From positions 1 through 64,000 of the IMG/VR virus record IMGVR_UViG_3300012665_000990: a DNA stretch of 64,000 nucleotides. The stretch is one strand, 5' to 3'. The notes below the pieces were generated by a model. The model did not search any database and was not told the DNA's origin. It worked only from the letters and a program-made list of their open reading frames with translations. Shown in pieces: positions 1-64,000 of this stretch. Numbering within the stretch: the stretch's first letter is position 1; every line of letters begins with the position of its first letter. The position numbers and the translations under genes were made by a program. The DNA is from a virus. Its lineage: Duplodnaviria > Caudoviricetes.

Positions 1-65
1 CAACTGGATAGAGCAACAGCCTTCTAAGCTGTAGGTCGGGGGTTCGAGTCCCTCCCGGCAGGCCA
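1..65 (+). tRNA. tRNA-Arg(TCT), 5' end cut off by the window
   Basis: Anticodon stem ACAGC/GCTGT around loop CTTCTAA (anticodon TCT, 23-25); T-arm GGGGG-TTCGAGT-CCCTC; encoded CCA at 63-65. Confidence 0.92.
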
Positions 66-80
66 CTAATCGAGAACAGA

Positions 81-911
81 ATGAAGATAAACCTAGTAAG
101 CGACATGCACTTAAACTTCCAGGATATAGTACTTCCTGGTGGTGACGTACTCATCATGGCTGGCGATATCATAGAAGCTGGACACTTGCGTCTTGCTGAC
201 AATGCTAAAAAAGATACTTTCCTAGCCGATAGATATCGTAGATTCTTCACTGAAGAAATGCCTAAGTATCGTAAAGTAATTTACGTTATGGGCAATCACG
301 AACACTATAACAACAGTTACGATGACACTGACGTTCGTATTCGTAGAGAATTGCCAGACAATGTCTATTTCCTTGAACAGGAGTCAGTGCAAATTGACGA
401 TGTACACTTTTTTGGTGCTACCTTTTGGACAGATATGAACAAAGGTGATCCGACGAGTATGCATATTATTAAACAGAGTATGAGCGACTTTAAAGTTATC
501 AAATTTGGTCACGGCATTCGCATTGATAGTTTGTATGGTGACAGCTATTGGACCAACCAATTTACTCCTGCTTATGCGGCCAGTGTGTTTAAAGATACCG
601 TGAATAAACTCAAAGTGTTTTTGGATGAACACAAAGACGACAAAGTAGTTGTAGTCAGTCATCATGCTCCTACATCATTGAGCATTGATCCAATGTACAA
701 AGACGACCATCACATGAATGGTGCATATTACAGTGACTTGTCTAATTTAATTTTAGACAATCCCCAAATTAAAACTTGGGTTCACGGCCATATGCACAAT
801 CAAAGTGACTACATGGTAGGTAGTACTCGTGTTCTTACTAACCCACGTGGTTATGCAGGATACGAAACTATTGCCAATACATTTGACCCAAATTTTAGTT
901 TTGAGGTATAA
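81..911 (+). CDS. Calcineurin-like metallophosphoesterase
   Basis: Motifs SDMH, AGD, GNHEH, SHH, HGH in canonical order. Confidence 0.88.
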   Translation: MKINLVSDMHLNFQDIVLPGGDVLIMAGDIIEAGHLRLADNAKKDTFLADRYRRFFTEEMPKYRKVIYVMGNHEHYNNSYDDTDVRIRRELPDNVYFLEQESVQIDDVHFFGATFWTDMNKGDPTSMHIIKQSMSDFKVIKFGHGIRIDSLYGDSYWTNQFTPAYAASVFKDTVNKLKVFLDEHKDDKVVVVSHHAPTSLSIDPMYKDDHHMNGAYYSDLSNLILDNPQIKTWVHGHMHNQSDYMVGSTRVLTNPRGYAGYETIANTFDPNFSFEV

Positions 912-1132
912 TGAGAACAATACTTGATATTAGTAGGCGACCACTGGCAAAGTTTGATCCTAGTAATAAAGAGCATAGAAGGTATTACGCTCATTATAAA
1001 GAAAATAGAACTTGGGGTCATTGTCCTGTAGAGTTTTGGGTACCTCACAATTATGGCAATGTTGCCAGTATGTGTGAGTTACTCTTAACTGAATATTATC
1101 TAAAAAGCGAATTTAAATTTAGGAAGAAATAA
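911..1132 (+). CDS. Hypothetical protein
   Basis: 73-aa ORF translationally coupled to the upstream gene. Confidence 0.6.
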   Translation: MRTILDISRRPLAKFDPSNKEHRRYYAHYKENRTWGHCPVEFWVPHNYGNVASMCELLLTEYYLKSEFKFRKK

Positions 1133-1133
1133 C

Positions 1134-1427
1134 ATGGAAGAACTGGCACTAGAAGAAAAACGTAACGAGCTTGTGAGCATTTTGAAAAGCAATATCTGCA
1201 ATGTTACATTTACTAAAATTAATGGCGAACAGCGTACAATGCCTTGTACATTGAAGGAAGGAGTAATTCCTCCAGCACCTGTACACGAAACTAATACTGA
1301 TAATCCCGTTGACTTTCCTAAAGAAAAGAAAGTTAATCCAAATACACTGAGTGTTTGGTGTTTGGATAAGAAAGAGTGGCGTAGTTTTCGAGTAGCGAAT
1401 GTAACCAATGTGGAAATTTCAGAGTAA
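1134..1427 (+). CDS. WYL_2/DUF2693-like Sm/SH3 beta-barrel protein
   Basis: VTFTKINGEQRTMPCTL ... VWCLDKKEWRSFR pattern recognised as typical of this phage family. Confidence 0.7.
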   Translation: MEELALEEKRNELVSILKSNICNVTFTKINGEQRTMPCTLKEGVIPPAPVHETNTDNPVDFPKEKKVNPNTLSVWCLDKKEWRSFRVANVTNVEISE

Positions 1428-1642
1428 TGCCTACAGCAACCGTTAAATACGACGAAGCAACAGACGACTATTACTTAGAGTTCCCAGAAGGTTTTACGGA
1501 ACAAATGGGTTGGAAAGTTGGCGATACTTTAAAATGGACTCCACATGAAAATGGCAGTTGGTCAATCACGAAAAAAGAAGATGACAGTGTCGGATCCGAT
1601 AACACGGAAGGAAATGTTCCGCCTGATGGAACCCTTACGTGA
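1427..1642 (+). CDS. AbrB/SpoVT-like DNA-binding protein
   Basis: YLEFPE..EQMGWKVGDTLKW ... GSWSITK swapped-hairpin pattern. Confidence 0.6.
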   Translation: MPTATVKYDEATDDYYLEFPEGFTEQMGWKVGDTLKWTPHENGSWSITKKEDDSVGSDNTEGNVPPDGTLT

Positions 1643-2258
1643 TAAAATTATAGGGATACCACGCAGTAAAAACGAACTCAGTAACATCATAGGTGAGATG
1701 CTGAGCCATCAGTTCAATGCAAATATCATGCAAGCTGATGCAGATCAAGTAGACATTGGTGACATGAACATGAATGCCTGCTATGATCCAGAAATGGACA
1801 GTTTTGGTAAGGCTTGTATTGAAATTACATTAGTTTATAGTCCTTATGAAACAATGTTGATCTTTGATAATGATGGATTTGATGCTTTAACTAGACGATT
1901 GTGTGATGCAGTTGCACATGAACAGATTCACAAACATCAATACAGAGAACGTTTTTGGGAATGTTGGGACTACGATATTCCAGAAGGTGAAGATGATGTT
2001 AAAATTGCCCGTATGTATTTAGGTAACAAGGACGAAATTGATGCCTACAGCCATAACATTGCAAACGAACTTTTAGATTATACAGATTGCCAAAATGCAT
2101 TGACACTGCTCGCTAATTTTAGTACAATAAGACTTGAACAAAGTGTTAATTTATGGGTGTATGTAAATACATTTGGTAGAGACATTAACCATCCAGTGAT
2201 CAAAAGATTACTAAAAAAGATTATACGAAGACTCCCTGAGCTAGAATTACAGAGATAA
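1581..2258 (+). CDS. Hypothetical protein with HExxH zinc-metallopeptidase-like motif
   Basis: AHEQIHKHQ followed by EIDAY; start placed at the third Met of the track ORF 1545..2258. Confidence 0.55.
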   Translation: MTVSDPITRKEMFRLMEPLRDKIIGIPRSKNELSNIIGEMLSHQFNANIMQADADQVDIGDMNMNACYDPEMDSFGKACIEITLVYSPYETMLIFDNDGFDALTRRLCDAVAHEQIHKHQYRERFWECWDYDIPEGEDDVKIARMYLGNKDEIDAYSHNIANELLDYTDCQNALTLLANFSTIRLEQSVNLWVYVNTFGRDINHPVIKRLLKKIIRRLPELELQR

Positions 2259-2268
2259 ATATAACACT

Positions 2269-2361
2269 ATGAAGACAACAGCGTATCAATATACATCAAA
2301 CAAGAAGGTTCCTTCTTCAGTTGTCTTTACATCCTTACTCCCACGAATACGATTACGTTAA
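2269..2361 (+). CDS. Possible 30-aa small ORF or structured leader upstream of tRNAs
   Basis: ATG 7 nt after TAAATA (2256-2261); MKTTAYQYTSNKKVPSSVVFTSLLPRIRLR*; overlaps nested inverted repeats. Confidence 0.3.
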   Translation: MKTTAYQYTSNKKVPSSVVFTSLLPRIRLR

Positions 2362-2376
2362 ACACTTAGGCCTAAT

Positions 2377-2468
2377 GCCCCTGTAGTTTAATGGTAAAAC
2401 AGCGGATTTATATCCCGTGTGCAACAGATAATTGGCCAATGTCGGTTCGACTCCGGCCGGGGGTACCA
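2377..2468 (+). tRNA. tRNA-Ile(TAT)-like with extended variable region
   Basis: Acceptor GCCCCTG/CGGGGGT, T-arm GTCGG-TTCGACT-CCGGC, anticodon loop TTTATAT (TAT at 2409-2411), 22-nt variable region, CCA at 2466-2468. Confidence 0.7.
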
Positions 2469-2477
2469 AAATAATTC

Positions 2478-2507
2478 TTGACAACAACAACATAATACTG
2501 CTATAAT
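2478..2507 (+). promoter_or_regulatory. sigma70-type promoter for tRNA-Leu
   Basis: TTGACA-18nt-TATAAT. Confidence 0.7.
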
Positions 2508-2523
2508 AGTTTTGATAGATAAT

Positions 2524-2608
2524 GCGACTGTGGTGAAATAGGTAGACACAAGAGACTTAAAATCTCTCGCTTTCGGGCATCCCGGTTCGATTCCGGGCAG
2601 TCGCACCA
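2524..2608 (+). tRNA. tRNA-Leu(TAA)
   Basis: Acceptor GCGACTG/CAGTCGC, anticodon stem AGAGA/TCTCT with loop CTTAAAA, long variable arm, CCA end. Confidence 0.95.
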
Positions 2609-2626
2609 AACTTTATAGGATAGTTG

Positions 2627-2980
2627 ATGAATACAAATCAAATTTTAATAGGTTGCCTAGCGTTCTTAATTTTATGTGGTGCTGTATATCGCCACATAGG
2701 ATTTGCCAAGATGAAAGAATGTTACGGCATGTGGTTTACAAAGGAATATTGGACAGACTACAATACTGTAGAGTTTGCCAGTTGGGCGGCTAAGGCCTGT
2801 ATCATTATTCCTGGCTTGATATTTGGCATTAGCATTTGGTGGTTATATTTCTTTACATTAGCAACAAGTCTAACACTTATTTGGGCTAGTGAGAAAAAGC
2901 TACTTCCAACCTTAGTAGGATTTAATACTATATGGGTATGGATTAGTTGCATGGTATTGGCACAACATTTGATAGGATAA
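2627..2980 (+). CDS. Hypothetical membrane protein
   Basis: Several hydrophobic segments; SD-like GGA upstream. Confidence 0.65.
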   Translation: MNTNQILIGCLAFLILCGAVYRHIGFAKMKECYGMWFTKEYWTDYNTVEFASWAAKACIIIPGLIFGISIWWLYFFTLATSLTLIWASEKKLLPTLVGFNTIWVWISCMVLAQHLIG

Positions 2981-2982
2981 AA

Positions 2983-3819
2983 ATGAGATCGCATTATTGG
3001 ACATGTAGTAAGTTTGCAGATTGGCTTCGCGGCACCACAAAACTCAAGTGTGGCACAAGCGAAGAATGGCACGAATGGGAGGATCGAGCCAAATCAGCAT
3101 ATCCCATTCGCTGGTGGTTGGCCGAAGAAGGACTAGATTATGTTCAAAAATTTGTTTATTACATTCCGGACAAACTAAATGATATTCGCTACTATATTAA
3201 TAATCGCTGGGTTAGTCGCAGTCATAGCCTTACTGCTCATGCCCGTGACATCAAGCCCGGACAATGGCAAGATGTGGGCAATCGTTTCTTGCCTTGCTTG
3301 TTTAACGAGCTTGTGGATTTTGTGGAAGTAGAACAAGCATGGCATCACTGCATGTGGAGTGATGATGCTAAGACTAAGTTTGATGTGCCTTGGTATCGCA
3401 GTGGATGGTTGCGTTGGCGCACATGGCGTTGTCCAGAAGCTGGCATGGAATATCTCAAGTGGGCTAGTGAACTTACTATAGGAGAAGATATGGGTGCCAC
3501 TCCTGGAGAGAAAGGTTTTGGCGAACCAACTTATCAAGCTAAAAGTGCTAAAGAAATTATCGAGTTGTACACTTGGTGGACTGTTACCTATCGCAATCGC
3601 CCAGACCCATACGAAGCAAGTGGTTGGAGTGCGGCATGCGAAGCAAGTCGTATTGCCAACGGTGGTCGTCTAAGTTTCAGTGGAGATAAAGATCCAGTTC
3701 TTAAAAAGGCAAGTGATAAAGCTCACAAGCTACTTCAAAAAATTGAAGCGGCTTATGAGAAAGAAGATGAAGAAATGATGATTCGTCTTATTAAAATTAG
3801 GCAATCACTATGGACATAA
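2983..3819 (+). CDS. Hypothetical Trp-rich protein
   Basis: Long ORF; AGGA SD upstream of ATG 2983. Confidence 0.7.
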   Translation: MRSHYWTCSKFADWLRGTTKLKCGTSEEWHEWEDRAKSAYPIRWWLAEEGLDYVQKFVYYIPDKLNDIRYYINNRWVSRSHSLTAHARDIKPGQWQDVGNRFLPCLFNELVDFVEVEQAWHHCMWSDDAKTKFDVPWYRSGWLRWRTWRCPEAGMEYLKWASELTIGEDMGATPGEKGFGEPTYQAKSAKEIIELYTWWTVTYRNRPDPYEASGWSAACEASRIANGGRLSFSGDKDPVLKKASDKAHKLLQKIEAAYEKEDEEMMIRLIKIRQSLWT

Positions 3820-3977
3820 AAGAATTTGAGAAGTTGCAACGAGTTGTAGAAGCATTACAACATCAAATGTCTTTATTGACACGCAATGTTGAAGTATTAA
3901 AAAGAGAAAACAACAGACAAAAGGCTGATATTAATCAAATTAGCCAATTTATTAATAGGATGAATAAAAATGGCTAA
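3810..3977 (+). CDS. Small coiled-coil hypothetical protein (not in ORF track)
   Basis: MDIKEFEKLQRVVEALQHQMSLLTRNVEVLKRENNRQK...; fills the gap, overlapping both neighbours. Confidence 0.55.
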   Translation: MDIKEFEKLQRVVEALQHQMSLLTRNVEVLKRENNRQKADINQISQFINRMNKNG

Positions 3978-4191
3978 TGATAATTTGCAAGAGTTGTACA
4001 CAAGATATATGCAGTTTACTGAACTAATGATTGAAGATAATAAACCATTAGAAATTGCCGCTACAATGATGGCACAGGCGTTAAGCATTTATAAGACAGT
4101 GTTAAATGAGGAAGACTATAATAGTATGGTTGACTCAATTTCAGATTCAAGAGACAAGGTCAAATCATTTGACGGACCATATATAAACTAA
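3970..4191 (+). CDS. Hypothetical protein
   Basis: Coupled ORF. Confidence 0.6.
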   Translation: MANDNLQELYTRYMQFTELMIEDNKPLEIAATMMAQALSIYKTVLNEEDYNSMVDSISDSRDKVKSFDGPYIN

Positions 4192-4204
4192 AGGAGATTT
4201 AAAA

Positions 4205-4396
4205 ATGTCAAAACTAACCAAATTAGCAAAAGTAAATGAATCAATTACTATCAATCGTTATGACAACGGTTGGATGGTAGAAGTCGGTGGTCGTGATAAC
4301 GACAACGAATGGAAAAACAGTAAGATTGTATGTAACACAGAAGAAGAAGTTCTTGCTGTAGTTAAAGAATACAACTCAATGGATTTGGACAACTAA
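4205..4396 (+). CDS. Hypothetical protein
   Basis: Strong SD AAGGAG upstream. Confidence 0.65.
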   Translation: MSKLTKLAKVNESITINRYDNGWMVEVGGRDNDNEWKNSKIVCNTEEEVLAVVKEYNSMDLDN

Positions 4397-4406
4397 GGAG
4401 ACAAAT

Positions 4407-5102
4407 ATGTTTGGTGCAAATTATACAAATGGCGGCGTTTTAAATTATCGCTCAGCAGAGGAAATTAATTCGGCTATGGGTCGTGTCTATGGACATATGG
4501 GCCTGGCAGTTGTTGTATCAATGCTGGTTAGTTACTTTGTGGGTACTAGTCCAGAATTACTACAATTCTTTTTTACAGGTGTATTAAAGTGGATTGTAAT
4601 TTTTGCTCCACTGGCGGCAATCTTTGGTGTCAGCTATGTGTTGGGCAATAATCCCACTAAAGGTGTAGCACAGTTATGTCTACATGGATTTGCGGCATTA
4701 ATGGGACTTAGTTTTTCCATGATCTTTGCTGTGTTCAACATGGGATCAATTGTTAGTGCGTTTATGGGTGCGGCAATCTTGTTTGGTGTTATGAGCGTGT
4801 ACGGTTATTTTACCAAAAAGGATCTAAGCTCAATGGGGCAAATGATGTTTGTTGGCTTGATTGCTATTGTCATTGCCAGCATTGTTAACATCTTTATTGG
4901 TTCAACAGTATTACAGATGGTTATCTCAGCGTTGGCTATCATTATCTTTTTGGGATTGACAGCATACGACACACAACAGATTCGTGAAGCAGTCAGTGTT
5001 GAAACTAGTCCAGCTGTGGAAGTAACAGGAGCATTGACATTGTATATGGACTTTATCAACTTGTTCCTAAACTTGTTGCAACTATTTGGTGATAGGAAAT
5101 AA
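4407..5102 (+). CDS. Bax inhibitor-1/YccA family membrane protein
   Basis: About 7 TM segments; GYFTKKDLSSMG, GLTAYDTQ, LYMDFINLF motifs; SD AAGGAG. Confidence 0.9.
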   Translation: MFGANYTNGGVLNYRSAEEINSAMGRVYGHMGLAVVVSMLVSYFVGTSPELLQFFFTGVLKWIVIFAPLAAIFGVSYVLGNNPTKGVAQLCLHGFAALMGLSFSMIFAVFNMGSIVSAFMGAAILFGVMSVYGYFTKKDLSSMGQMMFVGLIAIVIASIVNIFIGSTVLQMVISALAIIIFLGLTAYDTQQIREAVSVETSPAVEVTGALTLYMDFINLFLNLLQLFGDRK

Positions 5103-5104
5103 TC

Positions 5105-5488
5105 ATGACTACTTGGGTACTTACAACCATTGATAAGAAAAGTGTTGAGGAAATTGAGTTTTGGACCAAAGACGGACAAACTATCAAACGTATTACTGGA
5201 TTTCGTTGGGGTAAAGTTTATTGCGAAAGCGATGAGAAACCTGATATTGATTTAGAAAATCCTGATGGCATTAGCGTATTTGATTGCGGATATGATTTTG
5301 AACTTGACAGTTTAGATGATGGATGGTATGCTGATGTTGAGTACCCAGATGACATGAATGAGGAAGAACGAGTACGTATGGACGAACTCTGGGAAGAAGA
5401 ATCATATGATGGTTGGGAAGGTGAAGATTGGAGCCAAAGTGAATGTGAAACTTGGTTTTATGGCCCTTTAAGTTTGGAAGAAGAATGA
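5105..5488 (+). CDS. Acidic hypothetical protein
   Basis: Coupled ORF, D/E-rich. Confidence 0.65.
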   Translation: MTTWVLTTIDKKSVEEIEFWTKDGQTIKRITGFRWGKVYCESDEKPDIDLENPDGISVFDCGYDFELDSLDDGWYADVEYPDDMNEEERVRMDELWEEESYDGWEGEDWSQSECETWFYGPLSLEEE

Positions 5489-5880
5489 AAACACAAATTC
5501 CAGCAGAAGGCATAATGCAAACAAACGATTGGGGGGACTCAAAAGTTTATCGTATTGCTTGTAATTGCCATGACGAAAATCACAATCATAATATGTGGGT
5601 AGAAGCAGATGATTGTGACATTGTTGTAACCATTTATACTACAGGCAAAACAAATTGGTGGAGTAAAACACGTTGGTATCATATTTGGACATTACTGACT
5701 AAAGGGTATATTGATACCGAATCTTCAGTGCATCTAAGTAAACAGCAAGCTCTTAACTATTCAGAAACGTTAAAGTCTGCAATTATAGATGTTGAAAAGT
5801 TTAGGGAGAATAAAAATGCAAACAGCAAAACAAATGACAGACGATCTAATAAATCAAGCCAAAAAGATGAAACGGTTTGA
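5485..5880 (+). CDS. Hypothetical protein
   Basis: ATGA overlap with upstream stop. Confidence 0.65.
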   Translation: MKTQIPAEGIMQTNDWGDSKVYRIACNCHDENHNHNMWVEADDCDIVVTIYTTGKTNWWSKTRWYHIWTLLTKGYIDTESSVHLSKQQALNYSETLKSAIIDVEKFRENKNANSKTNDRRSNKSSQKDETV

Positions 5881-6040
5881 AGTTAGACGTCAAGTAGAAG
5901 ATAATTGGATGCCTTACGGAAGTGTCCCGTTTGACATCCATATTAAAAATAACATTGCCACAGTAAGTGTTATTGCAGAAACACAAGATCAAGCCGAAGA
6001 ACAAGTAACAAAGTATATTGATAGAGATGACTATATCTAA
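5816..6040 (+). CDS. Hypothetical protein
   Basis: GGGAG SD upstream of ATG 5816. Confidence 0.6.
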   Translation: MQTAKQMTDDLINQAKKMKRFEVRRQVEDNWMPYGSVPFDIHIKNNIATVSVIAETQDQAEEQVTKYIDRDDYI

Positions 6041-6575
6041 TGTTTCAAAAAGTCCTGAACGACATACTTTTCAAAAAAACGGTTATATTAAACGATGTAA
6101 TGAAGAAGGTAAGGAGCCTGATCCTTCTATAATTGAAATGTATGAAAGTTGGGCAAGGGACGATGTATACGAAAATCGTCCAGAAGCAGATCTTGAATTT
6201 GATCTGCGTACTACTGATTGGATTTTGGAAAAGGCACGTACCCGAGATGATTATGCCCAAAACATCTATGCCGCTATGTGTAATATGCGTTGGCAACGTT
6301 TAGAAGTTTTTCCAATTTTAAAAGATGAATTTTGGAGTTGTAGTTGGCGTAGTGCAGGCGGCATTGTTGCAGATATGCTACAGAAAGGTGACTACATTGA
6401 ATGGTACTGTAGTGGAATGGGCGGGTTATCTCAGGACTGGGACGAAGATAAAGAAACTTTTGAAATGTGGCAAGCCCGTACCAAGTATGTACCTGAAGGA
6501 ACTGTTACTGAAGAAATTCGAGCAGATTTCCAAAAATTAGGATGGGTACCTAGTGAATGGCCTAACGATAACTAA
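6018..6575 (+). CDS. Hypothetical protein
   Basis: 185-aa ORF; SWRSAGGIVADM..GDYIEWYCSG segment. Confidence 0.65.
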   Translation: MIEMTISNVSKSPERHTFQKNGYIKRCNEEGKEPDPSIIEMYESWARDDVYENRPEADLEFDLRTTDWILEKARTRDDYAQNIYAAMCNMRWQRLEVFPILKDEFWSCSWRSAGGIVADMLQKGDYIEWYCSGMGGLSQDWDEDKETFEMWQARTKYVPEGTVTEEIRADFQKLGWVPSEWPNDN

Positions 6576-6592
6576 TTTGGTAAAACCGATAC

Positions 6593-6621
6593 TTGACTTC
6601 CTATCAGATTTCCTTTATAAT
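6593..6621 (+). promoter_or_regulatory. sigma70-type promoter
   Basis: TTGACT-17nt-TATAAT. Confidence 0.75.
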
Positions 6622-6653
6622 AACTACATTACTTACTAGAGTAGGAGCATCAA

Positions 6654-7850
6654 ATGGCAACTAAACTGCAAAAAGCAAGCATCGCAATCCGTCAAAACAG
6701 AGGTAAAGACCTAAGTCCCAAGTGGGATGAAACAGAAAAGATGACCGCTGATCAGTATTCGCGGCATTGGCATATGGCTATGAATTTCTATCGTATGGAA
6801 TTCAATGCTAAGGATTTGAAACCACGTGTTATCATGTGGATGAGTGATAACGGTTATACAGCAGAACAAATTAAACGTTTTAAGAAGATTAAAGATTGGC
6901 GTTGTAATAGTACTATGGGTGGTATTGCCAGTTGCCTAATGCGTGGTATGCCAGAAAGTCGTCCAGATTTTAATGAAGGCCGCAGTAACGTAGAATGGTT
7001 AAAGAACGCTATTCAACGTTCTATGGAAGAAGGCGTATACGATATTGATGAGGAAGAAGTTGCTGAAGATAAGGCTACGGCCAAAGCTAAAGCAGATGTA
7101 TACGTTCCTAGTATCCAAGATCGTTTGCGTGAAGCCGCTGGTGCTATGAGCGAAGAATTGGACGAAGCTATTGATGTGTATATTGCAGATCCTGATGCAT
7201 TTGATCCTAAAGCATTTAAAGTCGTTAACCTGCTCAAAGGTAAAGGTGTTAAAGCCGCACATGCCCGAATTATCAAAGGTTACTTTGAAGGTCCGTTAGA
7301 AGAATATAACGAGCTCTTGGGTAAGGATCCTGATCCGCAATTGATTGAAGGTTATAGTTCTTATACAAAACGTAATCAAAAGAAAATGCAGGACTTTTTG
7401 AATAGCATTATGATTGCTTGTGACCAAATTATTGGCGAAGCTAAAATTAATAAGGCTCCACGTAAAAAGAAAGTTAAGCCTGCAGAAGATTTGGTTAAGC
7501 GTCTTAAGTTCCAGAAGAGTGATGACAGTCTTGGCATTGTATCAGTTCCGCCAGCAAGCATTGTTGGTGCACAGGCCATGTTTGTATACAGCACAAAGAC
7601 ACGTAAGATTGGTTACTATATTGCTATGAACAGTCAAGGCTTTGAAGTTAAGGGCACAACTGTTCTTAACTTTACTGACAAGAGTGTGCAGAAAACTTTG
7701 CGTAAACCTGCAGAGCAATTGAAAGCCTTTAAGGATTTGAACACACAAAAGCGTATGCAGACTTGGTTTGAAAAGGACATTAAGACTACAGAGATTGGGC
7801 TTAACGGTCGATTCAATGAAGAAATTATTATTCTAAAAGTCTTTAAATGA
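6654..7850 (+). CDS. Large basic hypothetical protein
   Basis: 398-aa ORF with own promoter and SD AGGAG. Confidence 0.75.
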   Translation: MATKLQKASIAIRQNRGKDLSPKWDETEKMTADQYSRHWHMAMNFYRMEFNAKDLKPRVIMWMSDNGYTAEQIKRFKKIKDWRCNSTMGGIASCLMRGMPESRPDFNEGRSNVEWLKNAIQRSMEEGVYDIDEEEVAEDKATAKAKADVYVPSIQDRLREAAGAMSEELDEAIDVYIADPDAFDPKAFKVVNLLKGKGVKAAHARIIKGYFEGPLEEYNELLGKDPDPQLIEGYSSYTKRNQKKMQDFLNSIMIACDQIIGEAKINKAPRKKKVKPAEDLVKRLKFQKSDDSLGIVSVPPASIVGAQAMFVYSTKTRKIGYYIAMNSQGFEVKGTTVLNFTDKSVQKTLRKPAEQLKAFKDLNTQKRMQTWFEKDIKTTEIGLNGRFNEEIIILKVFK

Positions 7851-8014
7851 AATTAAGCAAATTTAGACTATGGGTTCAAAATATTTGGATGGACAATAGG
7901 GAAGAATATCTTCAATCAAATGAACTTCCTTATTCCATGCAAGAGTATTGGAACAAATATAAGTATTGGCTTAAACGTGAGTACCAACATCAAACAAAGG
8001 TAAAAAGTGAATAA
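7847..8014 (+). CDS. Small hypothetical protein (not in ORF track)
   Basis: MKLSKFRLWVQNIWMDNREEY...; ATGA overlap with upstream stop. Confidence 0.55.
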   Translation: MKLSKFRLWVQNIWMDNREEYLQSNELPYSMQEYWNKYKYWLKREYQHQTKVKSE

Positions 8015-8204
8015 GCTAATTGGAACATTAATGTTCGTTGCAATCGTAGGAATCTACATTATATTATTTTATGTAGTGATGACCAATCAACCTAGGACTG
8101 TAATTTATAATTGTAGCATTGCTGAAATCAGTCCAGACTTTCCACCCAAAGCTCGTGAAGAATGTAGAAAACTTAGAGCAGACAAGATCACAACAACTAT
8201 ATGA
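8007..8204 (+). CDS. Small membrane-anchored protein
   Basis: N-terminal TM helix; C-x-x-AEISPDFP...C. Confidence 0.6.
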   Translation: MNKLIGTLMFVAIVGIYIILFYVVMTNQPRTVIYNCSIAEISPDFPPKAREECRKLRADKITTTI

Positions 8205-8455
8205 CATTACCAGATGAAAGATATCGCGCAGTAGTACAAACTCGAAGATTCTTATTGGATCTTTGTAATACACAACATACTCCACGGGTGCCGAAATTGA
8301 TAAGAGAAACTGCTCGTAGTATGTTGCGTCACTATCCTAGTGACTATGAAATGCAACGTGCGGCTGAAGGTTCACCTGATATTTTCCAAGAACGTATGGA
8401 CGACTTACATAAATTTTTATTAAAAGGTAGAGAAGTAAATGAAAATCGGTCTTAG
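8201..8455 (+). CDS. BPSL0761-like hypothetical protein
   Basis: MTLPDERYRAV...TPRVPK.IR..AR..LRHYP pattern. Confidence 0.6.
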   Translation: MTLPDERYRAVVQTRRFLLDLCNTQHTPRVPKLIRETARSMLRHYPSDYEMQRAAEGSPDIFQERMDDLHKFLLKGREVNENRS

Positions 8456-8879
8456 TTATAGCCGTTGTGTCCGTGACATAGTAGATGGTGTTGTGGATAT
8501 TGATGACGTATTGGTCCTAATCACTCGTACAGATTTTGATCCCCGTGATGACGAACAGTGGCAGGGTATTTGGATTGGCTACGGTGGTGGCACTGTTAAT
8601 GCTTACGCACAAGGATTCTTTAGTCATAGCAATCCAGAATGGGCTGGCTATACTGACGAAGAAAAATTCCGTAAGGTGAGTATTGAACTTTGGGAAACTG
8701 GTAAACTCCATCAGCCTCGTAAGTTTGGAGCTCATCCTAGTCGCCGTCCTGAAATTTGGCTTGAAACAGTTTTGCCAAATAGTGAGTTGGTTACTAATCC
8801 AGCCGCTAAGAAGGCATGGGATAATTTTCAAACTATTGCCGGTCTATCCAACGTTAATTTAGATAAGGAGTATCGTTGA
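8439..8879 (+). CDS. Hypothetical protein
   Basis: Coupled ORF. Confidence 0.65.
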   Translation: MKIGLSYSRCVRDIVDGVVDIDDVLVLITRTDFDPRDDEQWQGIWIGYGGGTVNAYAQGFFSHSNPEWAGYTDEEKFRKVSIELWETGKLHQPRKFGAHPSRRPEIWLETVLPNSELVTNPAAKKAWDNFQTIAGLSNVNLDKEYR

Positions 8880-9325
8880 TGCGTGAATTTATTAATGTAG
8901 TTACAGAGTCTACAAATCAAATAACTGATGAATGGTTTAAGCAAGGTAGCTTTGAAACTTTTAAGAAGCCTGCTAAAGAACATTACGAAATAGCACAAGC
9001 GCCTGGTACAGTGGAAACATTGGAAGGACCTGTGAAATATGACACTGGTCATTATATTATGACTGGACCAAAAGGTGAAAAATATCCAATTACTCCTGAG
9101 AAGTTTCGTGAGATGAAAGACGACTTGGGTGATGGTGTATGTAGTCCTAAAAAGATTCTCAAAGTTGCCAAACTTGCAGATCATGATGGTGTGTTACATA
9201 CTAGTTGGGGCGACCTGGCATATACAACAAATAACGATTTTATTGTTAGACATGGCACAGGAGACTATGGCGCAGTAAAGAAAGATATCTTTATGCAGAC
9301 ATACGACACATCAAATATCAAATAA
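8876..9325 (+). CDS. PGDYG-like protein with N-terminal [10 protein letters not shown] leader
   Basis: Two repeats of TxxG...GxYI/FI...G..G..Y ([23 protein letters not shown]; TSWGDL...[13 protein letters not shown]). Confidence 0.55.
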
Positions 9326-9335
9326 AGGAAATAAA

Positions 9336-9944
9336 ATGAGTTTAGTACCAATTGTAGTTGAAAAGACCAGCGCCGGAGAACGCAGTTATGACATTTTCAG
9401 TCGCTTGCTTAAAGACAGGGTTATCTTCTTTAACGGTGAAGTTGAAGACTATATGGCCAATTTAATTGTTGCCCAATTGCTATTTTTGGAAAGTGAGAAT
9501 AGTGATTTGGATATTCATATGTACATTAATAGTCCTGGCGGCGTAGTCACTGCTGGTATGAGCATTTATGATACAATGCAATTTATCAAGCCAGATGTTT
9601 GTACATACGTTATGGGTCAAGCCTGTAGTATGGGCAGTTTGATTGCACAAGCCGGTGCTAAAGGCAAGCGTTATATGTTGCCAAATGCTCGTCATATGAT
9701 TCATCAACCAAGTGGTGGTGCTCGAGGACAAGCAACTGATATGTTGATTCAAGTTGAAGAGATTCTGGCAATGAAAAAGAATCTAACAGAAATTTACGCA
9801 AAGCATAATAGTCAAGGCAAGACATATGAAACTTTGAGTGCTGACATGGAAAGAGATAAATTCATGAGTGCTCAAGAAGCTCTCGATTATGGGCTAATTG
9901 ACCACATTGTGGACAAAAGGCCAAATGGTAGCACCAGCGTATAA
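9336..9944 (+). CDS. clpP: ATP-dependent Clp protease proteolytic subunit
   Basis: [25 protein letters not shown] (catalytic Ser), IHQPSGG (His), MERD. Confidence 0.97.
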
Positions 9945-11010
9945 TAGTAGCCAGTTACTAAAAAACATACGTCTAGATCAACTAGACATCAAAAGAGGTG
10001 AGCTTTCCGGAAACTTAATATCTGGAGGGCTTATCTCTGCCTTTGCATCTACAGGTATTAAAGACGATGCATCAGTACAAACTTTAATCATTGAAGATGG
10101 TCGCATCATTGTTGACAAAATTACTGTTAAAGAAATTGATAGCAATTTAGTAATATCTGGAAAACTAAATGTATTAGGTGAGTTAACTGCTACTAAAATT
10201 ACTGCTGATGAAATTTTTAGTAATCAAAAATACGATAAGCAATATATTGAATTCATTCCAAACGCACAAACACAAAGTACAATTGGCTCTGGATTCGTTT
10301 GGAAGGATGCAGGTCCTACAAGGATGTTTGTACTACGTCCAGAACCTGAACGTTTTTTCTCTAGTGAAAATATTGACATTAGAGATGGTAAAAACTACAG
10401 CATTGGTAATGTCAATGTGTTGTCCTTCAACCTACTTGGACCAACTGTTAAGAAAAGTAGTCTAACTGAAGTTGGCACACTAAAAGATTTAACTGTAAAT
10501 GGTGACACTGTATTGGGTGGGTTTGCTACATTTAATAGTGACTTACAGCGTATTGGTATTAACACTGATCAACCAGTAGGTGTATTAACACTGACTGATT
10601 TTGAACAGGATGTAATTTTAAATTTAGAAGTAGAAAATGGCCGTGCAAAAGTTGGCACATTTAATAACCGTCCTTTTGAATTAACTGCGGGAGATCTGGC
10701 ACTCGTCACATTAGAGCCAAAAGGCATTGTTAATATTGGGCATGAATACAGAAGTGACATTACCACTAGAGCATGGGGCAAGTTAGGTATCAATGTAAAG
10801 CATCCTGAAGAAGATCTAGAAGTACGTGGGAATATTCGTTTTAGAGAAAAACTTTTCGCAGTAGATAATTCTCCGCCAACTAAAGGTAACTATAAAAGAG
10901 GGGACATAGTTTGGAATGAAAATCCGGACGCTGGCTCTTTTATTGGCTGGGTATGTGTAGTCGCAGGCACACCTGGCATATGGAAAACTTTTGGAGCGAT
11001 CAGTGAATAA
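9925..11010 (+). CDS. Beta-rich protein with tail-fibre-like C-terminal module
   Basis: C-terminus [40 protein letters not shown]; RIGINT/KLGINV repeats. Confidence 0.6.
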
Positions 11011-11323
11011 TTTAATTAAACTAATACAGGCAAGGAAGCAAACTCAATTATGGCTATGGTTTGGACGCATCAGTCCAATTCTATTTTTAATTGGCGCAAT
11101 AGGCTTTTACGAAATCATGCATACAGATATACCTTTCATTTTCTATGCAAGTTGGGCAGGTTTTATCACAGTATCTTTAATTTGGTGGGGATGGGTTCTA
11201 AAAATCATTTTAGAATTTATACACTTTTTTGAAGAAGTTAACAAATCAGTTAATGAAATTCAAAATAATGTTATCGAAGTATGTGATGAGGTAAAAAAAT
11301 TGAACGAAGAGAAACGCAAATAA
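11003..11323 (+). CDS. Two-TM membrane protein with C-terminal coiled coil
   Basis: Two hydrophobic helices then heptad-like tail. Confidence 0.6.
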   Translation: MNNLIKLIQARKQTQLWLWFGRISPILFLIGAIGFYEIMHTDIPFIFYASWAGFITVSLIWWGWVLKIILEFIHFFEEVNKSVNEIQNNVIEVCDEVKKLNEEKRK

Positions 11324-11326
11324 ATA

Positions 11327-11354
11327 TTGACATAGTTATACATTAGTGTATAAT
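11327..11354 (+). promoter_or_regulatory. sigma70-type promoter for queD
   Basis: TTGACA-16nt-TATAAT; TAAATA immediately upstream. Confidence 0.65.
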
Positions 11355-11427
11355 TACTATATGCGGACTCAGGCATTCATCCCGCAATATAAACTCTGCA
11401 TGTCATTGCTTAATCAAGGAGATTACA

Positions 11428-11958
11428 ATGGCAAAATTTTACTCAACAAAAACTTACGGTAATGACCGCGGCTTATCATGCTGTTTTAGACAATGGCGTG
11501 CCACACATAGCCACTGCTCAACACTACATGGTTACTCAATTGGCATCAAATTAATTTTTGAATGTGACACATTGGATGACAAAAACTGGTGTATGGACTT
11601 TGGTGGTCTTAAAGAATTCAAAGCGTGGGCAGATGATACATTTGATCACACTTTGGTTATTGCCCAGGATGATCCACACTTAGCATTTTTCCAACAGATG
11701 GCTAATATGGGCAATGTTCCAAGTTCAGGAAACGGCGATCAAGGCTTTGATAAACTAGAACCTTATCAGCGTGGAGCATTATGTGACTTGCGTATTGTAC
11801 CAGGTGTAGGCTGTGAAATGTTTGCCAAAATGGCTTATGACAAAATGGCTGAGCTACTTGCAAGTGGCGACATGCGCTACCCAATCAATCCATCAGTTAG
11901 GGTTAAATCAGTTGAAGTATTTGAACACGGTGCTAACTCAGCAACTTACGAAGGATAA
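11428..11958 (+). CDS. queD: 6-carboxy-5,6,7,8-tetrahydropterin synthase (QueD/PTPS family)
   Basis: HSHCSTLHGYS Zn ligands, DFGGLK, FDHTL, terminal EVFEHGANSATY; SD AAGGAG. Confidence 0.88.
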   Translation: MAKFYSTKTYGNDRGLSCCFRQWRATHSHCSTLHGYSIGIKLIFECDTLDDKNWCMDFGGLKEFKAWADDTFDHTLVIAQDDPHLAFFQQMANMGNVPSSGNGDQGFDKLEPYQRGALCDLRIVPGVGCEMFAKMAYDKMAELLASGDMRYPINPSVRVKSVEVFEHGANSATYEG

Positions 11959-11963
11959 AGTAA

Positions 11964-12119
11964 TTGTGGCGACTTTGGGCTAAGGCTTTGGGGGAGAAAG
12001 CAGGCGATTCTGATAAAGAATCAGATAAAATCGCTTGCATTCGTACCGTAATTGTGTTAATATACATTATAACGAACTTTTTCATTATGGCAGGTATATT
12101 AAGGCATTGGAATGATTAA
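11964..12119 (+). CDS. Small membrane protein (TTG start, not in ORF track)
   Basis: (M)WRLWAKALGEKAGDSDKESDKIACIRTVIVLIYIITNFFIMAGILRHWND, resembles small proteins recalled from T4-like phages. Confidence 0.6.
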   Translation: MWRLWAKALGEKAGDSDKESDKIACIRTVIVLIYIITNFFIMAGILRHWND

Positions 12120-13128
12120 ACGAATAGGCTTTGCGTGTAAGTGGATTGATAACCCAAATCAAACAGCAGGTATTAAACCTACTGATGATTGTAAACAGTA
12201 CAACACTGGGTCAACGACTATTAGTTGGCTCAAACGGCAATCACAAGAAGTAGCCGAACAAAAGTTATGGGACTTGATGGTTCAGAATATTGAATCAGCT
12301 CGTCGTCTTGTAGAAAAGGTAGGAACACTGAATGAAGAACTTCGTATGGTACGTATTAGCAGTGATTTGCTTCCTGCATATACTCAGCGTGACTACAGTT
12401 ACTTTTGGCACAAGCCTGACGTTGTTCAGTATTGTGAACGCAATTTTGGCATTATTGGCGATAGTGCTCGTGCAAGCAATACCCGTCTTAGTTTTCATCC
12501 TGGTCAGTTTACTGTCTTGGCTAGTGATAACCCAGGCATTGTTGAAAGATCAATAGAGGAATTTGAATATCATGCGGATATGGCACGTTGGATGGGTTAC
12601 GGGAAATCCTTTCAGGACTTTAAGATCAACGTCCACATCTCCGGTAAACAAGGTCCAGCCGGTATCCTCCGTGCCTACGAACGACTATCGCCAGAAGCAA
12701 GAAACTGTATTACTATCGAAAACGAAGAAAACGCCTGGGGGTTAAATGATTGTCTTGAGCTTAGTGGTACTATTCCTATTGTTATGGATGTACATCACCA
12801 TTGGATCAGGGAAGGTGTATATATTACGCCAGATGATGATCAAGTACAACGTGTTATTGATAGTTGGCGTGGCGTTCGCCCTACTATGCATTACTCAGTT
12901 AGTAGAGAAGACTACCTTCTCGAGCATGATCGAACTACCGCGCCTGTTCATGCCCAACTTCTTCTAGAAGGTTACAAAAAACAAAAACTTAGAGCACATA
13001 GCGACTTTTATTGGAATACCGCAGTTAATGACTGGGTGCTAACATTCCGAGATAATTTTGATATTATGTGTGAAAGTAAAGGCAAAAATATTGCCAGTTT
13101 TGAACTGCACAGATACGCAACAACATAA
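12112..13128 (+). CDS. uvsE: UV DNA damage endonuclease
   Basis: RIGFACK, RISSDLLP, RLSFHPGQFTVLAS, ITIENEE, DVHHHW, HYS, AHSD, MCESKGK. Confidence 0.93.
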   Translation: MIKRIGFACKWIDNPNQTAGIKPTDDCKQYNTGSTTISWLKRQSQEVAEQKLWDLMVQNIESARRLVEKVGTLNEELRMVRISSDLLPAYTQRDYSYFWHKPDVVQYCERNFGIIGDSARASNTRLSFHPGQFTVLASDNPGIVERSIEEFEYHADMARWMGYGKSFQDFKINVHISGKQGPAGILRAYERLSPEARNCITIENEENAWGLNDCLELSGTIPIVMDVHHHWIREGVYITPDDDQVQRVIDSWRGVRPTMHYSVSREDYLLEHDRTTAPVHAQLLLEGYKKQKLRAHSDFYWNTAVNDWVLTFRDNFDIMCESKGKNIASFELHRYATT

Positions 13129-13132
13129 ATGC

Positions 13133-13160
13133 AAAAACCCGCACTAGGCGGGTTTCATTT
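13133..13160. terminator. Bidirectional intrinsic terminator
   Basis: AAACCCGC-ACTAG-GCGGGTTT between convergent uvsE and the minus-strand ORF. Confidence 0.8.
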
Positions 13161-13180
13161 TGCAAGAAGATTCCGTACTA

Positions 13181-13456
13181 TTACTTGGCAGTCTTCTTTG
13201 GAGCACGTGGCTTAGCTGGGGCTTTAACAGCCTTTGGCTTTGCTGGTGCTTTTGGCTTGGCCGGTGCTTTTGGCTTTGCTACTTTTGGTGTAGCTGGCTT
13301 TCTAGTTGCACGTGGCTTCTTAGCTGGTTCCGCGGCTGGCGCTACCGTAGTTTCTACAACTGCCTCAACTACTGGGGCTGATGTTTCTACTTTGTATGGT
13401 GCTGGCTCTGCTGGAGTAGCTGAAGTACCAAATAGTGATTTTAAAAATTTAATCAT
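13181..13456 (-). CDS. Histone H1/AlgP-like Lys-Ala-Pro-rich protein
   Basis: KPKAPAKPKAPAKPKAVKAPAKP repeats; GGAG SD on minus strand. Confidence 0.7.
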   Translation of the reverse strand: MIKFLKSLFGTSATPAEPAPYKVETSAPVVEAVVETTVAPAAEPAKKPRATRKPATPKVAKPKAPAKPKAPAKPKAVKAPAKPRAPKKTAK

Positions 13457-13634
13457 GATTAATCTCCTTGTAATTTAATTATGCCGGAAGATTGTCTCTG
13501 AAAAAATTTTGAAAGTAAAAATATCAAACGCCAATTTGCCGTTAGCTACATTAGCTGTATCACTTAGAAACAGGGAAAACAGTGATTTCAGGATCCTTGG
13601 GTGCCCTGTTGACCGTTTGACGGAAATATTTACC

Positions 13635-13642
13635 TATAAATA
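13635..13642 (+). promoter_or_regulatory. T4-type late promoter
   Basis: Exact TATAAATA 5 nt upstream of SOD ATG. Confidence 0.6.
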
Positions 13643-13647
13643 CAGAC

Positions 13648-14196
13648 ATGTATAATTTTATCAAAAACTTAACTGAAGGGCGAGATTTAACAGAGTTAAA
13701 AAGAATTACTCTAAACTATTCATCTGATGGATTAGGACGTAGTTTGAGTAAGCAGGCTATTGATTATCATTATGGTAAGTTATACAAAACCTATGTTGAT
13801 AGATTTAATAACAATGAGGGCGACTCAGACTTTAATGAAGCGGGTGCCTTTTTACACAGCATTTACTTTAGCCAATTTAAATCACCTGTTAGTTCAAATA
13901 AACCAATAGATGAATCACTTGCATTTATTGAAGAGCATTATCAAACATTTGATAACTTTAAAAAAGAGTTTGAAAAAACTGCAATGAGTATTCAAGGCAG
14001 TGGTTGGGTGTATCTAGCTCGTGATGGTAAAATTAAAACTATCAAAAATCATGAAATTAAAAATGATATATTGTTATTAATTGATTGGTGGGAGCATGCC
14101 TGGGCACTAGACTATCAAGCTGATAAAAAGAAATATTTAGAAAATCAATGGAAAATTATTGATTGGGAAGTTATTAATCATAAAAAGAGAGGTTGA
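13648..14196 (+). CDS. sod: Fe/Mn superoxide dismutase
   Basis: Metal ligands in HYGKLY, FLHSIYF, DWWEHAW; QGSGW. Confidence 0.92.
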   Translation: MYNFIKNLTEGRDLTELKRITLNYSSDGLGRSLSKQAIDYHYGKLYKTYVDRFNNNEGDSDFNEAGAFLHSIYFSQFKSPVSSNKPIDESLAFIEEHYQTFDNFKKEFEKTAMSIQGSGWVYLARDGKIKTIKNHEIKNDILLLIDWWEHAWALDYQADKKKYLENQWKIIDWEVINHKKRG

Positions 14197-14224
14197 TATG
14201 AAGTTTGGTGCTATGACTAAAGTA

Positions 14225-14253
14225 TTGACTTTTTAATATTTTAAAAGTATAAT
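14225..14253 (+). promoter_or_regulatory. sigma70-type promoter of suf operon
   Basis: TTGACT-17nt-TATAAT, ATG 5 nt downstream. Confidence 0.75.
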
Positions 14254-14258
14254 ACACT

Positions 14259-15683
14259 ATGGACGCAAAAGAAATAAAACAGAACGTCTATAAGCATGGA
14301 TGGTCATCCAAATTTAAAGCTGAAACTTTTGATAGAGGTTTAAGTGAAGATATTATTAGAAAAATATCAGAAGTTAAAGATGAACCTAATTGGTTATTAG
14401 ATTGGCGACTAGCCGCATACCACAGTTGGAGGAGGATGTCCAAGCCAGAATGGTCAGAGCTTGACATACCTGATATTGACTTCAACGAAATAAGTTATTT
14501 TAGTAGACCTAAAAATAGACCTAAGGATCTAAGCGAAGTAGATCCGTCAATTATAAAAGACTTTGAAAAGTTAGGCATACCACTTGAAGAACAAAAGTGG
14601 TTGGCAGGCGTTGCTGTTGACGTAGTACTTGACAGCGAGAGTCTTGGAACAACCCACAAACAAACATTACTAGCACAGGGAATTATTTTTTGCAGTATCA
14701 GTGAAGCTGTAAAAGAATATCCAGACCTAGTTAAAGAATATTTAGGCAGTGTGGTCCCAGCAAGGGACAATTATTACAGTTGTCTAAATGCCGCGGTGTT
14801 CACTGACGGTAGTTTTGTTTATATTCCCAAAGGTGTACGTTGCCCATTAGAGCTTAGTACTTACTTTAGAATTAATGAACCTAGCACTGGACAATTTGAA
14901 CGAACACTGATTATAGCAGAGGATGATTCATATGTATCTTATTTGGAAGGATGCACAGCACCAAAACGTGACGAGAATCAGTTACATGCCGCCGTCGTCG
15001 AACTTGTTGCCCTTGATAGGGCCGAAATCAAATATTCGACTGTACAAAACTGGTACCCCGGAGATGAGGAAGGACGAGGCGGAATTTATAATTTTGTCAC
15101 AAAGAGAGGAATTTGTCGCGGCGAATCAAGCAAAATATCTTGGACCCAAGTAGAAACTGGTAGTAGTATTACTTGGAAATACCCAAGCTGTATTTTAAAG
15201 GGCGACAATAGCGTTGGCGAGTTTTATAGTGTAGCAATTACTAAAAACAAAATGCAGGCAGATACTGGCACTAAAATGATACACTTAGGAGCCAATACAT
15301 CAAGTACAATTATTAGTAAAGGTATTAGCATGGATCATAGTGTTAATACATATCGTGGGTTGGTTAAGATCATGCCCAACGCACACAATTCAAGAAATTA
15401 TACACAATGCGATAGTATGATAATTGGAGACTATGGCATAGCCAATACAATACCTTATGTTGAAAGTAAAAACATTTCTTCAATTATTGAACATGAAGCA
15501 ACAACTGGGAGAATAAGTGATAAGCAGTTATATTACCTAGCACAGCGTGGCATGACTACAGAGCAGGCCGCAACTACTATTGTCAGTGGATTTTGTAAAG
15601 AAGTTTTCAAAACATTACCATTAGAATTTGCGGCTGAAGCACAAAAATTGTTAAGTATTAAAATAGAGGGATCAATAGGATAA
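14259..15683 (+). CDS. sufB: Fe-S cluster assembly scaffold SufB
   Basis: [57 protein letters not shown]. Confidence 0.97.
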
Positions 15684-16408
15684 TGTTAAAAATTACAAAT
15701 TTGTCTGTTAACGTAGCAGAAATTGATATTTTGAAAAATATCAATCTTGAAGTTAATGCAGGCGAAATACACGCAATACTAGGACCTAATGGTGCTGGAA
15801 AAAGTTCTTTAGCCAATGCTATATCAGGACATCCAGAAATCATTATCACTAAAGGAAGGATGTCCTTTAATAAAAAGTCGTTACTTAAAATGGCCGCTGA
15901 CGAAAGAAGTCGTGCTGGCATTTTTATGACTTTTCAAGACCCTCCAGAAATTCCAGGAGTTAGCAACTTACAGCTAACTAGAGATATCATTAAAGCACGT
16001 GGTGATAGTAGAGATAGTGGCACTATCATTAATGATTATAAAAAATTCGTCAAGCAGTGTGATTTAGGTAGTGAGTGGGGTAAAAGGGATTTCAATTTAG
16101 GAGCGAGTGGCGGGGAAAAGAAAAAGAATGAAGTTTTAATGATGCAAATGATTGACCCTTCATTGTTGATCTTAGATGAAATTGATAGTGGTTTAGATAT
16201 CGATGCGGTACAACAAGTTACAAAAGATATCAAAACATTTCTAGCTAAAGAAGGAAAGGCGTGTATTATTATTACACATCAGCCAACGATCCTAGATACA
16301 ATCAAACCAACGCATGTTCATATAATTGTAGATGGCAAAATCGTAGAGAGTGGCGATATTACACTTGTTAAAAGGATCAGTAAAAATGGCTATAGAGAGT
16401 TTTCTTAA
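15683..16408 (+). CDS. sufC: Fe-S assembly ATPase SufC
   Basis: GPNGAGKS, FQDPPEIPGV, SGGEKKKNE, LDEIDSGLDID. Confidence 0.95.
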   Translation: MLKITNLSVNVAEIDILKNINLEVNAGEIHAILGPNGAGKSSLANAISGHPEIIITKGRMSFNKKSLLKMAADERSRAGIFMTFQDPPEIPGVSNLQLTRDIIKARGDSRDSGTIINDYKKFVKQCDLGSEWGKRDFNLGASGGEKKKNEVLMMQMIDPSLLILDEIDSGLDIDAVQQVTKDIKTFLAKEGKACIIITHQPTILDTIKPTHVHIIVDGKIVESGDITLVKRISKNGYREFS

Positions 16409-17210
16409 AGTAGACAAAAAAGACCCGGATTGGTCCTACAGCCCAAGCAGTTATTTTGGGAAACAATTTAAAGTAATCGATGCAAACTGTTTACAGATTG
16501 CACCAGGTACAGAAGACTTAATGGTATTACGATTAAGTCCAACTGAAAATGACATGCTGTGCAAGCACCTACAAGTTATTGGTAGATCAAACAGCAGATT
16601 AGATTTATACATTATTTGTGATGGTGATGTTAATCTACAACAAGTATTTGTTTATGATGTTGCACTAGAGCCATATTCAATTTTAAACATTGGGTTCTTT
16701 GTAAAAAATGGCAAACTTAATAAACATATTGTAGAAGCTGAACTTGCTGAAGGAAGCGTACTTAATATTTTTGGACTAGTTGAAAATGACATTGGCGGTA
16801 GCAGTGAAGTTATTAACAAAATATGTCACTCAGAACCAAGTGCCGAAAGTCAACAGTTAATAAACTGTAAAGCAGGCAAAAATAGTCGAACTGTTTTCCA
16901 AGGATATGTAAGAGTAATAGAAGGAATGACTGACAATTTTGTAACAGTAGCCAATTCTAGTATTATTACTGAGGAAGGCGGACAAGCATACAGTGTTCCA
17001 CAAATGATGATTGACTGTGGCGAAGTTGAAGCTAGTCATAGTTGTGCTGTGGGAAAATTTGATGAAGAAGCTATTTGGTACCTACAGAGCAGAGGCATGT
17101 CTGAAGAAGGTGCTAAAGAGTTGCTAATCAGAACGCATCAGGATTATATACTCAATATGATTCCACACCAAGAGATACAAGATGAACTTAAAGAATTTTT
17201 CCAAAATTGA
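16386..17210 (+). CDS. sufD: SufD-like protein (short)
   Basis: SRTVFQG, PQMMIDCGEVEASHSCAVG, IWYLQSRGM; position in operon. Confidence 0.85.
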   Translation: MAIESFLKVDKKDPDWSYSPSSYFGKQFKVIDANCLQIAPGTEDLMVLRLSPTENDMLCKHLQVIGRSNSRLDLYIICDGDVNLQQVFVYDVALEPYSILNIGFFVKNGKLNKHIVEAELAEGSVLNIFGLVENDIGGSSEVINKICHSEPSAESQQLINCKAGKNSRTVFQGYVRVIEGMTDNFVTVANSSIITEEGGQAYSVPQMMIDCGEVEASHSCAVGKFDEEAIWYLQSRGMSEEGAKELLIRTHQDYILNMIPHQEIQDELKEFFQN

Positions 17211-18420
17211 ACATGATTTTGTACTCCCTAACTTAACATACTTAGACAATGCCGCAACCACATTTTGCCCAGAAAAGGTTGTTAATAAATTAAACGACTA
17301 TTTTACAAACTACAAAGCAAATATACATCGCGGCAGTCATAGTTTAGGTATTAAGGCCACAGATGAGTACGAGTCAGTACGCCTAAAAGTTGCTCGTTTA
17401 GTAAACGCAAAAACCTCAAAAGATGTTGTGTTTACCAGTGGCACTACACATAGTATTAATTTACTTGCTTTTGGATTCTGTAATAAATGGGGGCCAAACG
17501 ATCTTGTTATTGTTCCTGAAAGTGAGCACCATGCAAATCTTTTACCATGGGTCAAAGCCAGTGAACAGTTTGGTTTCCAATTTAAAACTGTAAATGTGAT
17601 TAAAGACGGCAGTTTAGATTTAGGACATTTACAAGAGCTACTTGATGATAGTCGTGGCAAAATACTATTCAGTATGGCACACATTAGCAATACAATCGGT
17701 TACGTACAACCAGTTAAAGTAATCTTTGATTTAATTAAAGAATTTGATGGCATTACTGTTTTAGATGCCGCACAAAGCATATCTAAATTCAATGTAGATA
17801 TGAATAGAGACAATATTGATTTCATAGCGTTCAGTGCTCACAAGTTATACGGCCCAACGGGAGTAGGAGTGTTGGTTGGCAGAAATAAACATTTAACTAA
17901 AATTGACCCACTGTTTTGGGGCGGTGACATGATTAGTAGTGTACATTGGGGCACAATCTCACTCAACTCAATCCCTTATAAATTAGAAGCTGGAACTCCC
18001 AATATTGGCGGAGTTATTGGTATGGGAGCCGCAATAGACTGGTTTAACGAATATGATATTAAAGATTTTAATGCTCATGATTTAGAACTAGGCAAGTATT
18101 TTGTTGAACAATTAGAAGAACTAGAGTTTATTGAAATTTTTCATCCTGGAACAAAAAGCGGCGTCATAAGTTTTAACGTAACTGGACAACACCCAGAAGA
18201 TGTGGCACAATTATTAAATGCTCAAAAGATTGCTGTTAGAAATGGCTTCCTTTGCGCACAACCAATTGTAGAAGAAAAGTTTGTTAATGGTGTTGTTAGA
18301 GCCAGTTGGGCTTGCTACAATACCAAAGATGACGTGGACAAGCTAGTAGCGGCTTTAAATAAGCTACATGGAATACTTGACAATAGAACAAGAAATAACG
18401 AAGTTATCACAGACTCTTAA
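17182..18420 (+). CDS. sufS: Cysteine desulfurase SufS
   Basis: YLDNAAT, EHHAN, DAAQ, SAHKLYGPTG (PLP Lys), EAGTP, CAQP. Confidence 0.93.
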   Translation: MNLKNFSKIEHDFVLPNLTYLDNAATTFCPEKVVNKLNDYFTNYKANIHRGSHSLGIKATDEYESVRLKVARLVNAKTSKDVVFTSGTTHSINLLAFGFCNKWGPNDLVIVPESEHHANLLPWVKASEQFGFQFKTVNVIKDGSLDLGHLQELLDDSRGKILFSMAHISNTIGYVQPVKVIFDLIKEFDGITVLDAAQSISKFNVDMNRDNIDFIAFSAHKLYGPTGVGVLVGRNKHLTKIDPLFWGGDMISSVHWGTISLNSIPYKLEAGTPNIGGVIGMGAAIDWFNEYDIKDFNAHDLELGKYFVEQLEELEFIEIFHPGTKSGVISFNVTGQHPEDVAQLLNAQKIAVRNGFLCAQPIVEEKFVNGVVRASWACYNTKDDVDKLVAALNKLHGILDNRTRNNEVITDS

Positions 18421-19063
18421 CGAGTTTGATGATAACTTAGAAAAGTACCAATTCATAATGGAGTTTGGTGATAATCTTGACGAGTTGTCAACTGAGTTTC
18501 GCATAGACGAAAATAAGGTTATAGGATGTCAAAGTGACCTTTGGATATCAAATTTTTCTCAAGATAAACTAGAAGCTAAGGCACACAGTGAAGCACTTAT
18601 TGTTCGAGGGCTAGTTGGCATTGTGCTTAAAATTTACAATGGAAGAACTGCTGATGAAATACTATATTCTAATCCAAAATTATTAAATGGGCTTGGAATA
18701 GATGGAATTTTAACTCCAGGAAGACAAAACGGTGTTGGTAACTTAATTAAAAAGATATACAAAATTATGGAGAAAATTAAGATAATCAATGCTATTAAGC
18801 AAGTATATGACCCTGAAATAGATGTTAATATATACGATTTAGGGCTAATTTATTCTGTTGAAGTTACTGGTAGCAAGGTGTCTATTGTTATGACGTTGAC
18901 TAGTGCGTTCTGTCCAGAAGCTGAAGCAATACCAAAAATGGTAAAAGATGCTGTTTTGACTGTTGATACAATAGATGAAGTTGAGGTAACAGTCACTATG
19001 GAGCCGCCATGGAATCCTGACAAAATTAGTGACGAAGCCAAACTTGAATTAGGAATATACTAA
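18368..19063 (+). CDS. sufE: SufE-SufT(DUF59/MIP18) fusion
   Basis: N-half KYQFIMEFG..VIGCQSDLW..IVRGL; C-half VYDPEIDVNIYDLGLIY..TLTSAFCP..PPW. Confidence 0.85.
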   Translation: MEYLTIEQEITKLSQTLNEFDDNLEKYQFIMEFGDNLDELSTEFRIDENKVIGCQSDLWISNFSQDKLEAKAHSEALIVRGLVGIVLKIYNGRTADEILYSNPKLLNGLGIDGILTPGRQNGVGNLIKKIYKIMEKIKIINAIKQVYDPEIDVNIYDLGLIYSVEVTGSKVSIVMTLTSAFCPEAEAIPKMVKDAVLTVDTIDEVEVTVTMEPPWNPDKISDEAKLELGIY

Positions 19064-19089
19064 GATATTCAATCGTGGTAAATAACAGT

Positions 19090-19419
19090 ATGAGTACTGT
19101 TATATTAACCCCAGAAGCTGCCGAATTTATTAAGGCAAGCTGTGATAAAAATAATTCCCAAGGTATGCGTTTATCCGTCAAGTCCAGCGGATGCAACGGA
19201 TTTAAATACTCTTGGGACCTTGCTACAGATAAAGAATCTGAAGACGAGATACTAGATGCAAATGGTGTGTTCTTAGCTATAGATAGCACAACCGCCAATA
19301 TGCTACAAAATTCAACGATAGAGCTAGAAAAAGATTTGTTTAGCTCTACTTTAAAAATAAACAATCCGCAAGTGGGTTATACTTGTGGTTGTGGACAATC
19401 ATTTTCAATAGGGTCATAA
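19090..19419 (+). CDS. sufA: A-type Fe-S carrier (SufA/IscA)
   Basis: SGCNGFKY and CGCGQSF motifs. Confidence 0.93.
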   Translation: MSTVILTPEAAEFIKASCDKNNSQGMRLSVKSSGCNGFKYSWDLATDKESEDEILDANGVFLAIDSTTANMLQNSTIELEKDLFSSTLKINNPQVGYTCGCGQSFSIGS

Positions 19420-19420
19420 A

Positions 19421-22400
19421 ATGTCAAGACAAGACGTTAATATTGGTTTAACTGGTAACGATGGAACTGGTGATAGCATCCGTGATGCGTTTAGTAAGGT
19501 TAATGAAAACTTTCAAGAGTTATACGCTAGCCAAGGTTTAGAGGGCGGGCTGTCTTTTGATAGTTTATCTAATGTTACTAAACCATTAGTTCCTAATAGA
19601 TTCTTAAGTATAGATAGCTTAGGTAAAAATGTAGTAGGTAGAGAAATTTTTGCAGGTGCAGGTATTGCTATTACTGTACAAGATGATAAAGTTGTTATCA
19701 GTACAGGTTCAGTTGATATTGTTCGTGACCCTAATCCAACACTATCAAATCATTTAGACGCCGCAACAAATAGAATTCAACGATTAGGCGATCCATTATC
19801 TGATCAAGATGCTGTTACTAGAAAGTGGATTTATCAAAACTTTTTAAATAGAGATTCTCAAGAAATTCTTGGTGCCACTGCCACAACGACTGGCAGTGTA
19901 ATGCGTCAAAACTTTAGAATTACACCTACTCCAGATAATGGTAATACTAATTTAGGCTTAACACAATTTATTAATTTAAAGGCCGCTGATGGTATTACTA
20001 ACAAAACTTCAGTATTATTAAATCAACAAGGTACACTAAGTTCACATGCTGTACGTAAAGACTATGCTGATAGTAAGATAAGTTTACACGGCACTGATGC
20101 AATTGATCCAGCAACTGGACTACGTGATCAAGGCTTTGGTACAATGACTGGACCATTAATTTTAAATGATCACCCAGGTGATTATGCAACATTAACTAAA
20201 AAGCCATCTGGTGAATTATTTGTACGTGAAGATTACAGAGCCGCCACCAAAGGATATGTTGACAGTAAAAGTTATGATAGTACTACCAACTTGTATGTTA
20301 CCACAAATGGTAACGATGATCTATGGGATTTTGAAAATAACAGACCAAACCCAATATATGGTTATACTGTAAAAGAAATTGGCCGTAAATGGAGTACTGC
20401 ATTTAAAACCGTTCGTGCGGCTTGTGCTTACGCCAAGTTGTACATGGATCAAATTACTTTAAGTGATACAGGATTTTCTGTTGCTCCTGGTAATATTACA
20501 AGGTATAATCCAACGTTTGCTCCTGCTGGTCCAAGAACTCGTGTACGTGTCAGTTTGCAAAATCACGGATTTAGAGATGGCGACTATGTTTTTGTAACCG
20601 GAGCAATTGTTGTTGGCAATAATGATACTAGAGCATTAAACGGAACACACCGTGTTAATCAAGTTGACGTTAATACTTTTGAATTAGATTTAAAATCTAC
20701 AATTTTGTGGGCCACACCTGTAACTGCTAATAATAGTACTGACCCAATCATTATCAAATTAGCCAATGCCAAAGATGGTCCTTATAGTTTAAGTAGTAGC
20801 GTTGCCCTTGGTCAAAGAGGATATGCTGTACCCAAGTACGAAATTACTATTATGATTGAGACTGGTGTATATGAAGAATATATGCCTATTATTGTTCCTC
20901 CAAACGTTGCATTACGTGGAGATGAATTTAGACGTACCATTATTAAACCAGCGCCTGGACCAGTAGTTAAAGACACAGCTGATGCACTTGCTAGAAAAAT
21001 TCCTGGTACACCTACTGAAGATATTAAATTTGTTCGTGGTGATCAGAGTTTTGCATCACCATACTGGTATAACACTCACTATTATAAACACCTAGCATTG
21101 GCTAACGGACAGCAAAGTATTGGTAGTACAACATTAACTATCTTTAACAGTGCATATCCTCCTAAATCAGGAACACGATTTATTGTTAATAATATTCAAT
21201 ATCGTGTTGGTGACGAAAGCACCATTAGCTATATTGATCCAATAACAAATATTGGAACAGCACAAGGCACATACACTATGGCCATCGTTGACGAAAACGG
21301 TGACCCAAAGCCTTTACAAAATACTATTTTACAAGATACCACAATTACATTCTATTTAGATAATGAACATTGTGATATGTTATTAGTTGACGATGCTTTT
21401 CAATTACGTAATTTAAGTTTCTATGGACATAAAGGTTTTATAATGGCCTTTAATCCAGCTGGCCAAATTTTAACACGTTCACCATATGCACAAGTTTGCG
21501 GTTCTTTCTCAAACAAAGGTGGAGGTGGTCAATTAATTGACGGTATGGCTGGTAACCAAGTTTGCCAAGTTGATGACACTACCTATACTGACCCAAATAC
21601 AGGTAACTCTGGTTCAAGAGGTACTAGAATGTATGTTAAAGGTCTAATTAGACCAGTACAATTACCAAATACATTCTATTTTAATAAAAAACGCTACGTT
21701 ATTAAAGAAGCTACCATTCCAGATGCTCAAGGTAAAGCTATGCTAACATTGGAGGATACTACTCCAATTGAAGAAGACGACACATATTTGACTGCTGGTT
21801 TCTTACCAAATGGTACGCAGATTATGATACAAACTGCTGGTAACCGTTCAATGTTGTCAAATGACTTTACCATGATCAATAACTTGGGTTATGGTATCTA
21901 TGCAGATAACAATGGTGTTACAGAAGCGGTATCGCAGTTCACATACTATTGTAAAATTAGCTATCTTGCTAGAGCTGGTGGTCAAGTTCGTTCAGTAACA
22001 GGTTCAAGTTGCTATGGACAATATGGTTTACAATCTGAAGGTAGTGATCCAAACGAAGCAACTCAAATTGTAAGATTCAACACCGACGTTGTCAATCTAA
22101 TGACTCCACAGATTGACGATCCTGAAGTAGATGGTTTGGTAGGAGCCATTAGTTTTGTTGCTGGAGGATTTAATAGTGCTCCAACAAGAAATTCAACATT
22201 CTTATTGAATAAAGCTCGAGTAGTTATTAGTCAAATTAATCGTGCTCGTTTGGGCGGTGGTACATTAACTACAGGCCCATTAACTGTTATAACAGCTCAT
22301 CCGCATCCATTCAAAACTGGTGAGGAAATTCAACTTAGTAATATTAAACCAGATCGAGGTTTACAATTAAATCCAATACCGCCAAGTGTAATTCCAAGAA

Positions 22401-25400
22401 ATACTAATTTAGATGGAACAACACACACTGTTACAGTGGTTGACCAAAGAACATTTACACTAGATAACACAGAAAGTACAAACTATTATAGTGATTTGAT
22501 AGCTTATACTGCCACCGAGTCACAACCATATGCTATACAAAATCTTGTTCCTGGTGCATTAGAACTTGTTTATTCAGTTAAGGGTGATCCAAGTCCAGTT
22601 AACTTTACAGCATCAGCACGTTTTGACGGAGTAGTTGGTGAAAATTCAACATCAACATCAACATTAAAATTATTTTCCGCAACAAGACCTGCTCAGGTTG
22701 GAATGAAATTTAGACTTGATGCCACTAACCCTGCGGTTAATGACAGCAGTCAAGTTTATAAAGTATTAACTGTATCTAAGAAAGTTGTAACATTTAAAGC
22801 AGTTCCGCCAACAGCAAGTGATAACAAAATTGGCGCAACAATACTTTACGTTAGAAACGTTACGTTTGCTGGAACAGCAGTGAACAGTCAAGGTAGTGCA
22901 TTTGCACCCAAGGCTGGTTGGAGTTTCCAACTTAGAGATTCCAATATTGCCAACAGTGATTTTACAAGATATACTGTTACTGGAACTCCTACATATGACA
23001 GTGGCTCTGCAACATGGGCACTTATGCTGGATCAAGCATTGACAGTCAACATGGTTGACCAGGTTGCTACTGGAAGAGTCACAACTGTTGACGGTATCTG
23101 GGACGTGACCTTAGATAGAAATCTTGGAACTACCATTACAAATAGTGCAACACCAGTACAGTTTGTATTCTATGATGCTTACTGGACAATAGGTATTGAC
23201 CCTTCATTAAGCGTAGCGATTCCTCAAGAACAACAATTAATGTTGTTCCAACAGCGTTCTGTTAGAGTACACCAAGTACTTAACAACCCAACTATTATTA
23301 ATAGTTCTGCATTAAAATTTGGTGCTACAAACTTTGATTCAACTGTTTATAGAATTATTGCTAAGACAGCAGAAGGTGGTTTAAGTAAGGACGTTTATAA
23401 ACTAGCGGCCACTGCACAACCATTACTTGGAAATAACTTAAATGCTGTTTCAATTTTAAATCAAAACAAGTCATTTATTCAATCTGAAGTAATTGCATAT
23501 CTGGCTACAATATATCCAGATTTTGTATACACACAATCTACATGTTATCGTGACGTTGGGTTAATTATCGATGCTGTTGCATATGACATGACCTATGGTG
23601 GTAATATTAGAAGTATTGCCGCAGGTAAATCTTATTACCAAGCAAATAATGCCAGTGTTGTAATTGTTATTGCAGAACAAAAACCTGAAACAGTTGATGC
23701 AATTAACTATGCAACAACAGTGGCCAAACTTGCACTGGCAAAGACCTCATTAAGTTACTCGGGAATTAATCCCAATGCCGCATTACAATTAACTAACAAC
23801 AAAGCATTTATCATAGCTGAAGTTATTGCTTGGTTATCATTTACATATCCGTCATTTGTTTATGACAGAGCAATATATCGTAGAGACATTGAAGTGGTCA
23901 TTGATGCAATGATTTATGATTTAAAATATAATGGCAATGTTAAAACATTACAGGCAGCACAGGCATATTACGATGAAAATGGCGCACTTATATTATCAAC
24001 TCAAAAGCCACAAATTCGTGCTTCTGTAGTAAGAGCAAAAAATGTAGCCAAAGATATCATTGCTAAAAACACAGTATCTAAAACTACTACAGGATCTGAT
24101 CCTAATATATTAACGCAAACATTAACTGGCAGTGCTGGTGAAGTAGGAACCACTGACACTGTTGAAACATTAATGGGCGTGATTGACAGTATTTTAAATA
24201 GTGGCTTAGGCGTTTCTCCAGCTAGAAATTTAGGCGATCCACGTTTATATCAAAATCCAGCAAATCCAGGTTATGTGGCACAAACTATTCCAGGTGATAT
24301 TACTTCTGAAGTAGGGACTCCTGCTCTATTAGAAAATAGAATGAATATTATTACCAATATTGTGCAAAATGGCCTAACCGCAGTGCCACAGGCGCAAGCA
24401 ACTGGTGAGACAATTCAAACATTGGTATTCCCACCAGATGCTAATATGTTGATTTACGGAGGTGTATTAACTGGACCAAACATTCCACCTAATACAATTA
24501 TTCGTGCTAGTCAGCAGGATAGTGTAACTGGAAATTACATTGCCAAAATTAGCAACACAATTTCTGGAACAATTTCAGCAGATACAGAATTAACAATTAC
24601 TGGACCTGGTTTTGACTTCATATTTGACTTGAACACTGACTTTGATGTTAGACATTTGAATGGTGATAGAGCGTATGTAACAACAACATTCTCAACTGTA
24701 CGTGCTACGGGACATGACTTCTTAGAAGTTGGTACTGGTGGATTTGATGATTCCAACTATCCACACAATGTATACGGGCAATCAGTGAATAGTCCTAGTG
24801 AAGGACGCATTGTACGTGAAATTGGTACGGGTCGTGTTTTCCACGTAAGTACTGATCAAAACGGTAACTTCCGTGTTGGTAGTTATTTTAACGTTAACCA
24901 GGGTGACGGTACAGTTAGTATTACTGCTAAAATTGGTTTAACTGCTGTTAGTGCTATTAGCTTTGCTAGTGGTGGTGCTTTAGTTACACAGTTTGGCACG
25001 GACCCAAAGATGGGCGACAATGCTGACTATATTGTACCAACACAAAAAGCAATTGTTAGCTATATTACTGCACAAATTAGAGGTCGATTTGAAGACGGAG
25101 TAGCAACAACTAAAGGTGGTTTATTGACCTTAGATGGCGAAAGCTCAATGGCTGGTCCAATCAAAGTAAACTACAATGAAGTAGAAGGTGTAATTAACAG
25201 TACTGATACAACAGGTTTTGGTGCAGTTAACAGAAAATATGTTGACAACGTGTTTGCAGGCGGTACTATTGACTATGATGGTCAATACGCAATTGCTTTG
25301 ACAGGTGTTAGAACTAATGTATTAGGCTTCACAATGAGGCAGGATAGAACTAGTTTAGGTGGAGTGTTACAAAACTTTGGTCTAATTAATCTTAACGGAA

Positions 25401-27661
25401 ATAAAATTACCAACGTTAGAACACCAACAGCAACATTAGATGCGGCAAATAAGATTTATGTAGATCAAACTATCGCTAATGGTGGGGTAAGAACTAACTG
25501 GGACGGATTTGCATTACGTACCGCAGGAACTTATGGACAAGTTAGTAGTTCATTTACTGTACTAAATTCTGGAACAGGTTACACCACTGCTCCAGTAGTA
25601 ACATTTGTAAGCTCAAGTGGTACAGGAGCGCAAGCTAGTGCCACAGTAGTTGGCAATAGTGTAGTTGGTATTACACTTGACTTCCCAGGATCTGGATACA
25701 CTTCAGCACCAACAATTATTATTGGCGGGGCTATTGCCACAGTGAACGTTATTAGTCAAGGTTCTGGATATGGTAGCGCACCGTTGATTGACTTCCCTGA
25801 GCCACAAACAAGTGGTGGTGTAAAAGCAACTGCTGTTACCAACATCAACGCTAGTGGTCAAATCACAAGTGTAACTGTACTCAATGGTGGTAGTGGATAT
25901 ACAATTGCTCCTATCCCATTCTTAGTCGTTAATACTGGAGGTGCTGTATTTTCATCCACACTAAGTCCAGGAACAGGTGCAACTGCATCATGTACGTTAG
26001 TTACAACATTATCAAATATTAATTTAAGTGGTAACAAGGTAACTGGCAGTGCTGATCCAACCCAAGCAACTGATTTAGTTACATGGCAATATTTTGATAA
26101 TAACCACTGGATTAAAGATAATAAAGATATCACTATAACAGGCACACCAGGTGATGGCGACTTGTTAATGTTTACTGGATATGTTCCATCAAATGTGGAT
26201 ACTGACAAACGCAGAAGTATGGTCAACGTTCGTCTAACACCAAATAGTGATATCACTTTTGCTAGAACTGATAATCAATTATTGGCCAAAGTTAAAGACA
26301 ATATTCTAACCAATGCACAAATTAATGCTAGTGCTGGAATTGATCAAAGTAAGTTAAACTTAAAAACTGCTACTGTATTTCCACCTATTAATAATCCAGG
26401 GCAAGCTGTCCCATTATCAAGTGATTTGGGTATTAGTACATATGACACTGATCAATTTGTTGTTGATAGTGGCTTGGTAAAATTAAGACAGGCAACAAGT
26501 AATACTACAGGTGTTACTCTTAACAGAATTTCTCATGTAACTAATTTTAAAATATTAGGTAGAAATGATACAAGTTCTGGTGCACCTGTATACGGCCCAG
26601 TTGTTGAGTTAAGCACAGCAGATTTGCGTTCATTATTGAATTTCCAAGAAGCTGTACAAAATTTAATTAGTGATGATAGTTTAGATACTCCATTAGTCAA
26701 CAGAGCAAACCAAGCACCAAGTTACGGTGCTGTACTAAAAACTGGTAGTTCAATGCGTGGGCCATTGACACTTGATGTTGCTAACCAAGATATTAATCAA
26801 GGGCTGAACCCAATGATTAGGGTTGCAACTGATAATGTGTATGAAGTAGGTACTGCTGCCAAGAGATTTAAAAATATCTACTCAGCAATGTTTACTGGTA
26901 CATTAACAGGTAATGTAACTGGTAAAGCAGATACTGCTGGCACAGCTGATAGAGTTGCCAATAATTTAAGTGCTGGTTCTTGGATTAGCATGGTACAAGG
27001 TTCAACTGCCAGTCCTTACAACGGATCAGCAGGCATAACAATTTCTGTATCTGGCGTTAGTACAAGTAGTACTGGTAATTCGATAGCACAACGTGATGCA
27101 AGTGGTTTTATAACTGCCGCAAAATTTATTGGTCCATTAAATGGAACTGCTGATAATGCAACTACTTTGGCCACATATTCACCGGCTATCAATTCTGCTG
27201 GTACGGGTACTGCCAACAGTATTGCACAACGAGATGGTAACGGTTATTTAAATGCCGCAAGATTCCAAGGTACTGCTACAAGTGCATTTTACGCAGACTT
27301 GGCTGAACGTTATCAAGCTGATACACAATACGAACCAGGAACTGTGTTAGAATTTGGTGGGGAATTTGAAGTTACTGTAGCCGAAGATGAAACACGAAGA
27401 ATTGCAGGTGTTGTTTCTACTAATCCTGCTTTTGAAATGAATACAGTGCTAGAAGGTGAAAATGTAGTAGCAGTAGCATTAATGGGCCGTGTTCCATGTA
27501 AAGTTCGTGGAGTAATTAGAAAAGGGGATATGTTAGTGAGTGGTGGTGGCGGTTATGCTCGTCCTACAACAGATCCAAAACTTGGTACAATCATTGGTAA
27601 AGCCCTAGAAAACTTTGACGGTGGTGAAGGTATTATCGAAGTTGTCGTGGGAAGACTGTAA
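19421..27661 (+). CDS. Giant virion fibre/baseplate-associated protein (2746 aa) with C-terminal autocleaving chaperone-like domain
   Basis: N-terminal gp9/gp10-like NDGTGDSIRDAF.KVNENFQELY; YVTTNGND..AFKTV..GVYEE..RGD beta-helix-type start; GSGYTxAP repeats; C-terminal YADLAERY..VAGVVST.P..VALMGRVPCKV..GKALE. Confidence 0.8.
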   Translation: MSRQDVNIGLTGNDGTGDSIRDAFSKVNENFQELYASQGLEGGLSFDSLSNVTKPLVPNRFLSIDSLGKNVVGREIFAGAGIAITVQDDKVVISTGSVDIVRDPNPTLSNHLDAATNRIQRLGDPLSDQDAVTRKWIYQNFLNRDSQEILGATATTTGSVMRQNFRITPTPDNGNTNLGLTQFINLKAADGITNKTSVLLNQQGTLSSHAVRKDYADSKISLHGTDAIDPATGLRDQGFGTMTGPLILNDHPGDYATLTKKPSGELFVREDYRAATKGYVDSKSYDSTTNLYVTTNGNDDLWDFENNRPNPIYGYTVKEIGRKWSTAFKTVRAACAYAKLYMDQITLSDTGFSVAPGNITRYNPTFAPAGPRTRVRVSLQNHGFRDGDYVFVTGAIVVGNNDTRALNGTHRVNQVDVNTFELDLKSTILWATPVTANNSTDPIIIKLANAKDGPYSLSSSVALGQRGYAVPKYEITIMIETGVYEEYMPIIVPPNVALRGDEFRRTIIKPAPGPVVKDTADALARKIPGTPTEDIKFVRGDQSFASPYWYNTHYYKHLALANGQQSIGSTTLTIFNSAYPPKSGTRFIVNNIQYRVGDESTISYIDPITNIGTAQGTYTMAIVDENGDPKPLQNTILQDTTITFYLDNEHCDMLLVDDAFQLRNLSFYGHKGFIMAFNPAGQILTRSPYAQVCGSFSNKGGGGQLIDGMAGNQVCQVDDTTYTDPNTGNSGSRGTRMYVKGLIRPVQLPNTFYFNKKRYVIKEATIPDAQGKAMLTLEDTTPIEEDDTYLTAGFLPNGTQIMIQTAGNRSMLSNDFTMINNLGYGIYADNNGVTEAVSQFTYYCKISYLARAGGQVRSVTGSSCYGQYGLQSEGSDPNEATQIVRFNTDVVNLMTPQIDDPEVDGLVGAISFVAGGFNSAPTRNSTFLLNKARVVISQINRARLGGGTLTTGPLTVITAHPHPFKTGEEIQLSNIKPDRGLQLNPIPPSVIPRNTNLDGTTHTVTVVDQRTFTLDNTESTNYYSDLIAYTATESQPYAIQNLVPGALELVYSVKGDPSPVNFTASARFDGVVGENSTSTSTLKLFSATRPAQVGMKFRLDATNPAVNDSSQVYKVLTVSKKVVTFKAVPPTASDNKIGATILYVRNVTFAGTAVNSQGSAFAPKAGWSFQLRDSNIANSDFTRYTVTGTPTYDSGSATWALMLDQALTVNMVDQVATGRVTTVDGIWDVTLDRNLGTTITNSATPVQFVFYDAYWTIGIDPSLSVAIPQEQQLMLFQQRSVRVHQVLNNPTIINSSALKFGATNFDSTVYRIIAKTAEGGLSKDVYKLAATAQPLLGNNLNAVSILNQNKSFIQSEVIAYLATIYPDFVYTQSTCYRDVGLIIDAVAYDMTYGGNIRSIAAGKSYYQANNASVVIVIAEQKPETVDAINYATTVAKLALAKTSLSYSGINPNAALQLTNNKAFIIAEVIAWLSFTYPSFVYDRAIYRRDIEVVIDAMIYDLKYNGNVKTLQAAQAYYDENGALILSTQKPQIRASVVRAKNVAKDIIAKNTVSKTTTGSDPNILTQTLTGSAGEVGTTDTVETLMGVIDSILNSGLGVSPARNLGDPRLYQNPANPGYVAQTIPGDITSEVGTPALLENRMNIITNIVQNGLTAVPQAQATGETIQTLVFPPDANMLIYGGVLTGPNIPPNTIIRASQQDSVTGNYIAKISNTISGTISADTELTITGPGFDFIFDLNTDFDVRHLNGDRAYVTTTFSTVRATGHDFLEVGTGGFDDSNYPHNVYGQSVNSPSEGRIVREIGTGRVFHVSTDQNGNFRVGSYFNVNQGDGTVSITAKIGLTAVSAISFASGGALVTQFGTDPKMGDNADYIVPTQKAIVSYITAQIRGRFEDGVATTKGGLLTLDGESSMAGPIKVNYNEVEGVINSTDTTGFGAVNRKYVDNVFAGGTIDYDGQYAIALTGVRTNVLGFTMRQDRTSLGGVLQNFGLINLNGNKITNVRTPTATLDAANKIYVDQTIANGGVRTNWDGFALRTAGTYGQVSSSFTVLNSGTGYTTAPVVTFVSSSGTGAQASATVVGNSVVGITLDFPGSGYTSAPTIIIGGAIATVNVISQGSGYGSAPLIDFPEPQTSGGVKATAVTNINASGQITSVTVLNGGSGYTIAPIPFLVVNTGGAVFSSTLSPGTGATASCTLVTTLSNINLSGNKVTGSADPTQATDLVTWQYFDNNHWIKDNKDITITGTPGDGDLLMFTGYVPSNVDTDKRRSMVNVRLTPNSDITFARTDNQLLAKVKDNILTNAQINASAGIDQSKLNLKTATVFPPINNPGQAVPLSSDLGISTYDTDQFVVDSGLVKLRQATSNTTGVTLNRISHVTNFKILGRNDTSSGAPVYGPVVELSTADLRSLLNFQEAVQNLISDDSLDTPLVNRANQAPSYGAVLKTGSSMRGPLTLDVANQDINQGLNPMIRVATDNVYEVGTAAKRFKNIYSAMFTGTLTGNVTGKADTAGTADRVANNLSAGSWISMVQGSTASPYNGSAGITISVSGVSTSSTGNSIAQRDASGFITAAKFIGPLNGTADNATTLATYSPAINSAGTGTANSIAQRDGNGYLNAARFQGTATSAFYADLAERYQADTQYEPGTVLEFGGEFEVTVAEDETRRIAGVVSTNPAFEMNTVLEGENVVAVALMGRVPCKVRGVIRKGDMLVSGGGGYARPTTDPKLGTIIGKALENFDGGEGIIEVVVGRL

Positions 27662-27729
27662 TATATACAGTTTTTCCCAAAATCACTATAAGCGTTCTGG
27701 AAATAAATATATGAACGGGGCAGAATTTT

Positions 27730-30700
27730 ATGACTATTCAATATATTAATGTAGGTACTAATGCTAATGATGGGACAGGAGAAGACCTAAGATCAGCTTT
27801 CTTTAAGGTCAATTCCAACTTTCAATACCTAGCAGGACTAGGTGGAGAAACAAACGCTGGACAGAACATTGGTTCTGGCAGTGGTATATACGCAACTAAA
27901 AGTGGTACATTATTACAATTTAAAAGTTTAGTCGCTGGTGCAGGAGTATCAATAACTCCAGACACTAGCGTTATTACTATTTCCAGTACTGCGGCCCAAC
28001 CAAATACAATTTCAAGAATAGTTGGTAATAGCGGTAGTTGGGACATTACACAGCCTAATTCAACATTACAGATTTTAGGTACCCCCGGTTCAAAAGCAAC
28101 TACATCAGTTAGTGGTAATCAAGTATACATCACTAGTAATTTTTCCATAGTTGAAGATGCAATACCAACCTTAGGTGCTAATTTAGACTTGAACGAGTTT
28201 GATATTGGCAATATTGGTACAGATAGCGATGAACCTACAGTAGGAAATATTAATATTGCTGGCTATATTCTAGCCAACACGTTAACAATTGGGCGTCCTC
28301 TTCCTGGACAACCAAATCCTGGAACAGTAACATTAAATGCTAGTTTAACTGTTGGTGGTGCTACGCAATTATCATCATTAGATGCTACAAGTATAAATGT
28401 GTCAGGCGGTACTTTAACTGCTAGCACCATTACTGCAACTTCAATTAACGCTGCCACAATTGGTAACGTAATAGGATCTAGTAATATATATGGAACATTG
28501 GTTGGTAATATAAACAGTTTGTACGACGATGCTATTGAAGTACTGAATACTGATGGCCCAAATGCTACTTTTACAGGCAATGTAATTGGGTCAATATCAG
28601 GTAACATAACAGGCTCACTTGTTTCTCCTGGCTTAAACTTAAACAACAGTACAATTTCTGGTATTGGTAATATTACCATTACTGGTAATTCTTCTTCGCC
28701 AATTGTTCCGTTTACTGTAGTTTCAAATTATAGATCTCCACCTGCTGATCCAACTTTACCACGTGCGCTTGAAGATGGTCCACTTTCTGCTGTATTTGCA
28801 GTACAACAACAAGATACTTTTGGATTTAACGAAGCAATTAGATTGAGATCATATCAAACAAATGGCACCCAAGGAAAATTTCTTGGCGCAGGTGTAATGT
28901 TTGAATCAATCAATACTATAAACAATAATACAATACCAGATTTAGATCCTGAATATATCTTTCACGGGTTTGTGTCAATGCAAACATATACAGACCCAGA
29001 CTGGAGTGATTTTGTGGTACGAACAAGAACCAATGTACCACTTCAGGAATTTGATGTATTGGTCGCTTCAGGTGATGGAAGAATACATGCCTCAGGTATT
29101 ACTATTAATGCAAATATTATTTCTAATAGGCTGTTAAACTATTCTAATTTCTTTACTAGTAATAACCCAGTTGAGTTAGACTTAATTTTAACTAATTATG
29201 CTTCTGGGAAATATGTTAATTTTTATGATGCTTATAAATTCCCAAAAACTATTGGAAGTCCTGGACAGGTATTAACAGTCCCAGCTCCTGGATCAAATTT
29301 ATTAACATGGACAACACCATCGGGTGGCGGAGGAGGTGGTGGTGGAGCAACATATTTTGTAAACCTATTAGACGTTCCGCAAACATATTTGCCAAGTGAT
29401 GCTGAAAAACTTGTTAGAGTAAACTCAACTTATGACGGTTTAGAATTTGCAAGTAACATTACTGCTACAGTTACGGGATCGTTAGTTGGTAATGCTAGCA
29501 CCGCAACTATATTGGAAACTTCTAGAACTATTAACGGTGTGAGTTTTAATGGTAGTGCAAACATTACCTTTGGAACAGATTCAGTTAGTGAAGGCACAAC
29601 TAATCAATATTATACAGATACTAGATCAAGAAATTCTGTTAGTGTTACTCCAAGTAAAGCATTAACATACACTGCAATCACTGGTGTGTTTGATCTAGCA
29701 GAAAGCACTGCTTCAACAGGCGACACATTAGTTAAACGTGATGCAAGTGGAAAGATTCATGCCCTTACAGTATATACTGACACACTATCTGTTGATGCCG
29801 CATTATCAATAACTGTTGCAAATAACTTAACAGGTAGTTTTGATGTTAATACTAGTGGCGTAGTTAGTGCTACTAATTTTGTAACAACGGGAACGGGTGA
29901 TCCAACAATTGAGAGTGCTGGAAAAATTATTTTAGATCCAGCAACATATATTGATGTAAGTGGCTCTAAAATTAGTAATCTAGCCACACCAACTGCCAAC
30001 ACTGACGCATCCACTAAGGCATACGTAGATACTGCTATTAGCACAGTGGACACAGCCGCAGTTAAAAGTAACATTTACACTGCTGACAGTGGTGGCCCAA
30101 TTACAGTCACAAAAGGTTCTACACTAACAGTTGAAGGTGGCACAAATATTACTACTAGTGCAAGTAGTAATAAAATTACTGTTAATTTAGATTCAACATT
30201 GAGCAATATTAGCATTAGTGGTAATTTGCCAGCAACAGGAAACATTACCAGTAGTGCTGGTTATTTAAAAGCTGGTAATATTAAAATTGATGGCGATGCT
30301 GTAACACAAACACAAACAAGTACTGATTTAAATCTTGTTCCAGGTCTTGGCGGTGCTGTTGCAATTGCAAGTTATTTTAATCTGGTTGGAACAACAATGG
30401 CTGTTACTGGGTATGACACGCTAGTTATTCCAGCTGACAGTACACCAGTACAAGTTGATTTAACAACAAACTTAACTTTTGTACGAACTTTAGATTGGAC
30501 CGGCGGAGTTGGTGGTTTAGCTAATGCACAAATTGGCGCTGGACGAGAAGGACAAATTAAAACAATTATTTTAGAAACACGTGGTGTTTATGGAGATGCT
30601 TTAGATACAAGACCAAGATATCTCGTGTTAAGTGGTAACATTAACGGTGCCAGTCGAGTCGTCAACATTGGAACAGTAGATCCAAACGGATCTGCAACGT

Positions 30701-30747
30701 TCATATATTTGAACTTCTACTGGTGGCGTATTTCGCAGGTAAATTAA
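27730..30747 (+). CDS. Virion fibre protein (1005 aa)
   Basis: Same gp9-like N-terminus NDGTGEDLRSAFFKVNSNF; TSRTINGVSFNGSANI and DASTKAYVD fibre repeats; poly-Gly hinge. Confidence 0.78.
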   Translation: MTIQYINVGTNANDGTGEDLRSAFFKVNSNFQYLAGLGGETNAGQNIGSGSGIYATKSGTLLQFKSLVAGAGVSITPDTSVITISSTAAQPNTISRIVGNSGSWDITQPNSTLQILGTPGSKATTSVSGNQVYITSNFSIVEDAIPTLGANLDLNEFDIGNIGTDSDEPTVGNINIAGYILANTLTIGRPLPGQPNPGTVTLNASLTVGGATQLSSLDATSINVSGGTLTASTITATSINAATIGNVIGSSNIYGTLVGNINSLYDDAIEVLNTDGPNATFTGNVIGSISGNITGSLVSPGLNLNNSTISGIGNITITGNSSSPIVPFTVVSNYRSPPADPTLPRALEDGPLSAVFAVQQQDTFGFNEAIRLRSYQTNGTQGKFLGAGVMFESINTINNNTIPDLDPEYIFHGFVSMQTYTDPDWSDFVVRTRTNVPLQEFDVLVASGDGRIHASGITINANIISNRLLNYSNFFTSNNPVELDLILTNYASGKYVNFYDAYKFPKTIGSPGQVLTVPAPGSNLLTWTTPSGGGGGGGGATYFVNLLDVPQTYLPSDAEKLVRVNSTYDGLEFASNITATVTGSLVGNASTATILETSRTINGVSFNGSANITFGTDSVSEGTTNQYYTDTRSRNSVSVTPSKALTYTAITGVFDLAESTASTGDTLVKRDASGKIHALTVYTDTLSVDAALSITVANNLTGSFDVNTSGVVSATNFVTTGTGDPTIESAGKIILDPATYIDVSGSKISNLATPTANTDASTKAYVDTAISTVDTAAVKSNIYTADSGGPITVTKGSTLTVEGGTNITTSASSNKITVNLDSTLSNISISGNLPATGNITSSAGYLKAGNIKIDGDAVTQTQTSTDLNLVPGLGGAVAIASYFNLVGTTMAVTGYDTLVIPADSTPVQVDLTTNLTFVRTLDWTGGVGGLANAQIGAGREGQIKTIILETRGVYGDALDTRPRYLVLSGNINGASRVVNIGTVDPNGSATFIYLNFYWWRISQVN

Positions 30748-33700
30748 TGATTTTACTAACATCCGTCCTTAGACCAGCTTGGCAAACACCAAAAGGAGAC
30801 TTAGGCAGTTTTGCACAAAGCATTGCAATAGCACCTATTTCGCTAACTGCAACTAACACTTCAAGATATGAAATATTATCAGGTAGTTTACCAACGGGAT
30901 TAAAACTTAATAAAGATTCGGGAAGAATTGAAGGCACACCTATTGATATTAATATCAGTAGAACTTATGAGTTTGTTGTTAGGGCTAGCAACTTTTCAGG
31001 CATTGGTGGCGCCAAAGTAGTTCAAGACAGAACATTCACTATAACAATATTGAGTGGTGTTGCCCCAGTATTGTTAACTCCTGAAGGATATTTGAATATT
31101 GGTTATAATAATGAAAATTATGTACTTAATGATAGTACAATTAATTTCCAATTTCAAGCATCAGCAACCAGTATACCAGTAGGTCAAAAATTAAAATTTT
31201 ATGTAGAAGAAGGTACTAGTAACTTACCTCCTGGATTAAAATTAAGTAGTAGTGGATTATTATATGGCACTATCAAAGACGATTTAGAATTAGATTATAA
31301 AATTGTCAATGGTGCATATGATAAAGATTATTATGATATGAACCCATATGATTATGGGGCAATAGTTGAACCTGCTACAGCAATTACAGAAGTCACTAAC
31401 GGACAAATTAGTAATATAACACTAACTGCTAGTGGTTATGGATATCTCCTAAATCCAGAAATAATTATTGGTGGAAGCGTAGATGCTGTAAGTGTTATTA
31501 CATCGGGACTAAACTATACAGTTGCTCCAGAAATTATTTTTAGTCCAAGTCCAGTTGCTGGCGGAAGAACTGCCAAAGGATATGCAGTACTTGGTGATAT
31601 CTTTGGAGCCAATGGCACGACACAGACAACAATAATTGATGGTGAATATAGTTCTAATATTGCAGACCAAACAATTGACGGTGGCACTGCATTTAGTACA
31701 GCAGATGATTTTGTAGATGGCGGTGCCGGAAATGTTATCATTTATAACGTCACTGGAAAAGGTGTTGTAGAAATTGTAGTAACTGACCCAGGAACAGGCT
31801 ACACATCTCCACCAACTGTTTATATTAAAGAAAAAGATGGCGGTGCTGGTGCAACAGCTGACTGCTTGCTAATATCTGGCAGTGGTGCTGTTATTACTGC
31901 GCATGTCACAAACGGTAATGTTGTAGAATTAGAAATCGTAAATCCAGGAGCAAATTACGATATACCCCCATTGATTAGTTTTGGATTACCAACTGTCGGA
32001 CCAAAAATTCTAAGCAAAACATATCGTTTTAGTGTAACCGTAAGCAATGGCGAGTTGACTGACACTAAGACATATTCTATTATTGTTAACAGTGAAGATT
32101 CTTTAAGAGCTGACACTACATTTATTAGTTCTGACAGCGTTGAATATGATTCAAGCAGTACATACGTACAAGCACCAATTTGGATTACTGGCAGTGTATT
32201 GCCAACAGTCAAAGGTAATAATAATATAACAATTGATTTGGACATATTTGATCCAACACCAGACGTTGGCGAGATAGAATTTACTCTAATGCCAACTAAT
32301 TTTGACGGAAGTTTAAGTCAGTTTGGTCCAATTGATATTAATTCAACATTAGAAGCACCATATAATAGATTCTTAACATTGGATCCAATTGGTGGAGAAA
32401 TAAGTGGACTGGTTCCTTATCAACCAGCAGTTACTAAAGACTATGTATTCACTGTTAAGTGTGCAAGAATTATTGATGGTGAAGAAGCAGTAACCACCTT
32501 TAAACAATTCTTAATGACAGTTGAAGGAAATATTCAAAGTAAGATATCATACATTACTGACCAAATTGTTGGAACACTGACACCAAACGAACAAAGTTTG
32601 TTAAAAATTGTAGCTAGCAGTTCACTACCAAGTGCAAGTGTTAACTATCAACTAATACCTGGCTATGGCACAACTAAAAAACAAGATTATGTTGAACTTA
32701 CCCTAAGTGAAAGAAATGGTCGTGTATATGTTGAAGGCTATGGAATTTCTCCAACACTAATTTTAGAAAAAGGTCAAGCATATAAGATCAACGTTAGTTT
32801 AATCAACTTTTCGGCTAGTTTTAGAACATTAAATGATGATTATTATAGTCTTGGTTTACGACATAGTGATAATACTATTGGCAACGCCGCACAAGAAAAG
32901 AACACTGGATATTTTATTTTTAATGTACCATTTGATGAGTCAGAAAAAATAAAATTACATTATTCTAATACTAAAAAAGATGGGTTGTTTGTAATATTAA
33001 ACAAATATGACGAAATAACAAACGCTTGGGAAAGACAAGAATTTAAATCGTTCTTCAATGACTACGATGCAACTACTTACTATGAAGGTAATGAAGCCTA
33101 TGCATATTTCTTAACAGGCAATAAAATACAATTTACTACTAAGAAGTATAATACAGTCACACGTTCTTGGGAAATAATTAATATTCCTACACAAAAATCT
33201 TTAATCCCTATTCAAGGTGATTTGTGGTTAGATTTAGAAAATAGTAATTTTGGTGTATTAGAGTATAGATACATAGTTGGTACAACCAGTGCGGCATGGT
33301 TTTCTGTTCAACCACCAGTGGTAACAATAGTTCCTGATAATTCAGTTGGCACAAACGGTAGTTATGTTGCAGTTAATGATATTAACGGTGTTTATGATAT
33401 CTATAGACGTATAAACGGTCAATGGAAAATACTTGAAGTTTTAAAATACAATGTTAAATCAACATTTGATCCAAATATTTTCTTTAAACCACATATTAAG
33501 TCTGAACCAATTACTAATTTGGAATATGACATATGGTGGAAGTATACAACCCCATATGATGGATTTGATGACGAGACTTTAATTACTATTAGAGAATTAG
33601 GTAATATTCCAAGTGAAATAAGTCTTTCTTTAGATGGTGAGATTGTTGGTAAAATAAGTCCAGGAAATACTTATGTTTATAGAAGTATATACAAGGGTAG

Positions 33701-34922
33701 CACACAGTACACATTAAATGATGTAATAACATTTAATGACGATTTGTATGTGTGTATTAACCAACACGTAACTTCTGGATTATGGTTAACAGATAGAGAT
33801 AACTGGAGTTTATTCACATTCCCTAAAAAAATTACAACGTCTATAGATCAAAACAAATATGGTTCAAATAGTTGGACGTTAGATGCCAATGAAACTACGA
33901 TAGATGGAAAAATTAGATTTAGAGTACGTGCTAAAGATAGTCAAAACGTAAGTTATGCTGATAAAGATTTTGATATCATTTATAACAATAATACCAACAA
34001 GACTCTAACAAACATATACTTACAACCATTCCTAGCTAAAACTTCTAGGGATTTGTATTTTAACTTTATTACTGATCCAAATATTTTTATTAACGACTAT
34101 CTATATCGTTCAAATGATACAAGTTTTGGTGTACAAAGAACTCCTAAAATGTTATTGTTAGGCGGGATCGAAAGTACACTTGCGGAAAGATATGCATCAG
34201 CAGTTGTTAAAAACTATTATGATAGACCATTATATTTTGGAGATATCAAAACTGCTGTTGCTAAGACACCAGATGGAACAACGGAATACGAAATAGTTTA
34301 CGTTGAAATAGTTGATCCTTATGAAATTAACGGCATCAGTGTAAGCGAGCAAATTAAATTACCATTTAATTACGATATACTATCAACTGACTATAGTAAA
34401 ATTAGAGTTGACGAATCAACTATGGTAAATGATTTAAGTAAAAATCCAATAGGGTTAGATACTATATTTCCAAGTAGTATCACACTGATGCAAAAAGAGT
34501 TAGAAAATGTAACTTTAGAAAGAGTTGGATCATTTGCGGCGGTTCCACAAGCAAACATTGAGGATTGGGGTGGAATTTTAGACGTAGCATCGTCTGATGA
34601 CGACTGGGGTCAAGTTGCTGAACGTGTGTTTATAATTGATGATTTCTTACTAGTTATTGAAGCATTAACAAAAGATAACAAGTTTAGACCACTATGGATG
34701 AATACTAGTCAAGACGGTTCAGGAGTTCCTGTTGGATTCACAAAAGCAGTTCCAATTTGCTATGTGAAACCTGGTTATAGTGATAGAATCGTAAGTATTA
34801 TTAAGAAATCGGGGTTCGATTTCAAACAGTTAAACTTCACAATTGATAGAATTATAATTCAAAATCCACAGGGAGTTACTGGTGATAAATATATTAAGTT
34901 TACTAACAGAGAAATTATATGA
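30747..34922 (+). CDS. Baseplate wedge-like structural protein with Ig-like repeats
   Basis: LPTGLKL..SG.I.GTP cadherin/Ig-like repeats; GxGYTxPP repeats; large size; structural cluster. Confidence 0.65.
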   Translation: MILLTSVLRPAWQTPKGDLGSFAQSIAIAPISLTATNTSRYEILSGSLPTGLKLNKDSGRIEGTPIDINISRTYEFVVRASNFSGIGGAKVVQDRTFTITILSGVAPVLLTPEGYLNIGYNNENYVLNDSTINFQFQASATSIPVGQKLKFYVEEGTSNLPPGLKLSSSGLLYGTIKDDLELDYKIVNGAYDKDYYDMNPYDYGAIVEPATAITEVTNGQISNITLTASGYGYLLNPEIIIGGSVDAVSVITSGLNYTVAPEIIFSPSPVAGGRTAKGYAVLGDIFGANGTTQTTIIDGEYSSNIADQTIDGGTAFSTADDFVDGGAGNVIIYNVTGKGVVEIVVTDPGTGYTSPPTVYIKEKDGGAGATADCLLISGSGAVITAHVTNGNVVELEIVNPGANYDIPPLISFGLPTVGPKILSKTYRFSVTVSNGELTDTKTYSIIVNSEDSLRADTTFISSDSVEYDSSSTYVQAPIWITGSVLPTVKGNNNITIDLDIFDPTPDVGEIEFTLMPTNFDGSLSQFGPIDINSTLEAPYNRFLTLDPIGGEISGLVPYQPAVTKDYVFTVKCARIIDGEEAVTTFKQFLMTVEGNIQSKISYITDQIVGTLTPNEQSLLKIVASSSLPSASVNYQLIPGYGTTKKQDYVELTLSERNGRVYVEGYGISPTLILEKGQAYKINVSLINFSASFRTLNDDYYSLGLRHSDNTIGNAAQEKNTGYFIFNVPFDESEKIKLHYSNTKKDGLFVILNKYDEITNAWERQEFKSFFNDYDATTYYEGNEAYAYFLTGNKIQFTTKKYNTVTRSWEIINIPTQKSLIPIQGDLWLDLENSNFGVLEYRYIVGTTSAAWFSVQPPVVTIVPDNSVGTNGSYVAVNDINGVYDIYRRINGQWKILEVLKYNVKSTFDPNIFFKPHIKSEPITNLEYDIWWKYTTPYDGFDDETLITIRELGNIPSEISLSLDGEIVGKISPGNTYVYRSIYKGSTQYTLNDVITFNDDLYVCINQHVTSGLWLTDRDNWSLFTFPKKITTSIDQNKYGSNSWTLDANETTIDGKIRFRVRAKDSQNVSYADKDFDIIYNNNTNKTLTNIYLQPFLAKTSRDLYFNFITDPNIFINDYLYRSNDTSFGVQRTPKMLLLGGIESTLAERYASAVVKNYYDRPLYFGDIKTAVAKTPDGTTEYEIVYVEIVDPYEINGISVSEQIKLPFNYDILSTDYSKIRVDESTMVNDLSKNPIGLDTIFPSSITLMQKELENVTLERVGSFAAVPQANIEDWGGILDVASSDDDWGQVAERVFIIDDFLLVIEALTKDNKFRPLWMNTSQDGSGVPVGFTKAVPICYVKPGYSDRIVSIIKKSGFDFKQLNFTIDRIIIQNPQGVTGDKYIKFTNREII

Positions 34923-35521
34923 CAACAAGTGCAATCAATTACAGTACAATTAACATCAACTTTCCCGCGGCCGGGCAAGACAATGACTCACAGGGTTTTA
35001 GAGATAATTTTGCCCTAATCAAATCTGCATTAGGTACAGCTCAAACTGAGATTACATATCTAAATACCTATGCGATTGATAAAACTAAAAATAATGATTT
35101 AGGCAGTAATACACTGAGCAATGTATTGCTCAAAGGATCAAGTACTACTAGTCTCACAGCATTAACTTCTGCAGGTACAACTAACGTTATTACATTTGCA
35201 GAAGCACATTATAGACGTTATGCTCTATCAAATGCTGTTAGCACTTTCCAAGTTGACTATTGGCCATTAAGCAGTAATGGTGAAATTATTTTAGAATTGA
35301 GTACTACAGTTACTAGTAAACAGGCGCAGTTCCAAGTTGGCGTTATAAACAGCGCATTAGGCACAGTAACTCAAAAAATGTACTTGGGCAATCAAGGTTT
35401 TGGTAGCAACAATTATATTACTGTTTCCCCAACCACAATTACTGTAGTCAAAATTAGTAGTCCAGATGGCGGTGTAACTACATTCGTTCGTGTAATTGAC
35501 ACATTTAAATTACAAGCATAA
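34919..35521 (+). CDS. Probable virion structural protein
   Basis: FPAAGQDNDSQGFRDNF N-terminus; coupled to the structural operon. Confidence 0.6.
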   Translation: MTTSAINYSTININFPAAGQDNDSQGFRDNFALIKSALGTAQTEITYLNTYAIDKTKNNDLGSNTLSNVLLKGSSTTSLTALTSAGTTNVITFAEAHYRRYALSNAVSTFQVDYWPLSSNGEIILELSTTVTSKQAQFQVGVINSALGTVTQKMYLGNQGFGSNNYITVSPTTITVVKISSPDGGVTTFVRVIDTFKLQA

Positions 35522-35760
35522 TGTTTCATCCTTTACAGCCAGATTTAACCACATTGTCTGAGCAAGAGCTTGAAGACAAAATAAGAGATTTGACTAAAAA
35601 ATATTTCTCAGCAATGAGAATGAGTCCACAAGCCGCAGGTCAAGTAGTAATGTTGCTTGACGGCTATAAAGATGAAAAATTCAAAAGAGAACAAAAACGA
35701 TTAGACGATGTAAAATCCAATTACAATAGTGATTTGGATGGACTAATCAATATCGGTTGA
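35521..35760 (+). CDS. Hypothetical protein
   Basis: Coupled ORF. Confidence 0.6.
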   Translation: MFHPLQPDLTTLSEQELEDKIRDLTKKYFSAMRMSPQAAGQVVMLLDGYKDEKFKREQKRLDDVKSNYNSDLDGLINIG

Positions 35761-35785
35761 CAGTCCGTTAAATACCTGTTATATT
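35757..35785 (+). promoter_or_regulatory. sigma70-type promoter
   Basis: TTGACA-17nt-TATATT. Confidence 0.6.
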
Positions 35786-35791
35786 AACTTA

Positions 35792-36307
35792 ATGCGAGTT
35801 AATGAATACGGTCAAATTCTTAGAACAGAACAAGAAGTAATTGACCTACTATATCAAAATCCCGAGCTAGACATCAAATCTATCAACGTTGATGCCCAGT
35901 CTGTTGATAGGTTCAACCTGTCTGCAAACTTATGTGAAGTAGATGCGTGTCTAAAGCATTTAGAATCCATAACGGATAATATTGCAGAATTTGATAGGAA
36001 AAATCAACAAGATTGGTTTGTGCCTGCAGAATATAAAAATTTTAAAATCGTAGAATTTTTATTAGATAAAACTGAAAATGAAGAACAATACAGCAGAGTA
36101 GTACAAGAACTTGACTTGTACGTTCAATATGACATGTTTGACCTATTGATATATCTTAAATATCTAGTAGATACATTAAGGTCCCAAAATATTGTTTGGG
36201 GAGTAGGACGTGGAAGTAGTGTAGCCAGTTATTGCTTATATCTAATTGGAGTCCACAAAGTTAACAGTATGCAATATAATTTAGACATACATGAGTTTTT
36301 AAAATAA
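35792..36307 (+). CDS. DNA polymerase III alpha (DnaE)-like N-terminal fragment
   Basis: RVVQEL..YL.YL...GVGRGSSVASYCLYLIGVHKVNSMQYNLDIHEFL matches the DnaE GRGS region; ends before the catalytic D-x-D. Confidence 0.8.
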   Translation: MRVNEYGQILRTEQEVIDLLYQNPELDIKSINVDAQSVDRFNLSANLCEVDACLKHLESITDNIAEFDRKNQQDWFVPAEYKNFKIVEFLLDKTENEEQYSRVVQELDLYVQYDMFDLLIYLKYLVDTLRSQNIVWGVGRGSSVASYCLYLIGVHKVNSMQYNLDIHEFLK

Positions 36308-36328
36308 GTAAACGTCTAGGAGACAAAA

Positions 36329-36640
36329 ATGGCAGAAAGAAAAATATACAAAACAATGCAAGGCAAAGTAATTGACTTTGATGCGTTGCGTGTAGCAAAT
36401 GAGTTAGTCCCTGCTGTGGGCAATATGAAAGTAAATGCTCGCGGTGATGAAATTGGTCCAGGAGGCACAGTGGTGCGTTCAGGTAGCACTATTTCTGAAG
36501 AGAGAATTAAAACTGAAAGCGCATCTATTACACAAGTAGATACTTTTGAAGAGGATTTTGGTCCTGAACCTGAAATCAGTCCAGAAGAAGCGCAGAAGAT
36601 TTTAAACAGAAATCGTAAAACTAAACCACAAGAGGAATAA
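36329..36640 (+). CDS. Hypothetical protein
   Basis: SD AGGAG; AVGNMKVNARGDEIGPGG segment. Confidence 0.7.
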   Translation: MAERKIYKTMQGKVIDFDALRVANELVPAVGNMKVNARGDEIGPGGTVVRSGSTISEERIKTESASITQVDTFEEDFGPEPEISPEEAQKILNRNRKTKPQEE

Positions 36641-36641
36641 A

Positions 36642-37031
36642 ATGGCCGCAGTAAAAGGCACGTTACGTCCATTACATGACAAAGTTATTGTAACGGACAT
36701 GAACTTTGATATGGAAAAAACTGCATCTGGTATTTTGTTACATAGTGATGACGGTAAAAGTAGCGGCTTACACCCACGTTGGGCCCGTGTATTATTTGTT
36801 GGTAATGAACAGCTAGATGTTAAACCCGGACAGTGGGTGTTAATGCAACATGGACGTTGGACCAGAGCACACAAGTATGAAGATCCAGATGGTAATGAAA
36901 TGGCTATTCATATGATTGATAACAACGGCATATTGGGAGTACAAGACGATAAGCCAGATGAAGACGGTACTCGTATGAGCATCGGTGCAATGCCATTTAA
37001 CATTCCAGGGGCAGGAGGAAATAACCCATGA
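36642..37031 (+). CDS. GroES/Cpn10-like co-chaperonin
   Basis: LRPLHDKVIV, KTASGILL, VLFVG, VKPGQ.V; analogous to T4 gp31. Confidence 0.8.
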   Translation: MAAVKGTLRPLHDKVIVTDMNFDMEKTASGILLHSDDGKSSGLHPRWARVLFVGNEQLDVKPGQWVLMQHGRWTRAHKYEDPDGNEMAIHMIDNNGILGVQDDKPDEDGTRMSIGAMPFNIPGAGGNNP

Positions 37032-37387
37032 CAAATCCTTTTAGAGATCAAGAAAAGTTTATGCGAGCTTGTGATCAAAGTGTTGATAAATTTGACGAAT
37101 CACAATACGCAATGTATAAGAGTTTAATTGAAGAAGAATTCAAAGAGCTACAAGAAGCTCACGACATGGAAGCAGAATTAGATGCACTAATTGATATTCT
37201 AGTTGTTACTATTGGTGCAATACATAGTGCAGGCTTTGATGCAGAAGGTGCTTGGAAAGAAGTTATGCGTACCAACTTTGCTAAAGTTGATCACGAAACA
37301 GGCAAAGTTCGTAAACGTGAAGACGGTAAGGTATTGAAACCCATAGGGTGGATGCCACCGGAGTTAAGTAAGTTTTTAACCAAATAA
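37028..37387 (+). CDS. MazG-like/PRA-PH nucleoside triphosphate pyrophosphohydrolase
   Basis: LIEEEFKEL, ELDALIDILVV, EVMRTNFAK, REDGKVLKP. Confidence 0.85.
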   Translation: MTNPFRDQEKFMRACDQSVDKFDESQYAMYKSLIEEEFKELQEAHDMEAELDALIDILVVTIGAIHSAGFDAEGAWKEVMRTNFAKVDHETGKVRKREDGKVLKPIGWMPPELSKFLTK

Positions 37388-37391
37388 ACTC

Positions 37392-37430
37392 AAAGGGACT
37401 TGACAGTCCCTTTTCTTAACTGTATAATAT
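37392..37430 (+). terminator. Terminator hairpin whose apex carries the -35 of the next promoter
   Basis: AAAGGGACT-TGAC-AGTCCCTTTT; TTGACA 37400-37405; TATATAAT 37423-37430. Confidence 0.7.
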
Positions 37431-37464
37431 GTTTATAAAACTCGTAGATAAGTTTGGGGGAATA

Positions 37465-37836
37465 ATGGTTAATAAAGACTTAGAAAAAGAAATAGCATTA
37501 GCAGAAGATTTACAAGAAAAACTTAAAGATATTGAAAATCCTAGTATTATTAAGCGCACACGAAAAAAAGTTTCACAAGATGTAGCAAGCCCACGTGATG
37601 CTGAAGTTGACAAAAGCATTGGTGAAATGGGTGATATGAAACAGAGATTGGATAATATTGCTAACGTTTCAGAAGCCACAGCATATCCAGATGCCAAAAA
37701 ACATCAGCACATTAGCTTTGTAAAGAGCTTTTTTAGAATACTTGCAGGTACTGTTTTATTCTTTGGTCATTTTGAAATTGCAGGTGTACTTTTAATTGTA
37801 GCAGAACTACTTGGAATTTATGAGGAAATGGTTTAA
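37465..37836 (+). CDS. Hypothetical protein with C-terminal TM hairpin
   Basis: C-terminal HISFVKSFFRILAG..VAELLGIYEEMV. Confidence 0.6.
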   Translation: MVNKDLEKEIALAEDLQEKLKDIENPSIIKRTRKKVSQDVASPRDAEVDKSIGEMGDMKQRLDNIANVSEATAYPDAKKHQHISFVKSFFRILAGTVLFFGHFEIAGVLLIVAELLGIYEEMV

Positions 37837-38441
37837 TGAATGTGCTGTCATTGTTTCCTACAGCAGTTAGTAGAACTAACATTGCTAGGCCATTGACATC
37901 TATTGAATATGCTGTTTTTAAAAATATATCTGTAAGGGCGAATGTAGGCAATGTTACTAGTGAAAATAGTATGATACTAGATTTGCCAGAATTAAAAGAT
38001 ATAAAACAATTTATAATTGATAATGTGAATGAATACTTTGAAAAAGTAATCTCACCAAATGATAATGTCGTTCCGTATATTACAATGAGTTGGGCAAATA
38101 TAACTAATACGCAAGGTTATCATCATAGACATGTTCATAAAAATAGTATTATAAGTGGAGTTTTTTATCCTAATGCTGATGAAGATTCTGACTCAATTAT
38201 GTTTTATAAACCAAGTTATAAATCAGTCGCTTTTACTATAAAGAATTGGAATGTTTGGAATAGTGAATCATGGGAGATACCAACTGGTACAGGTGATTTA
38301 TTAATATTTCCTTCAGACTTAGAACATGAAGTCAAACCTGTAAAAAAGATAGATCATGAAAGAATAAGTTTATCTTTCAACGTTTTTGTTAAAGGATCAC
38401 TTGGGGCAGGAATTACTTTAGATTATGTGGAGATTAGGTAA
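37836..38441 (+). CDS. Putative 2OG-Fe(II) oxygenase (TIGR02466-like)
   Basis: HxH (HVHKNS), ISGVFY, LIFPSDLEHEV, RISLSFN. Confidence 0.82.
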   Translation: MNVLSLFPTAVSRTNIARPLTSIEYAVFKNISVRANVGNVTSENSMILDLPELKDIKQFIIDNVNEYFEKVISPNDNVVPYITMSWANITNTQGYHHRHVHKNSIISGVFYPNADEDSDSIMFYKPSYKSVAFTIKNWNVWNSESWEIPTGTGDLLIFPSDLEHEVKPVKKIDHERISLSFNVFVKGSLGAGITLDYVEIR

Positions 38442-38731
38442 TGGGTAAAGGTAGTAGAGCTAGACCTTTTAGTGTTAGTCAAGAGGAATTTGCTAACAGT
38501 TTTGAAAAAATATTTGGTAAAAAGGAAAAAGATATGCAAGTAAGAGCAAATCCAAAAGGTAGTATTGGTACTTGTGGTTGTGGTCGTAGCCCAACAGGCG
38601 ATTGCTGTGGTTGGCATGGCTTAACTGAAGATCAATATAAAATTAAAAAGGGCGAGTGGGAATTAGAACAATACCAGAAACAAGCCCAAGAAACATGGAA
38701 CGACAGTTGCACTAGTGGGAGAGCAGAATGA
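38441..38731 (+). CDS. Small protein with CDGSH-like Cys/His cluster
   Basis: CGCGRSPTGDCCGWH. Confidence 0.55.
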   Translation: MGKGSRARPFSVSQEEFANSFEKIFGKKEKDMQVRANPKGSIGTCGCGRSPTGDCCGWHGLTEDQYKIKKGEWELEQYQKQAQETWNDSCTSGRAE

Positions 38732-38916
38732 AATCCTGTGTGCTAGTCAACAATCTAACTAATGAACGAACCGAATTTTTAGTTGACGGCAACGCTGTAA
38801 CTGTTAATATATATGAGAATGACCAAATAGGTGACACATTCTTTTTAGATTTTGACACTGCACAATCACTAAAAAATCATATTTTAAAAGAAACAAGCTC
38901 TAAGGAAATACAATGA
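38728..38916 (+). CDS. Hypothetical protein
   Basis: Coupled ORF. Confidence 0.55.
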   Translation: MKSCVLVNNLTNERTEFLVDGNAVTVNIYENDQIGDTFFLDFDTAQSLKNHILKETSSKEIQ

Positions 38917-39836
38917 AAGAATTATGGGTAGAAAAATATCGTCCCAAGACAGTTGACGGTTATGTCTTTAGAGACGACAACCAACGTAAGCAGGTACAAG
39001 CATGGATTAAAGAAGGTAGTATCCCACACTTGCTATTAAGTGGTAGTCCAGGTATTGGTAAGACTACGCTGGCTAAACTATTGCTCAATGAGCTTGAAAT
39101 TCCTGACTATGATATTTTAGAAATTAACGCTTCACGTGAGCGTGGTATCGACGAAGTTCGTGAACGTATTACAAACTTTATTAGTATGATGCCATTTGGC
39201 CCATTTAAAGTTGTACTATTAGATGAGGCAGATTACTTAACTCCTGCGGCTCAAGCGGCTATGCGTGGGGTTATGGAAGAATACAGTGGCACAAGTCGTT
39301 TTATTCTAACTTGTAATCACCCTAATCAAATTATTCCAGCTATTCACAGTCGTTGTCAACAATTCCACTTTGAAAAGATTGATCAAACAGAGTTTACTGC
39401 TCGTGTTGCCACAATCATGGTGGAAGAAAATGTTGAGTTTGATTTAGACACATTGGATACATTTGTTAAAGTAACTTATCCAGATTTGCGTAAGTGTATC
39501 AATATGGTGCAACAAAATATACGTGATAGTCAACTGTTAAGTCCTAATGCTAGTGATGCTGGTATGAGTGACTGGAAGATTAAAATGGTTGAGTTGTTTA
39601 AAGCAGGCGAAATTAGCAATGCACGTAAGTTAATCTGTTCAAGTGCAAGACCAGAAGAGATTGAAGGTATCTTCCGTTGGATGTATGATAACGTTGAACT
39701 GTTTAGTGACGATGAAGAAAAGCAAGACCAGGCAGTGGTCATTATTAAACAAGGTATGGTTGATCACACACTAATTGCTGATCCAGAAATTAATATGAGT
39801 GCAACACTTGTTAAGTTGGCAAAATTAAGCAAATGA
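38913..39836 (+). CDS. Clamp loader AAA+ subunit (T4 gp44/RFC-like)
   Basis: LWVEKYRP, GSPGIGKTT, INAS, DEADYL, SRC, PDLRKCIN. Confidence 0.93.
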   Translation: MKELWVEKYRPKTVDGYVFRDDNQRKQVQAWIKEGSIPHLLLSGSPGIGKTTLAKLLLNELEIPDYDILEINASRERGIDEVRERITNFISMMPFGPFKVVLLDEADYLTPAAQAAMRGVMEEYSGTSRFILTCNHPNQIIPAIHSRCQQFHFEKIDQTEFTARVATIMVEENVEFDLDTLDTFVKVTYPDLRKCINMVQQNIRDSQLLSPNASDAGMSDWKIKMVELFKAGEISNARKLICSSARPEEIEGIFRWMYDNVELFSDDEEKQDQAVVIIKQGMVDHTLIADPEINMSATLVKLAKLSK

Positions 39837-39839
39837 TGT

Positions 39840-40301
39840 ATGGAAAAGAATTCAGCTAAAGGAAGAGATAGCTACGATTCAGAAATTGGGGGCAGTGTTG
39901 TCCCCTTTTTTAATCGCAATGTGACTCCTTATCCTACTGAGGCAGGAGGTCCTAAGTTTGACCTAATACCTGTTACTAAACAAAAAGACATAATGATCAA
40001 TCATGCTAGGATGTATGCCCAGCAAGAATATGATCGTATAATGGAATTAGTAACAGTGTTGCAAAAGCAAGCAGACGATATTAAAAGAAGATTAGATGTA
40101 ACCGATGCTGTTCATTCCGCTGAATATCAATTTCAAGTAGTTATGGGCAAACACTATTGGTTAGTTTGGGATTCACGTAAAGAAAAAATGCTGTTAACGC
40201 AAAATGGCCCTGATGATTGGAGTAGTAGCCCTCCTGAAAATTACCAATATCAAACTGAGGTAAAATACATGGGTGACCATACGTGGATGGAAATAAAATA
40301 A
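39840..40301 (+). CDS. DUF2452-like hypothetical protein
   Basis: PYPTEAGGPKF, RIMELV.VLQ.Q...I..R, A.YQF..V.G..Y. Confidence 0.6.
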   Translation: MEKNSAKGRDSYDSEIGGSVVPFFNRNVTPYPTEAGGPKFDLIPVTKQKDIMINHARMYAQQEYDRIMELVTVLQKQADDIKRRLDVTDAVHSAEYQFQVVMGKHYWLVWDSRKEKMLLTQNGPDDWSSSPPENYQYQTEVKYMGDHTWMEIK

Positions 40302-40324
40302 AGCCCCAGGATTGGGGCTTTATT
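40300..40324. terminator. Bidirectional intrinsic terminator
   Basis: AAAGCCCCA-GGAT-TGGGGCTTT between convergent genes. Confidence 0.8.
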
Positions 40325-40326
40325 GT

Positions 40327-41052
40327 TTAACAATTGTCGCCGTAAATTCGTAAAATCTCTTTTACTGCGTCATGTCTCTCGATGTCCTTCTGTGCGAACT
40401 CCACTAAATCCACCCCCTTACGTGTAGTTGCGCTGTTATAGAGACTAATAAAATCTAAAAGGCCGTTTTCTGATGGTCGGTCTGCTTGTTGTAGGTCGCC
40501 GGTTACCGCCATCTTACTTCCTTCTCCCAAACGTGTGAGCAACATCTTCATCTGCGATGGTGTTGCGTTTTGCATCTCGTCTGCAATAATAAATGCGTTC
40601 TTGAAAGTTCTCCCCCTCATGTATGCCAATGGACTTATTTCTAAGATTCCGTCATCCATCATACCAGCAATCTCCTGAGTACTATAATACTCTTCGAAAA
40701 CATCAAAAATTGGCCTAGTCCACGGGGCCATTTTCTCGTTCAACGTTCCTGGTAAGAATCCGTGTTCTTCATCCACACTGACAGCCGGGCGTGTGACAAC
40801 TATCTTTTCGACAGTTTTTTCTTGCAATGCTTTAATAGCCATCTGCACACCCAATAGTGTTTTACCCGTTCCCGCAGGACCGATGGCAAATACTATATAT
40901 TTTCGTGGATTTTTTAGTAGTTCGAGGTACGTTTCCTGCGAAAAGTTTCGTGGAACTATATGAACTTGACGGTTTTTCTTTTGATACTTGTTAATCTCAA
41001 TGAGATTATTGTTATGTGAGCTATTACGCTCACGTTGTTTCGCTCTTGACAA
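40327..41052 (-). CDS. phoH: PhoH family ATPase
   Basis: GPAGTGKT, TRPAV, GFLPG, PLAYMRGRTF, DEMQN, GDLQQAD. Confidence 0.95.
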   Translation of the reverse strand: MSRAKQRERNSSHNNNLIEINKYQKKNRQVHIVPRNFSQETYLELLKNPRKYIVFAIGPAGTGKTLLGVQMAIKALQEKTVEKIVVTRPAVSVDEEHGFLPGTLNEKMAPWTRPIFDVFEEYYSTQEIAGMMDDGILEISPLAYMRGRTFKNAFIIADEMQNATPSQMKMLLTRLGEGSKMAVTGDLQQADRPSENGLLDFISLYNSATTRKGVDLVEFAQKDIERHDAVKEILRIYGDNC

Positions 41053-41161
41053 TGAACACCTCCTGTTAAGTCGCGACCTACAATACTATTTAAGAACGTA
41101 TTTTAAAACCAAGCCCATATACCCAAATTTCGTGCTAAATATTGATGAGGATTAGAATACT

Positions 41162-41683
41162 ATGCCAGATATCATTGAAGTACTTAAAAACATACAAGAA
41201 GTATATGCCGGAAATAACAATCTGGGTATACTAAAAGACTTTGAACGAGTCCTAGACGAACTAGATTTGTATGTCTACGAAAATTGGGAAGACGGTGAAC
41301 TAGTAGAAGGACCAATAGTTAATAGATATACTGTAGGTTGCAAGTTCATGTGGCCAAGAGATAAGATGCCAGATCCAGAAGGTGGTCAGCGTTTACTAGA
41401 GTACGACTGCAAAGTATCGTATAAACGTGATTACTTACTTGTTCCTCGTAAAGTTTTAAATCCTAGTGACTATCGTCCAGGAAGTAAAAAAGGTAAAATT
41501 GACAAGAAGAATGTTTGGATTGTTGAAATTATAATGCCTAAAAAATTAATGCAAGACATTTACCAAGGCTATGTCAAGAAAGAAAATGACAAGATGGGAG
41601 ATGACATGCAAATGAATACACAACGAGAAAACATGGTGCCTGATATTAACGCGGCACAAAATGCAGAGGCCGGAAATGTCTAA
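41162..41683 (+). CDS. Conserved phage hypothetical protein
   Basis: LKDFERVLDELDLYVYENWEDGELVEGP; TAAATA upstream. Confidence 0.7.
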   Translation: MPDIIEVLKNIQEVYAGNNNLGILKDFERVLDELDLYVYENWEDGELVEGPIVNRYTVGCKFMWPRDKMPDPEGGQRLLEYDCKVSYKRDYLLVPRKVLNPSDYRPGSKKGKIDKKNVWIVEIIMPKKLMQDIYQGYVKKENDKMGDDMQMNTQRENMVPDINAAQNAEAGNV

Positions 41684-42413
41684 TCAACTTAACGAAGGCC
41701 TAAAGGCAAAAGATTTAGAACACTTTGTTTCTAACTTATTTTCAGTTGACACATATCAAAGTAAGATGGGTGAAGACCGTGATGTATCTGTTGTTAGCTT
41801 TAGAGTTAAAGACAGATTGCCAGCAATGGACTTGATGGAGTTTTTAGAACGTGGGTATACATACGTTTTAGATGCAGACATTAGTAGTGGAGAAGAAAGC
41901 GATGGCAAGTATAGCGTATTTGTTGAAATAGAACGTGATAGATATTTGCCAGAACGTATTGCCGAAATGTTAGGTGGAGTTGGTCGATTAACAGGTATTA
42001 ATGAATGGCGTTACAGATACTACAAAGAATGGCGTAGTAAGGATTTTAGTATAGAGAGTATTACAGAAGACATTCCATTAGACCCAGACACATATGATAG
42101 TTTTTTACATGAAAGCAAAGTTGGTATACTTAAAGGATTTTTTGATCAATCAGTATACGATGATATTGTAATTCATGAAAACAATGTAACATTGGTTAAG
42201 CCATTTGATAACAGTATTACTTTTGAACTACAAGACGTTGGACAATACAATGAAGTAATGTCAAGAACCGAAGGTAATGTTAAGTTAGACGAACAAGCAC
42301 TTGCGGAAACAGTATACCTTAACAAGATATTTGGTGACTATGAAATCATCAAACTAAGTGAGAGTTTTTTAATAAAGAAAAATAATCACGCACTATTAAT
42401 TAAACTAATATAA
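41676..42413 (+). CDS. Hypothetical protein
   Basis: Starts MSNQLNE-G; coupled ORF. Confidence 0.7.
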   Translation: MSNQLNEGLKAKDLEHFVSNLFSVDTYQSKMGEDRDVSVVSFRVKDRLPAMDLMEFLERGYTYVLDADISSGEESDGKYSVFVEIERDRYLPERIAEMLGGVGRLTGINEWRYRYYKEWRSKDFSIESITEDIPLDPDTYDSFLHESKVGILKGFFDQSVYDDIVIHENNVTLVKPFDNSITFELQDVGQYNEVMSRTEGNVKLDEQALAETVYLNKIFGDYEIIKLSESFLIKKNNHALLIKLI

Positions 42414-42424
42414 GAGGGCGAAAT

Positions 42425-43051
42425 ATGAGTTTTACTTTTGATTTTACACTAAACAAATTTACAGAAATTATTGGGAAAAATCCTTATGCTGATCATTGGT
42501 TTGACGCATTATGTGAAATTCTTCCAGACTACGATATTAATACTCCAGAACGTGTTGCGGCTTTCCTAGCACAAACAGCACATGAGTCAGGCGGATATCG
42601 TGCTATTAAAGAAAATTTAAATTATAAAGCAGCCAGTCTACGCAAAGTATTTCCTAAATATTTCCCAACAGATGAATTGGCGGCACAGTACGCACAACAG
42701 CCAGAAAAGATTGCTAACCGTGTTTACGGAAATCGTATGGGCAATGGTCCAGAAGAATCAGGCGATGGTTTCCGTTATTGTGGTCGTGGTCTTATTCAGT
42801 TAACTGGTAAGGACAACTACACACGTTACGCACAGAGTTTGGAGATCAGTGTTGAAGAAGCACAAGAACATTTGACAACTTTTGAAGGTTGTGTACAATC
42901 AGCGGCTTGGTTCTGGGAATCAAATAACTTAAACCAGTGGGCAGACAAGGGCGACATCCTTACACTAACAAAACGCATTAACGGCGGTACAATTGGATTA
43001 GAAGATCGTATCAAGCATTATAATCATGCTTGCCATGTATTAGGAGCCTAA
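42425..43051 (+). CDS. Glycoside hydrolase family 19 endolysin
   Basis: AQTAHESGG, ENLNY, YCGRGLIQLTGKDNY, SAAWFW, TKRINGGTIGLEDR. Confidence 0.93.
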   Translation: MSFTFDFTLNKFTEIIGKNPYADHWFDALCEILPDYDINTPERVAAFLAQTAHESGGYRAIKENLNYKAASLRKVFPKYFPTDELAAQYAQQPEKIANRVYGNRMGNGPEESGDGFRYCGRGLIQLTGKDNYTRYAQSLEISVEEAQEHLTTFEGCVQSAAWFWESNNLNQWADKGDILTLTKRINGGTIGLEDRIKHYNHACHVLGA

Positions 43052-43052
43052 C

Positions 43053-43505
43053 ATGGGCCAATTTGCTTGGATGTTGAGCTTAATTCCAGATGCTGTACTT
43101 GTATTTTTAGTACACCTATGTTTAGTTACAGGTATTATATTATCTATACTTGGCACGTTTTCAAGCAAATTTCCTTTCGTTGGTGAGTATGGTCGTTTAG
43201 CAAAACTAATTGGAATACCTTTATTCTTGTTAGGAGTATTTTTTGAAGGCGGGCTTGTTACAGAAATGAAATGGCGAGCCCAAGTTGAAGAGTTACAAGC
43301 TAAAGTAAAAGTTGCCGAAGAACAAAGTAAAGAAACTAATACTGTTATTCAAACACAGTATAGAGACAAAATTAAAACTGTCAAAGAAGTTCAAGTTGTT
43401 GTACAAGAACGCATTGTTAAAGAAGCCGCAAAAATGGATGCAGAGTGCAAAATTGAACCAGAAGTTATTAATATTTTAAACCAAGCCGCAGGAGGTAAGA
43501 AATGA
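43053..43505 (+). CDS. Probable i-spanin (Rz-like)
   Basis: N-terminal TM segments followed by coiled coil; directly after the endolysin. Confidence 0.7.
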   Translation: MGQFAWMLSLIPDAVLVFLVHLCLVTGIILSILGTFSSKFPFVGEYGRLAKLIGIPLFLLGVFFEGGLVTEMKWRAQVEELQAKVKVAEEQSKETNTVIQTQYRDKIKTVKEVQVVVQERIVKEAAKMDAECKIEPEVINILNQAAGGKK

Positions 43506-43768
43506 AAAAACTATTATTAGTTGGCGCATTTGTTTTACTTTCAGGGTGTGCAACCACTGTTCCAGTTACCATGAGTTTCCCGCAGGCTCCAGAAGATTTA
43601 AAAGTTGCTTGCCCAGATTTAAAACAAACACAACCCACTACTAAATTAAGTGAAGTTGTTACAGTAGTTACTGAAAATTATGGCCAATACCAAGAATGCC
43701 AAATTAAAGTAAATGCATGGATACAATGGTACAACAGTCAAAAGAAAATATTTGAAGGTATTAAATGA
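43502..43768 (+). CDS. Probable o-spanin (Rz1-like lipoprotein)
   Basis: Lipobox LLSG-C, Pro-rich segment, CPDL ... YQEC. Confidence 0.75.
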   Translation: MKKLLLVGAFVLLSGCATTVPVTMSFPQAPEDLKVACPDLKQTQPTTKLSEVVTVVTENYGQYQECQIKVNAWIQWYNSQKKIFEGIK

Positions 43769-44166
43769 AAAAACTATTACTAATTTTATTAATAAGTTTG
43801 CTACCAGGGTGCGCTTTATATGATGCATATATCATGGCCCGCTTTGATAACAATGAATACGCATTAATTAATCGTATTCGTACTGAAGCAAATTTAGGTG
43901 CCGCCAAATGCGGAAAGCCTGAAGTCGTAGCAGTTGTAGATCATTTATGGGCAACTAGTGTAGAATTTAGAAATTACACACAAGCAATACCAAATAATCA
44001 AGAAGCAACTAAAATGGGCAGTGAGTTGGCTGAAATTGTTAAAGGGCTAAGTGATCGTTATAAAGGAACTGAGCCAGTTAGCATGATGTATTGTACTACC
44101 AAGTTTAGCAGTATTGAACGCAATGCTGTTAATATTCAAAATGTTATAGGGAAGAAACCAAGATGA
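43765..44166 (+). CDS. Lipoprotein of unknown function
   Basis: Lipobox LLPG-C; two further Cys. Confidence 0.7.
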   Translation: MKKLLLILLISLLPGCALYDAYIMARFDNNEYALINRIRTEANLGAAKCGKPEVVAVVDHLWATSVEFRNYTQAIPNNQEATKMGSELAEIVKGLSDRYKGTEPVSMMYCTTKFSSIERNAVNIQNVIGKKPR

Positions 44167-44417
44167 GCGTGGAACTAAACGAAGCATTAGCCGCAATTAA
44201 TAACACTGGCGATCCTAGTTTACAGGATTTAGCCAAACGTGCTTATGAATATAAAACAGCATTAGAGTCAGGACAACTTAGCAAAAGCGAGTACACTGAA
44301 CTAGTAACTGATTTATATCATGAGAAAAATATAAATGAAGCAGTTCAAGATTTGCAATTAAAAGAATATATTAATACAACAATGAACGCACTAATAAACT
44401 TAGCAAGTTTATATTAA
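44163..44417 (+). CDS. Small helical hypothetical protein
   Basis: Coupled ORF. Confidence 0.6.
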   Translation: MSVELNEALAAINNTGDPSLQDLAKRAYEYKTALESGQLSKSEYTELVTDLYHEKNINEAVQDLQLKEYINTTMNALINLASLY

Positions 44418-44438
44418 ATAAAAAGCAAGGAGCGAAAA

Positions 44439-44990
44439 ATGTCAGATAAAGTAGAAATGAGTGAAAGTGAAAAGAAAAAAGAAGATTGGATGAATTCTAA
44501 ATGGCGTCCTATGATGGGCTGGATGTACATGGCAGTCTGTATGATGGACTTTATTGGATTTCCAGTTTTATGGAGCTTGCTACAAGCAATGAGCAAAGGC
44601 GCAGTCAATCTACAGTGGCAACCATTGACATTACAAGGTGCTGGGTTATTCCACATCGCAATGGGTGCTGTTTTAGGACTTGCGGCTTATGGTCGTACTC
44701 AAGAAAAACTAAACGGAGCAAATAATGGCGGACTACAAATGCCAACAGGAGGCGGTACCTCATATACACCACCTAGCGCAATCCCAGCAACACCAGCACC
44801 AAGTTTTGGAAATGCACCACTGGGAGGAAACAGCGCAAGTAGTTTCACACCAGCACCAAGCTGGGGGACAACTCCAATTGCATCAACAAGCGGCTTTGGT
44901 AGCGGTGCAGGAGTTGGAGCGACAGCGACTCCAGCCGTAACAGCAAGCGGTAAGAAAATTGTACCAGATTTTGAACAACCAGTAATTTAA
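44439..44990 (+). CDS. Holin-like protein (3TM/GTA holin type)
   Basis: WRPMMGW, TM segments, AYGRTQEK; low-complexity P/S/T/G tail. Confidence 0.7.
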   Translation: MSDKVEMSESEKKKEDWMNSKWRPMMGWMYMAVCMMDFIGFPVLWSLLQAMSKGAVNLQWQPLTLQGAGLFHIAMGAVLGLAAYGRTQEKLNGANNGGLQMPTGGGTSYTPPSAIPATPAPSFGNAPLGGNSASSFTPAPSWGTTPIASTSGFGSGAGVGATATPAVTASGKKIVPDFEQPVI

Positions 44991-45002
44991 TAGGAGCAGA
45001 AT

Positions 45003-45125
45003 ATGTTAGATACATTATTTTGGGTAGCAGTAGGAGCATTTGTAGGATGGAATTTTCCACAGCCATTTTGGGCTAAGATTATTCAAGAAAAAATTCAAGC
45101 TATGATAGCTAAAAAAGGAGCATAA
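45003..45125 (+). CDS. 40-aa membrane peptide (not in ORF track)
   Basis: SD AGGAG; MLDTLFWVAVGAFVGWNFPQPFWAKIIQEKIQAMIAKKGA. Confidence 0.65.
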   Translation: MLDTLFWVAVGAFVGWNFPQPFWAKIIQEKIQAMIAKKGA

Positions 45126-45126
45126 T

Positions 45127-45342
45127 ATGAAATTGTTATTTGCATTGCTAACAAGTTTAGCATTAGTTGGCACAGCATACGCTGGCGGGGAAATGAAAGA
45201 AGTTTGTACACCAAAAGTAGACAAAGCAGGTAAAGCTGTTATGGATAAGAAAACTGGTAAGCAAGCTCAAGATTGTAAAAAAATCAAAGTTCATAAGAAA
45301 GTAGAAGGCGAAAAGGTTCCAGAGCCTGCCAAAAAGAAATAA
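45127..45342 (+). CDS. Small secreted Lys-rich protein
   Basis: Signal peptide ending AYA; two Cys; SD AGGAG. Confidence 0.65.
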   Translation: MKLLFALLTSLALVGTAYAGGEMKEVCTPKVDKAGKAVMDKKTGKQAQDCKKIKVHKKVEGEKVPEPAKKK

Positions 45343-45360
45343 TTTAATTATTTCCATTTC

Positions 45361-45399
45361 AAAAGGCAGCTTGACAGTTGCCTTTTTTTGTTATATAAT
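45361..45399 (+). terminator. Terminator hairpin with TTGACA loop serving as -35
   Basis: AAAAGGCAGC-TTGACA-GTTGCCTTTTTTT; TATAAT 17 nt after TTGACA. Confidence 0.75.
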
Positions 45400-45405
45400 T
45401 GTACT

Positions 45406-46254
45406 ATGAAAGACTATTATAAGACTCTCGGCGTTCCTCGAAACGCATCACCAGATGAAATTAAAAAGGCCTACAGAAGCAAGGCAATGAAACATCACCC
45501 TGATCGAGGCGGTGATGAAAAAGTATTCAAAGAAATTAACGAAGCACATGATATACTAAGTGATCCACAGAAAAAATCTATGTTGGATCAAGGAGTAGAT
45601 CCGCTGAATCCAAATCAAGGCGGATTTGGTAATCATGAATTCCATTTTACTACAGGCGGGATGGACGATATATTGCGTGGCTTTGGATTTAACTTTGGAT
45701 TTGGACAAGGACCAAGTTTTCAACAACGCCAACAACCAAGAAATAAATCTTTAAATGTTAATCTAACAATTAGTTTAGAAGAAGCATTTACGGGTGTTGA
45801 AAAAACAATTGAAATACAATATCCAACTGGACGTAAACAAATGAATATTACAATTCCTAAAGGAGTTGATAATGGTATGGCCATTCGTTATTCAGGAATG
45901 GGTGATGATTCAATTAGAAATATCCCTGCTGGAGATTTAACTATTAGCATCAATGTAATGCCACATCCTAAGTTTGCTAGAGAAGGTTTAAATCTTTTAA
46001 CAGATTCAAATATTGATTGCTTTGATGCAATTCTTGGTACTTCGGTAGATATTAGGACATTAGACGGTCGTGTGCTACAATTAGTTGTGCCAGCAGGAAC
46101 GCAAAGTGGAACTACTTTAGGATTGCGTAATGAGGGTATGACAGATCAAGCAGGTAATATTGGTAGGCTGTATGTCAGAGTAAATGTACAAATTCCAACT
46201 GATTTAGATTCAAATGCTATTAACATGGTTAAACATATTAAGGGTATCAAGTAA
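45406..46254 (+). CDS. DnaJ-class co-chaperone (no Zn finger, CbpA-like)
   Basis: DYYKTLGV, HPD motif, G/F region, C-terminal substrate-binding domains. Confidence 0.92.
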   Translation: MKDYYKTLGVPRNASPDEIKKAYRSKAMKHHPDRGGDEKVFKEINEAHDILSDPQKKSMLDQGVDPLNPNQGGFGNHEFHFTTGGMDDILRGFGFNFGFGQGPSFQQRQQPRNKSLNVNLTISLEEAFTGVEKTIEIQYPTGRKQMNITIPKGVDNGMAIRYSGMGDDSIRNIPAGDLTISINVMPHPKFAREGLNLLTDSNIDCFDAILGTSVDIRTLDGRVLQLVVPAGTQSGTTLGLRNEGMTDQAGNIGRLYVRVNVQIPTDLDSNAINMVKHIKGIK

Positions 46255-46763
46255 TGTTGAAAATTGTAAAACATCCAGACCCTATTTTAGAAGAAGTAAT
46301 GCCAGCATTTGATTTTGCTAATCCAATTATGGATCCCAAGCAATTGGAAACAGAGATGTTAGCAGTAATGTTTGCACATGACGGAATTGGCCTTGCCGCA
46401 CCTCAAGTGGGAATTCGAACAAGAGTTTTTACCATGGGCCATATATTAATGAAAGAACAAAGTAATGCGTACTTTAATCCTGAAGTAGTTGATGCTAGTA
46501 CTGATTTACTTGATATAGAAGAAGGGTGTTTGAGTTTCCCAACAGTTTTTGTTAAAATTAAACGACCAAGTTGGATTGTAGGTAAGTATTTTGATAGCGA
46601 AGGCAACGAGCATCAAAATAAATTTGAAGGATATGATTGTAAATGCTTTTTACACGAGCTTGATCATTTAAACGGCATCAATTTTAAAGATAGACTTTCT
46701 ACTTTAAAATGGGCCATGGCAGTTAAAAAATCTAAGAAAGTCAAAGTGAGGAACTATGCTTGA
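46254..46763 (+). CDS. def: Peptide deformylase
   Basis: GIGLAAPQVG, EEGCLS, HELDHLNG. Confidence 0.96.
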   Translation: MLKIVKHPDPILEEVMPAFDFANPIMDPKQLETEMLAVMFAHDGIGLAAPQVGIRTRVFTMGHILMKEQSNAYFNPEVVDASTDLLDIEEGCLSFPTVFVKIKRPSWIVGKYFDSEGNEHQNKFEGYDCKCFLHELDHLNGINFKDRLSTLKWAMAVKKSKKVKVRNYA

Positions 46764-49032
46764 ACCAAATGAAGAGTTAGAAGGTATTTTTGAACGTGCT
46801 GTATTGTTGGCTATCGAAAATAAACATCAATATATTACGTTGGAACACTTTCTACTAAGTTTAGTAAGTGATGAAAAGTTTGGCAAAAAGCTAAATGATT
46901 TTGGTACCGATGTTACAGATTTAAAATTAAATTTGACTAGTTACATTGCAAATGAATTGTCAACTATTGTTAATGAAAATCAAAGTAGCAGACCAAAGAA
47001 AACAAATAGTATTGAACGTATGTTAAATCGTGCGTTTACACAAACATTGTTTGCTGGCCGTACTACTATTGAACCTATTGATTGCTTCTTAAGCATATTG
47101 CATGAAAAGAAAAGTCATGCACATTACTACTTGCGTTTGGCTAAGATTGATAAAGACAAATTTGTAGAGTTTATCAATCAGGAAAACAACACTATTGAAA
47201 ACGGTGAAGAAGCGACTATCCCAGAAAGTAAACTAGAAGCAGTTATTAATAATTTCTGTGTTAACTTGAATAACAGAGTTAAACAAAAGAAAATCGATCC
47301 AGTTATTGGTCGTGAAAAAGAAATTGAAGAGATTCAACTTGTATTGGCACGTAGACACAAATCAAACGTAATGATGATTGGTGATCCTGGTGTAGGTAAG
47401 ACTGCGATTGCTGAAGGTCTTGCTCGTAACATTGTTGAAGGCAAAGTACCAAAGTTTATCGAAGACCACACAGTCTATACATTGGATATCAGTGCGTTAC
47501 TTGCTGGCAGTAAGTATCGTGGTGATTTTGAAGAAAGACTAAAGACTGTACTAACTGCTATTGAAAAGAAAAAGAAAGCTATTCTATTCATTGACGAAGC
47601 ACACATGATGAATGGTGCTGGAGCAAGCAGTGGTCAAAGCAATGACATGGCTAATATGTTAAAACCAGCATTGGCCAAGGGCGGCTTTAAAGTTATTGCC
47701 AGTACTACATGGGAAGAATTCCGCAAGCACTTTGAAAAGGATCGTGCCCTAATGCGCAGATTCCAACGTGTTGTAGTTGACGAGCCAGATGAGGAAACAG
47801 CAATTAAGATCCTTACAGGACTTAAGAAGTATTACGAAAAACATCATGGTGTCAAAATTACCAAACAGGCAATTATCGACAGCGTCAAGTATAGTATCAA
47901 GTACATGAGTGATAAGAAGTTGCCCGACAAGGCAATTGATATTATTGATTGTGCATGTGCTCGTTTTAAGATACGTGACGAAGAAAATGGCACTGTTGAT
48001 CATGACGAAGTAGTTTATGAAGTTGCTAAAATGACTAACTTGCCGTTAGAGCAAGTTGCGGCTAAAGAGACTAAGAAACTTACAAACTTAGAAGATAGTT
48101 TGAAAGCAGAAGTGTTTGGTCAAGAAAATGCCATTGATACATTGCTTGATAAAATTTATATTGCTCAAGCAGGACTTAAATCAGTCAACAAACCAGTTGG
48201 TAGTTTCTTGTTTGTAGGTCCCACTGGTTGTGGTAAAACTGAAACTGCTAAACAGCTGAGTGACAAAATGGGAATTAAACTTGTACGTTTTGATATGAGT
48301 GAGTTCCAAGAAAAACACGCAGTGGCAAAGTTTATTGGTGCACCTCCAGGATATGTTGGCTTTGAAGACAATGCTGGACAATTGATTACTACATTACAAG
48401 AAACACCTAACTGTGTATTGTTATTAGATGAGATTGAAAAAGCACATCCTGATGTTGTTAACGTAATGTTACAATTAATGGATAATGGATTCGTAACTGG
48501 CAGTAATGGTAAGAAAGCAGATGCACGTAACGCCATTATTATCATGACCAGTAACTTAGGTGCCGCAGATAGTGAAAAGAAAAACATTGGCTTTGGCAGT
48601 CAAGAAAAGTTAAGCGAAACTGATACTGCTGTTAATGCGTTCTTTGCTCCAGAGTTTAGAAATCGTTTAGACGGTATTATTAAGTTTAAGAAACTTGGTC
48701 ATAGTGTAATGCTCAAAGTTGTTGACAAGTTTGTGCGTGAAATGAACGAACTAATTTCTGATAAGAATGTGTTTGTACAATTAACAGACGTTGCACGTGA
48801 CTATTTGGTTGAACAAGGATTTAACAGTAAAATGGGCGCACGTCCATTACAAAGAGTAATTGATGATAAAATTAAGAAGCCATTAAGCCGTGAAATACTG
48901 TTTGGTCAATTACTTAACGGTGGAATTGTTAAAGTTGACAAAACAGATGATGGTTTAGTATTTGATTATTTAGATCCTCTACCCGTAGCATTAGAGCCAG
49001 AGGTAATTGAAGATGTCATTTCGGAAGATTGA
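46756..49032 (+). CDS. clpA: ATP-dependent Clp protease ATP-binding subunit ClpA
   Basis: Two AAA+ modules (GDPGVGKT, GPTGCGKT), KYRGDFEER, MGARPL; no ClpB middle domain. Confidence 0.93.
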   Translation: MLEPNEELEGIFERAVLLAIENKHQYITLEHFLLSLVSDEKFGKKLNDFGTDVTDLKLNLTSYIANELSTIVNENQSSRPKKTNSIERMLNRAFTQTLFAGRTTIEPIDCFLSILHEKKSHAHYYLRLAKIDKDKFVEFINQENNTIENGEEATIPESKLEAVINNFCVNLNNRVKQKKIDPVIGREKEIEEIQLVLARRHKSNVMMIGDPGVGKTAIAEGLARNIVEGKVPKFIEDHTVYTLDISALLAGSKYRGDFEERLKTVLTAIEKKKKAILFIDEAHMMNGAGASSGQSNDMANMLKPALAKGGFKVIASTTWEEFRKHFEKDRALMRRFQRVVVDEPDEETAIKILTGLKKYYEKHHGVKITKQAIIDSVKYSIKYMSDKKLPDKAIDIIDCACARFKIRDEENGTVDHDEVVYEVAKMTNLPLEQVAAKETKKLTNLEDSLKAEVFGQENAIDTLLDKIYIAQAGLKSVNKPVGSFLFVGPTGCGKTETAKQLSDKMGIKLVRFDMSEFQEKHAVAKFIGAPPGYVGFEDNAGQLITTLQETPNCVLLLDEIEKAHPDVVNVMLQLMDNGFVTGSNGKKADARNAIIIMTSNLGAADSEKKNIGFGSQEKLSETDTAVNAFFAPEFRNRLDGIIKFKKLGHSVMLKVVDKFVREMNELISDKNVFVQLTDVARDYLVEQGFNSKMGARPLQRVIDDKIKKPLSREILFGQLLNGGIVKVDKTDDGLVFDYLDPLPVALEPEVIEDVISED

Positions 49033-49723
49033 TACTAAAAAGCTATTTTATAAAAAATGGCTGTATAAGATTGTTATAGAAAGCAAAGGACTTGGACATT
49101 TACATAGAAGTAATTGTGCAGATCAATTGCTTTCACTTCCTCCCGAAACCCCTTTAGATAATAGATGGGGTTCGGTTATTATATATGACAAAAAGAAGGA
49201 CGTTTGGAATAATAGAAAAGACCTTCTTAATCTAACAGCCTTTTTAGAATTAACTTTACTTGATAAAGAGTTTCAAACTAGATACGAAAGTGACAGGGTT
49301 AGTATTTTTACCAATGACACACAACTGGTAACTGTTATATCTGATGGTATTAAAACTTTTATAAAAGAAATTCACAGTCCTCACAGTGACGAAGAAGCTG
49401 TATTCCTAAGTTCAAATAAGAATAAAGTAATCTGTACAACACTACCCCACGAAAAATTTAGGTATAAAATGTACTTTAAAGATGGAAATAGACCATCTAC
49501 ATCATTCTTAAACGACTTTCTAACGTGGACTAGCAAATTTAATGATGGAAGAATTCATATTCCTGACGGAACTCGACGAATTTTAGCAGGTAACGCATAT
49601 CCTTATTTCTATGGACACTATTTCTATGCCAAGGATCAAAAAATAGCCAGTATGGCTATGTTGTATGTTGGTGAGCATTTACACAGAACTGAAGAGTTTA
49701 TATTAAAGGAAGAAATCGCTTAA
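49013..49723 (+). CDS. Hypothetical protein
   Basis: Coupled ORF, internal repeat of KxxYKxxF motif. Confidence 0.65.
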   Translation: MSFRKIDTKKLFYKKWLYKIVIESKGLGHLHRSNCADQLLSLPPETPLDNRWGSVIIYDKKKDVWNNRKDLLNLTAFLELTLLDKEFQTRYESDRVSIFTNDTQLVTVISDGIKTFIKEIHSPHSDEEAVFLSSNKNKVICTTLPHEKFRYKMYFKDGNRPSTSFLNDFLTWTSKFNDGRIHIPDGTRRILAGNAYPYFYGHYFYAKDQKIASMAMLYVGEHLHRTEEFILKEEIA

Positions 49724-49733
49724 ATATTATACT

Positions 49734-50123
49734 ATGCCAAAACTCAGCGAAACATTACAATTTACAGTTAGACAAGTCACTAGTGGGTCAGTCACTTATG
49801 AGCCTTCTATGACATTGAGATCTACCGGAACTTACACTTATTACAGTGAAAAAGTCAAAGGTGATGGCTACTATCTTGGGCATACCATGTTACATACAGT
49901 GACGTATAGCCCTAATTTGATGGTAGGCGATGTAGTAATGCAAGCTACTCTTGCAACTGAACCAACAGATAACGACTGGTTTAATATAGATAGTACATAC
50001 AGTAGTTTCAACAAGAACCCCAACGATATTAAATTCTTTAATTTCAGTGGAAATTTTGTGTGGATTCGAGCTAAAGTTAACATTTCTGGTGGGAATTTTG
50101 GTGGAATTCTGTACAATCACTAA
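49734..50123 (+). CDS. Hypothetical (probably late/virion) protein
   Basis: TAAATA 7 nt upstream; SEKVKGDGYY..HTV..FVWIRA. Confidence 0.65.
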   Translation: MPKLSETLQFTVRQVTSGSVTYEPSMTLRSTGTYTYYSEKVKGDGYYLGHTMLHTVTYSPNLMVGDVVMQATLATEPTDNDWFNIDSTYSSFNKNPNDIKFFNFSGNFVWIRAKVNISGGNFGGILYNH

Positions 50124-50214
50124 TTCATATCCCATTACGTTACAAATAAATACATGATAGATTACTGTCATGTATTTTTGCGTTTCAGTCAAATTAAAAT
50201 GGGTCATATAAATT

Positions 50215-50571
50215 ATGTTTTTAAGAGAATTTTTTAGTCAAAACACAAGCGTTGATAAAGAAGAAGAATCCAGTGAGGAACTATGTAAAGACCTCATGGC
50301 ATATATCTTAGATCATGATGACCTTCATAAGAAATTAATGATCCCTATTCTTAACGATGTTAAGAAAGAAATAGCAAACAAAACATACGACAAGAAAACA
50401 GCCTATAAAAAGTATGACGAACTAGTTGATACAGCCTGTGTAATGTTTTATAAAGATGAAAAACTACAGGGCGACCCAAATAAATTATTCCCTGCCCCAT
50501 TAAGAGTTAAAGTTGCTCGACAATTGGCCCAAATTAACCAAGAGAGTCATAAAGAGCATGAGGATAACTGA
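50215..50571 (+). CDS. Hypothetical protein (MFLREFF leader)
   Basis: First gene of the leader-bearing cluster. Confidence 0.65.
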   Translation: MFLREFFSQNTSVDKEEESSEELCKDLMAYILDHDDLHKKLMIPILNDVKKEIANKTYDKKTAYKKYDELVDTACVMFYKDEKLQGDPNKLFPAPLRVKVARQLAQINQESHKEHEDN

Positions 50572-51574
50572 ACTTTTTGAGGGCGGTTGGGACACTACTA
50601 AAACTCAACAAACTGTATTACATCCAAAGATAGTCAGTGTGGCTCTCAAGGTAGTAGATCAGTTTGTTTCTGATTTCAACAACTATCTAAAAAAACAAAA
50701 TATCCCTCCAATTAAACGTGGAAAGCCTACAGGTAGTAGTGCTTATCATGAACAAGACTCGGTTGAGAGACCTGATGTTATATATGGCGATATTGATTTA
50801 CAAATGATTGGTAATCCTGTAGAAGGATTAACGTATGGTCAATTTACTAGTTATTGGAATGATCTTGCAGACAAATTTGTTACAACAATACATCCGCAAT
50901 ATGTAGACACTAGTGAAAGCAAACCAGGACATCCCATATTTCAAGTTGGTCAAGATCAATACGTACAAGTTGATTTTATGTGGCATGAAGAAAAGATGGC
51001 AGAATGGGGTGCGGCACGTGTAACACCAGAACGTGGAATGAAGGGATTGCTAATGGGCAATATGTTTAGTGTGTTAGGTGAACTGCTAAACATGAGTATT
51101 CAACACGCAGGCGTTCAATTAAAAACAGTAAATGGACAACAAGTACCATTTAGTAAACAAAAAGGTGTTGAAGTTCAAACTCTCAGTATTAACCCAAGAA
51201 CGTTTGTATACGATATCTTCAATTACCTACATCAACAAATTTTAGGTACACCAGCTAAAAAAGTTGATCCTCTGTTAAAACAATTTCCAGGTAACAATAT
51301 TGACGATGTTAAAATTGCCACTATGGTAAATGCTGTTAAAGGCTTTGCTCGTAGTTGCGAGCTAAATCAGATGTTTGGGCAGGGCGCATTAGAGCCATAT
51401 GCTAGTGCAGATGATTTTTTACAAAAGTTTTTAGCACGATACGATGAGAAAGCACAAATTGACATTGCAGGTAAGAAGCGTGACAAAGCAACAACCCCCG
51501 AAGCAATTGCTCGTGCAAATGCAGATCGTGAAAAGATACAAGGTGGTTTAGATATAGTTAAGGGGTTATTTTAA
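50558..51574 (+). CDS. Pol-beta-superfamily nucleotidyltransferase-like protein (MRITELFE leader)
   Basis: PTGSS...YGDIDL plus later VQVDF; start at ATG 50558. Confidence 0.6.
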   Translation: MRITELFEGGWDTTKTQQTVLHPKIVSVALKVVDQFVSDFNNYLKKQNIPPIKRGKPTGSSAYHEQDSVERPDVIYGDIDLQMIGNPVEGLTYGQFTSYWNDLADKFVTTIHPQYVDTSESKPGHPIFQVGQDQYVQVDFMWHEEKMAEWGAARVTPERGMKGLLMGNMFSVLGELLNMSIQHAGVQLKTVNGQQVPFSKQKGVEVQTLSINPRTFVYDIFNYLHQQILGTPAKKVDPLLKQFPGNNIDDVKIATMVNAVKGFARSCELNQMFGQGALEPYASADDFLQKFLARYDEKAQIDIAGKKRDKATTPEAIARANADREKIQGGLDIVKGLF

Positions 51575-52413
51575 TGCGTATTAATGAATTATTATTTGAA
51601 GCAGGGAAAAGACTTGCTAGTCAAGGTATTGAAGTGTCACGTGTTAATAAACAAGACTTTTTAACTGCCAAAGGCGCACTTGACCCTATATTAAAGAAAG
51701 CAGGCATTGTTGGTGGTTGGACTGCTGGCGGTGCTGGAAGTTTTGATCCAGAGCACCCATATGGTGGCGGTGGCAGAGAAGACAGTGGTGACATTGATAT
51801 TATGATTGATCCACAAAATTTAACAAAACAATTTCCTCCAGACATAGAAGCATATAATTCTGCCAGTGCTAAACCAATTGGTCCAAAAGCAATGGCAAAT
51901 GTTCTAGCAGATCCTGCTAAAAAAGCAAAATTAGAAATGAGTTCAAGTAAATGGGCATTAGCTGATTACATGAGCAGAAGTGGATTCCGTACTGACCCAG
52001 GAACACTAACTGTTGAATATGGTGCAGGTGGTAAAACATTTTCAGTAGACTTAATTGTGCGTCCAAAAGAATCATGGGAACTACATACACATGACTTTGC
52101 TAAAGATACAACAATGCGTGGTGGCGATTTATGGATACAGATGTATCCAGTACTGGCTAAACTTGCTAGCCAAAAAACTTTTATTGATCCAAAGACAGGT
52201 GAAGAAAAAGGCAACTTGCAGTTTAGTCCAGACAGAGGCCTAGTAGATAGAGATACCAATCAAGTCATTGCTATTAAGAAAGATGACATTGCTAAAATAC
52301 TATTAGGACCACAAGCAACTGCTAGAGACTTAGCCAGCATGAGTGGTATTAGAGCCGCACTAGCAAAACAGCCGCAAAAGTTATCCCAATTACCCCAACA
52401 GCAAACACAATAA
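51574..52413 (+). CDS. Pol-beta-superfamily nucleotidyltransferase-like protein (MRINELLFE leader)
   Basis: GAGS-x13-GDIDI plus later FSVDLI. Confidence 0.6.
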   Translation: MRINELLFEAGKRLASQGIEVSRVNKQDFLTAKGALDPILKKAGIVGGWTAGGAGSFDPEHPYGGGGREDSGDIDIMIDPQNLTKQFPPDIEAYNSASAKPIGPKAMANVLADPAKKAKLEMSSSKWALADYMSRSGFRTDPGTLTVEYGAGGKTFSVDLIVRPKESWELHTHDFAKDTTMRGGDLWIQMYPVLAKLASQKTFIDPKTGEEKGNLQFSPDRGLVDRDTNQVIAIKKDDIAKILLGPQATARDLASMSGIRAALAKQPQKLSQLPQQQTQ

Positions 52414-52423
52414 ATATAACATT

Positions 52424-54319
52424 ATGTATTTGATAGAACTTTTTACACCATCTCGCAAAGCAATTATGGAAGGCATTGACCATCCAGAAGACCTTATTAT
52501 CTCTCAAGGTAGTACAGGTGCAGATCGTGTTCTAAAAGATTTAGCAAGTTTACAAACAGATCCAAGTACAGTGAGTGTTAAATGGGATGGATTCCCTGCC
52601 GTTGTTTTTGGTCGAGATGAAAATGGTAGTTTAGTATTCATGGACAAGCACATGTATGACAAAGTTGTCAAAGGTGCTATGAGTTTTATGAGTATTAAAG
52701 ATTATGATATATCACGTGATGCAAATCGTGGCGACTTGTGGGAAAAAGAAAGTGTACTAAGACCAGCATTAGAGAAAGCTGTACCAAATGTAAAAAATCA
52801 ATTTTGGATGGGTGATCTAATGTGGACTGGAACTCCGCCAACAAGTGATGGTTATTTTGTATTCAAACCAAACACAGTTGAATATCGTGTACAAATAGAT
52901 GACGGCAAGGGAAATAGTTTAGGTGACAAAATTGCTAGAAGTATTGGCGGTATTGCTGTACACACATATATTCCTGGTATTGGTTCAGGTGATCAACCAT
53001 TAGTAGGATTAAAAGGTTTATCAGAAGATACAGGTGTTGTATTTTTGGTTGGTGAAATGAAAGACAAACCACGTGTCGGAATTAACACAGACCTATTAGC
53101 AGAAACACAAACTATTATTAATAACCATAGAACAGATGTTGATGAGTTTATTAAAGATTTAACAGCAATGAAGGGCAAGGCAGTTATTACTGCTATGGGC
53201 CCTTTCATTACACGTATGCTGGAAGAGAACGATATACAAACTAATATAGTTCCACGCTTCTTAGAATTTTTAAAAGAACGTTTAAATGAAACTGCACAGG
53301 CAAAATTCTTAGGTGCTAATAAAGATGGCTGGTTATATCAAGAAGGTCAAGGCGGACCAGGCTTACTAGGCATTTGGACCATGTGGGCCGCCATTGTTGA
53401 TTTAAAACTGCATATCAAACAACAAATTGATACACAGCAACAAGGTAGTGAAGTTATTGCTATCACTGACGGACTAAATGCACACGAAGGTTATGTGTTT
53501 GGTGCAGGTAAAGACAAATTAAAATTAATTGATCGTTTAGGATTTAGCCGTGCTAACTTTGCTAAACATAAAGTACCAGATGAAGAGATTGCACAAAAGA
53601 GTAAAATGCCTTTGGCAACATTCTGTTTTGGTCGTATGAACCCTCCTACAATGGGTCACGGTTTAGTAATGAACAAGACTATTGAGGCGGGTGGTGAAAA
53701 TTCTTTTGTATTCTTAAGTAATAGTGTTGGTACTGATGATCCATTAGATCCAAATACAAAAGCACAATTCATTGCACAAATTTATCCAGAAGTTGCTAGT
53801 CATATTGTAACTGATTACGTACAAGGTCCAATTTATGCGGCTAATTGGTTATACCAAAAAGGTTATCGCAACATGGCATTTGTTGCTGGCAGTGATAGAC
53901 TAGGCAAAGAAAAAGGCAGTATTGAAAAATTATTAACTAGTTGGAACAGTGGTCCTATTCGTAGCACGGATCCAGCTGGAGCACGTGAACACGTGGTTAT
54001 GCAATATATCAGTGCAGGTCAACGTGATGCTGATGCAGAAGGTGTAGAAGGTTACAGTGGAACTAAAGCTCGGCAAGCCGCAGTTGCTGGCAACGAACAA
54101 CAATTCCAACAATTTACTGGTGTTGGTAATGATGTTATAGTTAACGGAAAAACTTTATACCAAACAGTAAGAGAAGGTTTAGGAATTAAAGATCAAGCGC
54201 AAAAACCTGCGCCAGTACAACAAAAACAACCTGTGCAACAACCTGCACAACAAACACAAGTTACTAAAAAAATTCCTGGTAAGGCACCAGCCAAAGTAGG
54301 AGCAGAGGAACAACTATGA
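52424..54319 (+). CDS. Fusion of ligase-fold (DUF6267-like) domain and HxGH-type cytidylyl/adenylyltransferase-like domain
   Basis: SVKWDG, GDLM, HEGYV, LKLIDR (ligase motifs I/III/IV/V-like); FGRMNPPTMGH and VAGSDR Rossmann motifs. Confidence 0.65.
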   Translation: MYLIELFTPSRKAIMEGIDHPEDLIISQGSTGADRVLKDLASLQTDPSTVSVKWDGFPAVVFGRDENGSLVFMDKHMYDKVVKGAMSFMSIKDYDISRDANRGDLWEKESVLRPALEKAVPNVKNQFWMGDLMWTGTPPTSDGYFVFKPNTVEYRVQIDDGKGNSLGDKIARSIGGIAVHTYIPGIGSGDQPLVGLKGLSEDTGVVFLVGEMKDKPRVGINTDLLAETQTIINNHRTDVDEFIKDLTAMKGKAVITAMGPFITRMLEENDIQTNIVPRFLEFLKERLNETAQAKFLGANKDGWLYQEGQGGPGLLGIWTMWAAIVDLKLHIKQQIDTQQQGSEVIAITDGLNAHEGYVFGAGKDKLKLIDRLGFSRANFAKHKVPDEEIAQKSKMPLATFCFGRMNPPTMGHGLVMNKTIEAGGENSFVFLSNSVGTDDPLDPNTKAQFIAQIYPEVASHIVTDYVQGPIYAANWLYQKGYRNMAFVAGSDRLGKEKGSIEKLLTSWNSGPIRSTDPAGAREHVVMQYISAGQRDADAEGVEGYSGTKARQAAVAGNEQQFQQFTGVGNDVIVNGKTLYQTVREGLGIKDQAQKPAPVQQKQPVQQPAQQTQVTKKIPGKAPAKVGAEEQL

Positions 54320-55536
54320 AAATCACACAAATAATTGAACATAAAAAAGGTGTTCGTGCAGTTAAGGCAACTGTTAAGCCAAGAAACTTTGTTGCTAAAA
54401 ATGCAATTCAAAGTGGTGCTGGGGCACACAAAGATAAAAAGAAAGCAGCCAAACAAGGTGATGTTAAGCACAAAGCCCAATCAGTTGCAGAAGGTATTGG
54501 CGATACAATTTCTACCGTTGCTACAAAAGTTGGCGATGCACTAGCAGGTGCTTTACCAAAAGAATATAGACCTTTTGATAATGATACTGCCGCTAAAAAT
54601 CAACAATCAATGAAAGTGGCTAAAAACGAAAGCAATGCCGAGTACGATGATGAAGCTGGTATGGCTGACAACAATCTTGAAACACTTCGTCGTGCCGTGG
54701 ACGGCATTGACGATGTTATCAATGCAGGCGATAACTTGCCTGAATGGTGTCAAGAAAAGATTGCAGTGGCTAAATCAATGTTAATAGCAGTGTGGGATTA
54801 TATGCGTTCAGAAGAAGAACGTGGCGTAAACGAACAAGTTGGTACCTATTCTAGCAGTAATATGCAAATGTCAGTAGACGGTGCTAGACAACTAGCTACT
54901 ACAGATTTACTTAGAAAAAAATACGGAGACAATTTCCAAGATAAACCAGGAAATGGGATGCACTATAATCAAGAAGTCAAAACAATAGCTGATCCTAAAA
55001 ACCCTGGGAAATATCACTCAACGGTAACATTAAAACCAAAAGATTATACGCTATCACCAAATATATCAGCAAGACCTAGCATGGATCCTAATCAAGACTT
55101 TGATTATTTCCATAAAGGTGAACAACTAAAATCAGATCATCCACTTTTTAATAAAGTTAAGCAGATGCACATTGACAGTTTAAACCCTGTGGCTGAACCA
55201 GATGTAAAAGAATCAAGAATGACAGAAGTATCACGCAACCCAGATACAATGAGCGCAACTGATTATGACCGTTACCAACAAGGTCAAATGGACCAACAAA
55301 AGCGCAATTTCAAACGTGACGAAATGGAACACGAACTTGGCGACGAAGATCGCGGAATGTATTTTGTTGTGATTGCCAAGAATGGTAAATGGGAACATAC
55401 TAAGGCGCAGCCTAGACAAGAAGGTATGAATGCCGCACAAAAAGTAATCAATGCATTACACGCCAAATATCCTAGTATGCATTTAGGTATGCAAGGACCA
55501 GACGGCAAAGTATATAATATGGGTAAAGGCAAATAA
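54316..55536 (+). CDS. Modular probable internal-head protein (MKITQIIE leader)
   Basis: YDDEAGMA..NLPEWCQEKIAVA module; recurring hydrophobic-x-E sites. Confidence 0.55.
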   Translation: MKITQIIEHKKGVRAVKATVKPRNFVAKNAIQSGAGAHKDKKKAAKQGDVKHKAQSVAEGIGDTISTVATKVGDALAGALPKEYRPFDNDTAAKNQQSMKVAKNESNAEYDDEAGMADNNLETLRRAVDGIDDVINAGDNLPEWCQEKIAVAKSMLIAVWDYMRSEEERGVNEQVGTYSSSNMQMSVDGARQLATTDLLRKKYGDNFQDKPGNGMHYNQEVKTIADPKNPGKYHSTVTLKPKDYTLSPNISARPSMDPNQDFDYFHKGEQLKSDHPLFNKVKQMHIDSLNPVAEPDVKESRMTEVSRNPDTMSATDYDRYQQGQMDQQKRNFKRDEMEHELGDEDRGMYFVVIAKNGKWEHTKAQPRQEGMNAAQKVINALHAKYPSMHLGMQGPDGKVYNMGKGK

Positions 55537-55537
55537 G

Positions 55538-55972
55538 ATGGACAAGTATCAATTAGCTCTTAAAACAGCGTTTGCAAGTGAGTATGCATTTGCAATCAAA
55601 GCACAAAACTTTCATTGGAATGTAGAAGGTTCTCTGTTTCCACAACTACACGAGTTGTTTGAAAAAATTTATACAGAAGTTTATGGAAGCATTGACACTT
55701 TTGCAGAGCAATTACGTGCATTACAGATATATGCTCCCGCTAGTTTACAAAAATTTAGTATGCTATCAGTAGTTGAAGATGAAAACGAAATCCTTGAGCA
55801 AGGCGCTATGGTTGGTGAGCTATTAGATGATAGCGAAAAAATGGCTAACATTTTTAAATTAACATTTAGCATGGCTGAACAAGCTGGTGATCATGGGTTA
55901 AGTAACTTTTTAGCTGATCGTCAAGACGCACATAAGAAACACAGTTGGATGCTACGTAGCACGTTAAAATGA
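55538..55972 (+). CDS. dps: Dps/ferritin-like protein
   Basis: FHWNVEG..F..LHELF, DTFAEQLR, HKKHSWML. Confidence 0.92.
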   Translation: MDKYQLALKTAFASEYAFAIKAQNFHWNVEGSLFPQLHELFEKIYTEVYGSIDTFAEQLRALQIYAPASLQKFSMLSVVEDENEILEQGAMVGELLDDSEKMANIFKLTFSMAEQAGDHGLSNFLADRQDAHKKHSWMLRSTLK

Positions 55973-56256
55973 AACAGTATAAGATTACTACAGAAAATTT
56001 AAATCAAGATACAGATGAAGATTGTTATCTTGACAGTAGTGATCCTATACATGAATTAAAAGCAATACAACACTTAGCAGGCCTTAATAGGCATTTAAAA
56101 GAATATAAAGGTTTAGAAGGTAGCAACATAAGTGGGACAGGTAACGAAAAAGGTCAGTTAATGAAGCAACATAATATTAAACCAGGAACTCCAGAATGGT
56201 TCCAATTATGGTTTAGTTTGCCTTATATGACTGGCGAAAAGCCTGTAGGGAAATAA
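55969..56256 (+). CDS. Hypothetical protein
   Basis: IKPGTPEWFQLWF segment; starts MKQYKITTE. Confidence 0.65.
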   Translation: MKQYKITTENLNQDTDEDCYLDSSDPIHELKAIQHLAGLNRHLKEYKGLEGSNISGTGNEKGQLMKQHNIKPGTPEWFQLWFSLPYMTGEKPVGK

Positions 56257-56257
56257 G

Positions 56258-56911
56258 ATGCGTATAACTGAATTATTAGAAACTGTTGCCAAAAAACCTG
56301 AAGAAGTGGATCAGTCCAATCTAGCCACTATACAGGGAAATGTTTACGGTAATGAAAGCGGTTATGGAAAGGCCGATACTACTAAACCAAACTATGCTGG
56401 TGCTTTAGGTCCAATGCAAATACTACCTAGTACATTTGACTGGATGAAACAAGCAAAGATAATTCCAACTGAATATGATATCAATAATCCTGATCAAAAT
56501 AGAGCGGCAGGCGATGCATTGTTAGGACACTATCATAAAAAATATCAAGGCGACCCTGCAAAAGTATATGCGGCGTATTACGCTGGCCCTGGAGCAATAA
56601 ATAAAGATGGAAGTATTAATACTCACTGGAGAGATTTAAAAAATCCCAAAGCACCAACTGTAGGACAGTATATTGAAAAAGCAATGGCTAGAAGTGGTGG
56701 CAACACTAATAGTTTTATGGCGTCAATTAATAATGCGCCAAGTGCTGTTAAAGATTACGTTAGTTCAACATATGGTAGTATCAAAGACTTTGTAAGTTCA
56801 ATGTCAAGGCCAGAAACAACGTTTGATCCAGAAGAAGAAAAACGTAAAGAAGAACTTAAAAAGAAACGCAAGGCATTGGCAGCATTAAAGGCGCAAGGAA
56901 AGACAGCATGA
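56258..56911 (+). CDS. SLT-type lytic transglycosylase (MRITELLE leader)
   Basis: NESG (catalytic Glu), GALGPMQILPSTF, AAYYAGPG. Confidence 0.82.
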   Translation: MRITELLETVAKKPEEVDQSNLATIQGNVYGNESGYGKADTTKPNYAGALGPMQILPSTFDWMKQAKIIPTEYDINNPDQNRAAGDALLGHYHKKYQGDPAKVYAAYYAGPGAINKDGSINTHWRDLKNPKAPTVGQYIEKAMARSGGNTNSFMASINNAPSAVKDYVSSTYGSIKDFVSSMSRPETTFDPEEEKRKEELKKKRKALAALKAQGKTA

Positions 56912-57267
56912 GAATTAATGAATTACTAATTGAAGGCGGCAAATTACGTGCTAGTCAAGAAAACCCAATCAGCAGATTACAAACATTCAATGCACTAAAC
57001 ATGTACAATGGTGACGGATATAAAGCATATCGTTTTGGCGTTGCACTTGCAGGATCGCCCGATGTTAATGTAGAAAACGAAAGTCCATTTGCTGGTGACT
57101 ATACAGTTAAAAGTTATACTGATGAAGAACAAGAAATGATTAATCATGCGGCAAAACAATTAGGTATCAAGGGCTCTACAAAAGCTGGCAATGGCAGTTT
57201 AGAACCTAAAGGCACCAATACTGCTAGTCCAGTAGCAACAATTAAAAAGAACAAATACGGCGTATAA
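56908..57267 (+). CDS. Hypothetical protein (MRINELLIE leader)
   Basis: YKAYRFGVALAG, SLEP..TNTASPV. Confidence 0.65.
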   Translation: MRINELLIEGGKLRASQENPISRLQTFNALNMYNGDGYKAYRFGVALAGSPDVNVENESPFAGDYTVKSYTDEEQEMINHAAKQLGIKGSTKAGNGSLEPKGTNTASPVATIKKNKYGV

Positions 57268-57268
57268 T

Positions 57269-57853
57269 ATGAAGATACAAGAAATTCTATTAGAATTTGA
57301 ACTCCCAGGTGCTCTTAGAGATATACCAGTTGCTAATATATTTGGTGCAACACTCACTGCTGGCCAAATTTCTGATGCAATTCCAGGTGCTGATCCAAGA
57401 ACTGTAATCAAATACGGTAAACAAATTAACGATATTATACAAACTAATATAACACCAAATTATACTGTAGGTAGTGCTATTGCTGATATCGCAGTTGCAT
57501 TGCCAATTGGTCGTGCAATTAAAGGTGCAAAAACTGCAACTCAAGCTACAAGTGCATTAGGCGGAGTTGCCGCAAGAAGAGAACTTGGCAGAGAATTAGC
57601 AAGTAATGTTACACTCATGCCAGGAATGTCAAACTCTTCAGGATCTAAAATTGAACCTGCAAATCAGCAACCAGTTAAAAAGAAAAGAAAAAATGTTGGT
57701 GAAGTTATTCCTGTTCCAATTGGTGGGAAACAGTATAATCTACCAATTATAAAAGTATTACCAAGTTCTGGATACATAGTTGATGCAAGCAAAGTTCCTG
57801 GTAAAAAACCAGGCGAAACAATAGATGCCCCAGAACCAGAGGATAAACTATAA
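57269..57853 (+). CDS. Hypothetical protein (MKIQEILLE leader)
   Basis: Coupled ORF. Confidence 0.65.
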   Translation: MKIQEILLEFELPGALRDIPVANIFGATLTAGQISDAIPGADPRTVIKYGKQINDIIQTNITPNYTVGSAIADIAVALPIGRAIKGAKTATQATSALGGVAARRELGRELASNVTLMPGMSNSSGSKIEPANQQPVKKKRKNVGEVIPVPIGGKQYNLPIIKVLPSSGYIVDASKVPGKKPGETIDAPEPEDKL

Positions 57854-58098
57854 TGCGTATTCAAGATTTATTAGTAGAAGCAGGTAGTGAAGGCGGTACT
57901 ACTACCGCATCATTAGGTCCAGCTAATCCTACTGCTAATTTAAGCCCAGGGTCAGCCCGTGGAAAGAAAAGTTATTTAGGTAGTCCAGGATCAGGGTCAG
58001 GAACTAAAGCACCACCACAGCCAAAGCCAAAAAAGCAAAAACCAACAGATAATGCCCTAGATGGCGATAGTATCTTTGGCACACCGCAAAAACGATAA
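57853..58098 (+). CDS. Low-complexity protein (MRIQDLLVE leader)
   Basis: G/S/P/K-rich; coupled ORF. Confidence 0.6.
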   Translation: MRIQDLLVEAGSEGGTTTASLGPANPTANLSPGSARGKKSYLGSPGSGSGTKAPPQPKPKKQKPTDNALDGDSIFGTPQKR

Positions 58099-58118
58099 AT
58101 AAAGTATCGGAGATTATT

Positions 58119-58967
58119 ATGCCATATAAAACAGCCAAACAGAAAAAAGCAATTGATGCGGCGGCACATAATCCAAAAATAGCTAAAAATTTAGGGATCA
58201 ATATGAAAGATGCAAAGAAAATGTCAGCACATGGCAAAGGACAGAAGTTTAATGAGACTCAAGAAGATCCTCCATTTGACGGTCCGTATTCTAAAGCAGG
58301 AGAAGTTAAAAAAGATCGCTATGGTAACATAATTAAAGATAAAAATATTGCTAAACATTTAGCAAAGAAAGGAAGAGCTGAAGTGGAAAAGACAACAGAC
58401 ACAAAAGTTAAAGAAGCAGTAGTTACTTCTGGTCCACATAAGGGCAAACAATGGAGTCCAAAAACTCCAGGGCCAACAAATCCAAATTTTAAAGATGACG
58501 GATCGATGGGGCCAAGTGATGGAGCCACTGCGCCACCTCCAGGATATAAACCACCAAAACCAAAGTCAATGAAGAAAGCAGAAGTTGGTAGTGATACAGC
58601 AGTAGCAGTAAATGATACTGATGATCAAGAACTAACTGCAAGTATGGAACACAAAGGTAAAAAAGTTAAAGAAGCCAAAAAGAACGATGGTAATTTAGCT
58701 AATAATGCTAAACCATATGACAAGGTCACACGCGGTGATGTTATTGCTGGTCGTTTAGGTAAAGACGAAATGGGCGGTAAGAAAAAGAAAGTCAAAGAAA
58801 GTACAGAAGCTCAATTACTACGCATTGCTAAACAAGCAATGGATACAGTTAAAGCGTTGAGAGAAGCTAAACAAGAAGCGGCACGTATTAAACACATGCC
58901 AATTTCCGAAAGCGATGAATACTTTGCAGGCTTACAATCACGTTTGAACAAACAAATTAAAGGTTAA
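58119..58967 (+). CDS. Basic low-complexity probable internal-head protein
   Basis: TAAATA upstream; three KVKE repeats; NNAKPYDKVTRGDVIAG module. Confidence 0.6.
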   Translation: MPYKTAKQKKAIDAAAHNPKIAKNLGINMKDAKKMSAHGKGQKFNETQEDPPFDGPYSKAGEVKKDRYGNIIKDKNIAKHLAKKGRAEVEKTTDTKVKEAVVTSGPHKGKQWSPKTPGPTNPNFKDDGSMGPSDGATAPPPGYKPPKPKSMKKAEVGSDTAVAVNDTDDQELTASMEHKGKKVKEAKKNDGNLANNAKPYDKVTRGDVIAGRLGKDEMGGKKKKVKESTEAQLLRIAKQAMDTVKALREAKQEAARIKHMPISESDEYFAGLQSRLNKQIKG

Positions 58968-58977
58968 TCCTTTTTAT

Positions 58978-59007
58978 ATAGGGCAACGTTTATCTTGCCC
59001 TATTTTT
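58978..59007 (+). terminator. Intrinsic terminator closing the late cluster
   Basis: ATAGGGCAA-CGTTTATC-TTGCCCTAT-TTTT. Confidence 0.8.
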
Positions 59008-59028
59008 ATGACTAAAATTTCTGTAGGC

Positions 59029-59057
59029 TTGACACCAGTACATAATTACGCTATAAT
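59029..59057 (+). promoter_or_regulatory. sigma70-type promoter for replication genes
   Basis: TTGACA-17nt-TATAAT. Confidence 0.8.
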
Positions 59058-59080
59058 TGTAAAACAATAGGAGTTTATAC

Positions 59081-59389
59081 ATGAGCAAAGTATTTGGTGC
59101 ACCAGAACAAGCAAAATTAAAACAACTGGTTAAAGACGGTTGGCAAGTAATGGATGAAATTAAAAGCCTACAAGAAGGCTTGAATGAAACAATTAAAGCA
59201 GTAGCAGAAGAATTGGATGTAAAGCCCAGTGTTATTAAAAAGGCAATCCGTACAGCAATGAAGGATGATTGGGAACAAACTGCTAAAGACTTTAGTGACT
59301 TAGAGGACATTGTACATACTACTGGACATGGAAGCGGTACTCCATGGAATCAACAAGGGTCGACTACAAATGTCACTACAACTCCGTAA
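59081..59389 (+). CDS. dsDNA-binding protein (T4 DsbA/GapR-like)
   Basis: LKQLVK..V.DEI..LQE.L.E.IK.VAEE.DVKP..IKKAIR; SD AGGAG. Confidence 0.6.
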   Translation: MSKVFGAPEQAKLKQLVKDGWQVMDEIKSLQEGLNETIKAVAEELDVKPSVIKKAIRTAMKDDWEQTAKDFSDLEDIVHTTGHGSGTPWNQQGSTTNVTTTP

Positions 59390-59672
59390 ACAATTATCAG
59401 GAGTTATAAGTTGGGTCAAAGCGGATTGGTATGCTAATCCATGGCGTCTAACTGCCGAGACCTATAATGCTTTCACAGCATTGGCCACTGCTATCATCTT
59501 TGCATTTATGGCCCCAAATGTTCCATATGGAATTACATACCCGTTGTGGCTAAGTGGAACGTTTCTGATGATATTCTGTGGCATTAGTCGTGGTAGCGTT
59601 GGCATGGTAGTGATGAGTGTTGTTATGACAATCATAGACACTTTTGGATATATTAGGTTTCTATTACAATGA
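59370..59672 (+). CDS. Small membrane protein
   Basis: Three hydrophobic segments. Confidence 0.6.
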   Translation: MSLQLRKQLSGVISWVKADWYANPWRLTAETYNAFTALATAIIFAFMAPNVPYGITYPLWLSGTFLMIFCGISRGSVGMVVMSVVMTIIDTFGYIRFLLQ

Positions 59673-60298
59673 GTACCGTTAACTATTTTAGCAATTTAGG
59701 ATTTTTAGCAGAGCAATTAACAGATGAACAGTTGCGGCCTATCAAAGAAGAGATTGAGTCTATTAAGTTAAATTTTGAAGGCAGTGTCAAACACAATTCT
59801 GATTTAGCGGGAAATATTGTTAATGAATTTGGATTGATTAAAAATCATCAATATATTGAAAAACTTATACTACCATATGTAATAGAGTATGATAAAGAAT
59901 TTAATTTTTTAAAAGATTATAATTTTTTAACTAAAGACTGCCCAGTTATTTTAGAAACTGCTTGGGTCAATTTTCAAAAGAAACATGAATTTAATCCAGT
60001 ACACAACCATACAGGAATTATGAGTTTTGTAATTTGGATTAATATTCCTTATAATTTAGAAGAAGAAATAACCAAAGGTCCTGGTGCAAAGTCTAATAAA
60101 AATGTTCCAGGAGCGTTTGAATTTCAATACACTTCAATAATGGGAGATGTATGCGGACATACTATTCATGTAGATAAAAGTTTAGAAAATGCATTAATAG
60201 TTTTTCCAGCTAAATTATGTCATAGTGTATATCCGTTTTATACTTCAGATGATTATAGAATAAGCGTTTCAGGAAATTTTAAATTTAAAACAGACTAA
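59669..60298 (+). CDS. Putative 2OG-Fe(II) oxygenase
   Basis: FNPVHNHTG, SFVIW, VFPAKLCHSVYPF, RISVSGN. Confidence 0.8.
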   Translation: MSTVNYFSNLGFLAEQLTDEQLRPIKEEIESIKLNFEGSVKHNSDLAGNIVNEFGLIKNHQYIEKLILPYVIEYDKEFNFLKDYNFLTKDCPVILETAWVNFQKKHEFNPVHNHTGIMSFVIWINIPYNLEEEITKGPGAKSNKNVPGAFEFQYTSIMGDVCGHTIHVDKSLENALIVFPAKLCHSVYPFYTSDDYRISVSGNFKFKTD

Positions 60299-60378
60299 CG
60301 TAAATATACGTGTAGATGGTTAGATCAGCCATAATTGATCATTTTGGTTTGCGAGCCCAAAGTCGCTAGGAGAAAAAT

Positions 60379-63054
60379 ATGAGTTATGTAGATGCTCTCT
60401 GGGATAGAGAGAAGGATATTATCAATGTCGTTGAAAGAGACGAAAAAGGTAATAGACGGTTTGTAGAATACCCCGCACGTTATCAATTTTATTACCCTGA
60501 TCATAAGGGCAAGTATCGCAGTATGTTTGGCGATAACTTGAGCAAAGTCACTGTAAGAAGTTTTAAAGACTTTACTAAAGAACAAAAAATCCACAGCAAT
60601 AAAACACTTTTTGAAAGTGATATCAATCCAGTATTTAGAATATTGGAAGAAAACTATCTGGGCAAAGAACCTCCTAAAATGCACGTAGCATTTTTTGATA
60701 TTGAGGTGGACTTTGATCCAGAACGTGGCTATGCTTCACCAGATGATGCGTTCATGCCAATTACTGCGATTGCTGTTCACCTGCAATGGATGGATACACT
60801 TGTATGTTTAGCATTACCTCCAAAGACAATGACTATGGAGCAAGCACAAGAGTCCATTAAAGATTTCCCTAATACAATATTGTTTGAAACTGAAGCAGAA
60901 TTGTTAGATAACTTTCTAACACTAATTGATGACGCTGACATTATCACAGGTTGGAACAGCGAAGGTTTTGACGTACCTTATACTGTTAATCGTGTAACCC
61001 GTGTATTAAGTAAAGAAGACACTAAGCGTTTTTGTTTGTGGGATCAATATCCTAAAAAGCGTGAATATGAAAAGTTTGGTAAAACTGCTATCACTTATGA
61101 CTTTGTTGGCCGTGTACACTTGGATAGTTTGGAAGTTTATCGCAAATACAAGTATGAAGAAATGCACAGTTACAGACTTGATGTAATTGGTGAACTTGAA
61201 GTTGGTGAAAATAAAACACAATACGAAGGAACACTTGATCAACTATACAATAATGATTTCCGTACTTTTATTGAATATAACAGACAAGACTGTGCATTGT
61301 TGGATAAGATGGATAAGAAGTTAAAATTCTTAGACCTTGCAAACGTGCTGGCGCACGGTAATACTGTATTGCTACAAACAACAATGGGTGCTGTGGCAAT
61401 GACTGAACAGGCTATTATTAACGAAGCACATCAACACGGACTAATTGTTCCAAGTCGCCAACGTAAAGGCGAACAAGGCGACACTGCGGCCGCTGGTGCG
61501 TATGTTGCATTTCCTAAAAAAGGATTGCATGATTGGATTGGTGCAATTGACATTAACTCATTGTATCCTTCAGCTATTCGTGCGCTTAACATGGGACCAG
61601 AAACTATTGTTGGTCAGTTACGTCAAACTAAAACAGAAGAATTTATCCAAAATCAAATGCTCTTACATAAAAAGTCATTTGCAGGCAGTTGGGAAGATAA
61701 GTTTGGCAGTTTAGAATATGAAGCTGTTATGAATCAAAGTAAGTCAGAAGAGATTACTATTGACTGGAGCAACGGTGATTCTAGCGTAAACAGTGGTGCT
61801 GAGATTTACGAAGTTATTTTTAACAGTAATAAACCTTGGATGCTAAGTGCTAATGGAACTATTTTTACATACGAGTATGAAGGTATTATTCCAGGCTTAT
61901 TGAAAAAGTGGTATGCTGAACGTAAAGAAATGCAGAGGAAGTCTCGAGATGCTGAAGTTGCTGGCAACAAAATTGAAGCTGAATATTGGGACAAGCGACA
62001 ACTAGTACGTAAGATTAATTTGAATTCACTATATGGTGCGTTGTTAAATCCAGGTTGCAGATTCTTTGATAAGCGTATTGGACAGTCAACTACACTAGTT
62101 GGTCGATGTGTAGCAAGACACATGGCTAGTAAGATTAATGAAATTATTTGTGGCGAGTATGACTACAAAGGTAAAAGTATCATTTATGGTGATACTGACT
62201 CATGCTATTTTAGTGCCTGGAGTACTTTACGTAATGAAGTAGAAAAAGGCAACTTACATTGGGATAAAGACACCGTAGTACAGTTATATGACCAAATTGC
62301 GGAAGAAGTTAATAATAGTTTCCCACAATTTATGTTAGATTACTTTCATTGTCCAAAGTCACGTGGCGAAGTTATTAAAGGTGGACGTGAACTAGTTGCT
62401 ATTAAAGGATTGTTTATTACTAAAAAACGTTATGCTGTTCTTAACTATGATAAAGAAGGCAAACGTTTAGATGAAAATGGCAAACCTGGTAAAATTAAAG
62501 CTATGGGTTTGGACCTCAAGCGTAGTGATACTCCAGAATATATGCAGAACTTCTTAGAAGAAATTCTAATGGACGTATTGCAAGGTGCAGAAGAACAATT
62601 TGTATTAGATAAAATTATCGAGTTTAGACAAGATTTTAAATCTAAGCCAGGTTGGGAGAAGGGAAGCCCAAGACGGGCAAATAACATTACTGATTATCAA
62701 GAACAAGAACGTAAACAAGGTAAAGCAAATATGCCTGGTCACGTTCGTGCTAGTATTAACTATAATCGTTTGCGTGAAATGAACGGTGACAAGTATTCTG
62801 TACAAATTGTTGATGGTATGAAAGTGTATGTTTGCAAATTGAAAAATAACGCAATGGGTTATACCAGTGTTGCTTATCCAGTAGATGAATTGAAAATTCC
62901 TAAGTGGTTCCAAGATTTGCCATTTGATGATTTGGCAATGGAGGAGACAATTATCGACAATAAGATTAGTAACCTTATTGGAGTTTTGGAATGGGACATT
63001 GAAAGTACCACTGATAGTGGAAGTACTTTTGGTAAGTTATTTGATTTTGAATAA
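60379..63054 (+). CDS. Family B DNA polymerase (T4 gp43-like)
   Basis: Exo FFDIEVD, GWNSEGFD; pol DINSLYPS, KINLNSLYG, YGDTDS, KKRY. Confidence 0.97.
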   Translation: MSYVDALWDREKDIINVVERDEKGNRRFVEYPARYQFYYPDHKGKYRSMFGDNLSKVTVRSFKDFTKEQKIHSNKTLFESDINPVFRILEENYLGKEPPKMHVAFFDIEVDFDPERGYASPDDAFMPITAIAVHLQWMDTLVCLALPPKTMTMEQAQESIKDFPNTILFETEAELLDNFLTLIDDADIITGWNSEGFDVPYTVNRVTRVLSKEDTKRFCLWDQYPKKREYEKFGKTAITYDFVGRVHLDSLEVYRKYKYEEMHSYRLDVIGELEVGENKTQYEGTLDQLYNNDFRTFIEYNRQDCALLDKMDKKLKFLDLANVLAHGNTVLLQTTMGAVAMTEQAIINEAHQHGLIVPSRQRKGEQGDTAAAGAYVAFPKKGLHDWIGAIDINSLYPSAIRALNMGPETIVGQLRQTKTEEFIQNQMLLHKKSFAGSWEDKFGSLEYEAVMNQSKSEEITIDWSNGDSSVNSGAEIYEVIFNSNKPWMLSANGTIFTYEYEGIIPGLLKKWYAERKEMQRKSRDAEVAGNKIEAEYWDKRQLVRKINLNSLYGALLNPGCRFFDKRIGQSTTLVGRCVARHMASKINEIICGEYDYKGKSIIYGDTDSCYFSAWSTLRNEVEKGNLHWDKDTVVQLYDQIAEEVNNSFPQFMLDYFHCPKSRGEVIKGGRELVAIKGLFITKKRYAVLNYDKEGKRLDENGKPGKIKAMGLDLKRSDTPEYMQNFLEEILMDVLQGAEEQFVLDKIIEFRQDFKSKPGWEKGSPRRANNITDYQEQERKQGKANMPGHVRASINYNRLREMNGDKYSVQIVDGMKVYVCKLKNNAMGYTSVAYPVDELKIPKWFQDLPFDDLAMEETIIDNKISNLIGVLEWDIESTTDSGSTFGKLFDFE

Positions 63055-63061
63055 AATTAAT

Positions 63062-63090
63062 TTGACTTTATCACTAGATCTAAATATAAT
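63062..63090 (+). promoter_or_regulatory. sigma70-type promoter overlapping a TAAATA late-type element
   Basis: TTGACT-17nt-TATAAT; TAAATA at 63081-63086. Confidence 0.65.
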
Positions 63091-63114
63091 CATTATATAC
63101 GGAGAATAATAAAA

Positions 63115-63849
63115 ATGAAAGATATACTACAAGACATCGTTGGCCACACACATACATTGGGCCTTAGCATTGTAAAAATTACAGGCGATGACAACGAAAC
63201 AAAAATTGACAGCATGGCAGATGACCGTTCAGTTATTATGATGGGTCAAACAAATGCACCAATCCCACAAATGAAGGGTGTATTTGGTATGCCACAATTA
63301 AACAAGTTGAAATACTTAATCGATTGTGCTGAGTACAAAGAAGGTGCTGAGATTGAATTAACTTCAAGAAGCATTAATGGTGAAATGATTCCAGACGGCA
63401 TTCACTTTGAAAATAAAGATGGCGATTTCAAGAACGACTATAAGTTTATGAACACGCAGATCATTAATGAAAAACTTAAGAACGTTAAGTTCAAAGAGCC
63501 AAAGTGGACAGTGGAACTTGAGCCAACGCTAGCATCTATTCAACGTTTTAGTTTACAAGCAGGTGCTAATACAGAGCACACTACATTCCTAGCACGTACT
63601 GACGGCGATAAAGTTAAATTTATCTTTGGTGATGCTAGTACACACGGTGGCGAATTTGTTTTTGCACAAGGTGTTAGTGGCAAATTAGACAAAGGCTGGA
63701 CTTGGCCAGTTAGTAGCGTTTTAAACATTCTAAAAATTGCAGATGTTAACAATGCCAAAATTAGTTTTAGCAATGAAGTAGGAGCAATTCAAATTACTTT
63801 AGATAGCGGAACTGCTACTTACAAATATATTATTCCAGCACAGGCGTAA
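63115..63849 (+). CDS. Probable sliding clamp (gp45-like)
   Basis: 244 aa, two-domain alpha/beta pattern, next to the polymerase; fold inferred only. Confidence 0.5.
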   Translation: MKDILQDIVGHTHTLGLSIVKITGDDNETKIDSMADDRSVIMMGQTNAPIPQMKGVFGMPQLNKLKYLIDCAEYKEGAEIELTSRSINGEMIPDGIHFENKDGDFKNDYKFMNTQIINEKLKNVKFKEPKWTVELEPTLASIQRFSLQAGANTEHTTFLARTDGDKVKFIFGDASTHGGEFVFAQGVSGKLDKGWTWPVSSVLNILKIADVNNAKISFSNEVGAIQITLDSGTATYKYIIPAQA

Positions 63850-63850
63850 T

Positions 63851-63952
63851 ATGGATTTATATCAAGTAAACTTTTTAATAGGTGCAATTGTTCTACTTGT
63901 AGGGCTTTCATACCTGTTATATAGATGTATTAAAGGCGACAGCGATGATTAA
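63851..63952 (+). CDS. 33-aa membrane peptide
   Basis: MDLYQVNFLIGAIVLLVGLSYLLYRCIKGDSDD. Confidence 0.45.
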   Translation: MDLYQVNFLIGAIVLLVGLSYLLYRCIKGDSDD

Positions 63953-64000
63953 AGGTCTACAAGGCATTAGCGGGTTAATAGTATCTGGCGGCAATACTGC
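63945..64000 (+). CDS. Start of an ORF truncated by the window end
   Basis: MIKGLQGISGLIVSGGNT... Confidence 0.45.
   Translation, partial: MIKGLQGISGLIVSGGNT

Follow-up and report, generated by a model that had tools for sequence, protein, structure and literature searches.

A SUF-type Fe-S cluster operon carried by uncultured T4-like jumbo phages, with a proposed role in Fe-S supply

The window analysed here is a stretch of 64,000 nt and forms part of a 73.8-kb IMG/VR contig (a virus record). Between positions 14259 and 19419 of its + strand lie six open reading frames that, by the families they match, are sufB, sufC, a short sufD, sufS, a sufE-sufT fusion and sufA, in agreement with the original prediction of a full suf operon with overlapping genes. 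Gene boundaries within it overlap by 1 to 59 nt, and the order B-C-D-S-E-T-A keeps all seven SUF functions together. The features of the locus are as follows:

13648..14196, + strand: Fe/Mn superoxide dismutase (SOD), directly 5' of the operon (Sod_Fe_C, E=3.8e-23)
14225..14253, + strand: predicted sigma70-type promoter-like site, TTGACT-17 nt-TATAAT, 11 of 12 consensus matches
14259..15683, + strand: sufB, Fe-S scaffold subunit, 474 aa (NF008773, 822 bits, cut-off 717)
15683..16408, + strand: sufC, ABC-type ATPase, 241 aa (TIGR01978, 278.2 bits, cut-off 212.8)
16350 (GTG) or 16386 (ATG) to 17210, + strand: short sufD (SUFBD_core, E=2.6e-27)
17182..18420, + strand: sufS, type II cysteine desulfurase, 412 aa (Aminotran_5, E=2e-117)
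18368..19063, + strand: sufE-sufT fusion, 231 aa (PF02657, E=5e-31, and PF01883 (DUF59), E=8e-20)
18368-18766, + strand: SufE domain of the fusion, approximately residues 1-133 (PF02657)
18767-19063, + strand: DUF59/SufT domain of the fusion, residues 134-231 (PF01883)
19075 (GTG) or 19090 (ATG) to 19419, + strand: sufA, A-type Fe-S carrier (TIGR00049, 89.2 bits, cut-off 58.8)
19421..27661, + strand: giant tail-fibre/virion protein gene, 2746 aa (phrog_9851 tail fibre, E=9e-57; also phrog_5342 and phrog_701)

Over 9 kb, the promoter-like site ranks among the top two promoter matches, in line with the single strong sigma70 promoter proposed originally. The sufB ATG starts 5 nt past the -10 hexamer and, because no room is left there for a Shine-Dalgarno sequence, the sufB mRNA is probably leaderless. 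Three contigs from three other metagenomes (L004, L005 and L006) have the same promoter hexamers, the same 17-nt spacing and 5-7 nt to the ATG, while their spacer sequences differ. No control region of the Fur, IscR or OxyR type is evident at the phage suf operon.

The first two proteins of the operon keep their key residues. When SufB is aligned to E. coli SufB (5awf_A), residues R226, N228, C254, Q285, W287, K303, C405 and E432-H433-E434 are kept and the N-terminal Cys-rich insert is absent, and the SufC translation shows Walker A (GPNGAGKS), the Q-loop, the signature SGGEKK, Walker B (LILDE) and the H-loop (ITHQ). SufA, at the other end, keeps all three cluster-ligand cysteines (GCNGF, and CGC near the C-terminus). 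The catalytic motifs had been described as intact, and this holds for the catalytic residues that were checked but not for the active-site loop of SufS, nor for SufD, which is truncated at its N-terminus and in which Ala takes the place of E. coli C358.

The best solved relatives of the phage SufS are SufS structures (E=4e-93), and the protein retains the catalytic Cys, the PLP lysine (in FSAHK), the acid-base His (in HHAN), DAAQS and RAS; its FSAHK, the Cys of RNGFLCAQP and EHHAN align to K224, C361 and the HHAN motif of B. subtilis SufS. Its score against TIGR01979 is 417.5 bits, below the cut-off of 475.1. The loop reads RNGFLCA, as against RxGHHCA in bacteria, so that both His of this near-universal loop are gone. 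Among the 31 viral SufS listed, the second His has given way to Leu, Met or Val in 28, while GHHC is found in 53 of 61 bacterial SufS.

SufD more likely starts at the ATG at 16386 (274 aa) than at the GTG at 16350 (286 aa). Compared with the SufD of L025, of L045 and full-length E. coli SufD, it is missing approximately 140 N-terminal residues, that is, the N-terminal third, and what is left, with the core beta-helix and C-terminal region, aligns to residues 248-392 of the E. coli protein. A full-length SufD has about 420 aa, and the TIGR01981 score of the phage protein (111.9 bits) is below the NCBIfam equivalog cut-off of 222. The His equivalent to H360 is kept, and it is invariant in all 14 phage and bacterial SufD sequences compared. 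Since the loop His of SufS have been lost and the N-terminal domain of SufD is absent, full activity of the phage SUF system would not be guaranteed.

The fusion protein carries the persulfide-acceptor motif of SufE, GCQSDLW (VIGCQSDLW, whose Cys corresponds to E. coli C51), together with the DUF59 motif TSAFCP. Both of the domains that had been predicted are thus present, fused in the window but encoded by separate genes in the closest relatives, L004, L005 and L006. The fused form recurs in independent JGI and ENA data as a 96%-identical protein of 231 aa (P0125). Bacterial SufE-DUF59 fusions (for example the "SufE family protein" of Bacteroidales, 243-308 aa) have the same architecture, PF02657 followed by PF01883, but are only 29-35% identical to the phage protein. 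Because the nearest relatives keep sufE and sufT separate and the bacterial fusions are this distant, sequence comparison indicates that the phage fusion arose independently and recently.

Among the closest known systems, the SUF of E. coli (sufABCDSE; SufBC2D, PDB 5awf; SufS-SufE relay) is likewise a single tightly coupled operon and has the seven functions in common with that of the phage, as well as the SufB tunnel with C405/E434, H360 of SufD, the SufC motifs, the PLP lysine and Cys of SufS, the SufE Cys and the three SufA Cys. The phage system differs in being encoded by a virus, in its order (B-C-D-S-E-T-A, with sufA last and sufT added), and in the truncated SufD, the GFLCA loop, the fusion and the SufB without insert. 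In gene order it resembles the alphaproteobacterial suf loci sampled, those of Pelagibacteraceae (L086) and SAR116/Puniceispirillales (L045, L067 and L119), which are arranged sufB-C-D-S-T-A; the Pelagibacteraceae locus also encodes a short SufD, of 312 aa. These loci, unlike the phage operon, have no sufE, and among all loci sampled a sufE between sufS and sufT is found only in phage contigs. Identity between them and the window is approximately 66% for SufB and 25-51% for the other proteins. The alphaproteobacterial order proposed originally is therefore only partly correct: it fits B-C-D-S-T-A, whereas the placement of sufE is, among the loci sampled, confined to the phage contigs, and in the trees described below the phage genes do not fall within Alphaproteobacteria.

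The genes on either side of the operon are those of a phage. Upstream are found a ClpP-type head protease, a tail-fibre-like ORF and phrog_11903, and downstream the giant tail fibre, a baseplate connector, a clamp loader and a T4-type DNA polymerase. The sufA stop ends at 19419 and the giant ORF begins at 19421, which leaves the 1-nt gap to a giant virion gene that had been noted; the tail-fibre assignment by PHROGs is joined by a T4_gp9_10_N domain (26.1 bits, cut-off 25). On the 5' side, SOD precedes sufB in L006 too, and UvdE lies beyond SOD, approximately 1.1 kb upstream of sufB. The exact sequence TATAAATA occurs once in the 64-kb window, at 13635, and belongs to the SOD gene. A ferritin-like gene is located at 55538-55972.

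The DNA polymerase of the contig matches phrog_262 (E=2.7e-199) and is 42-50% identical to those of the jumbo phages Phosso, Atu_ph07, SCTP-2 and 121Q. The contig is estimated to be about 21% complete, as a fragment of an uncultured, probably T4-like jumbo phage with an estimated genome of roughly 350 kb, a size above 200 kb being derived, for this phage, solely from the completeness estimate. No capsid gene is present on this fragment; the T4 capsid gene Gp23 is found in the relatives G001 and G005. The former, of 340 kb and an estimated 91% completeness, has a polymerase 57% identical to that of the window and carries the cluster ClpS-sufB-DUF1289-sufC-sufD-sufS-sufT-(an ORF without Pfam match)-peroxiredoxin, with HSP20 also close. 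Around 30 related viral contigs bear suf operons among homologues of the window phage's genes. L004, L005 and L006 have this operon and these junctions too, and a homologue of the giant tail-fibre gene comes after sufA in each (47-54% identity over approximately 1500 aa). Nucleotide composition (GC content and skews) is uniform across the window, the operon junctions included, and the suf genes and their neighbours are all on one strand. A chimeric assembly is excluded, because three independent contigs share the junction between operon and tail fibre and some 30 viral contigs carry suf genes.

Phylogenies of SufB, SufC and SufS, which the original prediction had proposed as a check, place the viral copies in one group (SH-aLRT 98 for SufB, 99 for SufC and 100 for SufS), apart from the nearest sampled cellular homologues, in trees that are unrooted and whose cellular sequences were picked by similarity to the SufB of the window. 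Identity to any sampled cellular homologue is at most 68% for SufB and at most 47% for the other Suf proteins. For SufS, a search of 5.8 billion protein clusters reveals a gap, in which identities of at least 49%, all to unnamed metagenome proteins, are followed by values of at most 43% for the rest, every named bacterial protein among them. Compared with L005, the suf products of the window show amino-acid identities from 47% (sufA) to 80% (sufB): sufB, sufC, sufD and sufS, at 64-80%, are in the same range as the phage genes on either side (66-82%), and sufE, sufT and sufA are more diverged (47-56%).

All seven suf coding units are under purifying selection in the viral lineage. In the pair L004-L005, the least saturated (in most pairs dS approaches saturation), dN/dS is 0.023 for sufB, 0.023 for sufC, 0.010 for sufD, 0.040 for sufS, 0.080 for sufE, 0.128 for sufT and 0.083 for sufA. 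Relaxed selection, with dN/dS near 1, had been named, in combination with failure to complement, as the pattern that would speak against the operon, and the values observed (0.01-0.13) are far from it.

A QueE-like radical-SAM gene is located at positions 72436-73386 of the contig, adjoining FolE. The similarity of its product to QueE models is confined to roughly the first 35 residues, with scores under their cut-offs; no PF04055 radical-SAM match is present on the 74-kb contig. Radical-SAM matches are more numerous in the suf-bearing relatives, with 11 in G001, 23 in G005 and 3 in G007, and in G005 a block of such genes is found within a few kb of sufS-sufB. The Fe-S clients suggested originally are hence plausible as regards QueE and the radical-SAM genes of the relatives, while NrdG, the other client named, is not seen on this fragment. 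What ties the operon to phage Fe-S clients is a plausible association in gene content.

Taken together, these observations favour a genuine phage-borne SUF operon, long inherited in uncultured T4-like jumbo phages and with a proposed role in Fe-S supply, a reading to which we assign a probability of about 0.7. Early in infection, host RNA polymerase would transcribe the operon from the conserved sigma70-type promoter. The mRNA would probably begin on the sufB AUG or immediately beside it, and the overlapping genes that follow would depend on translational coupling. SufS, a PLP enzyme, would transfer the sulfur of cysteine to its own catalytic Cys and from there to the Cys of the SufE domain, which would hand it to SufB in the SufB-SufC2-SufD scaffold. 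The cluster would be built at the interface between SufB (C405/E434) and SufD (H360), with ATP hydrolysis in SufC, after which SufA would ferry it to apo-proteins, with the DUF59/SufT domain aiding maturation. This chemistry is extrapolated from the E. coli system to phage proteins in which the residues named can be seen. The benefit may be an oxidation-tolerant supply of Fe-S clusters that does not depend on host transcription and that would feed the radical-SAM enzymes of the phage (the QueE-like protein of the 7-deazaguanine pathway, and many more in the relatives) and sustain host Fe-S enzymes; the operon is paired with an antioxidant enzyme, SOD here and peroxiredoxin in the sister lineage.

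Single Fe-S helper genes have been described before as auxiliary metabolic genes of phages, namely A-type carrier/sufA, iscU, sufE and PaaD/DUF59 (PMC5332604; PMC8940887), and a lone, host-like SufB is known from freshwater amoC-phages (bioRxiv 10.64898/2026.06.18.733297). These studies proposed that such genes serve phage radical-SAM enzymes and help in coping with oxidative stress (PMC5332604; PMC8940887; bioRxiv 10.64898/2026.06.18.733297), and one of them explicitly noted a sufE without sufS. They too concern aquatic, often T4-like, phages, but a single gene must plug into the machinery of the host, whereas the window phage has the whole pathway and, in place of a host-like copy such as the amoC-phage SufB, a virus-specific lineage of it. 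The searchable literature credits phages with single Fe-S genes only, no full pathway being found there, which agrees with the earlier remark that a full pathway appears unusual; where known phages have single helper genes, this one seems to bring an entire cofactor-building pathway. The chances are evenly balanced that this jumbo phage family took up the whole pathway at an early date and has passed it on and reshaped it since, with SufD shrinking step by step, the SufS loop being rebuilt, SufE and SufT fusing independently and the early mRNA becoming leaderless. If so, the Fe-S supply of the infected cell would be independent of host machinery.

Whom this supply would mainly serve can be seen differently. 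The SUF of E. coli is the pathway for stress and iron limitation, and a functional phage operon might mainly sustain the Fe-S proteome of the host (respiration, central metabolism and nucleotide supply) once host gene expression is shut off, in cells under oxidative stress or short of iron, rather than phage enzymes. The adjoining SOD, the peroxiredoxin, HSP20 and ClpS near the operon of G001, the nearby UvdE, the ferritin-like gene and the lack of a strong radical-SAM match on the 74-kb fragment are consistent with such a role, but it is rather unlikely to be the principal one, given that the suf-bearing relatives are unusually rich in radical-SAM genes (3-23) and that those of G005 include the block beside sufS-sufB. 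Service to the host and to phage clients are not mutually exclusive.

A further alternative is that the operon is a captured passenger, decaying or repurposed, whose proteins no longer build clusters and may bind or divert the SUF of the host as pseudo-enzymes or dominant-interfering partners. The change from GHHCA to GFLCA runs through the whole viral group, and SufD shrinks across phage lineages from 418-425 to 274-286 and then to 192-194 aa, as could be expected of such a fate. On the other hand, the seven functions are retained together, every catalytic or ligand residue checked is present, selection on each gene is strong, and short SufD proteins (249-312 aa) are likewise encoded by Pelagibacteraceae, Sphingorhabdaceae and Turneriella, free-living bacteria reliant on SUF, all of which makes decay or repurposing improbable.

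Although a complete Fe-S assembly pathway has been deemed typical of cells by published critics, and the PhiMa05 record was questioned partly for that reason (PMC13623518), and although most SufB matches in "phage" records of GenBank fall in host flanks (as in phiSP44-1, whose sufB lies outside the att repeat and integrase), it is barely credible that the suf genes of the window are host DNA mis-joined to phage, or a bacterial fragment miscalled viral, in view of the even composition and single strand across the junctions, the 1-nt gap to the tail-fibre gene, the recurrence of these junctions in three other metagenomes, the T4 capsid, polymerase and suf genes of the 340-kb G001, and identities to sampled cellular homologues that nowhere exceed those given above.

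Six closely packed plus-strand ORFs fill positions 14259-19419, in the order B-C-D-S-E-T-A, sufA included, and neighbouring suf genes overlap by 1-59 nt. Their profile matches, conserved residues and changes are as follows:

Within 14259-19419, plus strand: SufB (NF008773, 822 bits, above cut-off); E. coli R226, N228, C254, Q285, W287, K303, C405 and E432-H433-E434 kept, N-terminal Cys-rich insert absent
Within 14259-19419, plus strand: SufC (TIGR01978, above cut-off); every ATPase motif kept, no change
Within 14259-19419, plus strand: short SufD (SUFBD_core, E=2.6e-27; below the TIGR01981 cut-off); aligns to E. coli 248-392, H360 equivalent kept, Ala at C358, ~140 N-terminal residues missing
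Within 14259-19419, plus strand: SufS (Aminotran_5, E=2e-117; below the TIGR01979 cut-off, 417 versus 475 bits); PLP lysine, catalytic Cys, HHAN, DAAQS and RAS kept, active-site loop RNGFLCA against RxGHHCA
Within 14259-19419, plus strand: SufE domain, then a DUF59/SufT domain, in one protein (Pfam/NCBIfam); GCQSDLW (SufE domain) and TSAFCP (SufT domain) kept, no change in either
Within 14259-19419, plus strand: SufA (TIGR00049, above cut-off); GCNGF and CGC kept, no change

The immediate upstream neighbours of the operon are genes for an Fe/Mn superoxide dismutase (SOD), a UvdE UV endonuclease and a QueD-like PTPS protein. A gene of 2746 aa, which matches tail-fibre/virion families and the N-terminal domain of T4 gp9/10, starts 1 nt past the sufA stop. 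The original prediction of a complete SUF operon in phage sequence is thus borne out, since all six ORFs are matched by profiles and the flanks are those of a phage. Judged by its sequence, the operon is of the classical SUF kind, remodelled and virus-specific, with the corresponding predicted function.

The contig (73,775 bp, an IMG/VR virus record), of which the window makes up the first 64 kb, has a CheckV completeness of 21%, and the genome should therefore measure roughly 350 kb. Every sizeable gene lies on a single strand, and composition is uniform over both operon junctions. The DNA polymerase is of the T4 type (phrog_262, E=2.7e-199) and closest to those of the jumbo phages Phosso, Atu_ph07, SCTP-2 and 121Q (42-50% identity); further genes encode a clamp loader, virion proteins, an endolysin and a ClpP-type head protease. 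A SufB search of IMG/VR retrieved 38 viral contigs, and synteny comparison identified the same operon in the closest relatives, L004, L005 and L006, each from another metagenome. In all three the giant tail-fibre gene follows sufA (47-54% identity over ~1500 aa, tblastn). The upstream stretch of L005 consists of homologues of the window genes from 5.4 to 13.1 kb, and in other viral contigs the suf genes sit amid homologues of the window's 35.8-43 kb genes. A chimeric assembly with host DNA, the alternative raised with the original prediction, was looked for and is excluded by the recurrence of the operon and its tail-fibre junction in these three loci. L004 has a gap of ~330 nt between sufB and sufC (L004 3433-3763), genes that abut in the window, L005 and L006.

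A further relative, the 340-kb contig G001 (estimated 91% complete), encodes the T4 Gp23 capsid protein and a polymerase 57% identical to the window's. Its suf locus (L025, 9219-17448) reads HSP20-ClpS-sufB-DUF1289-sufC-sufD(418 aa)-sufS-sufT-(ORF without Pfam match)-peroxiredoxin; the DUF1289 gene, placed between sufB and sufC, is small and Cys-rich. The window has a set of proteostasis genes (9336-9944, 46756-49032 and others), namely those for a ClpP-like protease, DnaJ, peptide deformylase, a GroES-like protein, PhoH, Bax1-I and a ClpA-like ATP-dependent protease (phrog_4871, E=3e-246).

The His equivalent to SufD H360 is invariant in 14/14 sequences compared, and SufD, with lengths of 418-425, 274-286 and 192-194 aa, appears to shrink stepwise over the phage lineages. 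No SufD homologue was detected between sufC and sufS in seven of the suf-carrying loci compared (L007-L010, L014, L018, L019), where a gap of ~430 nt is found; short SufD also occurs in Pelagibacteraceae, Sphingorhabdaceae and Turneriella. Of the 31 viral SufS sequences listed, 28 carry Leu, Met or Val at the second His position of the active-site loop; 53 of the 61 bacterial ones read GHHC. The fusion of SufE and SufT is real, because a 231-aa fused protein, 96% identical to the window's, is present in independent JGI and ENA data; the two are separate genes in the window's nearest relatives, and the SufE-DUF59 fusions of the Bacteroidota type differ from it, being only ~30% identical. The short versions of SufD and a SufS that lacks the GHH motif are natural minimal variants, with which the dispensable parts of SUF could be tested.

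The relation of these genes to cellular ones was evaluated against the 80 most similar SufB loci from 185,579 prokaryote species, each represented by a single genome. In unrooted trees from quick searches, with cellular sequences selected by similarity, a single branch (SH-aLRT 98%) separates 33 viral SufB sequences from the rest, and the viral sequences are set apart likewise in the SufS tree (100%) and in the SufC tree (99%). Five IMG/VR contigs group among bacteria instead in the SufB tree; probably their SufB genes were captured recently or the contigs are cellular fragments that were misclassified. An alphaproteobacterial donor of the operon is without support in the gene trees. SufB is no more than 68% identical to its counterpart in any cellular locus sampled, and for the other Suf proteins this identity is 20-55%. 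Among 5.8 billion protein clusters, SufS matches of at least 49% identity are unnamed metagenome proteins only, and all others, every named bacterial protein included, reach at most 43%.

Relaxed selection (dN/dS near 1), which together with failed complementation was to count against the original prediction, is contradicted by values of 0.010-0.128 over all seven coding units in the least saturated pair, L004-L005; in most pairs dS is near saturation. The suf products of the window and L005 share 47% (sufA) to 80% (sufB) identity; sufB, sufC, sufD and sufS (64-80%) fall in the span of the phage genes on either side (66-82%), and sufE, sufT and sufA are more diverged (47-56%). Selection and this identity pattern fit a long co-inheritance of the suf genes with the phage rather than a recent capture.

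A TTGACT-17-TATAAT element at 14225-14253 matches 11 of 12 positions of the sigma70 consensus. L004, L005 and L006 share both hexamers and the 17-nt spacing but differ in spacer sequence; their ATG lies 5-7 nt past the -10, a distance too small for a Shine-Dalgarno site. The most economical reading is that a conserved early promoter would yield a sufB mRNA without a leader, and that translation of the genes downstream would presumably be coupled. The palindrome-like spacer was considered as an operator and rejected for lack of conservation in L004 and L005. No terminator-like site was seen on the plus strand after sufA. Between the SOD stop and sufB, and overlapping the -35 hexamer, lies a 12-codon mini-ORF, MKFGAMTKVLTF (14198-14236), with a GAGAGG-like ribosome site; it may be due to chance, since it is absent from L004 and L005. 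The T4 late-promoter box TATAAATA has its sole exact copy in the 64-kb window at 13635-13642, 5 nt before the SOD start; if the phage uses T4-type late promoters, their consensus must differ from that of T4.

With regard to function, three genes of the contig are relevant:

Window 11428: QueD-like gene, upstream of the operon
Contig 69192-69956: FolE
Contig 72436-73386 (L122 9437-10387, the part of the contig beyond the window): QueE-like protein, N-terminal QueE model matches

Together they point to a 7-deazaguanine pathway, which would need a [4Fe-4S] enzyme. The QueE-like ORF is detected only by weak Fer4_12 and partial QueE matches: four QueE models match its N-terminus at E ~1e-11 to 1e-9 and a fifth at 3e-7, the whole protein falling below cut-offs. 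It has the canonical N-terminal QueE motif and ~44 residues inserted between candidate cluster cysteines 2 and 3 (C47-x3-C51 ... C96-D-T). The radical-SAM profile PF04055 has no match on the window's contig. Candidates for the Fe-S clients envisaged in the original prediction are this protein on the contig and, in the suf-carrying relatives, 3-23 radical-SAM matches (11 in G001, 23 in G005, 3 in G007). G005 has a dense block of at least a dozen radical-SAM genes (~198-219 kb) a few kb from a sufS-sufB pair, within 10 kb of which neither sufC nor sufD was detected. An antioxidant gene is always near suf (SOD in the window and L006, peroxiredoxin in G001), and a ferritin/Dps-like gene lies at 55538-55972, inside the late cluster (PF00210, E=1.3e-20); with SOD and SUF, it forms an iron/oxidative-stress theme of the phage.

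The 7-deazaguanine genes, the radical-SAM load of the relatives and the antioxidant and ferritin-like neighbours favour the reading that the operon would provide an oxidation-tolerant Fe-S supply not dependent on host transcription, for the Fe-S enzymes of the phage itself and probably for those of the host. Phage metabolic genes mostly provide single steps that patch a host bottleneck. A complete seven-function Fe-S assembly pathway, selected across a giant-phage group, goes past that limit: the virus would supply the means for an essential cofactor, and the unusual radical-SAM gene load of these phages would be tied to a dedicated cofactor supply, gene content being set against demand.

The full-text literature searched, outside which many subscription papers fall, holds no account of a phage with a complete SUF operon, and the surmise that a full pathway is unusual agrees with the single Fe-S genes reported there. 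For marine phages these are an A-type carrier, IscU, SufE and PaaD/DUF59 (PMC5332604, PMC8940887), sufE without sufS having been remarked on (PMC8940887); a marine jumbo-phage survey leaves Fe-S genes unmentioned (PMC9123017), and a 2026 preprint describes a lone host-like SufB in freshwater amoC-phages (bioRxiv 10.64898/2026.06.18.733297). At the nucleotide level, the operon had a single match among 50,697 GenBank phage records, and this was weak and partial. Among the SufB/SufS protein matches in GenBank phage records, none is a window-type operon in clear phage context: they were rejected as host DNA flanking prophages (the staphylococcal SufB matches lie beyond the att site) or unannotated bulk contigs, and neither the disputed MaAM05/PhiMa05 record nor Acinetobacter phage MD-2021a, with a lone sufS, qualifies. 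MaAM05/PhiMa05, alone among GenBank 'phages' in having a sufBCDS cluster, is contested as a bacterial fragment partly on account of that cluster (PMC13623518). There, an Fe-S assembly system was cited as evidence for the bacterial nature of a claimed jumbo phage; the bona fide phages described here carry one, which affects how viral contigs are judged. The Acinetobacter phage MD-2021a records (CAKLQH020000001.1 and CAKLQF020000001.1, 329-379 kb) contain no SufB match; their sole annotated sufS is 36% identical to the window's, and this phage, too, may be of the jumbo type and have part of a sulfur-mobilisation module.

Follow-up and report, generated by a model that had tools for sequence, protein, structure and literature searches.

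In a 64,000-nucleotide stretch of viral DNA (the window), which belongs to a contig of 73,775 bp, we found a run of genes whose unrelated products begin with the same short leader. Judged from sequence, this leader is likely a T4-type capsid-targeting propeptide carried by a late operon of an uncultured giant T4-type phage, and at least eight unrelated leader proteins are, by analogy with T4, probably packed into the capsid. The genes from 50215 to 58967, named here by their first nucleotide, would form one transcription unit, probably a late one. Its features are as follows.

50146–50152, plus strand: ATAAATA box resembling the core of a late promoter, in the intergenic gap upstream of the first operon gene
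50148–50177: 13-bp hairpin overlapping the ATAAATA box at 50146–50152
50215–50571, plus strand: acidic protein, 118 aa, N-terminus MFLREFF (possible variant leader; no clear [LI]-x-E cut)
50558–51574, plus strand: Pol-beta-superfamily nucleotidyltransferase, 338 aa; leader MRITELFE at 50558–50581; predicted mature start GGWD
51574–52413, plus strand: protein with Pol-beta nucleotidyltransferase motif (G-S ... D-x-D), 279 aa; leader MRINELLFE at 51574–51600
52410–52416, plus strand: ATAAATA box, 8 nt ahead of the 52424 start
52424–54319, plus strand: two-domain enzyme, 631 aa; ligase-superfamily nucleotidyltransferase (DUF6267) and putative HxGH "cytidylyltransferase-like" domain
52424–52471, plus strand: two-part 16-aa leader of 52424, ending I-M-E directly before the conserved body G-I-D-H-P-E-D
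54316–55536, plus strand: basic protein, 406 aa; leader MKITQIIE at 54316–54339
55538–55972, plus strand: Dps/ferritin-like protein inside the operon, leaderless (Pfam Ferritin, E = 3.4e-19)
55969–56256, plus strand: conserved protein, 95 aa, leaderless; its start MKQYKITTE is part of the body
56258–56911, plus strand: lytic transglycosylase (SLT domain), 217 aa; leader MRITELLE at 56258–56281
56908–57267, plus strand: basic protein, 119 aa; leader MRINELLIE at 56908–56934; mature pI 8.8
57269–57853, plus strand: basic protein, 194 aa; leader MKIQEILLE at 57269–57295; 5' half of what is one gene in relatives
57853–58098, plus strand: very basic low-complexity protein, 81 aa; leader MRIQDLLVE at 57853–57879; mature pI 10.1; 3' half of the split gene
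58095–58101, plus strand: ATAAATA box, 18 nt ahead of the last gene and followed by a GGAG ribosome-binding site
58119–58967, plus strand: basic protein, 282 aa, leaderless; final gene of the unit
58978–59003, plus strand: intrinsic terminator at the end of the unit
59029–59057: perfect TTGACA-17-TATAAT promoter of the next gene, after the terminator

The leader consensus M-[RK]-I-x-[EDQ]-[LI]-(L/F/I)-x-E, 8–9 residues long and hydrophobic at position 7, begins seven plus-strand genes (50558, 51574, 54316, 56258, 56908, 57269 and 57853). Each leader starts at the first ATG of its own ORF, 2–18 codons past the preceding in-frame stop, and all seven near-identical leaders reported in the first-pass annotation were recovered as such. 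An eighth gene, 52424, bears the two-part variant, and the eight leaders end in L-F-E, I-I-E, L-L-E, L-I-E, L-V-E or I-M-E. A strict regular expression for the motif, run on the six-frame translation of the whole contig, gave exactly seven matches, which were the seven locus leaders, and none outside the locus. The leader was present in 7 of 12 locus genes vs 0 of 84 other genes (Fisher p = 6.6e-8). A PSSM trained on relatives, with a threshold of 14 bits, selected 7 of 99 N-termini, all inside the locus, and 0 of 496 internal Met sites; in these scans of the contig, of a kind that the first-pass annotation had proposed as a check, the matches were confined to the locus. The bodies behind the leaders are unrelated, as had also been claimed: after removal of the first 20 residues, the 12 locus proteins showed no pairwise BLASTP match below E = 1, and at full length they aligned with one another over residues 1–7 to 1–24 only. 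The family profiles of the 338-aa and 279-aa proteins gave an hhalign probability of 0.9%.

In the AF2 model of the 50558 protein, the leader is disordered (pLDDT below 50 for residues 1–11). In 66% of 108 distinct leader-plus-flank strings from the lineage, the P1' residue is G, A or S. The [LI]-x-E motif was scarce in the bodies of leader proteins, with 2 sites observed vs 7.9 expected in the window (P = 0.015), 4 vs 9.8 in the relative G011 and 0 vs 3.8 in the relative G008, a modest statistic from three genomes that are not independent; the rest of the genome held 216 vs 180.5 expected. The 615-residue body of the 52424 protein holds six such sites and shows no depletion. The leader is a protein-level add-on confined to this locus.

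We then compared the window with 92 related loci. The leader was retained in about 10 unrelated families, and 69 of 80 families never carry it. Among the homologues listed for the 338-aa protein, whose family comprises ~700 clusters at 90% identity in metagenomes, it stands directly before GGWD in ~100 of 120, and 19 have an additional module between the leader and an [LIV]-x-E that precedes GGWD. Homologues of the 279-aa protein retain the leader, in some cases shortened to M-x-[IL]-x-E, and distant ones (~30% identity) begin MSGNALKKLG, which is exactly the predicted mature N-terminus; cyanophage DUF6267 homologues of 52424 have no leader and begin at the start of the body. In both families, leaderless homologues thus begin at the predicted mature residue. 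As far as these alignments indicate, the boundary of the leader is exactly the Glu, and the leader is an add-on to the protein behind it.

Gene splits and fusions were seen at the same boundary. The 51574 gene is fused to the 52424 gene in four loci (L004, L010, L012 and L014), and the joint of the fused forms retains L-L-E, L-M-E, L-I-E or I-A-E. In L002 and L007, a single protein of 267–271 aa spans 57269 and 57853; its joint reads P-L-D-E followed by S-A-T-A-G, and in the split form a complete leader takes the place of this joint. Where genes are split, the 3' half bears its own leader (57853 and 52424), and where modules are fused or inserted (e.g. GNAT), [LIV]-x-E is kept at the joint.

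Because the window's own contig (~21% complete) carries no protease, scaffold or capsid gene, the link between leader and protease is drawn through relatives at 60–70% identity. A Peptidase_S77 protease, a scaffold and a gp23-type capsid protein are encoded on larger related contigs that bear the locus, namely G001, G009, G011 and G008, the last being a complete genome (322,512 bp, terminal repeats). The scaffold of these relatives begins MLDAFK-x-L-x-E, and their gp23-type capsid protein has ALLE followed by G close to its N-terminus; the head proteins bear looser versions of the leader only.

[quoted passage not shown] The CTS on IPI, IPII, IPIII and Alt is cut off by this prohead protease (PMC3012670, PMC9026906), the cleavage motif of which is L/I-x-E (PMC9026906). 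Propeptides read from the T4 genome (NC_000866) are MAKINELLRE (gp24), MNEPQLLIE (gp21), MLKEQLIAE (gp22), MELITELFDE (Alt), MKTYQEFIAE (IPII and IPIII) and the two-part form of IPI. As with the T4 CTS, the leader is a short N-terminal peptide on unrelated proteins that ends in [L/I]-x-E before a small residue, and the two are alike in composition (MKTYQEFIAE and MELITELFDE in T4 vs MRAKEFI-x-E and MRITELFE here). Both systems have a two-part long form (IPI and 52424), the enzyme cargo predicted here has a precedent in T4 Alt, and this lineage has a gp21-type protease. Unlike the T4 CTS, the leader has 8–9 residues, and its consensus is closest to the gp24 propeptide K-I-N-E-L-L-x-E. Furthermore, the genes for the predicted cargo form one conserved 8.7-kb operon here, whereas those of T4 lie in scattered hypervariable loci; among the predicted cargo are a muralytic enzyme and large enzymes of nucleic acids with several domains, and in relatives the modules are strung into polyproteins whose joints carry the cut motif. 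The closest sequence matches were the gp24 and gp21 propeptides (MAKINELLRE and MNEPQLLIE vs MRINELLIE and MKINELLIE). Those of gp24, gp21, gp22, gp67 and gp68 all finish in the gp21 motif, but these are parts of the shell, protease or scaffold, whereas the proteins here are non-homologous and mostly enzymes. The idea of a portable T4-type capsid-targeting tag that is cut after Glu, put forward in the first-pass annotation, is supported by the gp21 motif, the match to T4 propeptides, the leaderless homologues, the splits and fusions, and the head genes of relatives.

Other phages offer partial parallels. The giant phages phiKZ, 201phi2-1 and SPN3US also have many head-internal proteins that are cut after Glu by a gp21-related protease, and prohead targeting has been inferred for the propeptides of their ejection proteins (PMC5694885, PMC7411985). 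However, their cut motif is S/A-x-E or A-x-E, their propeptides often exceed 100 residues, and they belong to another lineage, which has a virion RNA polymerase and lacks a gp22-type scaffold. T7 gp16 and other internal virion lytic transglycosylases (phrog_342) place an SLT domain in the head for entry, as is predicted here, but they lack a cleavable CTS and are large core proteins, whereas the enzyme here is an SLT protein of 209 residues that follows an 8-residue leader. Polyvalent proteins of phages and conjugative elements (PMC5512222) string effector-like domains in one polypeptide, as do the relatives of this locus, the strung polypeptides of which are probably delivered along with the DNA and cleaved into their parts. 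In contrast to polyvalent proteins, the joints here fit the motif of the head protease, and most genes of the window itself encode a single module.

The AF2 model of the 50558 product (pLDDT 88) retrieved DNA polymerases beta and lambda first in a Foldseek search, and then cGAS and CdnC (best E = 1.8e-4, TM 0.33). Residues G59, S60, D78 and D80, which form the G-[GS] and D-x-D motif, are invariant in the alignment of its family. In the family of the 279-aa 51574 product, G52, G55, S56, D73, D75 and D79 are invariant; the presence of the catalytic motif suggests that this protein also belongs to the Pol-beta superfamily, the fold having been modelled for 50558 only. The 52424 product matched DUF6267 in Pfam (E = 2.2e-32) and cytidyltransferase families in PHROG (E = 2.8e-33 and 1.1e-19). 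An alignment of 47 sequences of its family showed K37, D39, G40, E339, G340, K351 and R355 to be invariant; these residues form K-x-D-G, E-G and K...R and correspond to ligase motifs I, IV and V (the last K-x-K-like). With its AF2 model (pLDDT 93), Foldseek alone gave no significant match for the ligase-like domain; in a VIA-wide search, the top 24 rows were all RNA or DNA ligases (Z = 8.1 to 5.2; 8.1 vs 5cot and 6.6 vs T4 Rnl1). The putative HxGH C-terminal domain, in which a T-M-G-H motif is visible, had no match in Pfam, NCBIfam or PDB sequences. For the 56258 product, Pfam SLT (PF01464) scored 57.2 bits vs a cut-off of 21.3, and N-E-S, G-P-M-Q and A-Y-Y-A-G motifs are readable in its translation (E-S being the SLT catalytic motif). 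Its PHROG matches include "internal virion protein with endolysin domain". In L002, L007 and G011, the slot of this gene is occupied by a leader-bearing GH19-like protein, which is paralogous to a leaderless putative endolysin at 42425–43051. The Pol-beta-type fold, the ligase superfamily with its invariant KxDG and the SLT domain agree with the cargo first named for the locus.

The 54316 leader is present in all homologues found (G011 and loci L001, L002, L007 and L009), and the sole family match of the protein is of 33 residues, to phrog_1359, a family of unknown function. Homologues of 56908 begin MRAKEFI-x-E. Three genes of the unit have no leader, namely the Dps-like 55538, 55969 and the last gene, 58119. 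The 55538 product matches NCBIfam Dps models, but under their cut-offs, and lacks a leader in all relatives. A homologue of 58119 in L007 has an N-terminal DUF3008 domain, and in PHROG the protein weakly matches the N-terminal portion of a "cytidyltransferase" family. The first-pass annotation had listed three variant leaders besides the seven. That of 52424 stands, with I-M-E before the body; MKQYKITTE of 55969 was rejected, as relatives have E, K or D at its position 9, which is not preceded by a hydrophobic pair; and MFLREFF of 50215 is doubtful, being conserved (MLLREFF, MKLLEFF or MKLFEFF in relatives) but lacking a clear cut site. No Pfam or PHROG family was found for the 50215 product.

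The unit is bounded by the hairpin on one side and by the terminator on the other, the latter lying at 58978 as first annotated. The TAAATA late-type elements said to flank the region are present but are better described as ATAAATA, at 50146, 52410 and 58095; the exact T4 late box TATAAATA has a single occurrence in the window, outside the leader region. ATAAATA occurs nine times in the window, vs 31.4 ± 5.5 expected, and on the plus strand every time. The position of the 50146 box relative to the locus is kept in G011 and G008, and those of the 52410 and 58095 boxes are kept in G011. The box is also found ahead of tail-fibre and head genes in both relatives. Because in G011 it also precedes some non-structural genes, such as that for DNA polymerase, the operon is probably, but not certainly, late.

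In the mechanism we propose, the leader would dock each product on the scaffolding core of the assembling prohead. Next, a prohead protease of the gp21 type would cleave between the last Glu of [LI]-x-E and a G, A or S residue, and in doing so release the mature protein within the head. The predicted cargo comprises two Pol-beta-type nucleotidyltransferases, the ligase-superfamily and HxGH enzyme, the lytic transglycosylase and several small basic proteins, at least part of which may exit the head with the DNA, by analogy with the T4 IPs and Alt. In this account, late timing, packaging, cleavage and injection are inferred. More tentatively, the operon might encode a pre-loaded kit for nucleic-acid repair or counter-defence, addressed to the capsid by the leader, cut by the head protease at modular [LIV]-x-E joints and injected along with the genome to act before phage gene expression. 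It would combine a nucleotidyltransferase (PolX-like or CCA-adding-like) with RNA/DNA-ligase-like and NMNAT-like HxGH enzymes and an enzyme that cuts the wall.

Alternatively, the leader could be a prohead-core propeptide on proteins that stay in the head or act in assembly only, for example by condensing DNA or by assisting the core or scaffold, with nothing delivered. T4 gp21, gp22, gp24, gp67 and gp68 have the same type of N-terminus and none of them is injected (PMC5694885), several locus products are small, basic and of low complexity, as core and internal proteins are, and in G008 and G011 a small protein between portal and protease has an MFLREFIYF-type start like that of 50215. We nevertheless consider this unlikely, since ligase-like, nucleotidyltransferase and lytic transglycosylase enzymes have no obvious role in the prohead, the leader-bearing Alt and IPs of T4 are injected (PMC3012670, PMC9026906), and the exchange of SLT for GH19 in one slot fits a role in cell entry.

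That the leader serves another phage machine, as a degron or chaperone tag for a Clp/DnaJ system or as a leader recognised by a modifying enzyme, appears very unlikely. DnaJ-like, peptide-deformylase-like and ClpA-like genes do adjoin the locus directly upstream (45388–49032), with synteny kept in L001, L007, G008 and G011. However, such a tag leaves unexplained the invariant terminal Glu, the L, I or V at P3, the small P1', the [LIV]-x-E kept at the joints of fused proteins and the close match to T4 gp21 substrates; moreover, Pfam, PHROG and NCBIfam revealed no modifying enzyme in the locus. Furthermore, to our knowledge, the N-end-rule substrates of ClpS/ClpA do not include proteins that start with Met-Arg or Met-Lys. 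We give hardly any weight to the idea that the leaders resemble one another as a side effect of recombination or of a favoured context for translation initiation, in which a gene-start cassette was copied and the peptide has no function. T4-type phages do shuffle genes at conserved regulatory cassettes (PMC2839356), and the genes of the locus are closely coupled, with stop codons that overlap start codons. Yet codon choice differs at most leader positions, the 50 nt upstream of the genes are unrelated, the peptide is conserved across families whose bodies share just 60–98% identity (97 distinct leader sequences were collected), and leaderless homologues exist.

The principle of a capsid-targeting propeptide is itself textbook T4 biology, and the present case extends this known mechanism. 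If our reading is true, a simple N-terminal motif marks the head-loaded proteins of an abundant uncultured lineage of 320–350-kb T4-type phages, and candidate injected proteins could be listed from sequence alone. It would also indicate an unusual cargo, with enzymes of the ligase superfamily and of Pol-beta type and a muralytic enzyme that can be swapped, and gene splitting and fusion that occur at head-protease sites. Should the operon indeed encode a kit of the kind outlined above, searching sequence for the leader motif could reveal directly which proteins make up the injected proteome of uncultured giant T4-type phages.

Seven genes of the + strand locus at 50215-58967 (starts listed below) begin with a leader of the form M-[RK]-I-x-[EDQ]-[LI]-(L/F/I)-(x)-E, and the previous stop lies 2-18 codons before each leader. 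A strict regex run in six frames over the whole contig gave seven matches, exactly these seven ORF starts; the leader is present in 7 of the 12 locus genes and in none of the 84 others (p = 6.6e-8). With a weight matrix trained on relatives and a threshold of 14 bits, 7 of 99 N-termini reached at least 14 bits, compared with 0 of 496 internal Met sites. The claim of the first-pass annotation that near-identical leaders stand on unrelated bodies was borne out: BLASTP among the 12 locus proteins without their first 20 residues gave no match below E = 1, and alignment of the full-length proteins was confined to the N-terminus. The family profiles of the 338-aa and 279-aa proteins were likewise unrelated (hhalign probability 0.9%). 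MKQYKITTE, the start of 55969, had been counted as a variant leader, a call that was considered and rejected.

Predicted products of the locus, by gene start
50558 (+), leader: 338-aa protein; Pol-beta-like nucleotidyltransferase fold, G-S ... D-x-D (AF2 pLDDT 88)
51574 (+), leader: 279-aa protein; candidate nucleotidyltransferase by sequence motif (G-S ... D-x-D)
52424 (+), two-part leader: N-terminal domain DUF6267, invariant K-x-D-G, E-G and K...R (model pLDDT 93); C-terminal domain with PHROG cytidylyltransferase family matches (putative HxGH enzyme)
54316 (406-aa), 56908, 57269 and 57853 (+), leader: basic proteins of no known family
55538-55972 (+), no leader: Dps/ferritin-like (Pfam)
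56258 (+), leader: SLT lytic transglycosylase (Pfam)
55969 and 58119 (+): no leader

All eight leaders, the seven and that of 52424, end in [LI]-x-E, and when the 338-aa protein is modelled with AF2, only the leader has low confidence. The bodies of the leader proteins are poor in this motif, with 2 sites seen in the window and 7.9 expected from composition (P = 0.015), whereas all other window proteins have 216 compared with 180.5 expected. Bodies of leader proteins in two larger related contigs, G011 and G008, have 4 (9.8 expected) and 0 (3.8 expected); the large 52424 body, with 6 sites, is the exception. This avoidance is probably an independent signature.

The enzyme identities proposed earlier for the cargo (nucleotidyltransferases, a ligase-fold protein and a transglycosylase) held as predictions. 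Foldseek placed 50558 with Pol beta/lambda and then cGAS/CdnC (best E = 1.8e-4, TM 0.33). In VIA-align the 52424 N-terminal domain matched ligases of RNA and DNA best (5cot, Z = 8.1; T4 Rnl1, Z = 6.6); Foldseek with the DUF6267 model returned nothing significant, and the ligase assignment comes from VIA-align and the motifs. Five proteins or domains were searched against PDB sequences without any hit under E = 0.19, and NCBIfam had no match for the locus enzymes. Two related loci (L002 and L007) and G011 have, in the SLT slot, a leader-bearing GH19-like protein that is a longer paralogue of the leaderless, likewise GH19-like putative endolysin at 42425-43051. This endolysin gene adjoins holin- or spanin-like small genes. 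The leaderless Dps/ferritin-like gene stands mid-operon in all relatives examined.

Across 92 related loci from two IMG/VR scans, the leader was kept in nearly all members of ~10 unrelated families and was never present in 69 of 80 families. Of the 120 homologues listed for the 338-aa protein, ~100 have it directly before G-G-W-D; the other 19 listed carry an extra module between the N-terminal leader and a conserved [LIV]-x-E/GGWD joint (slash, position after the Glu). Inserted modules in P0042, P0044, P0065, P0071, P0047, P0068 and P0114 were GNAT-like acetyltransferases or other small modules. Distant homologues of the 279-aa protein without a leader start exactly at the predicted post-cut residue, as do the leaderless DUF6267 homologues of cyanophages S-PM2 and P-HM2, and many DUF6267 proteins elsewhere have a leader-like start and [LIV]-x-E just ahead of the domain. 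In four loci (L004, L010, L012 and L014), 51574 and 52424 form a single gene of 882-1116 aa, with L-L-E, L-M-E, L-I-E or I-A-E before G-I-[DE]-H at the joint. In the fused protein the linker (I-K-E-F-Y-P ...) is similar to the 52424 leader in its first half. Similarly, L002 and L007 have a single gene in place of 57269 and 57853, with the joint P-L-D-E/S, and the 3' half as found in the window (57853) has a complete leader of its own. Because split and fused genes and leaderless homologues behave in this way, a tag appears to be required on every separate polypeptide, and the leader Glu marks a conserved boundary, as a targeting-plus-cleavage signal would predict.

High-scoring leaders lie mostly inside the locus in G011 (7 of 8); in G008 3 of 5 are within it and another is next to the head module. 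Canonical leaders outside the locus stand on these single genes:
G008 210325-210942 (-): beside the head module
G011 51461-52006 (+): among signal-peptide genes
A further related contig, G001 (227 kb), has one convincing leader gene only; the array is therefore not universal among relatives. A pattern scan found 0-1 leader-like starts in Atu_ph07, Phosso and 121Q, and an array only in Salicola phage SCTP-2 (genes 213-219). In this cultured 440-kb phage, seven adjacent genes near the large terminase gene, all annotated hypothetical, start M-K-[IV]-N-D-[IL]-L-x-E (MF360958.1, 208780-214398; L147). As these genes are paralogues, the array is uninformative on leader portability and was set aside.

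The favoured reading is a T4-type capsid-targeting propeptide (CTS). In T4 the prohead protease gp21 cleaves behind L/I-x-E, and the CTS of IPIII, 10 residues long, is enough to direct a protein to the head (PMC9026906). The window leaders MRINELLIE and MRITELFE, and MRAKEFI-x-E of relatives, are of the same type as the T4 N-termini, and the 16-residue leader of 52424 (M-Y-L-I-E-L-F ... I-M-E/G) mirrors that of IPI.

N-termini of T4 proteins, from record NC_000866 (slash, cleavage position)
gp24: MAKINELLRE/S
gp21: MNEPQLLIE/T
gp22: MLKEQLIAE/A
Alt: MELITELFDE
IPII and IPIII: MKTYQEFIAE/A
IPI: two-part, MKTFKEF ... I-T-E/A

The window's contig (~21% complete) holds no head genes; these are present in larger relatives that share the locus and its synteny (ClpA-like gene, locus, polymerase). 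Peptidase_S77, the gp21 type, is encoded by G008 (terminally repeated, 322,512 bp), G011 (protease at 190677-191303; contig of 214 kb, with a 338-aa homologue 70% identical), G009 and G001. The protease adjoins the scaffold in G008, G011 and G001, the genomes whose flanking genes were read. Both G008 and G011 have a scaffold starting M-L-D-A-F-K-x-L-x-E/S. A capsid protein is also present in these three genomes, gp23-family by Pfam in G001, and carries ...A-L-L-E/G close to its N-terminus in G008 and G011.

Other explanations of the leader were weighed against this reading. In T4, not every protein with an N-terminus of this kind is injected, and a role in the head alone, without injection, is accordingly given a small though real chance. 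A tag for Clp, a chaperone or a modifying enzyme would suit the DnaJ/Def/ClpA synteny upstream of the locus, but it leaves the Glu boundary, the joints and the T4 match unexplained, and we regard it as improbable. A radical-SAM/RiPP-type tag was rejected, no enzyme of that type having been found in the locus. Codons differ between leaders and the upstream DNA is unrelated, which argues that conservation lies at the protein level and not in a copied DNA cassette; a DNA-level cassette, contradicted by the codon divergence, is very improbable.

The genes at 50215-58967 are tightly coupled, and the unit is bounded by a hairpin (50148-50177) and by the terminator at 58978-59003 that the first-pass annotation had described as closing the region. 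Beyond the terminator, the next gene has a perfect sigma-70 promoter; a sigma-70 scan gave no excess of sites over shuffled sequence. The TAAATA late elements said to flank the region stood in part: ATAAATA occurs at 50146, 52410 and 58095, but the exact T4 late box TATAAATA has its sole window site at 13635 and is thus not the locus promoter. A 182-aa ORF (13635-14196 region) follows that site at a distance of 5 nt; it starts M-Y-N-F-I-K-N-L-T-E/G, a PHROG search gave no family for it, and its N-terminus scores below the leader threshold. TATAAATT abuts the ATG of 50215, too close for a promoter, and ATAAATA at 50146 is preferred. In the window, ATAAATA has 9 sites, three of them these locus sites, compared with 31.4 +/- 5.5 expected (~3.5-fold depleted), all on the + (coding) strand and mostly a short way ahead of gene starts. 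In G011, 23 of 28 boxes lie at most 80 nt upstream of same-strand starts; they precede genes for tail fibres and the head, and all three locus positions are kept. One box precedes the polymerase gene. ATAAATA is a good candidate for the late-promoter core of the lineage, and its placement fits late co-expression of the locus with virion genes.

The contig (73,775 bp, 64 kb of it the window; ~21% complete by CheckV, the full genome being expected at about 350 kb) carries nearly all genes on the + strand. DnaJ-like, peptide-deformylase-like and ClpA-like genes (45388-49032) lie directly upstream of the locus, and ClpP-like (9336-9944) and ClpX-like (9898-11010) genes are also present. ClpA, the locus and the DNA polymerase follow one another in L001, L007, G008 and G011 as well. 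No DNA match to 50200-58100 was found among 50,697 phage records, nor any tblastn match to the 338-aa protein in cultured phages; the 406-aa and SLT proteins had marginal matches only. A literature search turned up no description of the lineage or of the operon. The family-B DNA polymerase of the contig shares 42-50% identity with its counterparts in the jumbo phages Phosso, Atu_ph07, SCTP-2 and 121Q, and the 338-aa protein has ~700 homologous clusters in metagenomes, on contigs of up to 354 kb. Together, polymerase identity, cluster number and contig sizes argue that the window is part of the genome of a giant T4-type phage whose lineage is abundant and uncultured. That diverse internal proteins have only the CTS in common is an established principle in T-even phages (PMC3012670), of which the window operon, as predicted here, would be a further instance.

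Follow-up and report, generated by a model that had tools for sequence, protein, structure and literature searches.

We lean, with a little better than even confidence, towards one explanation for the three adjacent genes described here: their Pol-beta-like, ligase-like and TxGH enzymes would be late-expressed, leader-tagged cargo that is injected into the host and acts on nucleic-acid ends. An earlier note on this DNA had proposed four nucleotide-transfer domains in these genes, a claim that holds by predicted fold for g2 and g3, and by motifs and profile for g1. The window (the whole stretch of DNA that was analysed, 64,000 nucleotides) is a piece of a T4-like jumbo phage genome of about 320-350 kb. 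The record that contains it has 73.8 kb and is estimated to be 21% complete.

The gene cassette and its conservation

Within the cassette, at 50.2-58.1 kb, g1, g2, g3 and five neighbours carry what is, judged by its residues, a common N-terminal leader. The features are as follows.

50146..50152, + strand: ATAAATA late-promoter-like box, 69 nt 5′ of the ATG at 50215, within the intergenic gap 50124-50214
50215..50571, + strand: g0, small acidic protein, 118 aa, pI 5.4, N-terminus MFLREFF
50558..51574, + strand: g1, 338 aa, predicted Pol-beta-superfamily NTase, leader MRITELFE (aa 1-8)
51574..52413, + strand: g2, 279 aa, Pol X-like NTase, leader MRINELLFE (aa 1-9)
52410..52416, + strand: ATAAATA late-promoter-like box, 14 nt 5′ of the g3 ATG
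52424..53572, + strand: g3 N-terminal part, leader MYLIE..IME16, then DUF6267
53591..54196, + strand: g3 C-terminal domain, HIGH-type (TxGH) Rossmann nucleotidyltransferase, NMNAT/NadM/PPAT-like by predicted fold
up to 54319, + strand: g3 tail, disordered, Q/P-rich
54316..55536, + strand: g4, 406 aa, leader MKITQIIE, function not assigned
55538..55972, + strand: Dps/ferritin-like protein (Pfam Ferritin, E 3e-19; phrog_3636), in the cluster, without leader
56258..56911, + strand: SLT lytic transglycosylase (Pfam SLT, E 1.6e-15), leader MRITELLE
56908..57267, + strand: 119-aa protein, first ~17 residues copy the g2 leader and N-terminus (MRINELLIEGGKLRASQ)
57269..57853, + strand: 194-aa basic protein, pI 9.4, leader MKIQEILLE
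57853..58098, + strand: 81-aa basic protein, pI 9.9, leader MRIQDLLVE
58095..58101, + strand: ATAAATA box, 24 nt 5′ of the ATG at 58119

The only match of g4 is a weak one, to DUF7230 / phrog_1359 over aa 21-56, and among the PHROG matches of the transglycosylase is an internal virion protein that has an endolysin domain. In relatives, g0 lies upstream of g1 or g2, and the counterpart of the 56908 gene lies between g1 and g2. That the three nucleotidyltransferase genes should be conserved together proved true of g1 followed by DUF6267, found in all 25 of the 25 related loci, but only partly so of g2 and the HxGH-type domain, which are present in 13 of these loci and absent from 12. The TxGH domain and g2 would be accessory modules of one clade.

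Nucleotidyltransferase domains in three genes

The motifs quoted in the earlier note for the genes at 50558, 51574 and 52424 are all present where it had placed them, and are not chance strings: they are invariant in homologues of g1, g2, DUF6267 and the g3 C-terminal domain. One spacing needs correction, as the GS and GDIDI motifs of g2 are 15 residues apart, not 13. The NTase, ligase and Rossmann types that it expected were obtained as predicted folds for g2 and g3, and homologues keep the catalytic Asp and Lys.

In g2 the motifs are GGAGS56, 15 residues, then GD73ID75IM...FSVD159L. G55, S56, D73, D75 and D159 are invariant among 26 relatives (down to 29% identity). An additional H171xH173D174 is invariant too. 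The predicted fold matches the Pol X palm, and the hG[GS] motif, the carboxylate pair and the third carboxylate by which the Pol-beta superfamily is recognized are all found. The protein aligns with the fingers, palm and thumb of Pol beta, arranged as in residues ~90-335; the alignments begin at Pol beta residue 97, the 8-kDa dRP-lyase/DNA-binding N-terminal domain being absent. The minimal Pol X of ASFV type likewise does without the 8-kDa domain. On the predicted model, g2 is a Pol-beta-superfamily protein with the layout of family-X DNA polymerases minus the 8-kDa domain. It differs from those polymerases (Pol beta, lambda and mu, and the ASFV and giant-virus Pol X) in its low identity to them (11-15%), the lack of a Pfam match, a 15-residue insertion from GS to DxD and the extra invariant HxHD, and polymerase activity is only predicted for g2. 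The Pol-beta-type assignment of the earlier note stands at the level of the superfamily, but the fold is nearer to family-X polymerases than to the CCA enzymes, CD-NTases or MNT AMPylases; this shifts the odds to the filling and sealing of nucleic-acid gaps. The g2 family comprises about 140 clusters.

The case for g1 is built on motifs and profiles. Read from the ATG at 50558, it has TGS60...YGD78ID80LQM...VQVD139FM, with G59, S60, Y76, G77, D78, D80 and D139 invariant in 46 relatives (down to 25% identity). By sequence, g1 has no match in Pfam, PHROG or the PDB. When g1 and g2 profiles are compared with hhalign the E-value is 2e-4 by default and 9e-6 or 5e-7 with permissive settings, and so depends in part on the settings; with the permissive ones, the GS, DxD and third-carboxylate motifs are all aligned. 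Single members of the g1 family have sub-threshold Pfam matches to three NTase families, and 33% of a neighbouring Atlas cluster is PF01909, a weak lead. We predict that g1 is a Pol-beta-superfamily NTase of a new family and a distant paralogue of g2. At 90% identity the family forms about 700 clusters, and it includes fusions, one with CTP_transf_like and others with GH19, GGACT or Amidoligase_2.

The motifs of g3 are K53WDG, GD131LM, E355GYV, K365LK367 and FGRMNPPT409MGH412. In its N-terminal part, K53-W-D-G56, G130-D-L132, E355-G356, V358 and K367 are invariant when this phage is compared with cyanophage, pelagiphage and Methylophilales-phage proteins at 22-23% identity. Pfam gives DUF6267 alone for this domain, and no ligase was found in the PDB by sequence or profile. 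The predicted fold matches the adenylyltransferase domain of RNA ligases, with motif I (KxDG) present and motifs III, IV and V in order on a two-sheet adenylyltransferase fold. We read DUF6267, on this model, as an RNA-ligase-like adenylyltransferase whose motif-I lysine would be Lys53. Motifs I, III, IV and V and the fold match are shared with Rnl2/Rnl5-type RNA ligases (e.g. Naegleria NgrRnl, PDB 5cot; RNA_ligase PF09414), whereas DUF6267 falls under all sequence-model thresholds, has a helical insertion of ~115 residues (aa 222-338) between motifs IIIa and IV, has no OB or other known ligase accessory domain, and is fused to or lies beside a HIGH-type NTase. DUF6267 matches occur in 481 isolate-phage records, chiefly of marine cyanophages.

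The C-terminal domain of g3 has a predicted Rossmann-like fold of the NMNAT/PPAT/GCT type, as in NMNAT/NadM, PPAT and cytidylyltransferase-like HIGH enzymes, with NMNAT-like and PPAT-like matches tied. It is under threshold for Pfam PF01467. T409, G411, H412, S545, G546 and R550 are invariant in 31 relatives; the TxGH is as in PPAT, and SGTxxR resembles the ISxTxxR of HIGH nucleotidyltransferases. Going by the modelled fold, this is an NMNAT/PPAT-like TxGH nucleotidyltransferase fused to DUF6267. It is homologous to a core cyanomyophage gene, ‘cytitidyltransferase’ (T4-GC 190). The fusion is seen in S-PM2 as well; in most cyanophages the two parts are encoded apart.

Three abundant and so far unannotated phage families (g2, DUF6267 and, from sequence, g1) thus gain a predicted structural assignment. 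Two of the proteins also have biochemical appeal, one as a minimal Pol X-like protein, the other for joining a HIGH nucleotidyltransferase to an RNA-ligase-like domain that bears a large helical insert.

The leader and capsid targeting

The leader has the consensus M-[RK]-I-x-[ED]-[LI]-[LF]-x-E, with 8-9 residues. The corresponding regular expression matches nine ORFs in the 73.8-kb record, all of them at 50.2-58.1 kb, where codon shuffles gave an expectation of 0.08 and a maximum of 1. The (L/I)xE ends fall at residue 8 or 9 in g1, g2, g4, the transglycosylase and the 56908, 57269 and 57853 genes, and g3 has sites of this type at residues 5 and 16. Leader codons vary from gene to gene, which argues for selection on the peptide. 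The leader is also modular: distant g2 homologues begin one residue past the predicted cut, some g1 homologues begin MGGWDT, and in fused homologues the leader stays at the extreme N-terminus, before a different domain. In or adjoining the cluster, the Dps gene and the genes at 55969 and 58119 have no leader.

We read this peptide, from its residues and position, as a T4-type capsid-targeting sequence (CTS) that would be removed by a protease. T4 internal proteins carry N-terminal CTS propeptides of 10-19 residues, and residues 8 and 10 of IPIII are processing determinants (PMC9026906). The T4 N-termini (NC_000866) are MKTYQEFIAE for ipII and ipIII and MELITELFDE for Alt. As here, T4 internal proteins and Alt have a short leader with an M-K/R start, a hydrophobic pair past an acidic residue and an (L/I)-x-E end, on cargo genes that are otherwise unrelated, clustered and variable; the partial duplication of the g2 N-terminus in the 56908 gene may be compared with T4 alt.-1 and alt.-2. 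The leader here differs in its length of 8-9 residues and its own consensus, and its processing and packaging are predicted. The cargo differs too: enzymes of three nucleotidyltransferase superfamilies and an SLT protein, in place of the small basic anti-restriction proteins and ADP-ribosyltransferase of T4. Since the leader resembles the head-loading tag of T4, the g1, g2 and g3 products are probably internal head proteins that are injected with the DNA.

The prohead protease was not found on the 73.8-kb record and is therefore attributed by way of a relative, G001, which is complete (322.5 kb, with terminal repeats). This genome has a Peptidase_S77 (gp21-like) protease (E 7e-27) within a head module in T4 order: portal, small leader-bearing ORF, 337-aa ORF, protease, scaffold-position ORF and major head protein. 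The ORF at the gp67 position starts MFLREFIYF, the same start as g0, to which it is unrelated. The window has nine copies of ATAAATA where chance would give 31, and every one is on the coding strand; three copies lie closely 5′ of the 50215 gene, g3 and the 58119 gene, and another lies ahead of a fibre-like gene at 27730. In addition, ORF154 of the cyanophage S-CREM2 was detected in purified virions by mass spectrometry (PMC10665884). This protein has 30% identity to the g3 C-terminal domain and a leader-like N-terminus, MKNFSSFLTE.

The alternative that these enzymes stay out of the head and work late in the cytoplasm, in replication, repair or DNA modification, is unlikely, though credible. 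The shared N-terminus would then be a tag for the ClpA-like unfoldase encoded upstream or a common amphipathic localisation helix. Genes for DnaJ, peptide deformylase and the ClpA-like AAA+ protein do lie immediately upstream, and in relatives, too, clpA and the cluster are syntenic. Furthermore, in Kyanoviridae the DUF6267 and cytidylyltransferase genes adjoin replication genes, e.g. gp41 and UvsX, and the cyanophage DUF6267 proteins (S-PM2, P-HM2) have no leader, so not all members of the DUF6267 family would be packaged. However, in its length, its position and its (L/I)xE end the leader resembles the T4 CTS, which was defined by experiment; it is also found on the transglycosylase, an activity typical of ejection proteins, and on the ORF at the gp67 prohead-core position of G001; and a leader-bearing homologue has been seen in virions. 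The proviso of the earlier note, that the module might be packaged, is strengthened, if indirectly, by the leader, the ATAAATA boxes, the protease and head module of the relative and the virion-detected homologue, from which cleavage and packaging are still what we infer.

Should the leader prove to be a genuine capsid-targeting signal, a simple sequence rule would predict the injected cargo of uncultured T4-like and jumbo phages from metagenomes.

Possible roles of the injected enzymes

Under the explanation that we favour, g1, g2, g3, the transglycosylase and four uncharacterised proteins would form one late-expressed cassette. The leader would bind the prohead core during assembly, a gp21-family prohead protease would cut after (L/I)-x-E, and the mature enzymes would stay in the head until ejected along with the DNA. 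The g1 and DUF6267 pair may then act on nucleic-acid ends as a fill-in polymerase or terminal transferase with a nick-sealing ligase; candidate substrates are the DNA that the phage itself brings in, or RNA of host or phage that has been cleaved, ahead of any phage gene expression. As with cleavage, packaging and ejection, we infer these substrates, and gap filling with nick sealing is favoured with low confidence. If true, phage cargo would gain a new class, a polymerase-like and ligase-like pair delivered by the virion, and genome or RNA repair would join the known early take-over roles of injected proteins.

A tentative and rather unlikely form of repair is that the head delivers a kit: gap filling or end extension by Pol X-like enzymes, perhaps with ribonucleotides, which Pol mu is able to use; RNA-ligase-like sealing; and two protectants against oxidative damage, a leader-bearing superoxide dismutase and the Dps-like protein. 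Such a kit could mend a very large genome that had suffered harm outside the cell or come under attack as it entered, or could join its terminal repeats, ahead of all phage gene expression. Quite unlikely, in our estimation, is a packaged counter-defence such as the earlier note had suggested, in which the TxGH domain would replenish NAD+, or some other adenylylated cofactor, that abortive-infection systems drain, while the ligase-like domain and a tailing NTase mend tRNAs cut by anticodon nucleases.

It is very doubtful that g1 and/or g2 are injected NMPylators of host proteins, another role offered by the earlier note, and functional analogues of T4 Alt. As a packaged enzyme that ADP-ribosylates RNA polymerase, Alt sets a precedent for CTS-type enzyme cargo; Pol-beta NTases among mobile-element effectors are predicted to modify proteins (PMC5512222); and GNAT acetyltransferase is the name that some g1 homologues bear at source. 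But the NTases catalogued among polyvalent proteins are minimal, four-strand versions from conjugative elements (PMC5512222), not Pol X-like, whereas g2 aligns with the fingers, palm and thumb of Pol beta, and the strict linkage of g1 to the ligase-like gene suits nucleic-acid chemistry better.

Multi-domain architectures are typical of phage effectors packaged in capsids (PMC5512222), and fusions in the g1 and g3 families share this architecture with the polyvalent proteins of phages and of conjugative elements (Iyer, Burroughs, Anand, de Souza and Aravind, 2017), with lysozyme-like, GNAT, amidoligase, cyclotransferase and pterin dehydratase partners. In the window, by contrast, separate genes encode the domains, and each gene has a leader of its own.

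A leader peptide shared across the cluster

We interpret the three adjacent genes at 50558-54319 (g1, g2 and g3) as putative capsid-targeted cargo of the T4 type, made up of nucleotidyltransferase families that had not been assigned before. Near-identical N-terminal peptides are found in g1, g2, g3 and five of their neighbours.

Leader-bearing genes, with coordinates (or start), strand and leader
50558-51574, + strand: g1, 338 aa, predicted Pol-beta-superfamily nucleotidyltransferase; MRITELFE
51574-52413, + strand: g2, 279 aa, predicted Pol X-like nucleotidyltransferase; MRINELLFE
52424-54319, + strand: g3, 631 aa, DUF6267 fused to a TxGH Rossmann nucleotidyltransferase domain (both predicted); MYLIELF
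54316, + strand: downstream gene; MKITQIIE
56258, + strand: SLT transglycosylase gene; MRITELLE
56908, + strand: downstream gene; MRINELLIE
57269, + strand: downstream gene; MKIQEILLE
57853, + strand: downstream gene; MRIQDLLVE

Homologue N-termini confirm the ATG at 50558 as the g1 start, not the upstream TTG, and g0, a small acidic ORF at 50215, has the related start MFLREFF. A regular expression for the leader was run along both strands of the 73.8-kb record, at every ATG with at least 40 open codons, and matched nine ORFs, all within 50.2-58.1 kb (codon-shuffled controls: mean 0.08, maximum 1). The codons vary between copies, with Arg encoded by AGG, CGT or AGA and Ile by ATA, ATT or ATC, therefore conservation acts at the peptide level. 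The closing (L/I)-x-E of each leader falls at residue 8 or 9 except in g3, which has such sites at residues 5 and 16, the second just preceding the DUF6267 domain.

Sequence comparisons show that the leader is modular. The first residue of distant g2 homologues is the exact start expected after a cut at E9, some g1 homologues begin with MGGWDT, and where g1 homologues carry an additional domain at the N-terminus, the leader still stands at the very start of the protein, before that domain. In the gene at 56908-57267 the first ~17 residues, MRINELLIEGGKLRASQ, are a near copy of those of g2, MRINELLFEAGKRLASQ, and the remainder is unrelated; such partial copying of a cargo protein's N-terminus is reminiscent of T4 alt.-1 and alt.-2. 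Relatives have this gene between g1 and g2.

As read from the T4 genome, ipII and ipIII start with MKTYQEFIAE and Alt with MELITELFDE. The T4 internal proteins reach the prohead core via N-terminal capsid-targeting sequences of 10-19 residues, residues 8 and 10 of IPIII are processing determinants, and in T4 relatives otherwise unrelated cargo proteins have only this tag in common (PMC9026906). We read the leader as a tag of this type; a rival explanation is that the enzymes are cytoplasmic and that the leader serves another role. The earlier note proposed that these genes form a coordinated nucleotidyl-transfer module which, if packaged, would act before phage transcription. The module interpretation is partly supported, and its packaging clause is considerably strengthened by the leader, late-promoter-like boxes, a prohead protease and T4-order head module in a related genome, and a virion homologue in phage S-CREM2.

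The source phage and evidence for packaging

The window's parent is a viral record of 73,775 bases (21% complete by CheckV estimate), which encodes a T4-type clamp loader and family-B DNA polymerase (PHROG matches). Within the window the genes lie on the + strand throughout. The g3 protein matched 481 isolate-phage records, nearly all T4-like marine myophages, including cyanophages, Pelagibacter phage HTVC008M and the Methylophilales Melnitz phages. Neither g1 nor g2 matched isolate phages by tblastn, nor did 50.0-55.6 kb in a nucleotide search. A complete relative, G001 (322,512 bases, with terminal repeats), has the same neighbourhood as the window's cluster, at 64% (g1), 67% (g2) and 71% (g3) identity. 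Because the relatives are T4-like and G001 shares this neighbourhood, we conclude that the source is a T4-like jumbo phage of roughly 320-350 kb.

A Peptidase_S77 prohead protease (E 7e-27; phrog_207, E 9e-59) is encoded in G001; none was found in the window's own, 21% complete record. The head genes of G001 run in the T4 order: portal, a small MFLREFIYF ORF in the gp67 position, a 337-aa ORF, protease, a scaffold-position ORF and the major head protein. The MFLREFIYF ORF (80 aa) has the portal gene on one side and, on the other, the 337-aa ORF that immediately precedes the protease gene, and a 205-aa ORF starting MRIHDLIIE is found about 5 kb from the head module. With leader-like starts in and near the head module, the leader thus marks head-module genes too. 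These two leader-bearing ORFs, at 4846-5088 and 10325-10942 of L044 (G001 200001-220000) respectively, are on the minus strand.

In purified virions of the T4-like cyanophage S-CREM2 the cytidylyltransferase ORF154 was detected by mass spectrometry, with 3 peptides and 11.2% coverage (PMC10665884). ORF154 starts with MKNFSSFLTE and is 30% identical to the g3 C-terminal domain (E 4e-15). The cluster also encodes an SLT transglycosylase, an activity that is frequent in ejected virion proteins.

A Dps/ferritin-like protein (55538-55972) lies inside the cargo cluster without a leader, and its position is conserved in relatives. An Fe/Mn superoxide dismutase at 13635-14196 (Pfam Sod_Fe_C, E 4e-23) is extended at its N-terminus by ~15 residues, MYNFIKNLTE/G, with an LxE end, and may be a further packaged protein.

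The predicted nucleotidyltransferases

All the motifs on which the module had been proposed are present in the g1, g2 and g3 ORFs and conserved in homologues, although the spacing from GS to GDIDI in g2, earlier given as 13 residues, is 15. This conservation far exceeds chance. In g1 the residues G59, S60, Y76, G77, D78, D80 and D139 are invariant across 46 relatives with identities down to 25%; in g2, G55, S56, D73, D75 and D159 are invariant across 26 relatives down to 29%. H171-x-H173-D174 is likewise invariant in all g2 relatives, including those 29% identical, and may be an extra metal site; it is not known to have a counterpart in family-X polymerases.

For g2 there was no match in Pfam, PHROG or PDB sequences, and sequence and profile searches of PDB chains with g1, g2, g3 and DUF6267 returned chance-level matches only. 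A lenient Pfam scan of the 46 g1 relatives gave single sub-threshold matches to PAP_NTPase, Mab-21 and NTP_transf_2, and PF01909 is carried by 33% of members in one Atlas neighbour cluster of g1. The AlphaFold2 model of g2, from an alignment of 26 sequences, has a mean pLDDT of 88, falling below 50 only at residues 1-9. The profiles of g1 and g2 match at E 2e-4 with default settings, over the third-carboxylate strand and the next helix, and at E 9e-6 (local) or 5e-7 (global) under permissive settings, where the leader, GS, YxxGDID and VD motifs are all colinear. On these lines of evidence, with the invariant motif pattern, g1 is probably a distant paralogue of g2. Two sets of candidates proved not to be related to g1: the genes of ~350 aa that lie upstream of DUF6267 in HTVC008M and Melnitz, and a gene of 337 aa in the vicinity of a distant g2 homologue.

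In g3, DUF6267 covers residues 18-383 (Pfam, E 2e-32) and residues 371-612 match PHROG "cytidyltransferase" families; in the AlphaFold2 model (pLDDT 79) residues 1-16 and 592-631 are disordered. Between this phage and the S-PM2, P-HM2, HTVC008M and Melnitz proteins, at 22-23% identity, the DUF6267 invariants are K53-W-D-G56, G130-D-L132, E355-G356, V358 and K367. As ligase motifs I, III, IV and V are invariant, and taken with the model, DUF6267 is best read as a divergent, predicted RNA-ligase-type adenylyltransferase, with a helical insertion of ~115 residues (aa 222-338). Invariant in the C-terminal domain are T409, G411, H412, S545, G546 and R550 (31 relatives). DUF6267 and the transferase are fused in S-PM2, as here; most cyanophages have them as neighbouring genes (T4-GC 71 and 190). 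A literature search for DUF6267 and "cytitidyltransferase" found nothing, and the nucleotidyltransferase of a 2026 paper on glycosylated hydroxycytosine has a different fold.

The gene at 58119-58967 encodes a very basic 282-aa protein (pI 9.8) with no Pfam match. Although residues 180-265 weakly match a PHROG "cytidyltransferase" family (phrog_764, E 5e-10), the protein is not similar to S-CREM2 ORF154.

Linkage, expression and a proposed route into the host

Co-conservation of the three genes holds in part. Downstream sequence was available for 25 related loci, and in every one a DUF6267 gene follows g1, mostly adjacent but about 1 kb downstream in two, and the pairing is kept even at 28-43% DUF6267 identity. 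By contrast, g2 and the TxGH domain are both present in 13/25 loci and both absent in 12/25, a co-occurrence that is weak evidence since the loci form two clades. Gene order also varies (g0-g1-g2-g3 here, g0-g2-g1-g3 in G001 and g0-g1-56908-g2-g3 in others), and the downstream leader-bearing genes are variable, like T4 internal-protein clusters.

Taken alongside the Pol X-like and RNA-ligase-like folds, the strict linkage of g1 to DUF6267 tentatively suggests that nucleic-acid ends are filled or extended and then sealed, with phage DNA or RNA as candidate substrates; rival readings are counter-defence involving NAD+ or tRNA, and NMPylation of host proteins. Some g1-family members are fused to CTP_transf_like, GH19 (lysozyme-like), GGACT, Amidoligase_2 or DUF5661 or are named GNAT by source (metagenomic relatives P0243, P0251, P0252, P0270, P0065 and P0071), and some g3 homologues have a C-terminal pterin-4a-carbinolamine dehydratase (g3 family: P0465, P0470 and P0473). 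These fusions resemble polyvalent-protein architectures. Multi-domain forms of this kind typify phage proteins for which packaging and injection are predicted (PMC5512222). The Pol-beta nucleotidyltransferases catalogued in PMC5512222 are of a different, minimal type.

The pattern of late-promoter-like boxes bears on expression. Late promoters of T4 and cyanophages have ATAAATA as their core. ATAAATA is threefold depleted in the window (9 seen, 31 expected), with all sites on the coding strand (2255, 11320, 13636, 27703, 34885, 50146, 52410, 56597 and 58095) and mostly just upstream of start codons: 69 nt before 50215, 14 nt before g3 and 24 nt before 58119, and also ahead of a fibre-like gene at 27730 and the superoxide dismutase gene. 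The exact T4 late box, TATAAATA, occurs once in the window, 12 nt before the latter gene. The distribution of ATAAATA is consistent with a late-promoter core that is avoided at other positions.

We propose that the cassette would be transcribed late, that the leaders would dock its proteins onto the assembling prohead core and be cut off by a gp21-type protease, and that the mature enzymes would stay inside the head and enter the host along with the DNA.

Directly upstream of the cluster, at 45406-49032, are genes for DnaJ, peptide deformylase and a 758-aa ClpA/ClpB-like double-AAA+ protein, and no ClpP was seen. Synteny of clpA and of the genes separating it from the cluster holds in all related loci extending that far, and dnaJ and pdf are in place in G001 too; a tie between this chaperone set and cargo loading or unfolding is conceivable. 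Elsewhere in the window, an unusually long tRNA-Ile (anticodon UAU, 92 nt) and a tRNA-Leu (UAA) lie in tandem at 2377-2608. Three very large ORFs (2746, 1005 and 1399 aa) span 19421-34922; the first two have the common N-terminal motif N(I/V)G.....NDGTG(D/E)..R.AF.KVN.N and are presumably fibre or virion proteins.
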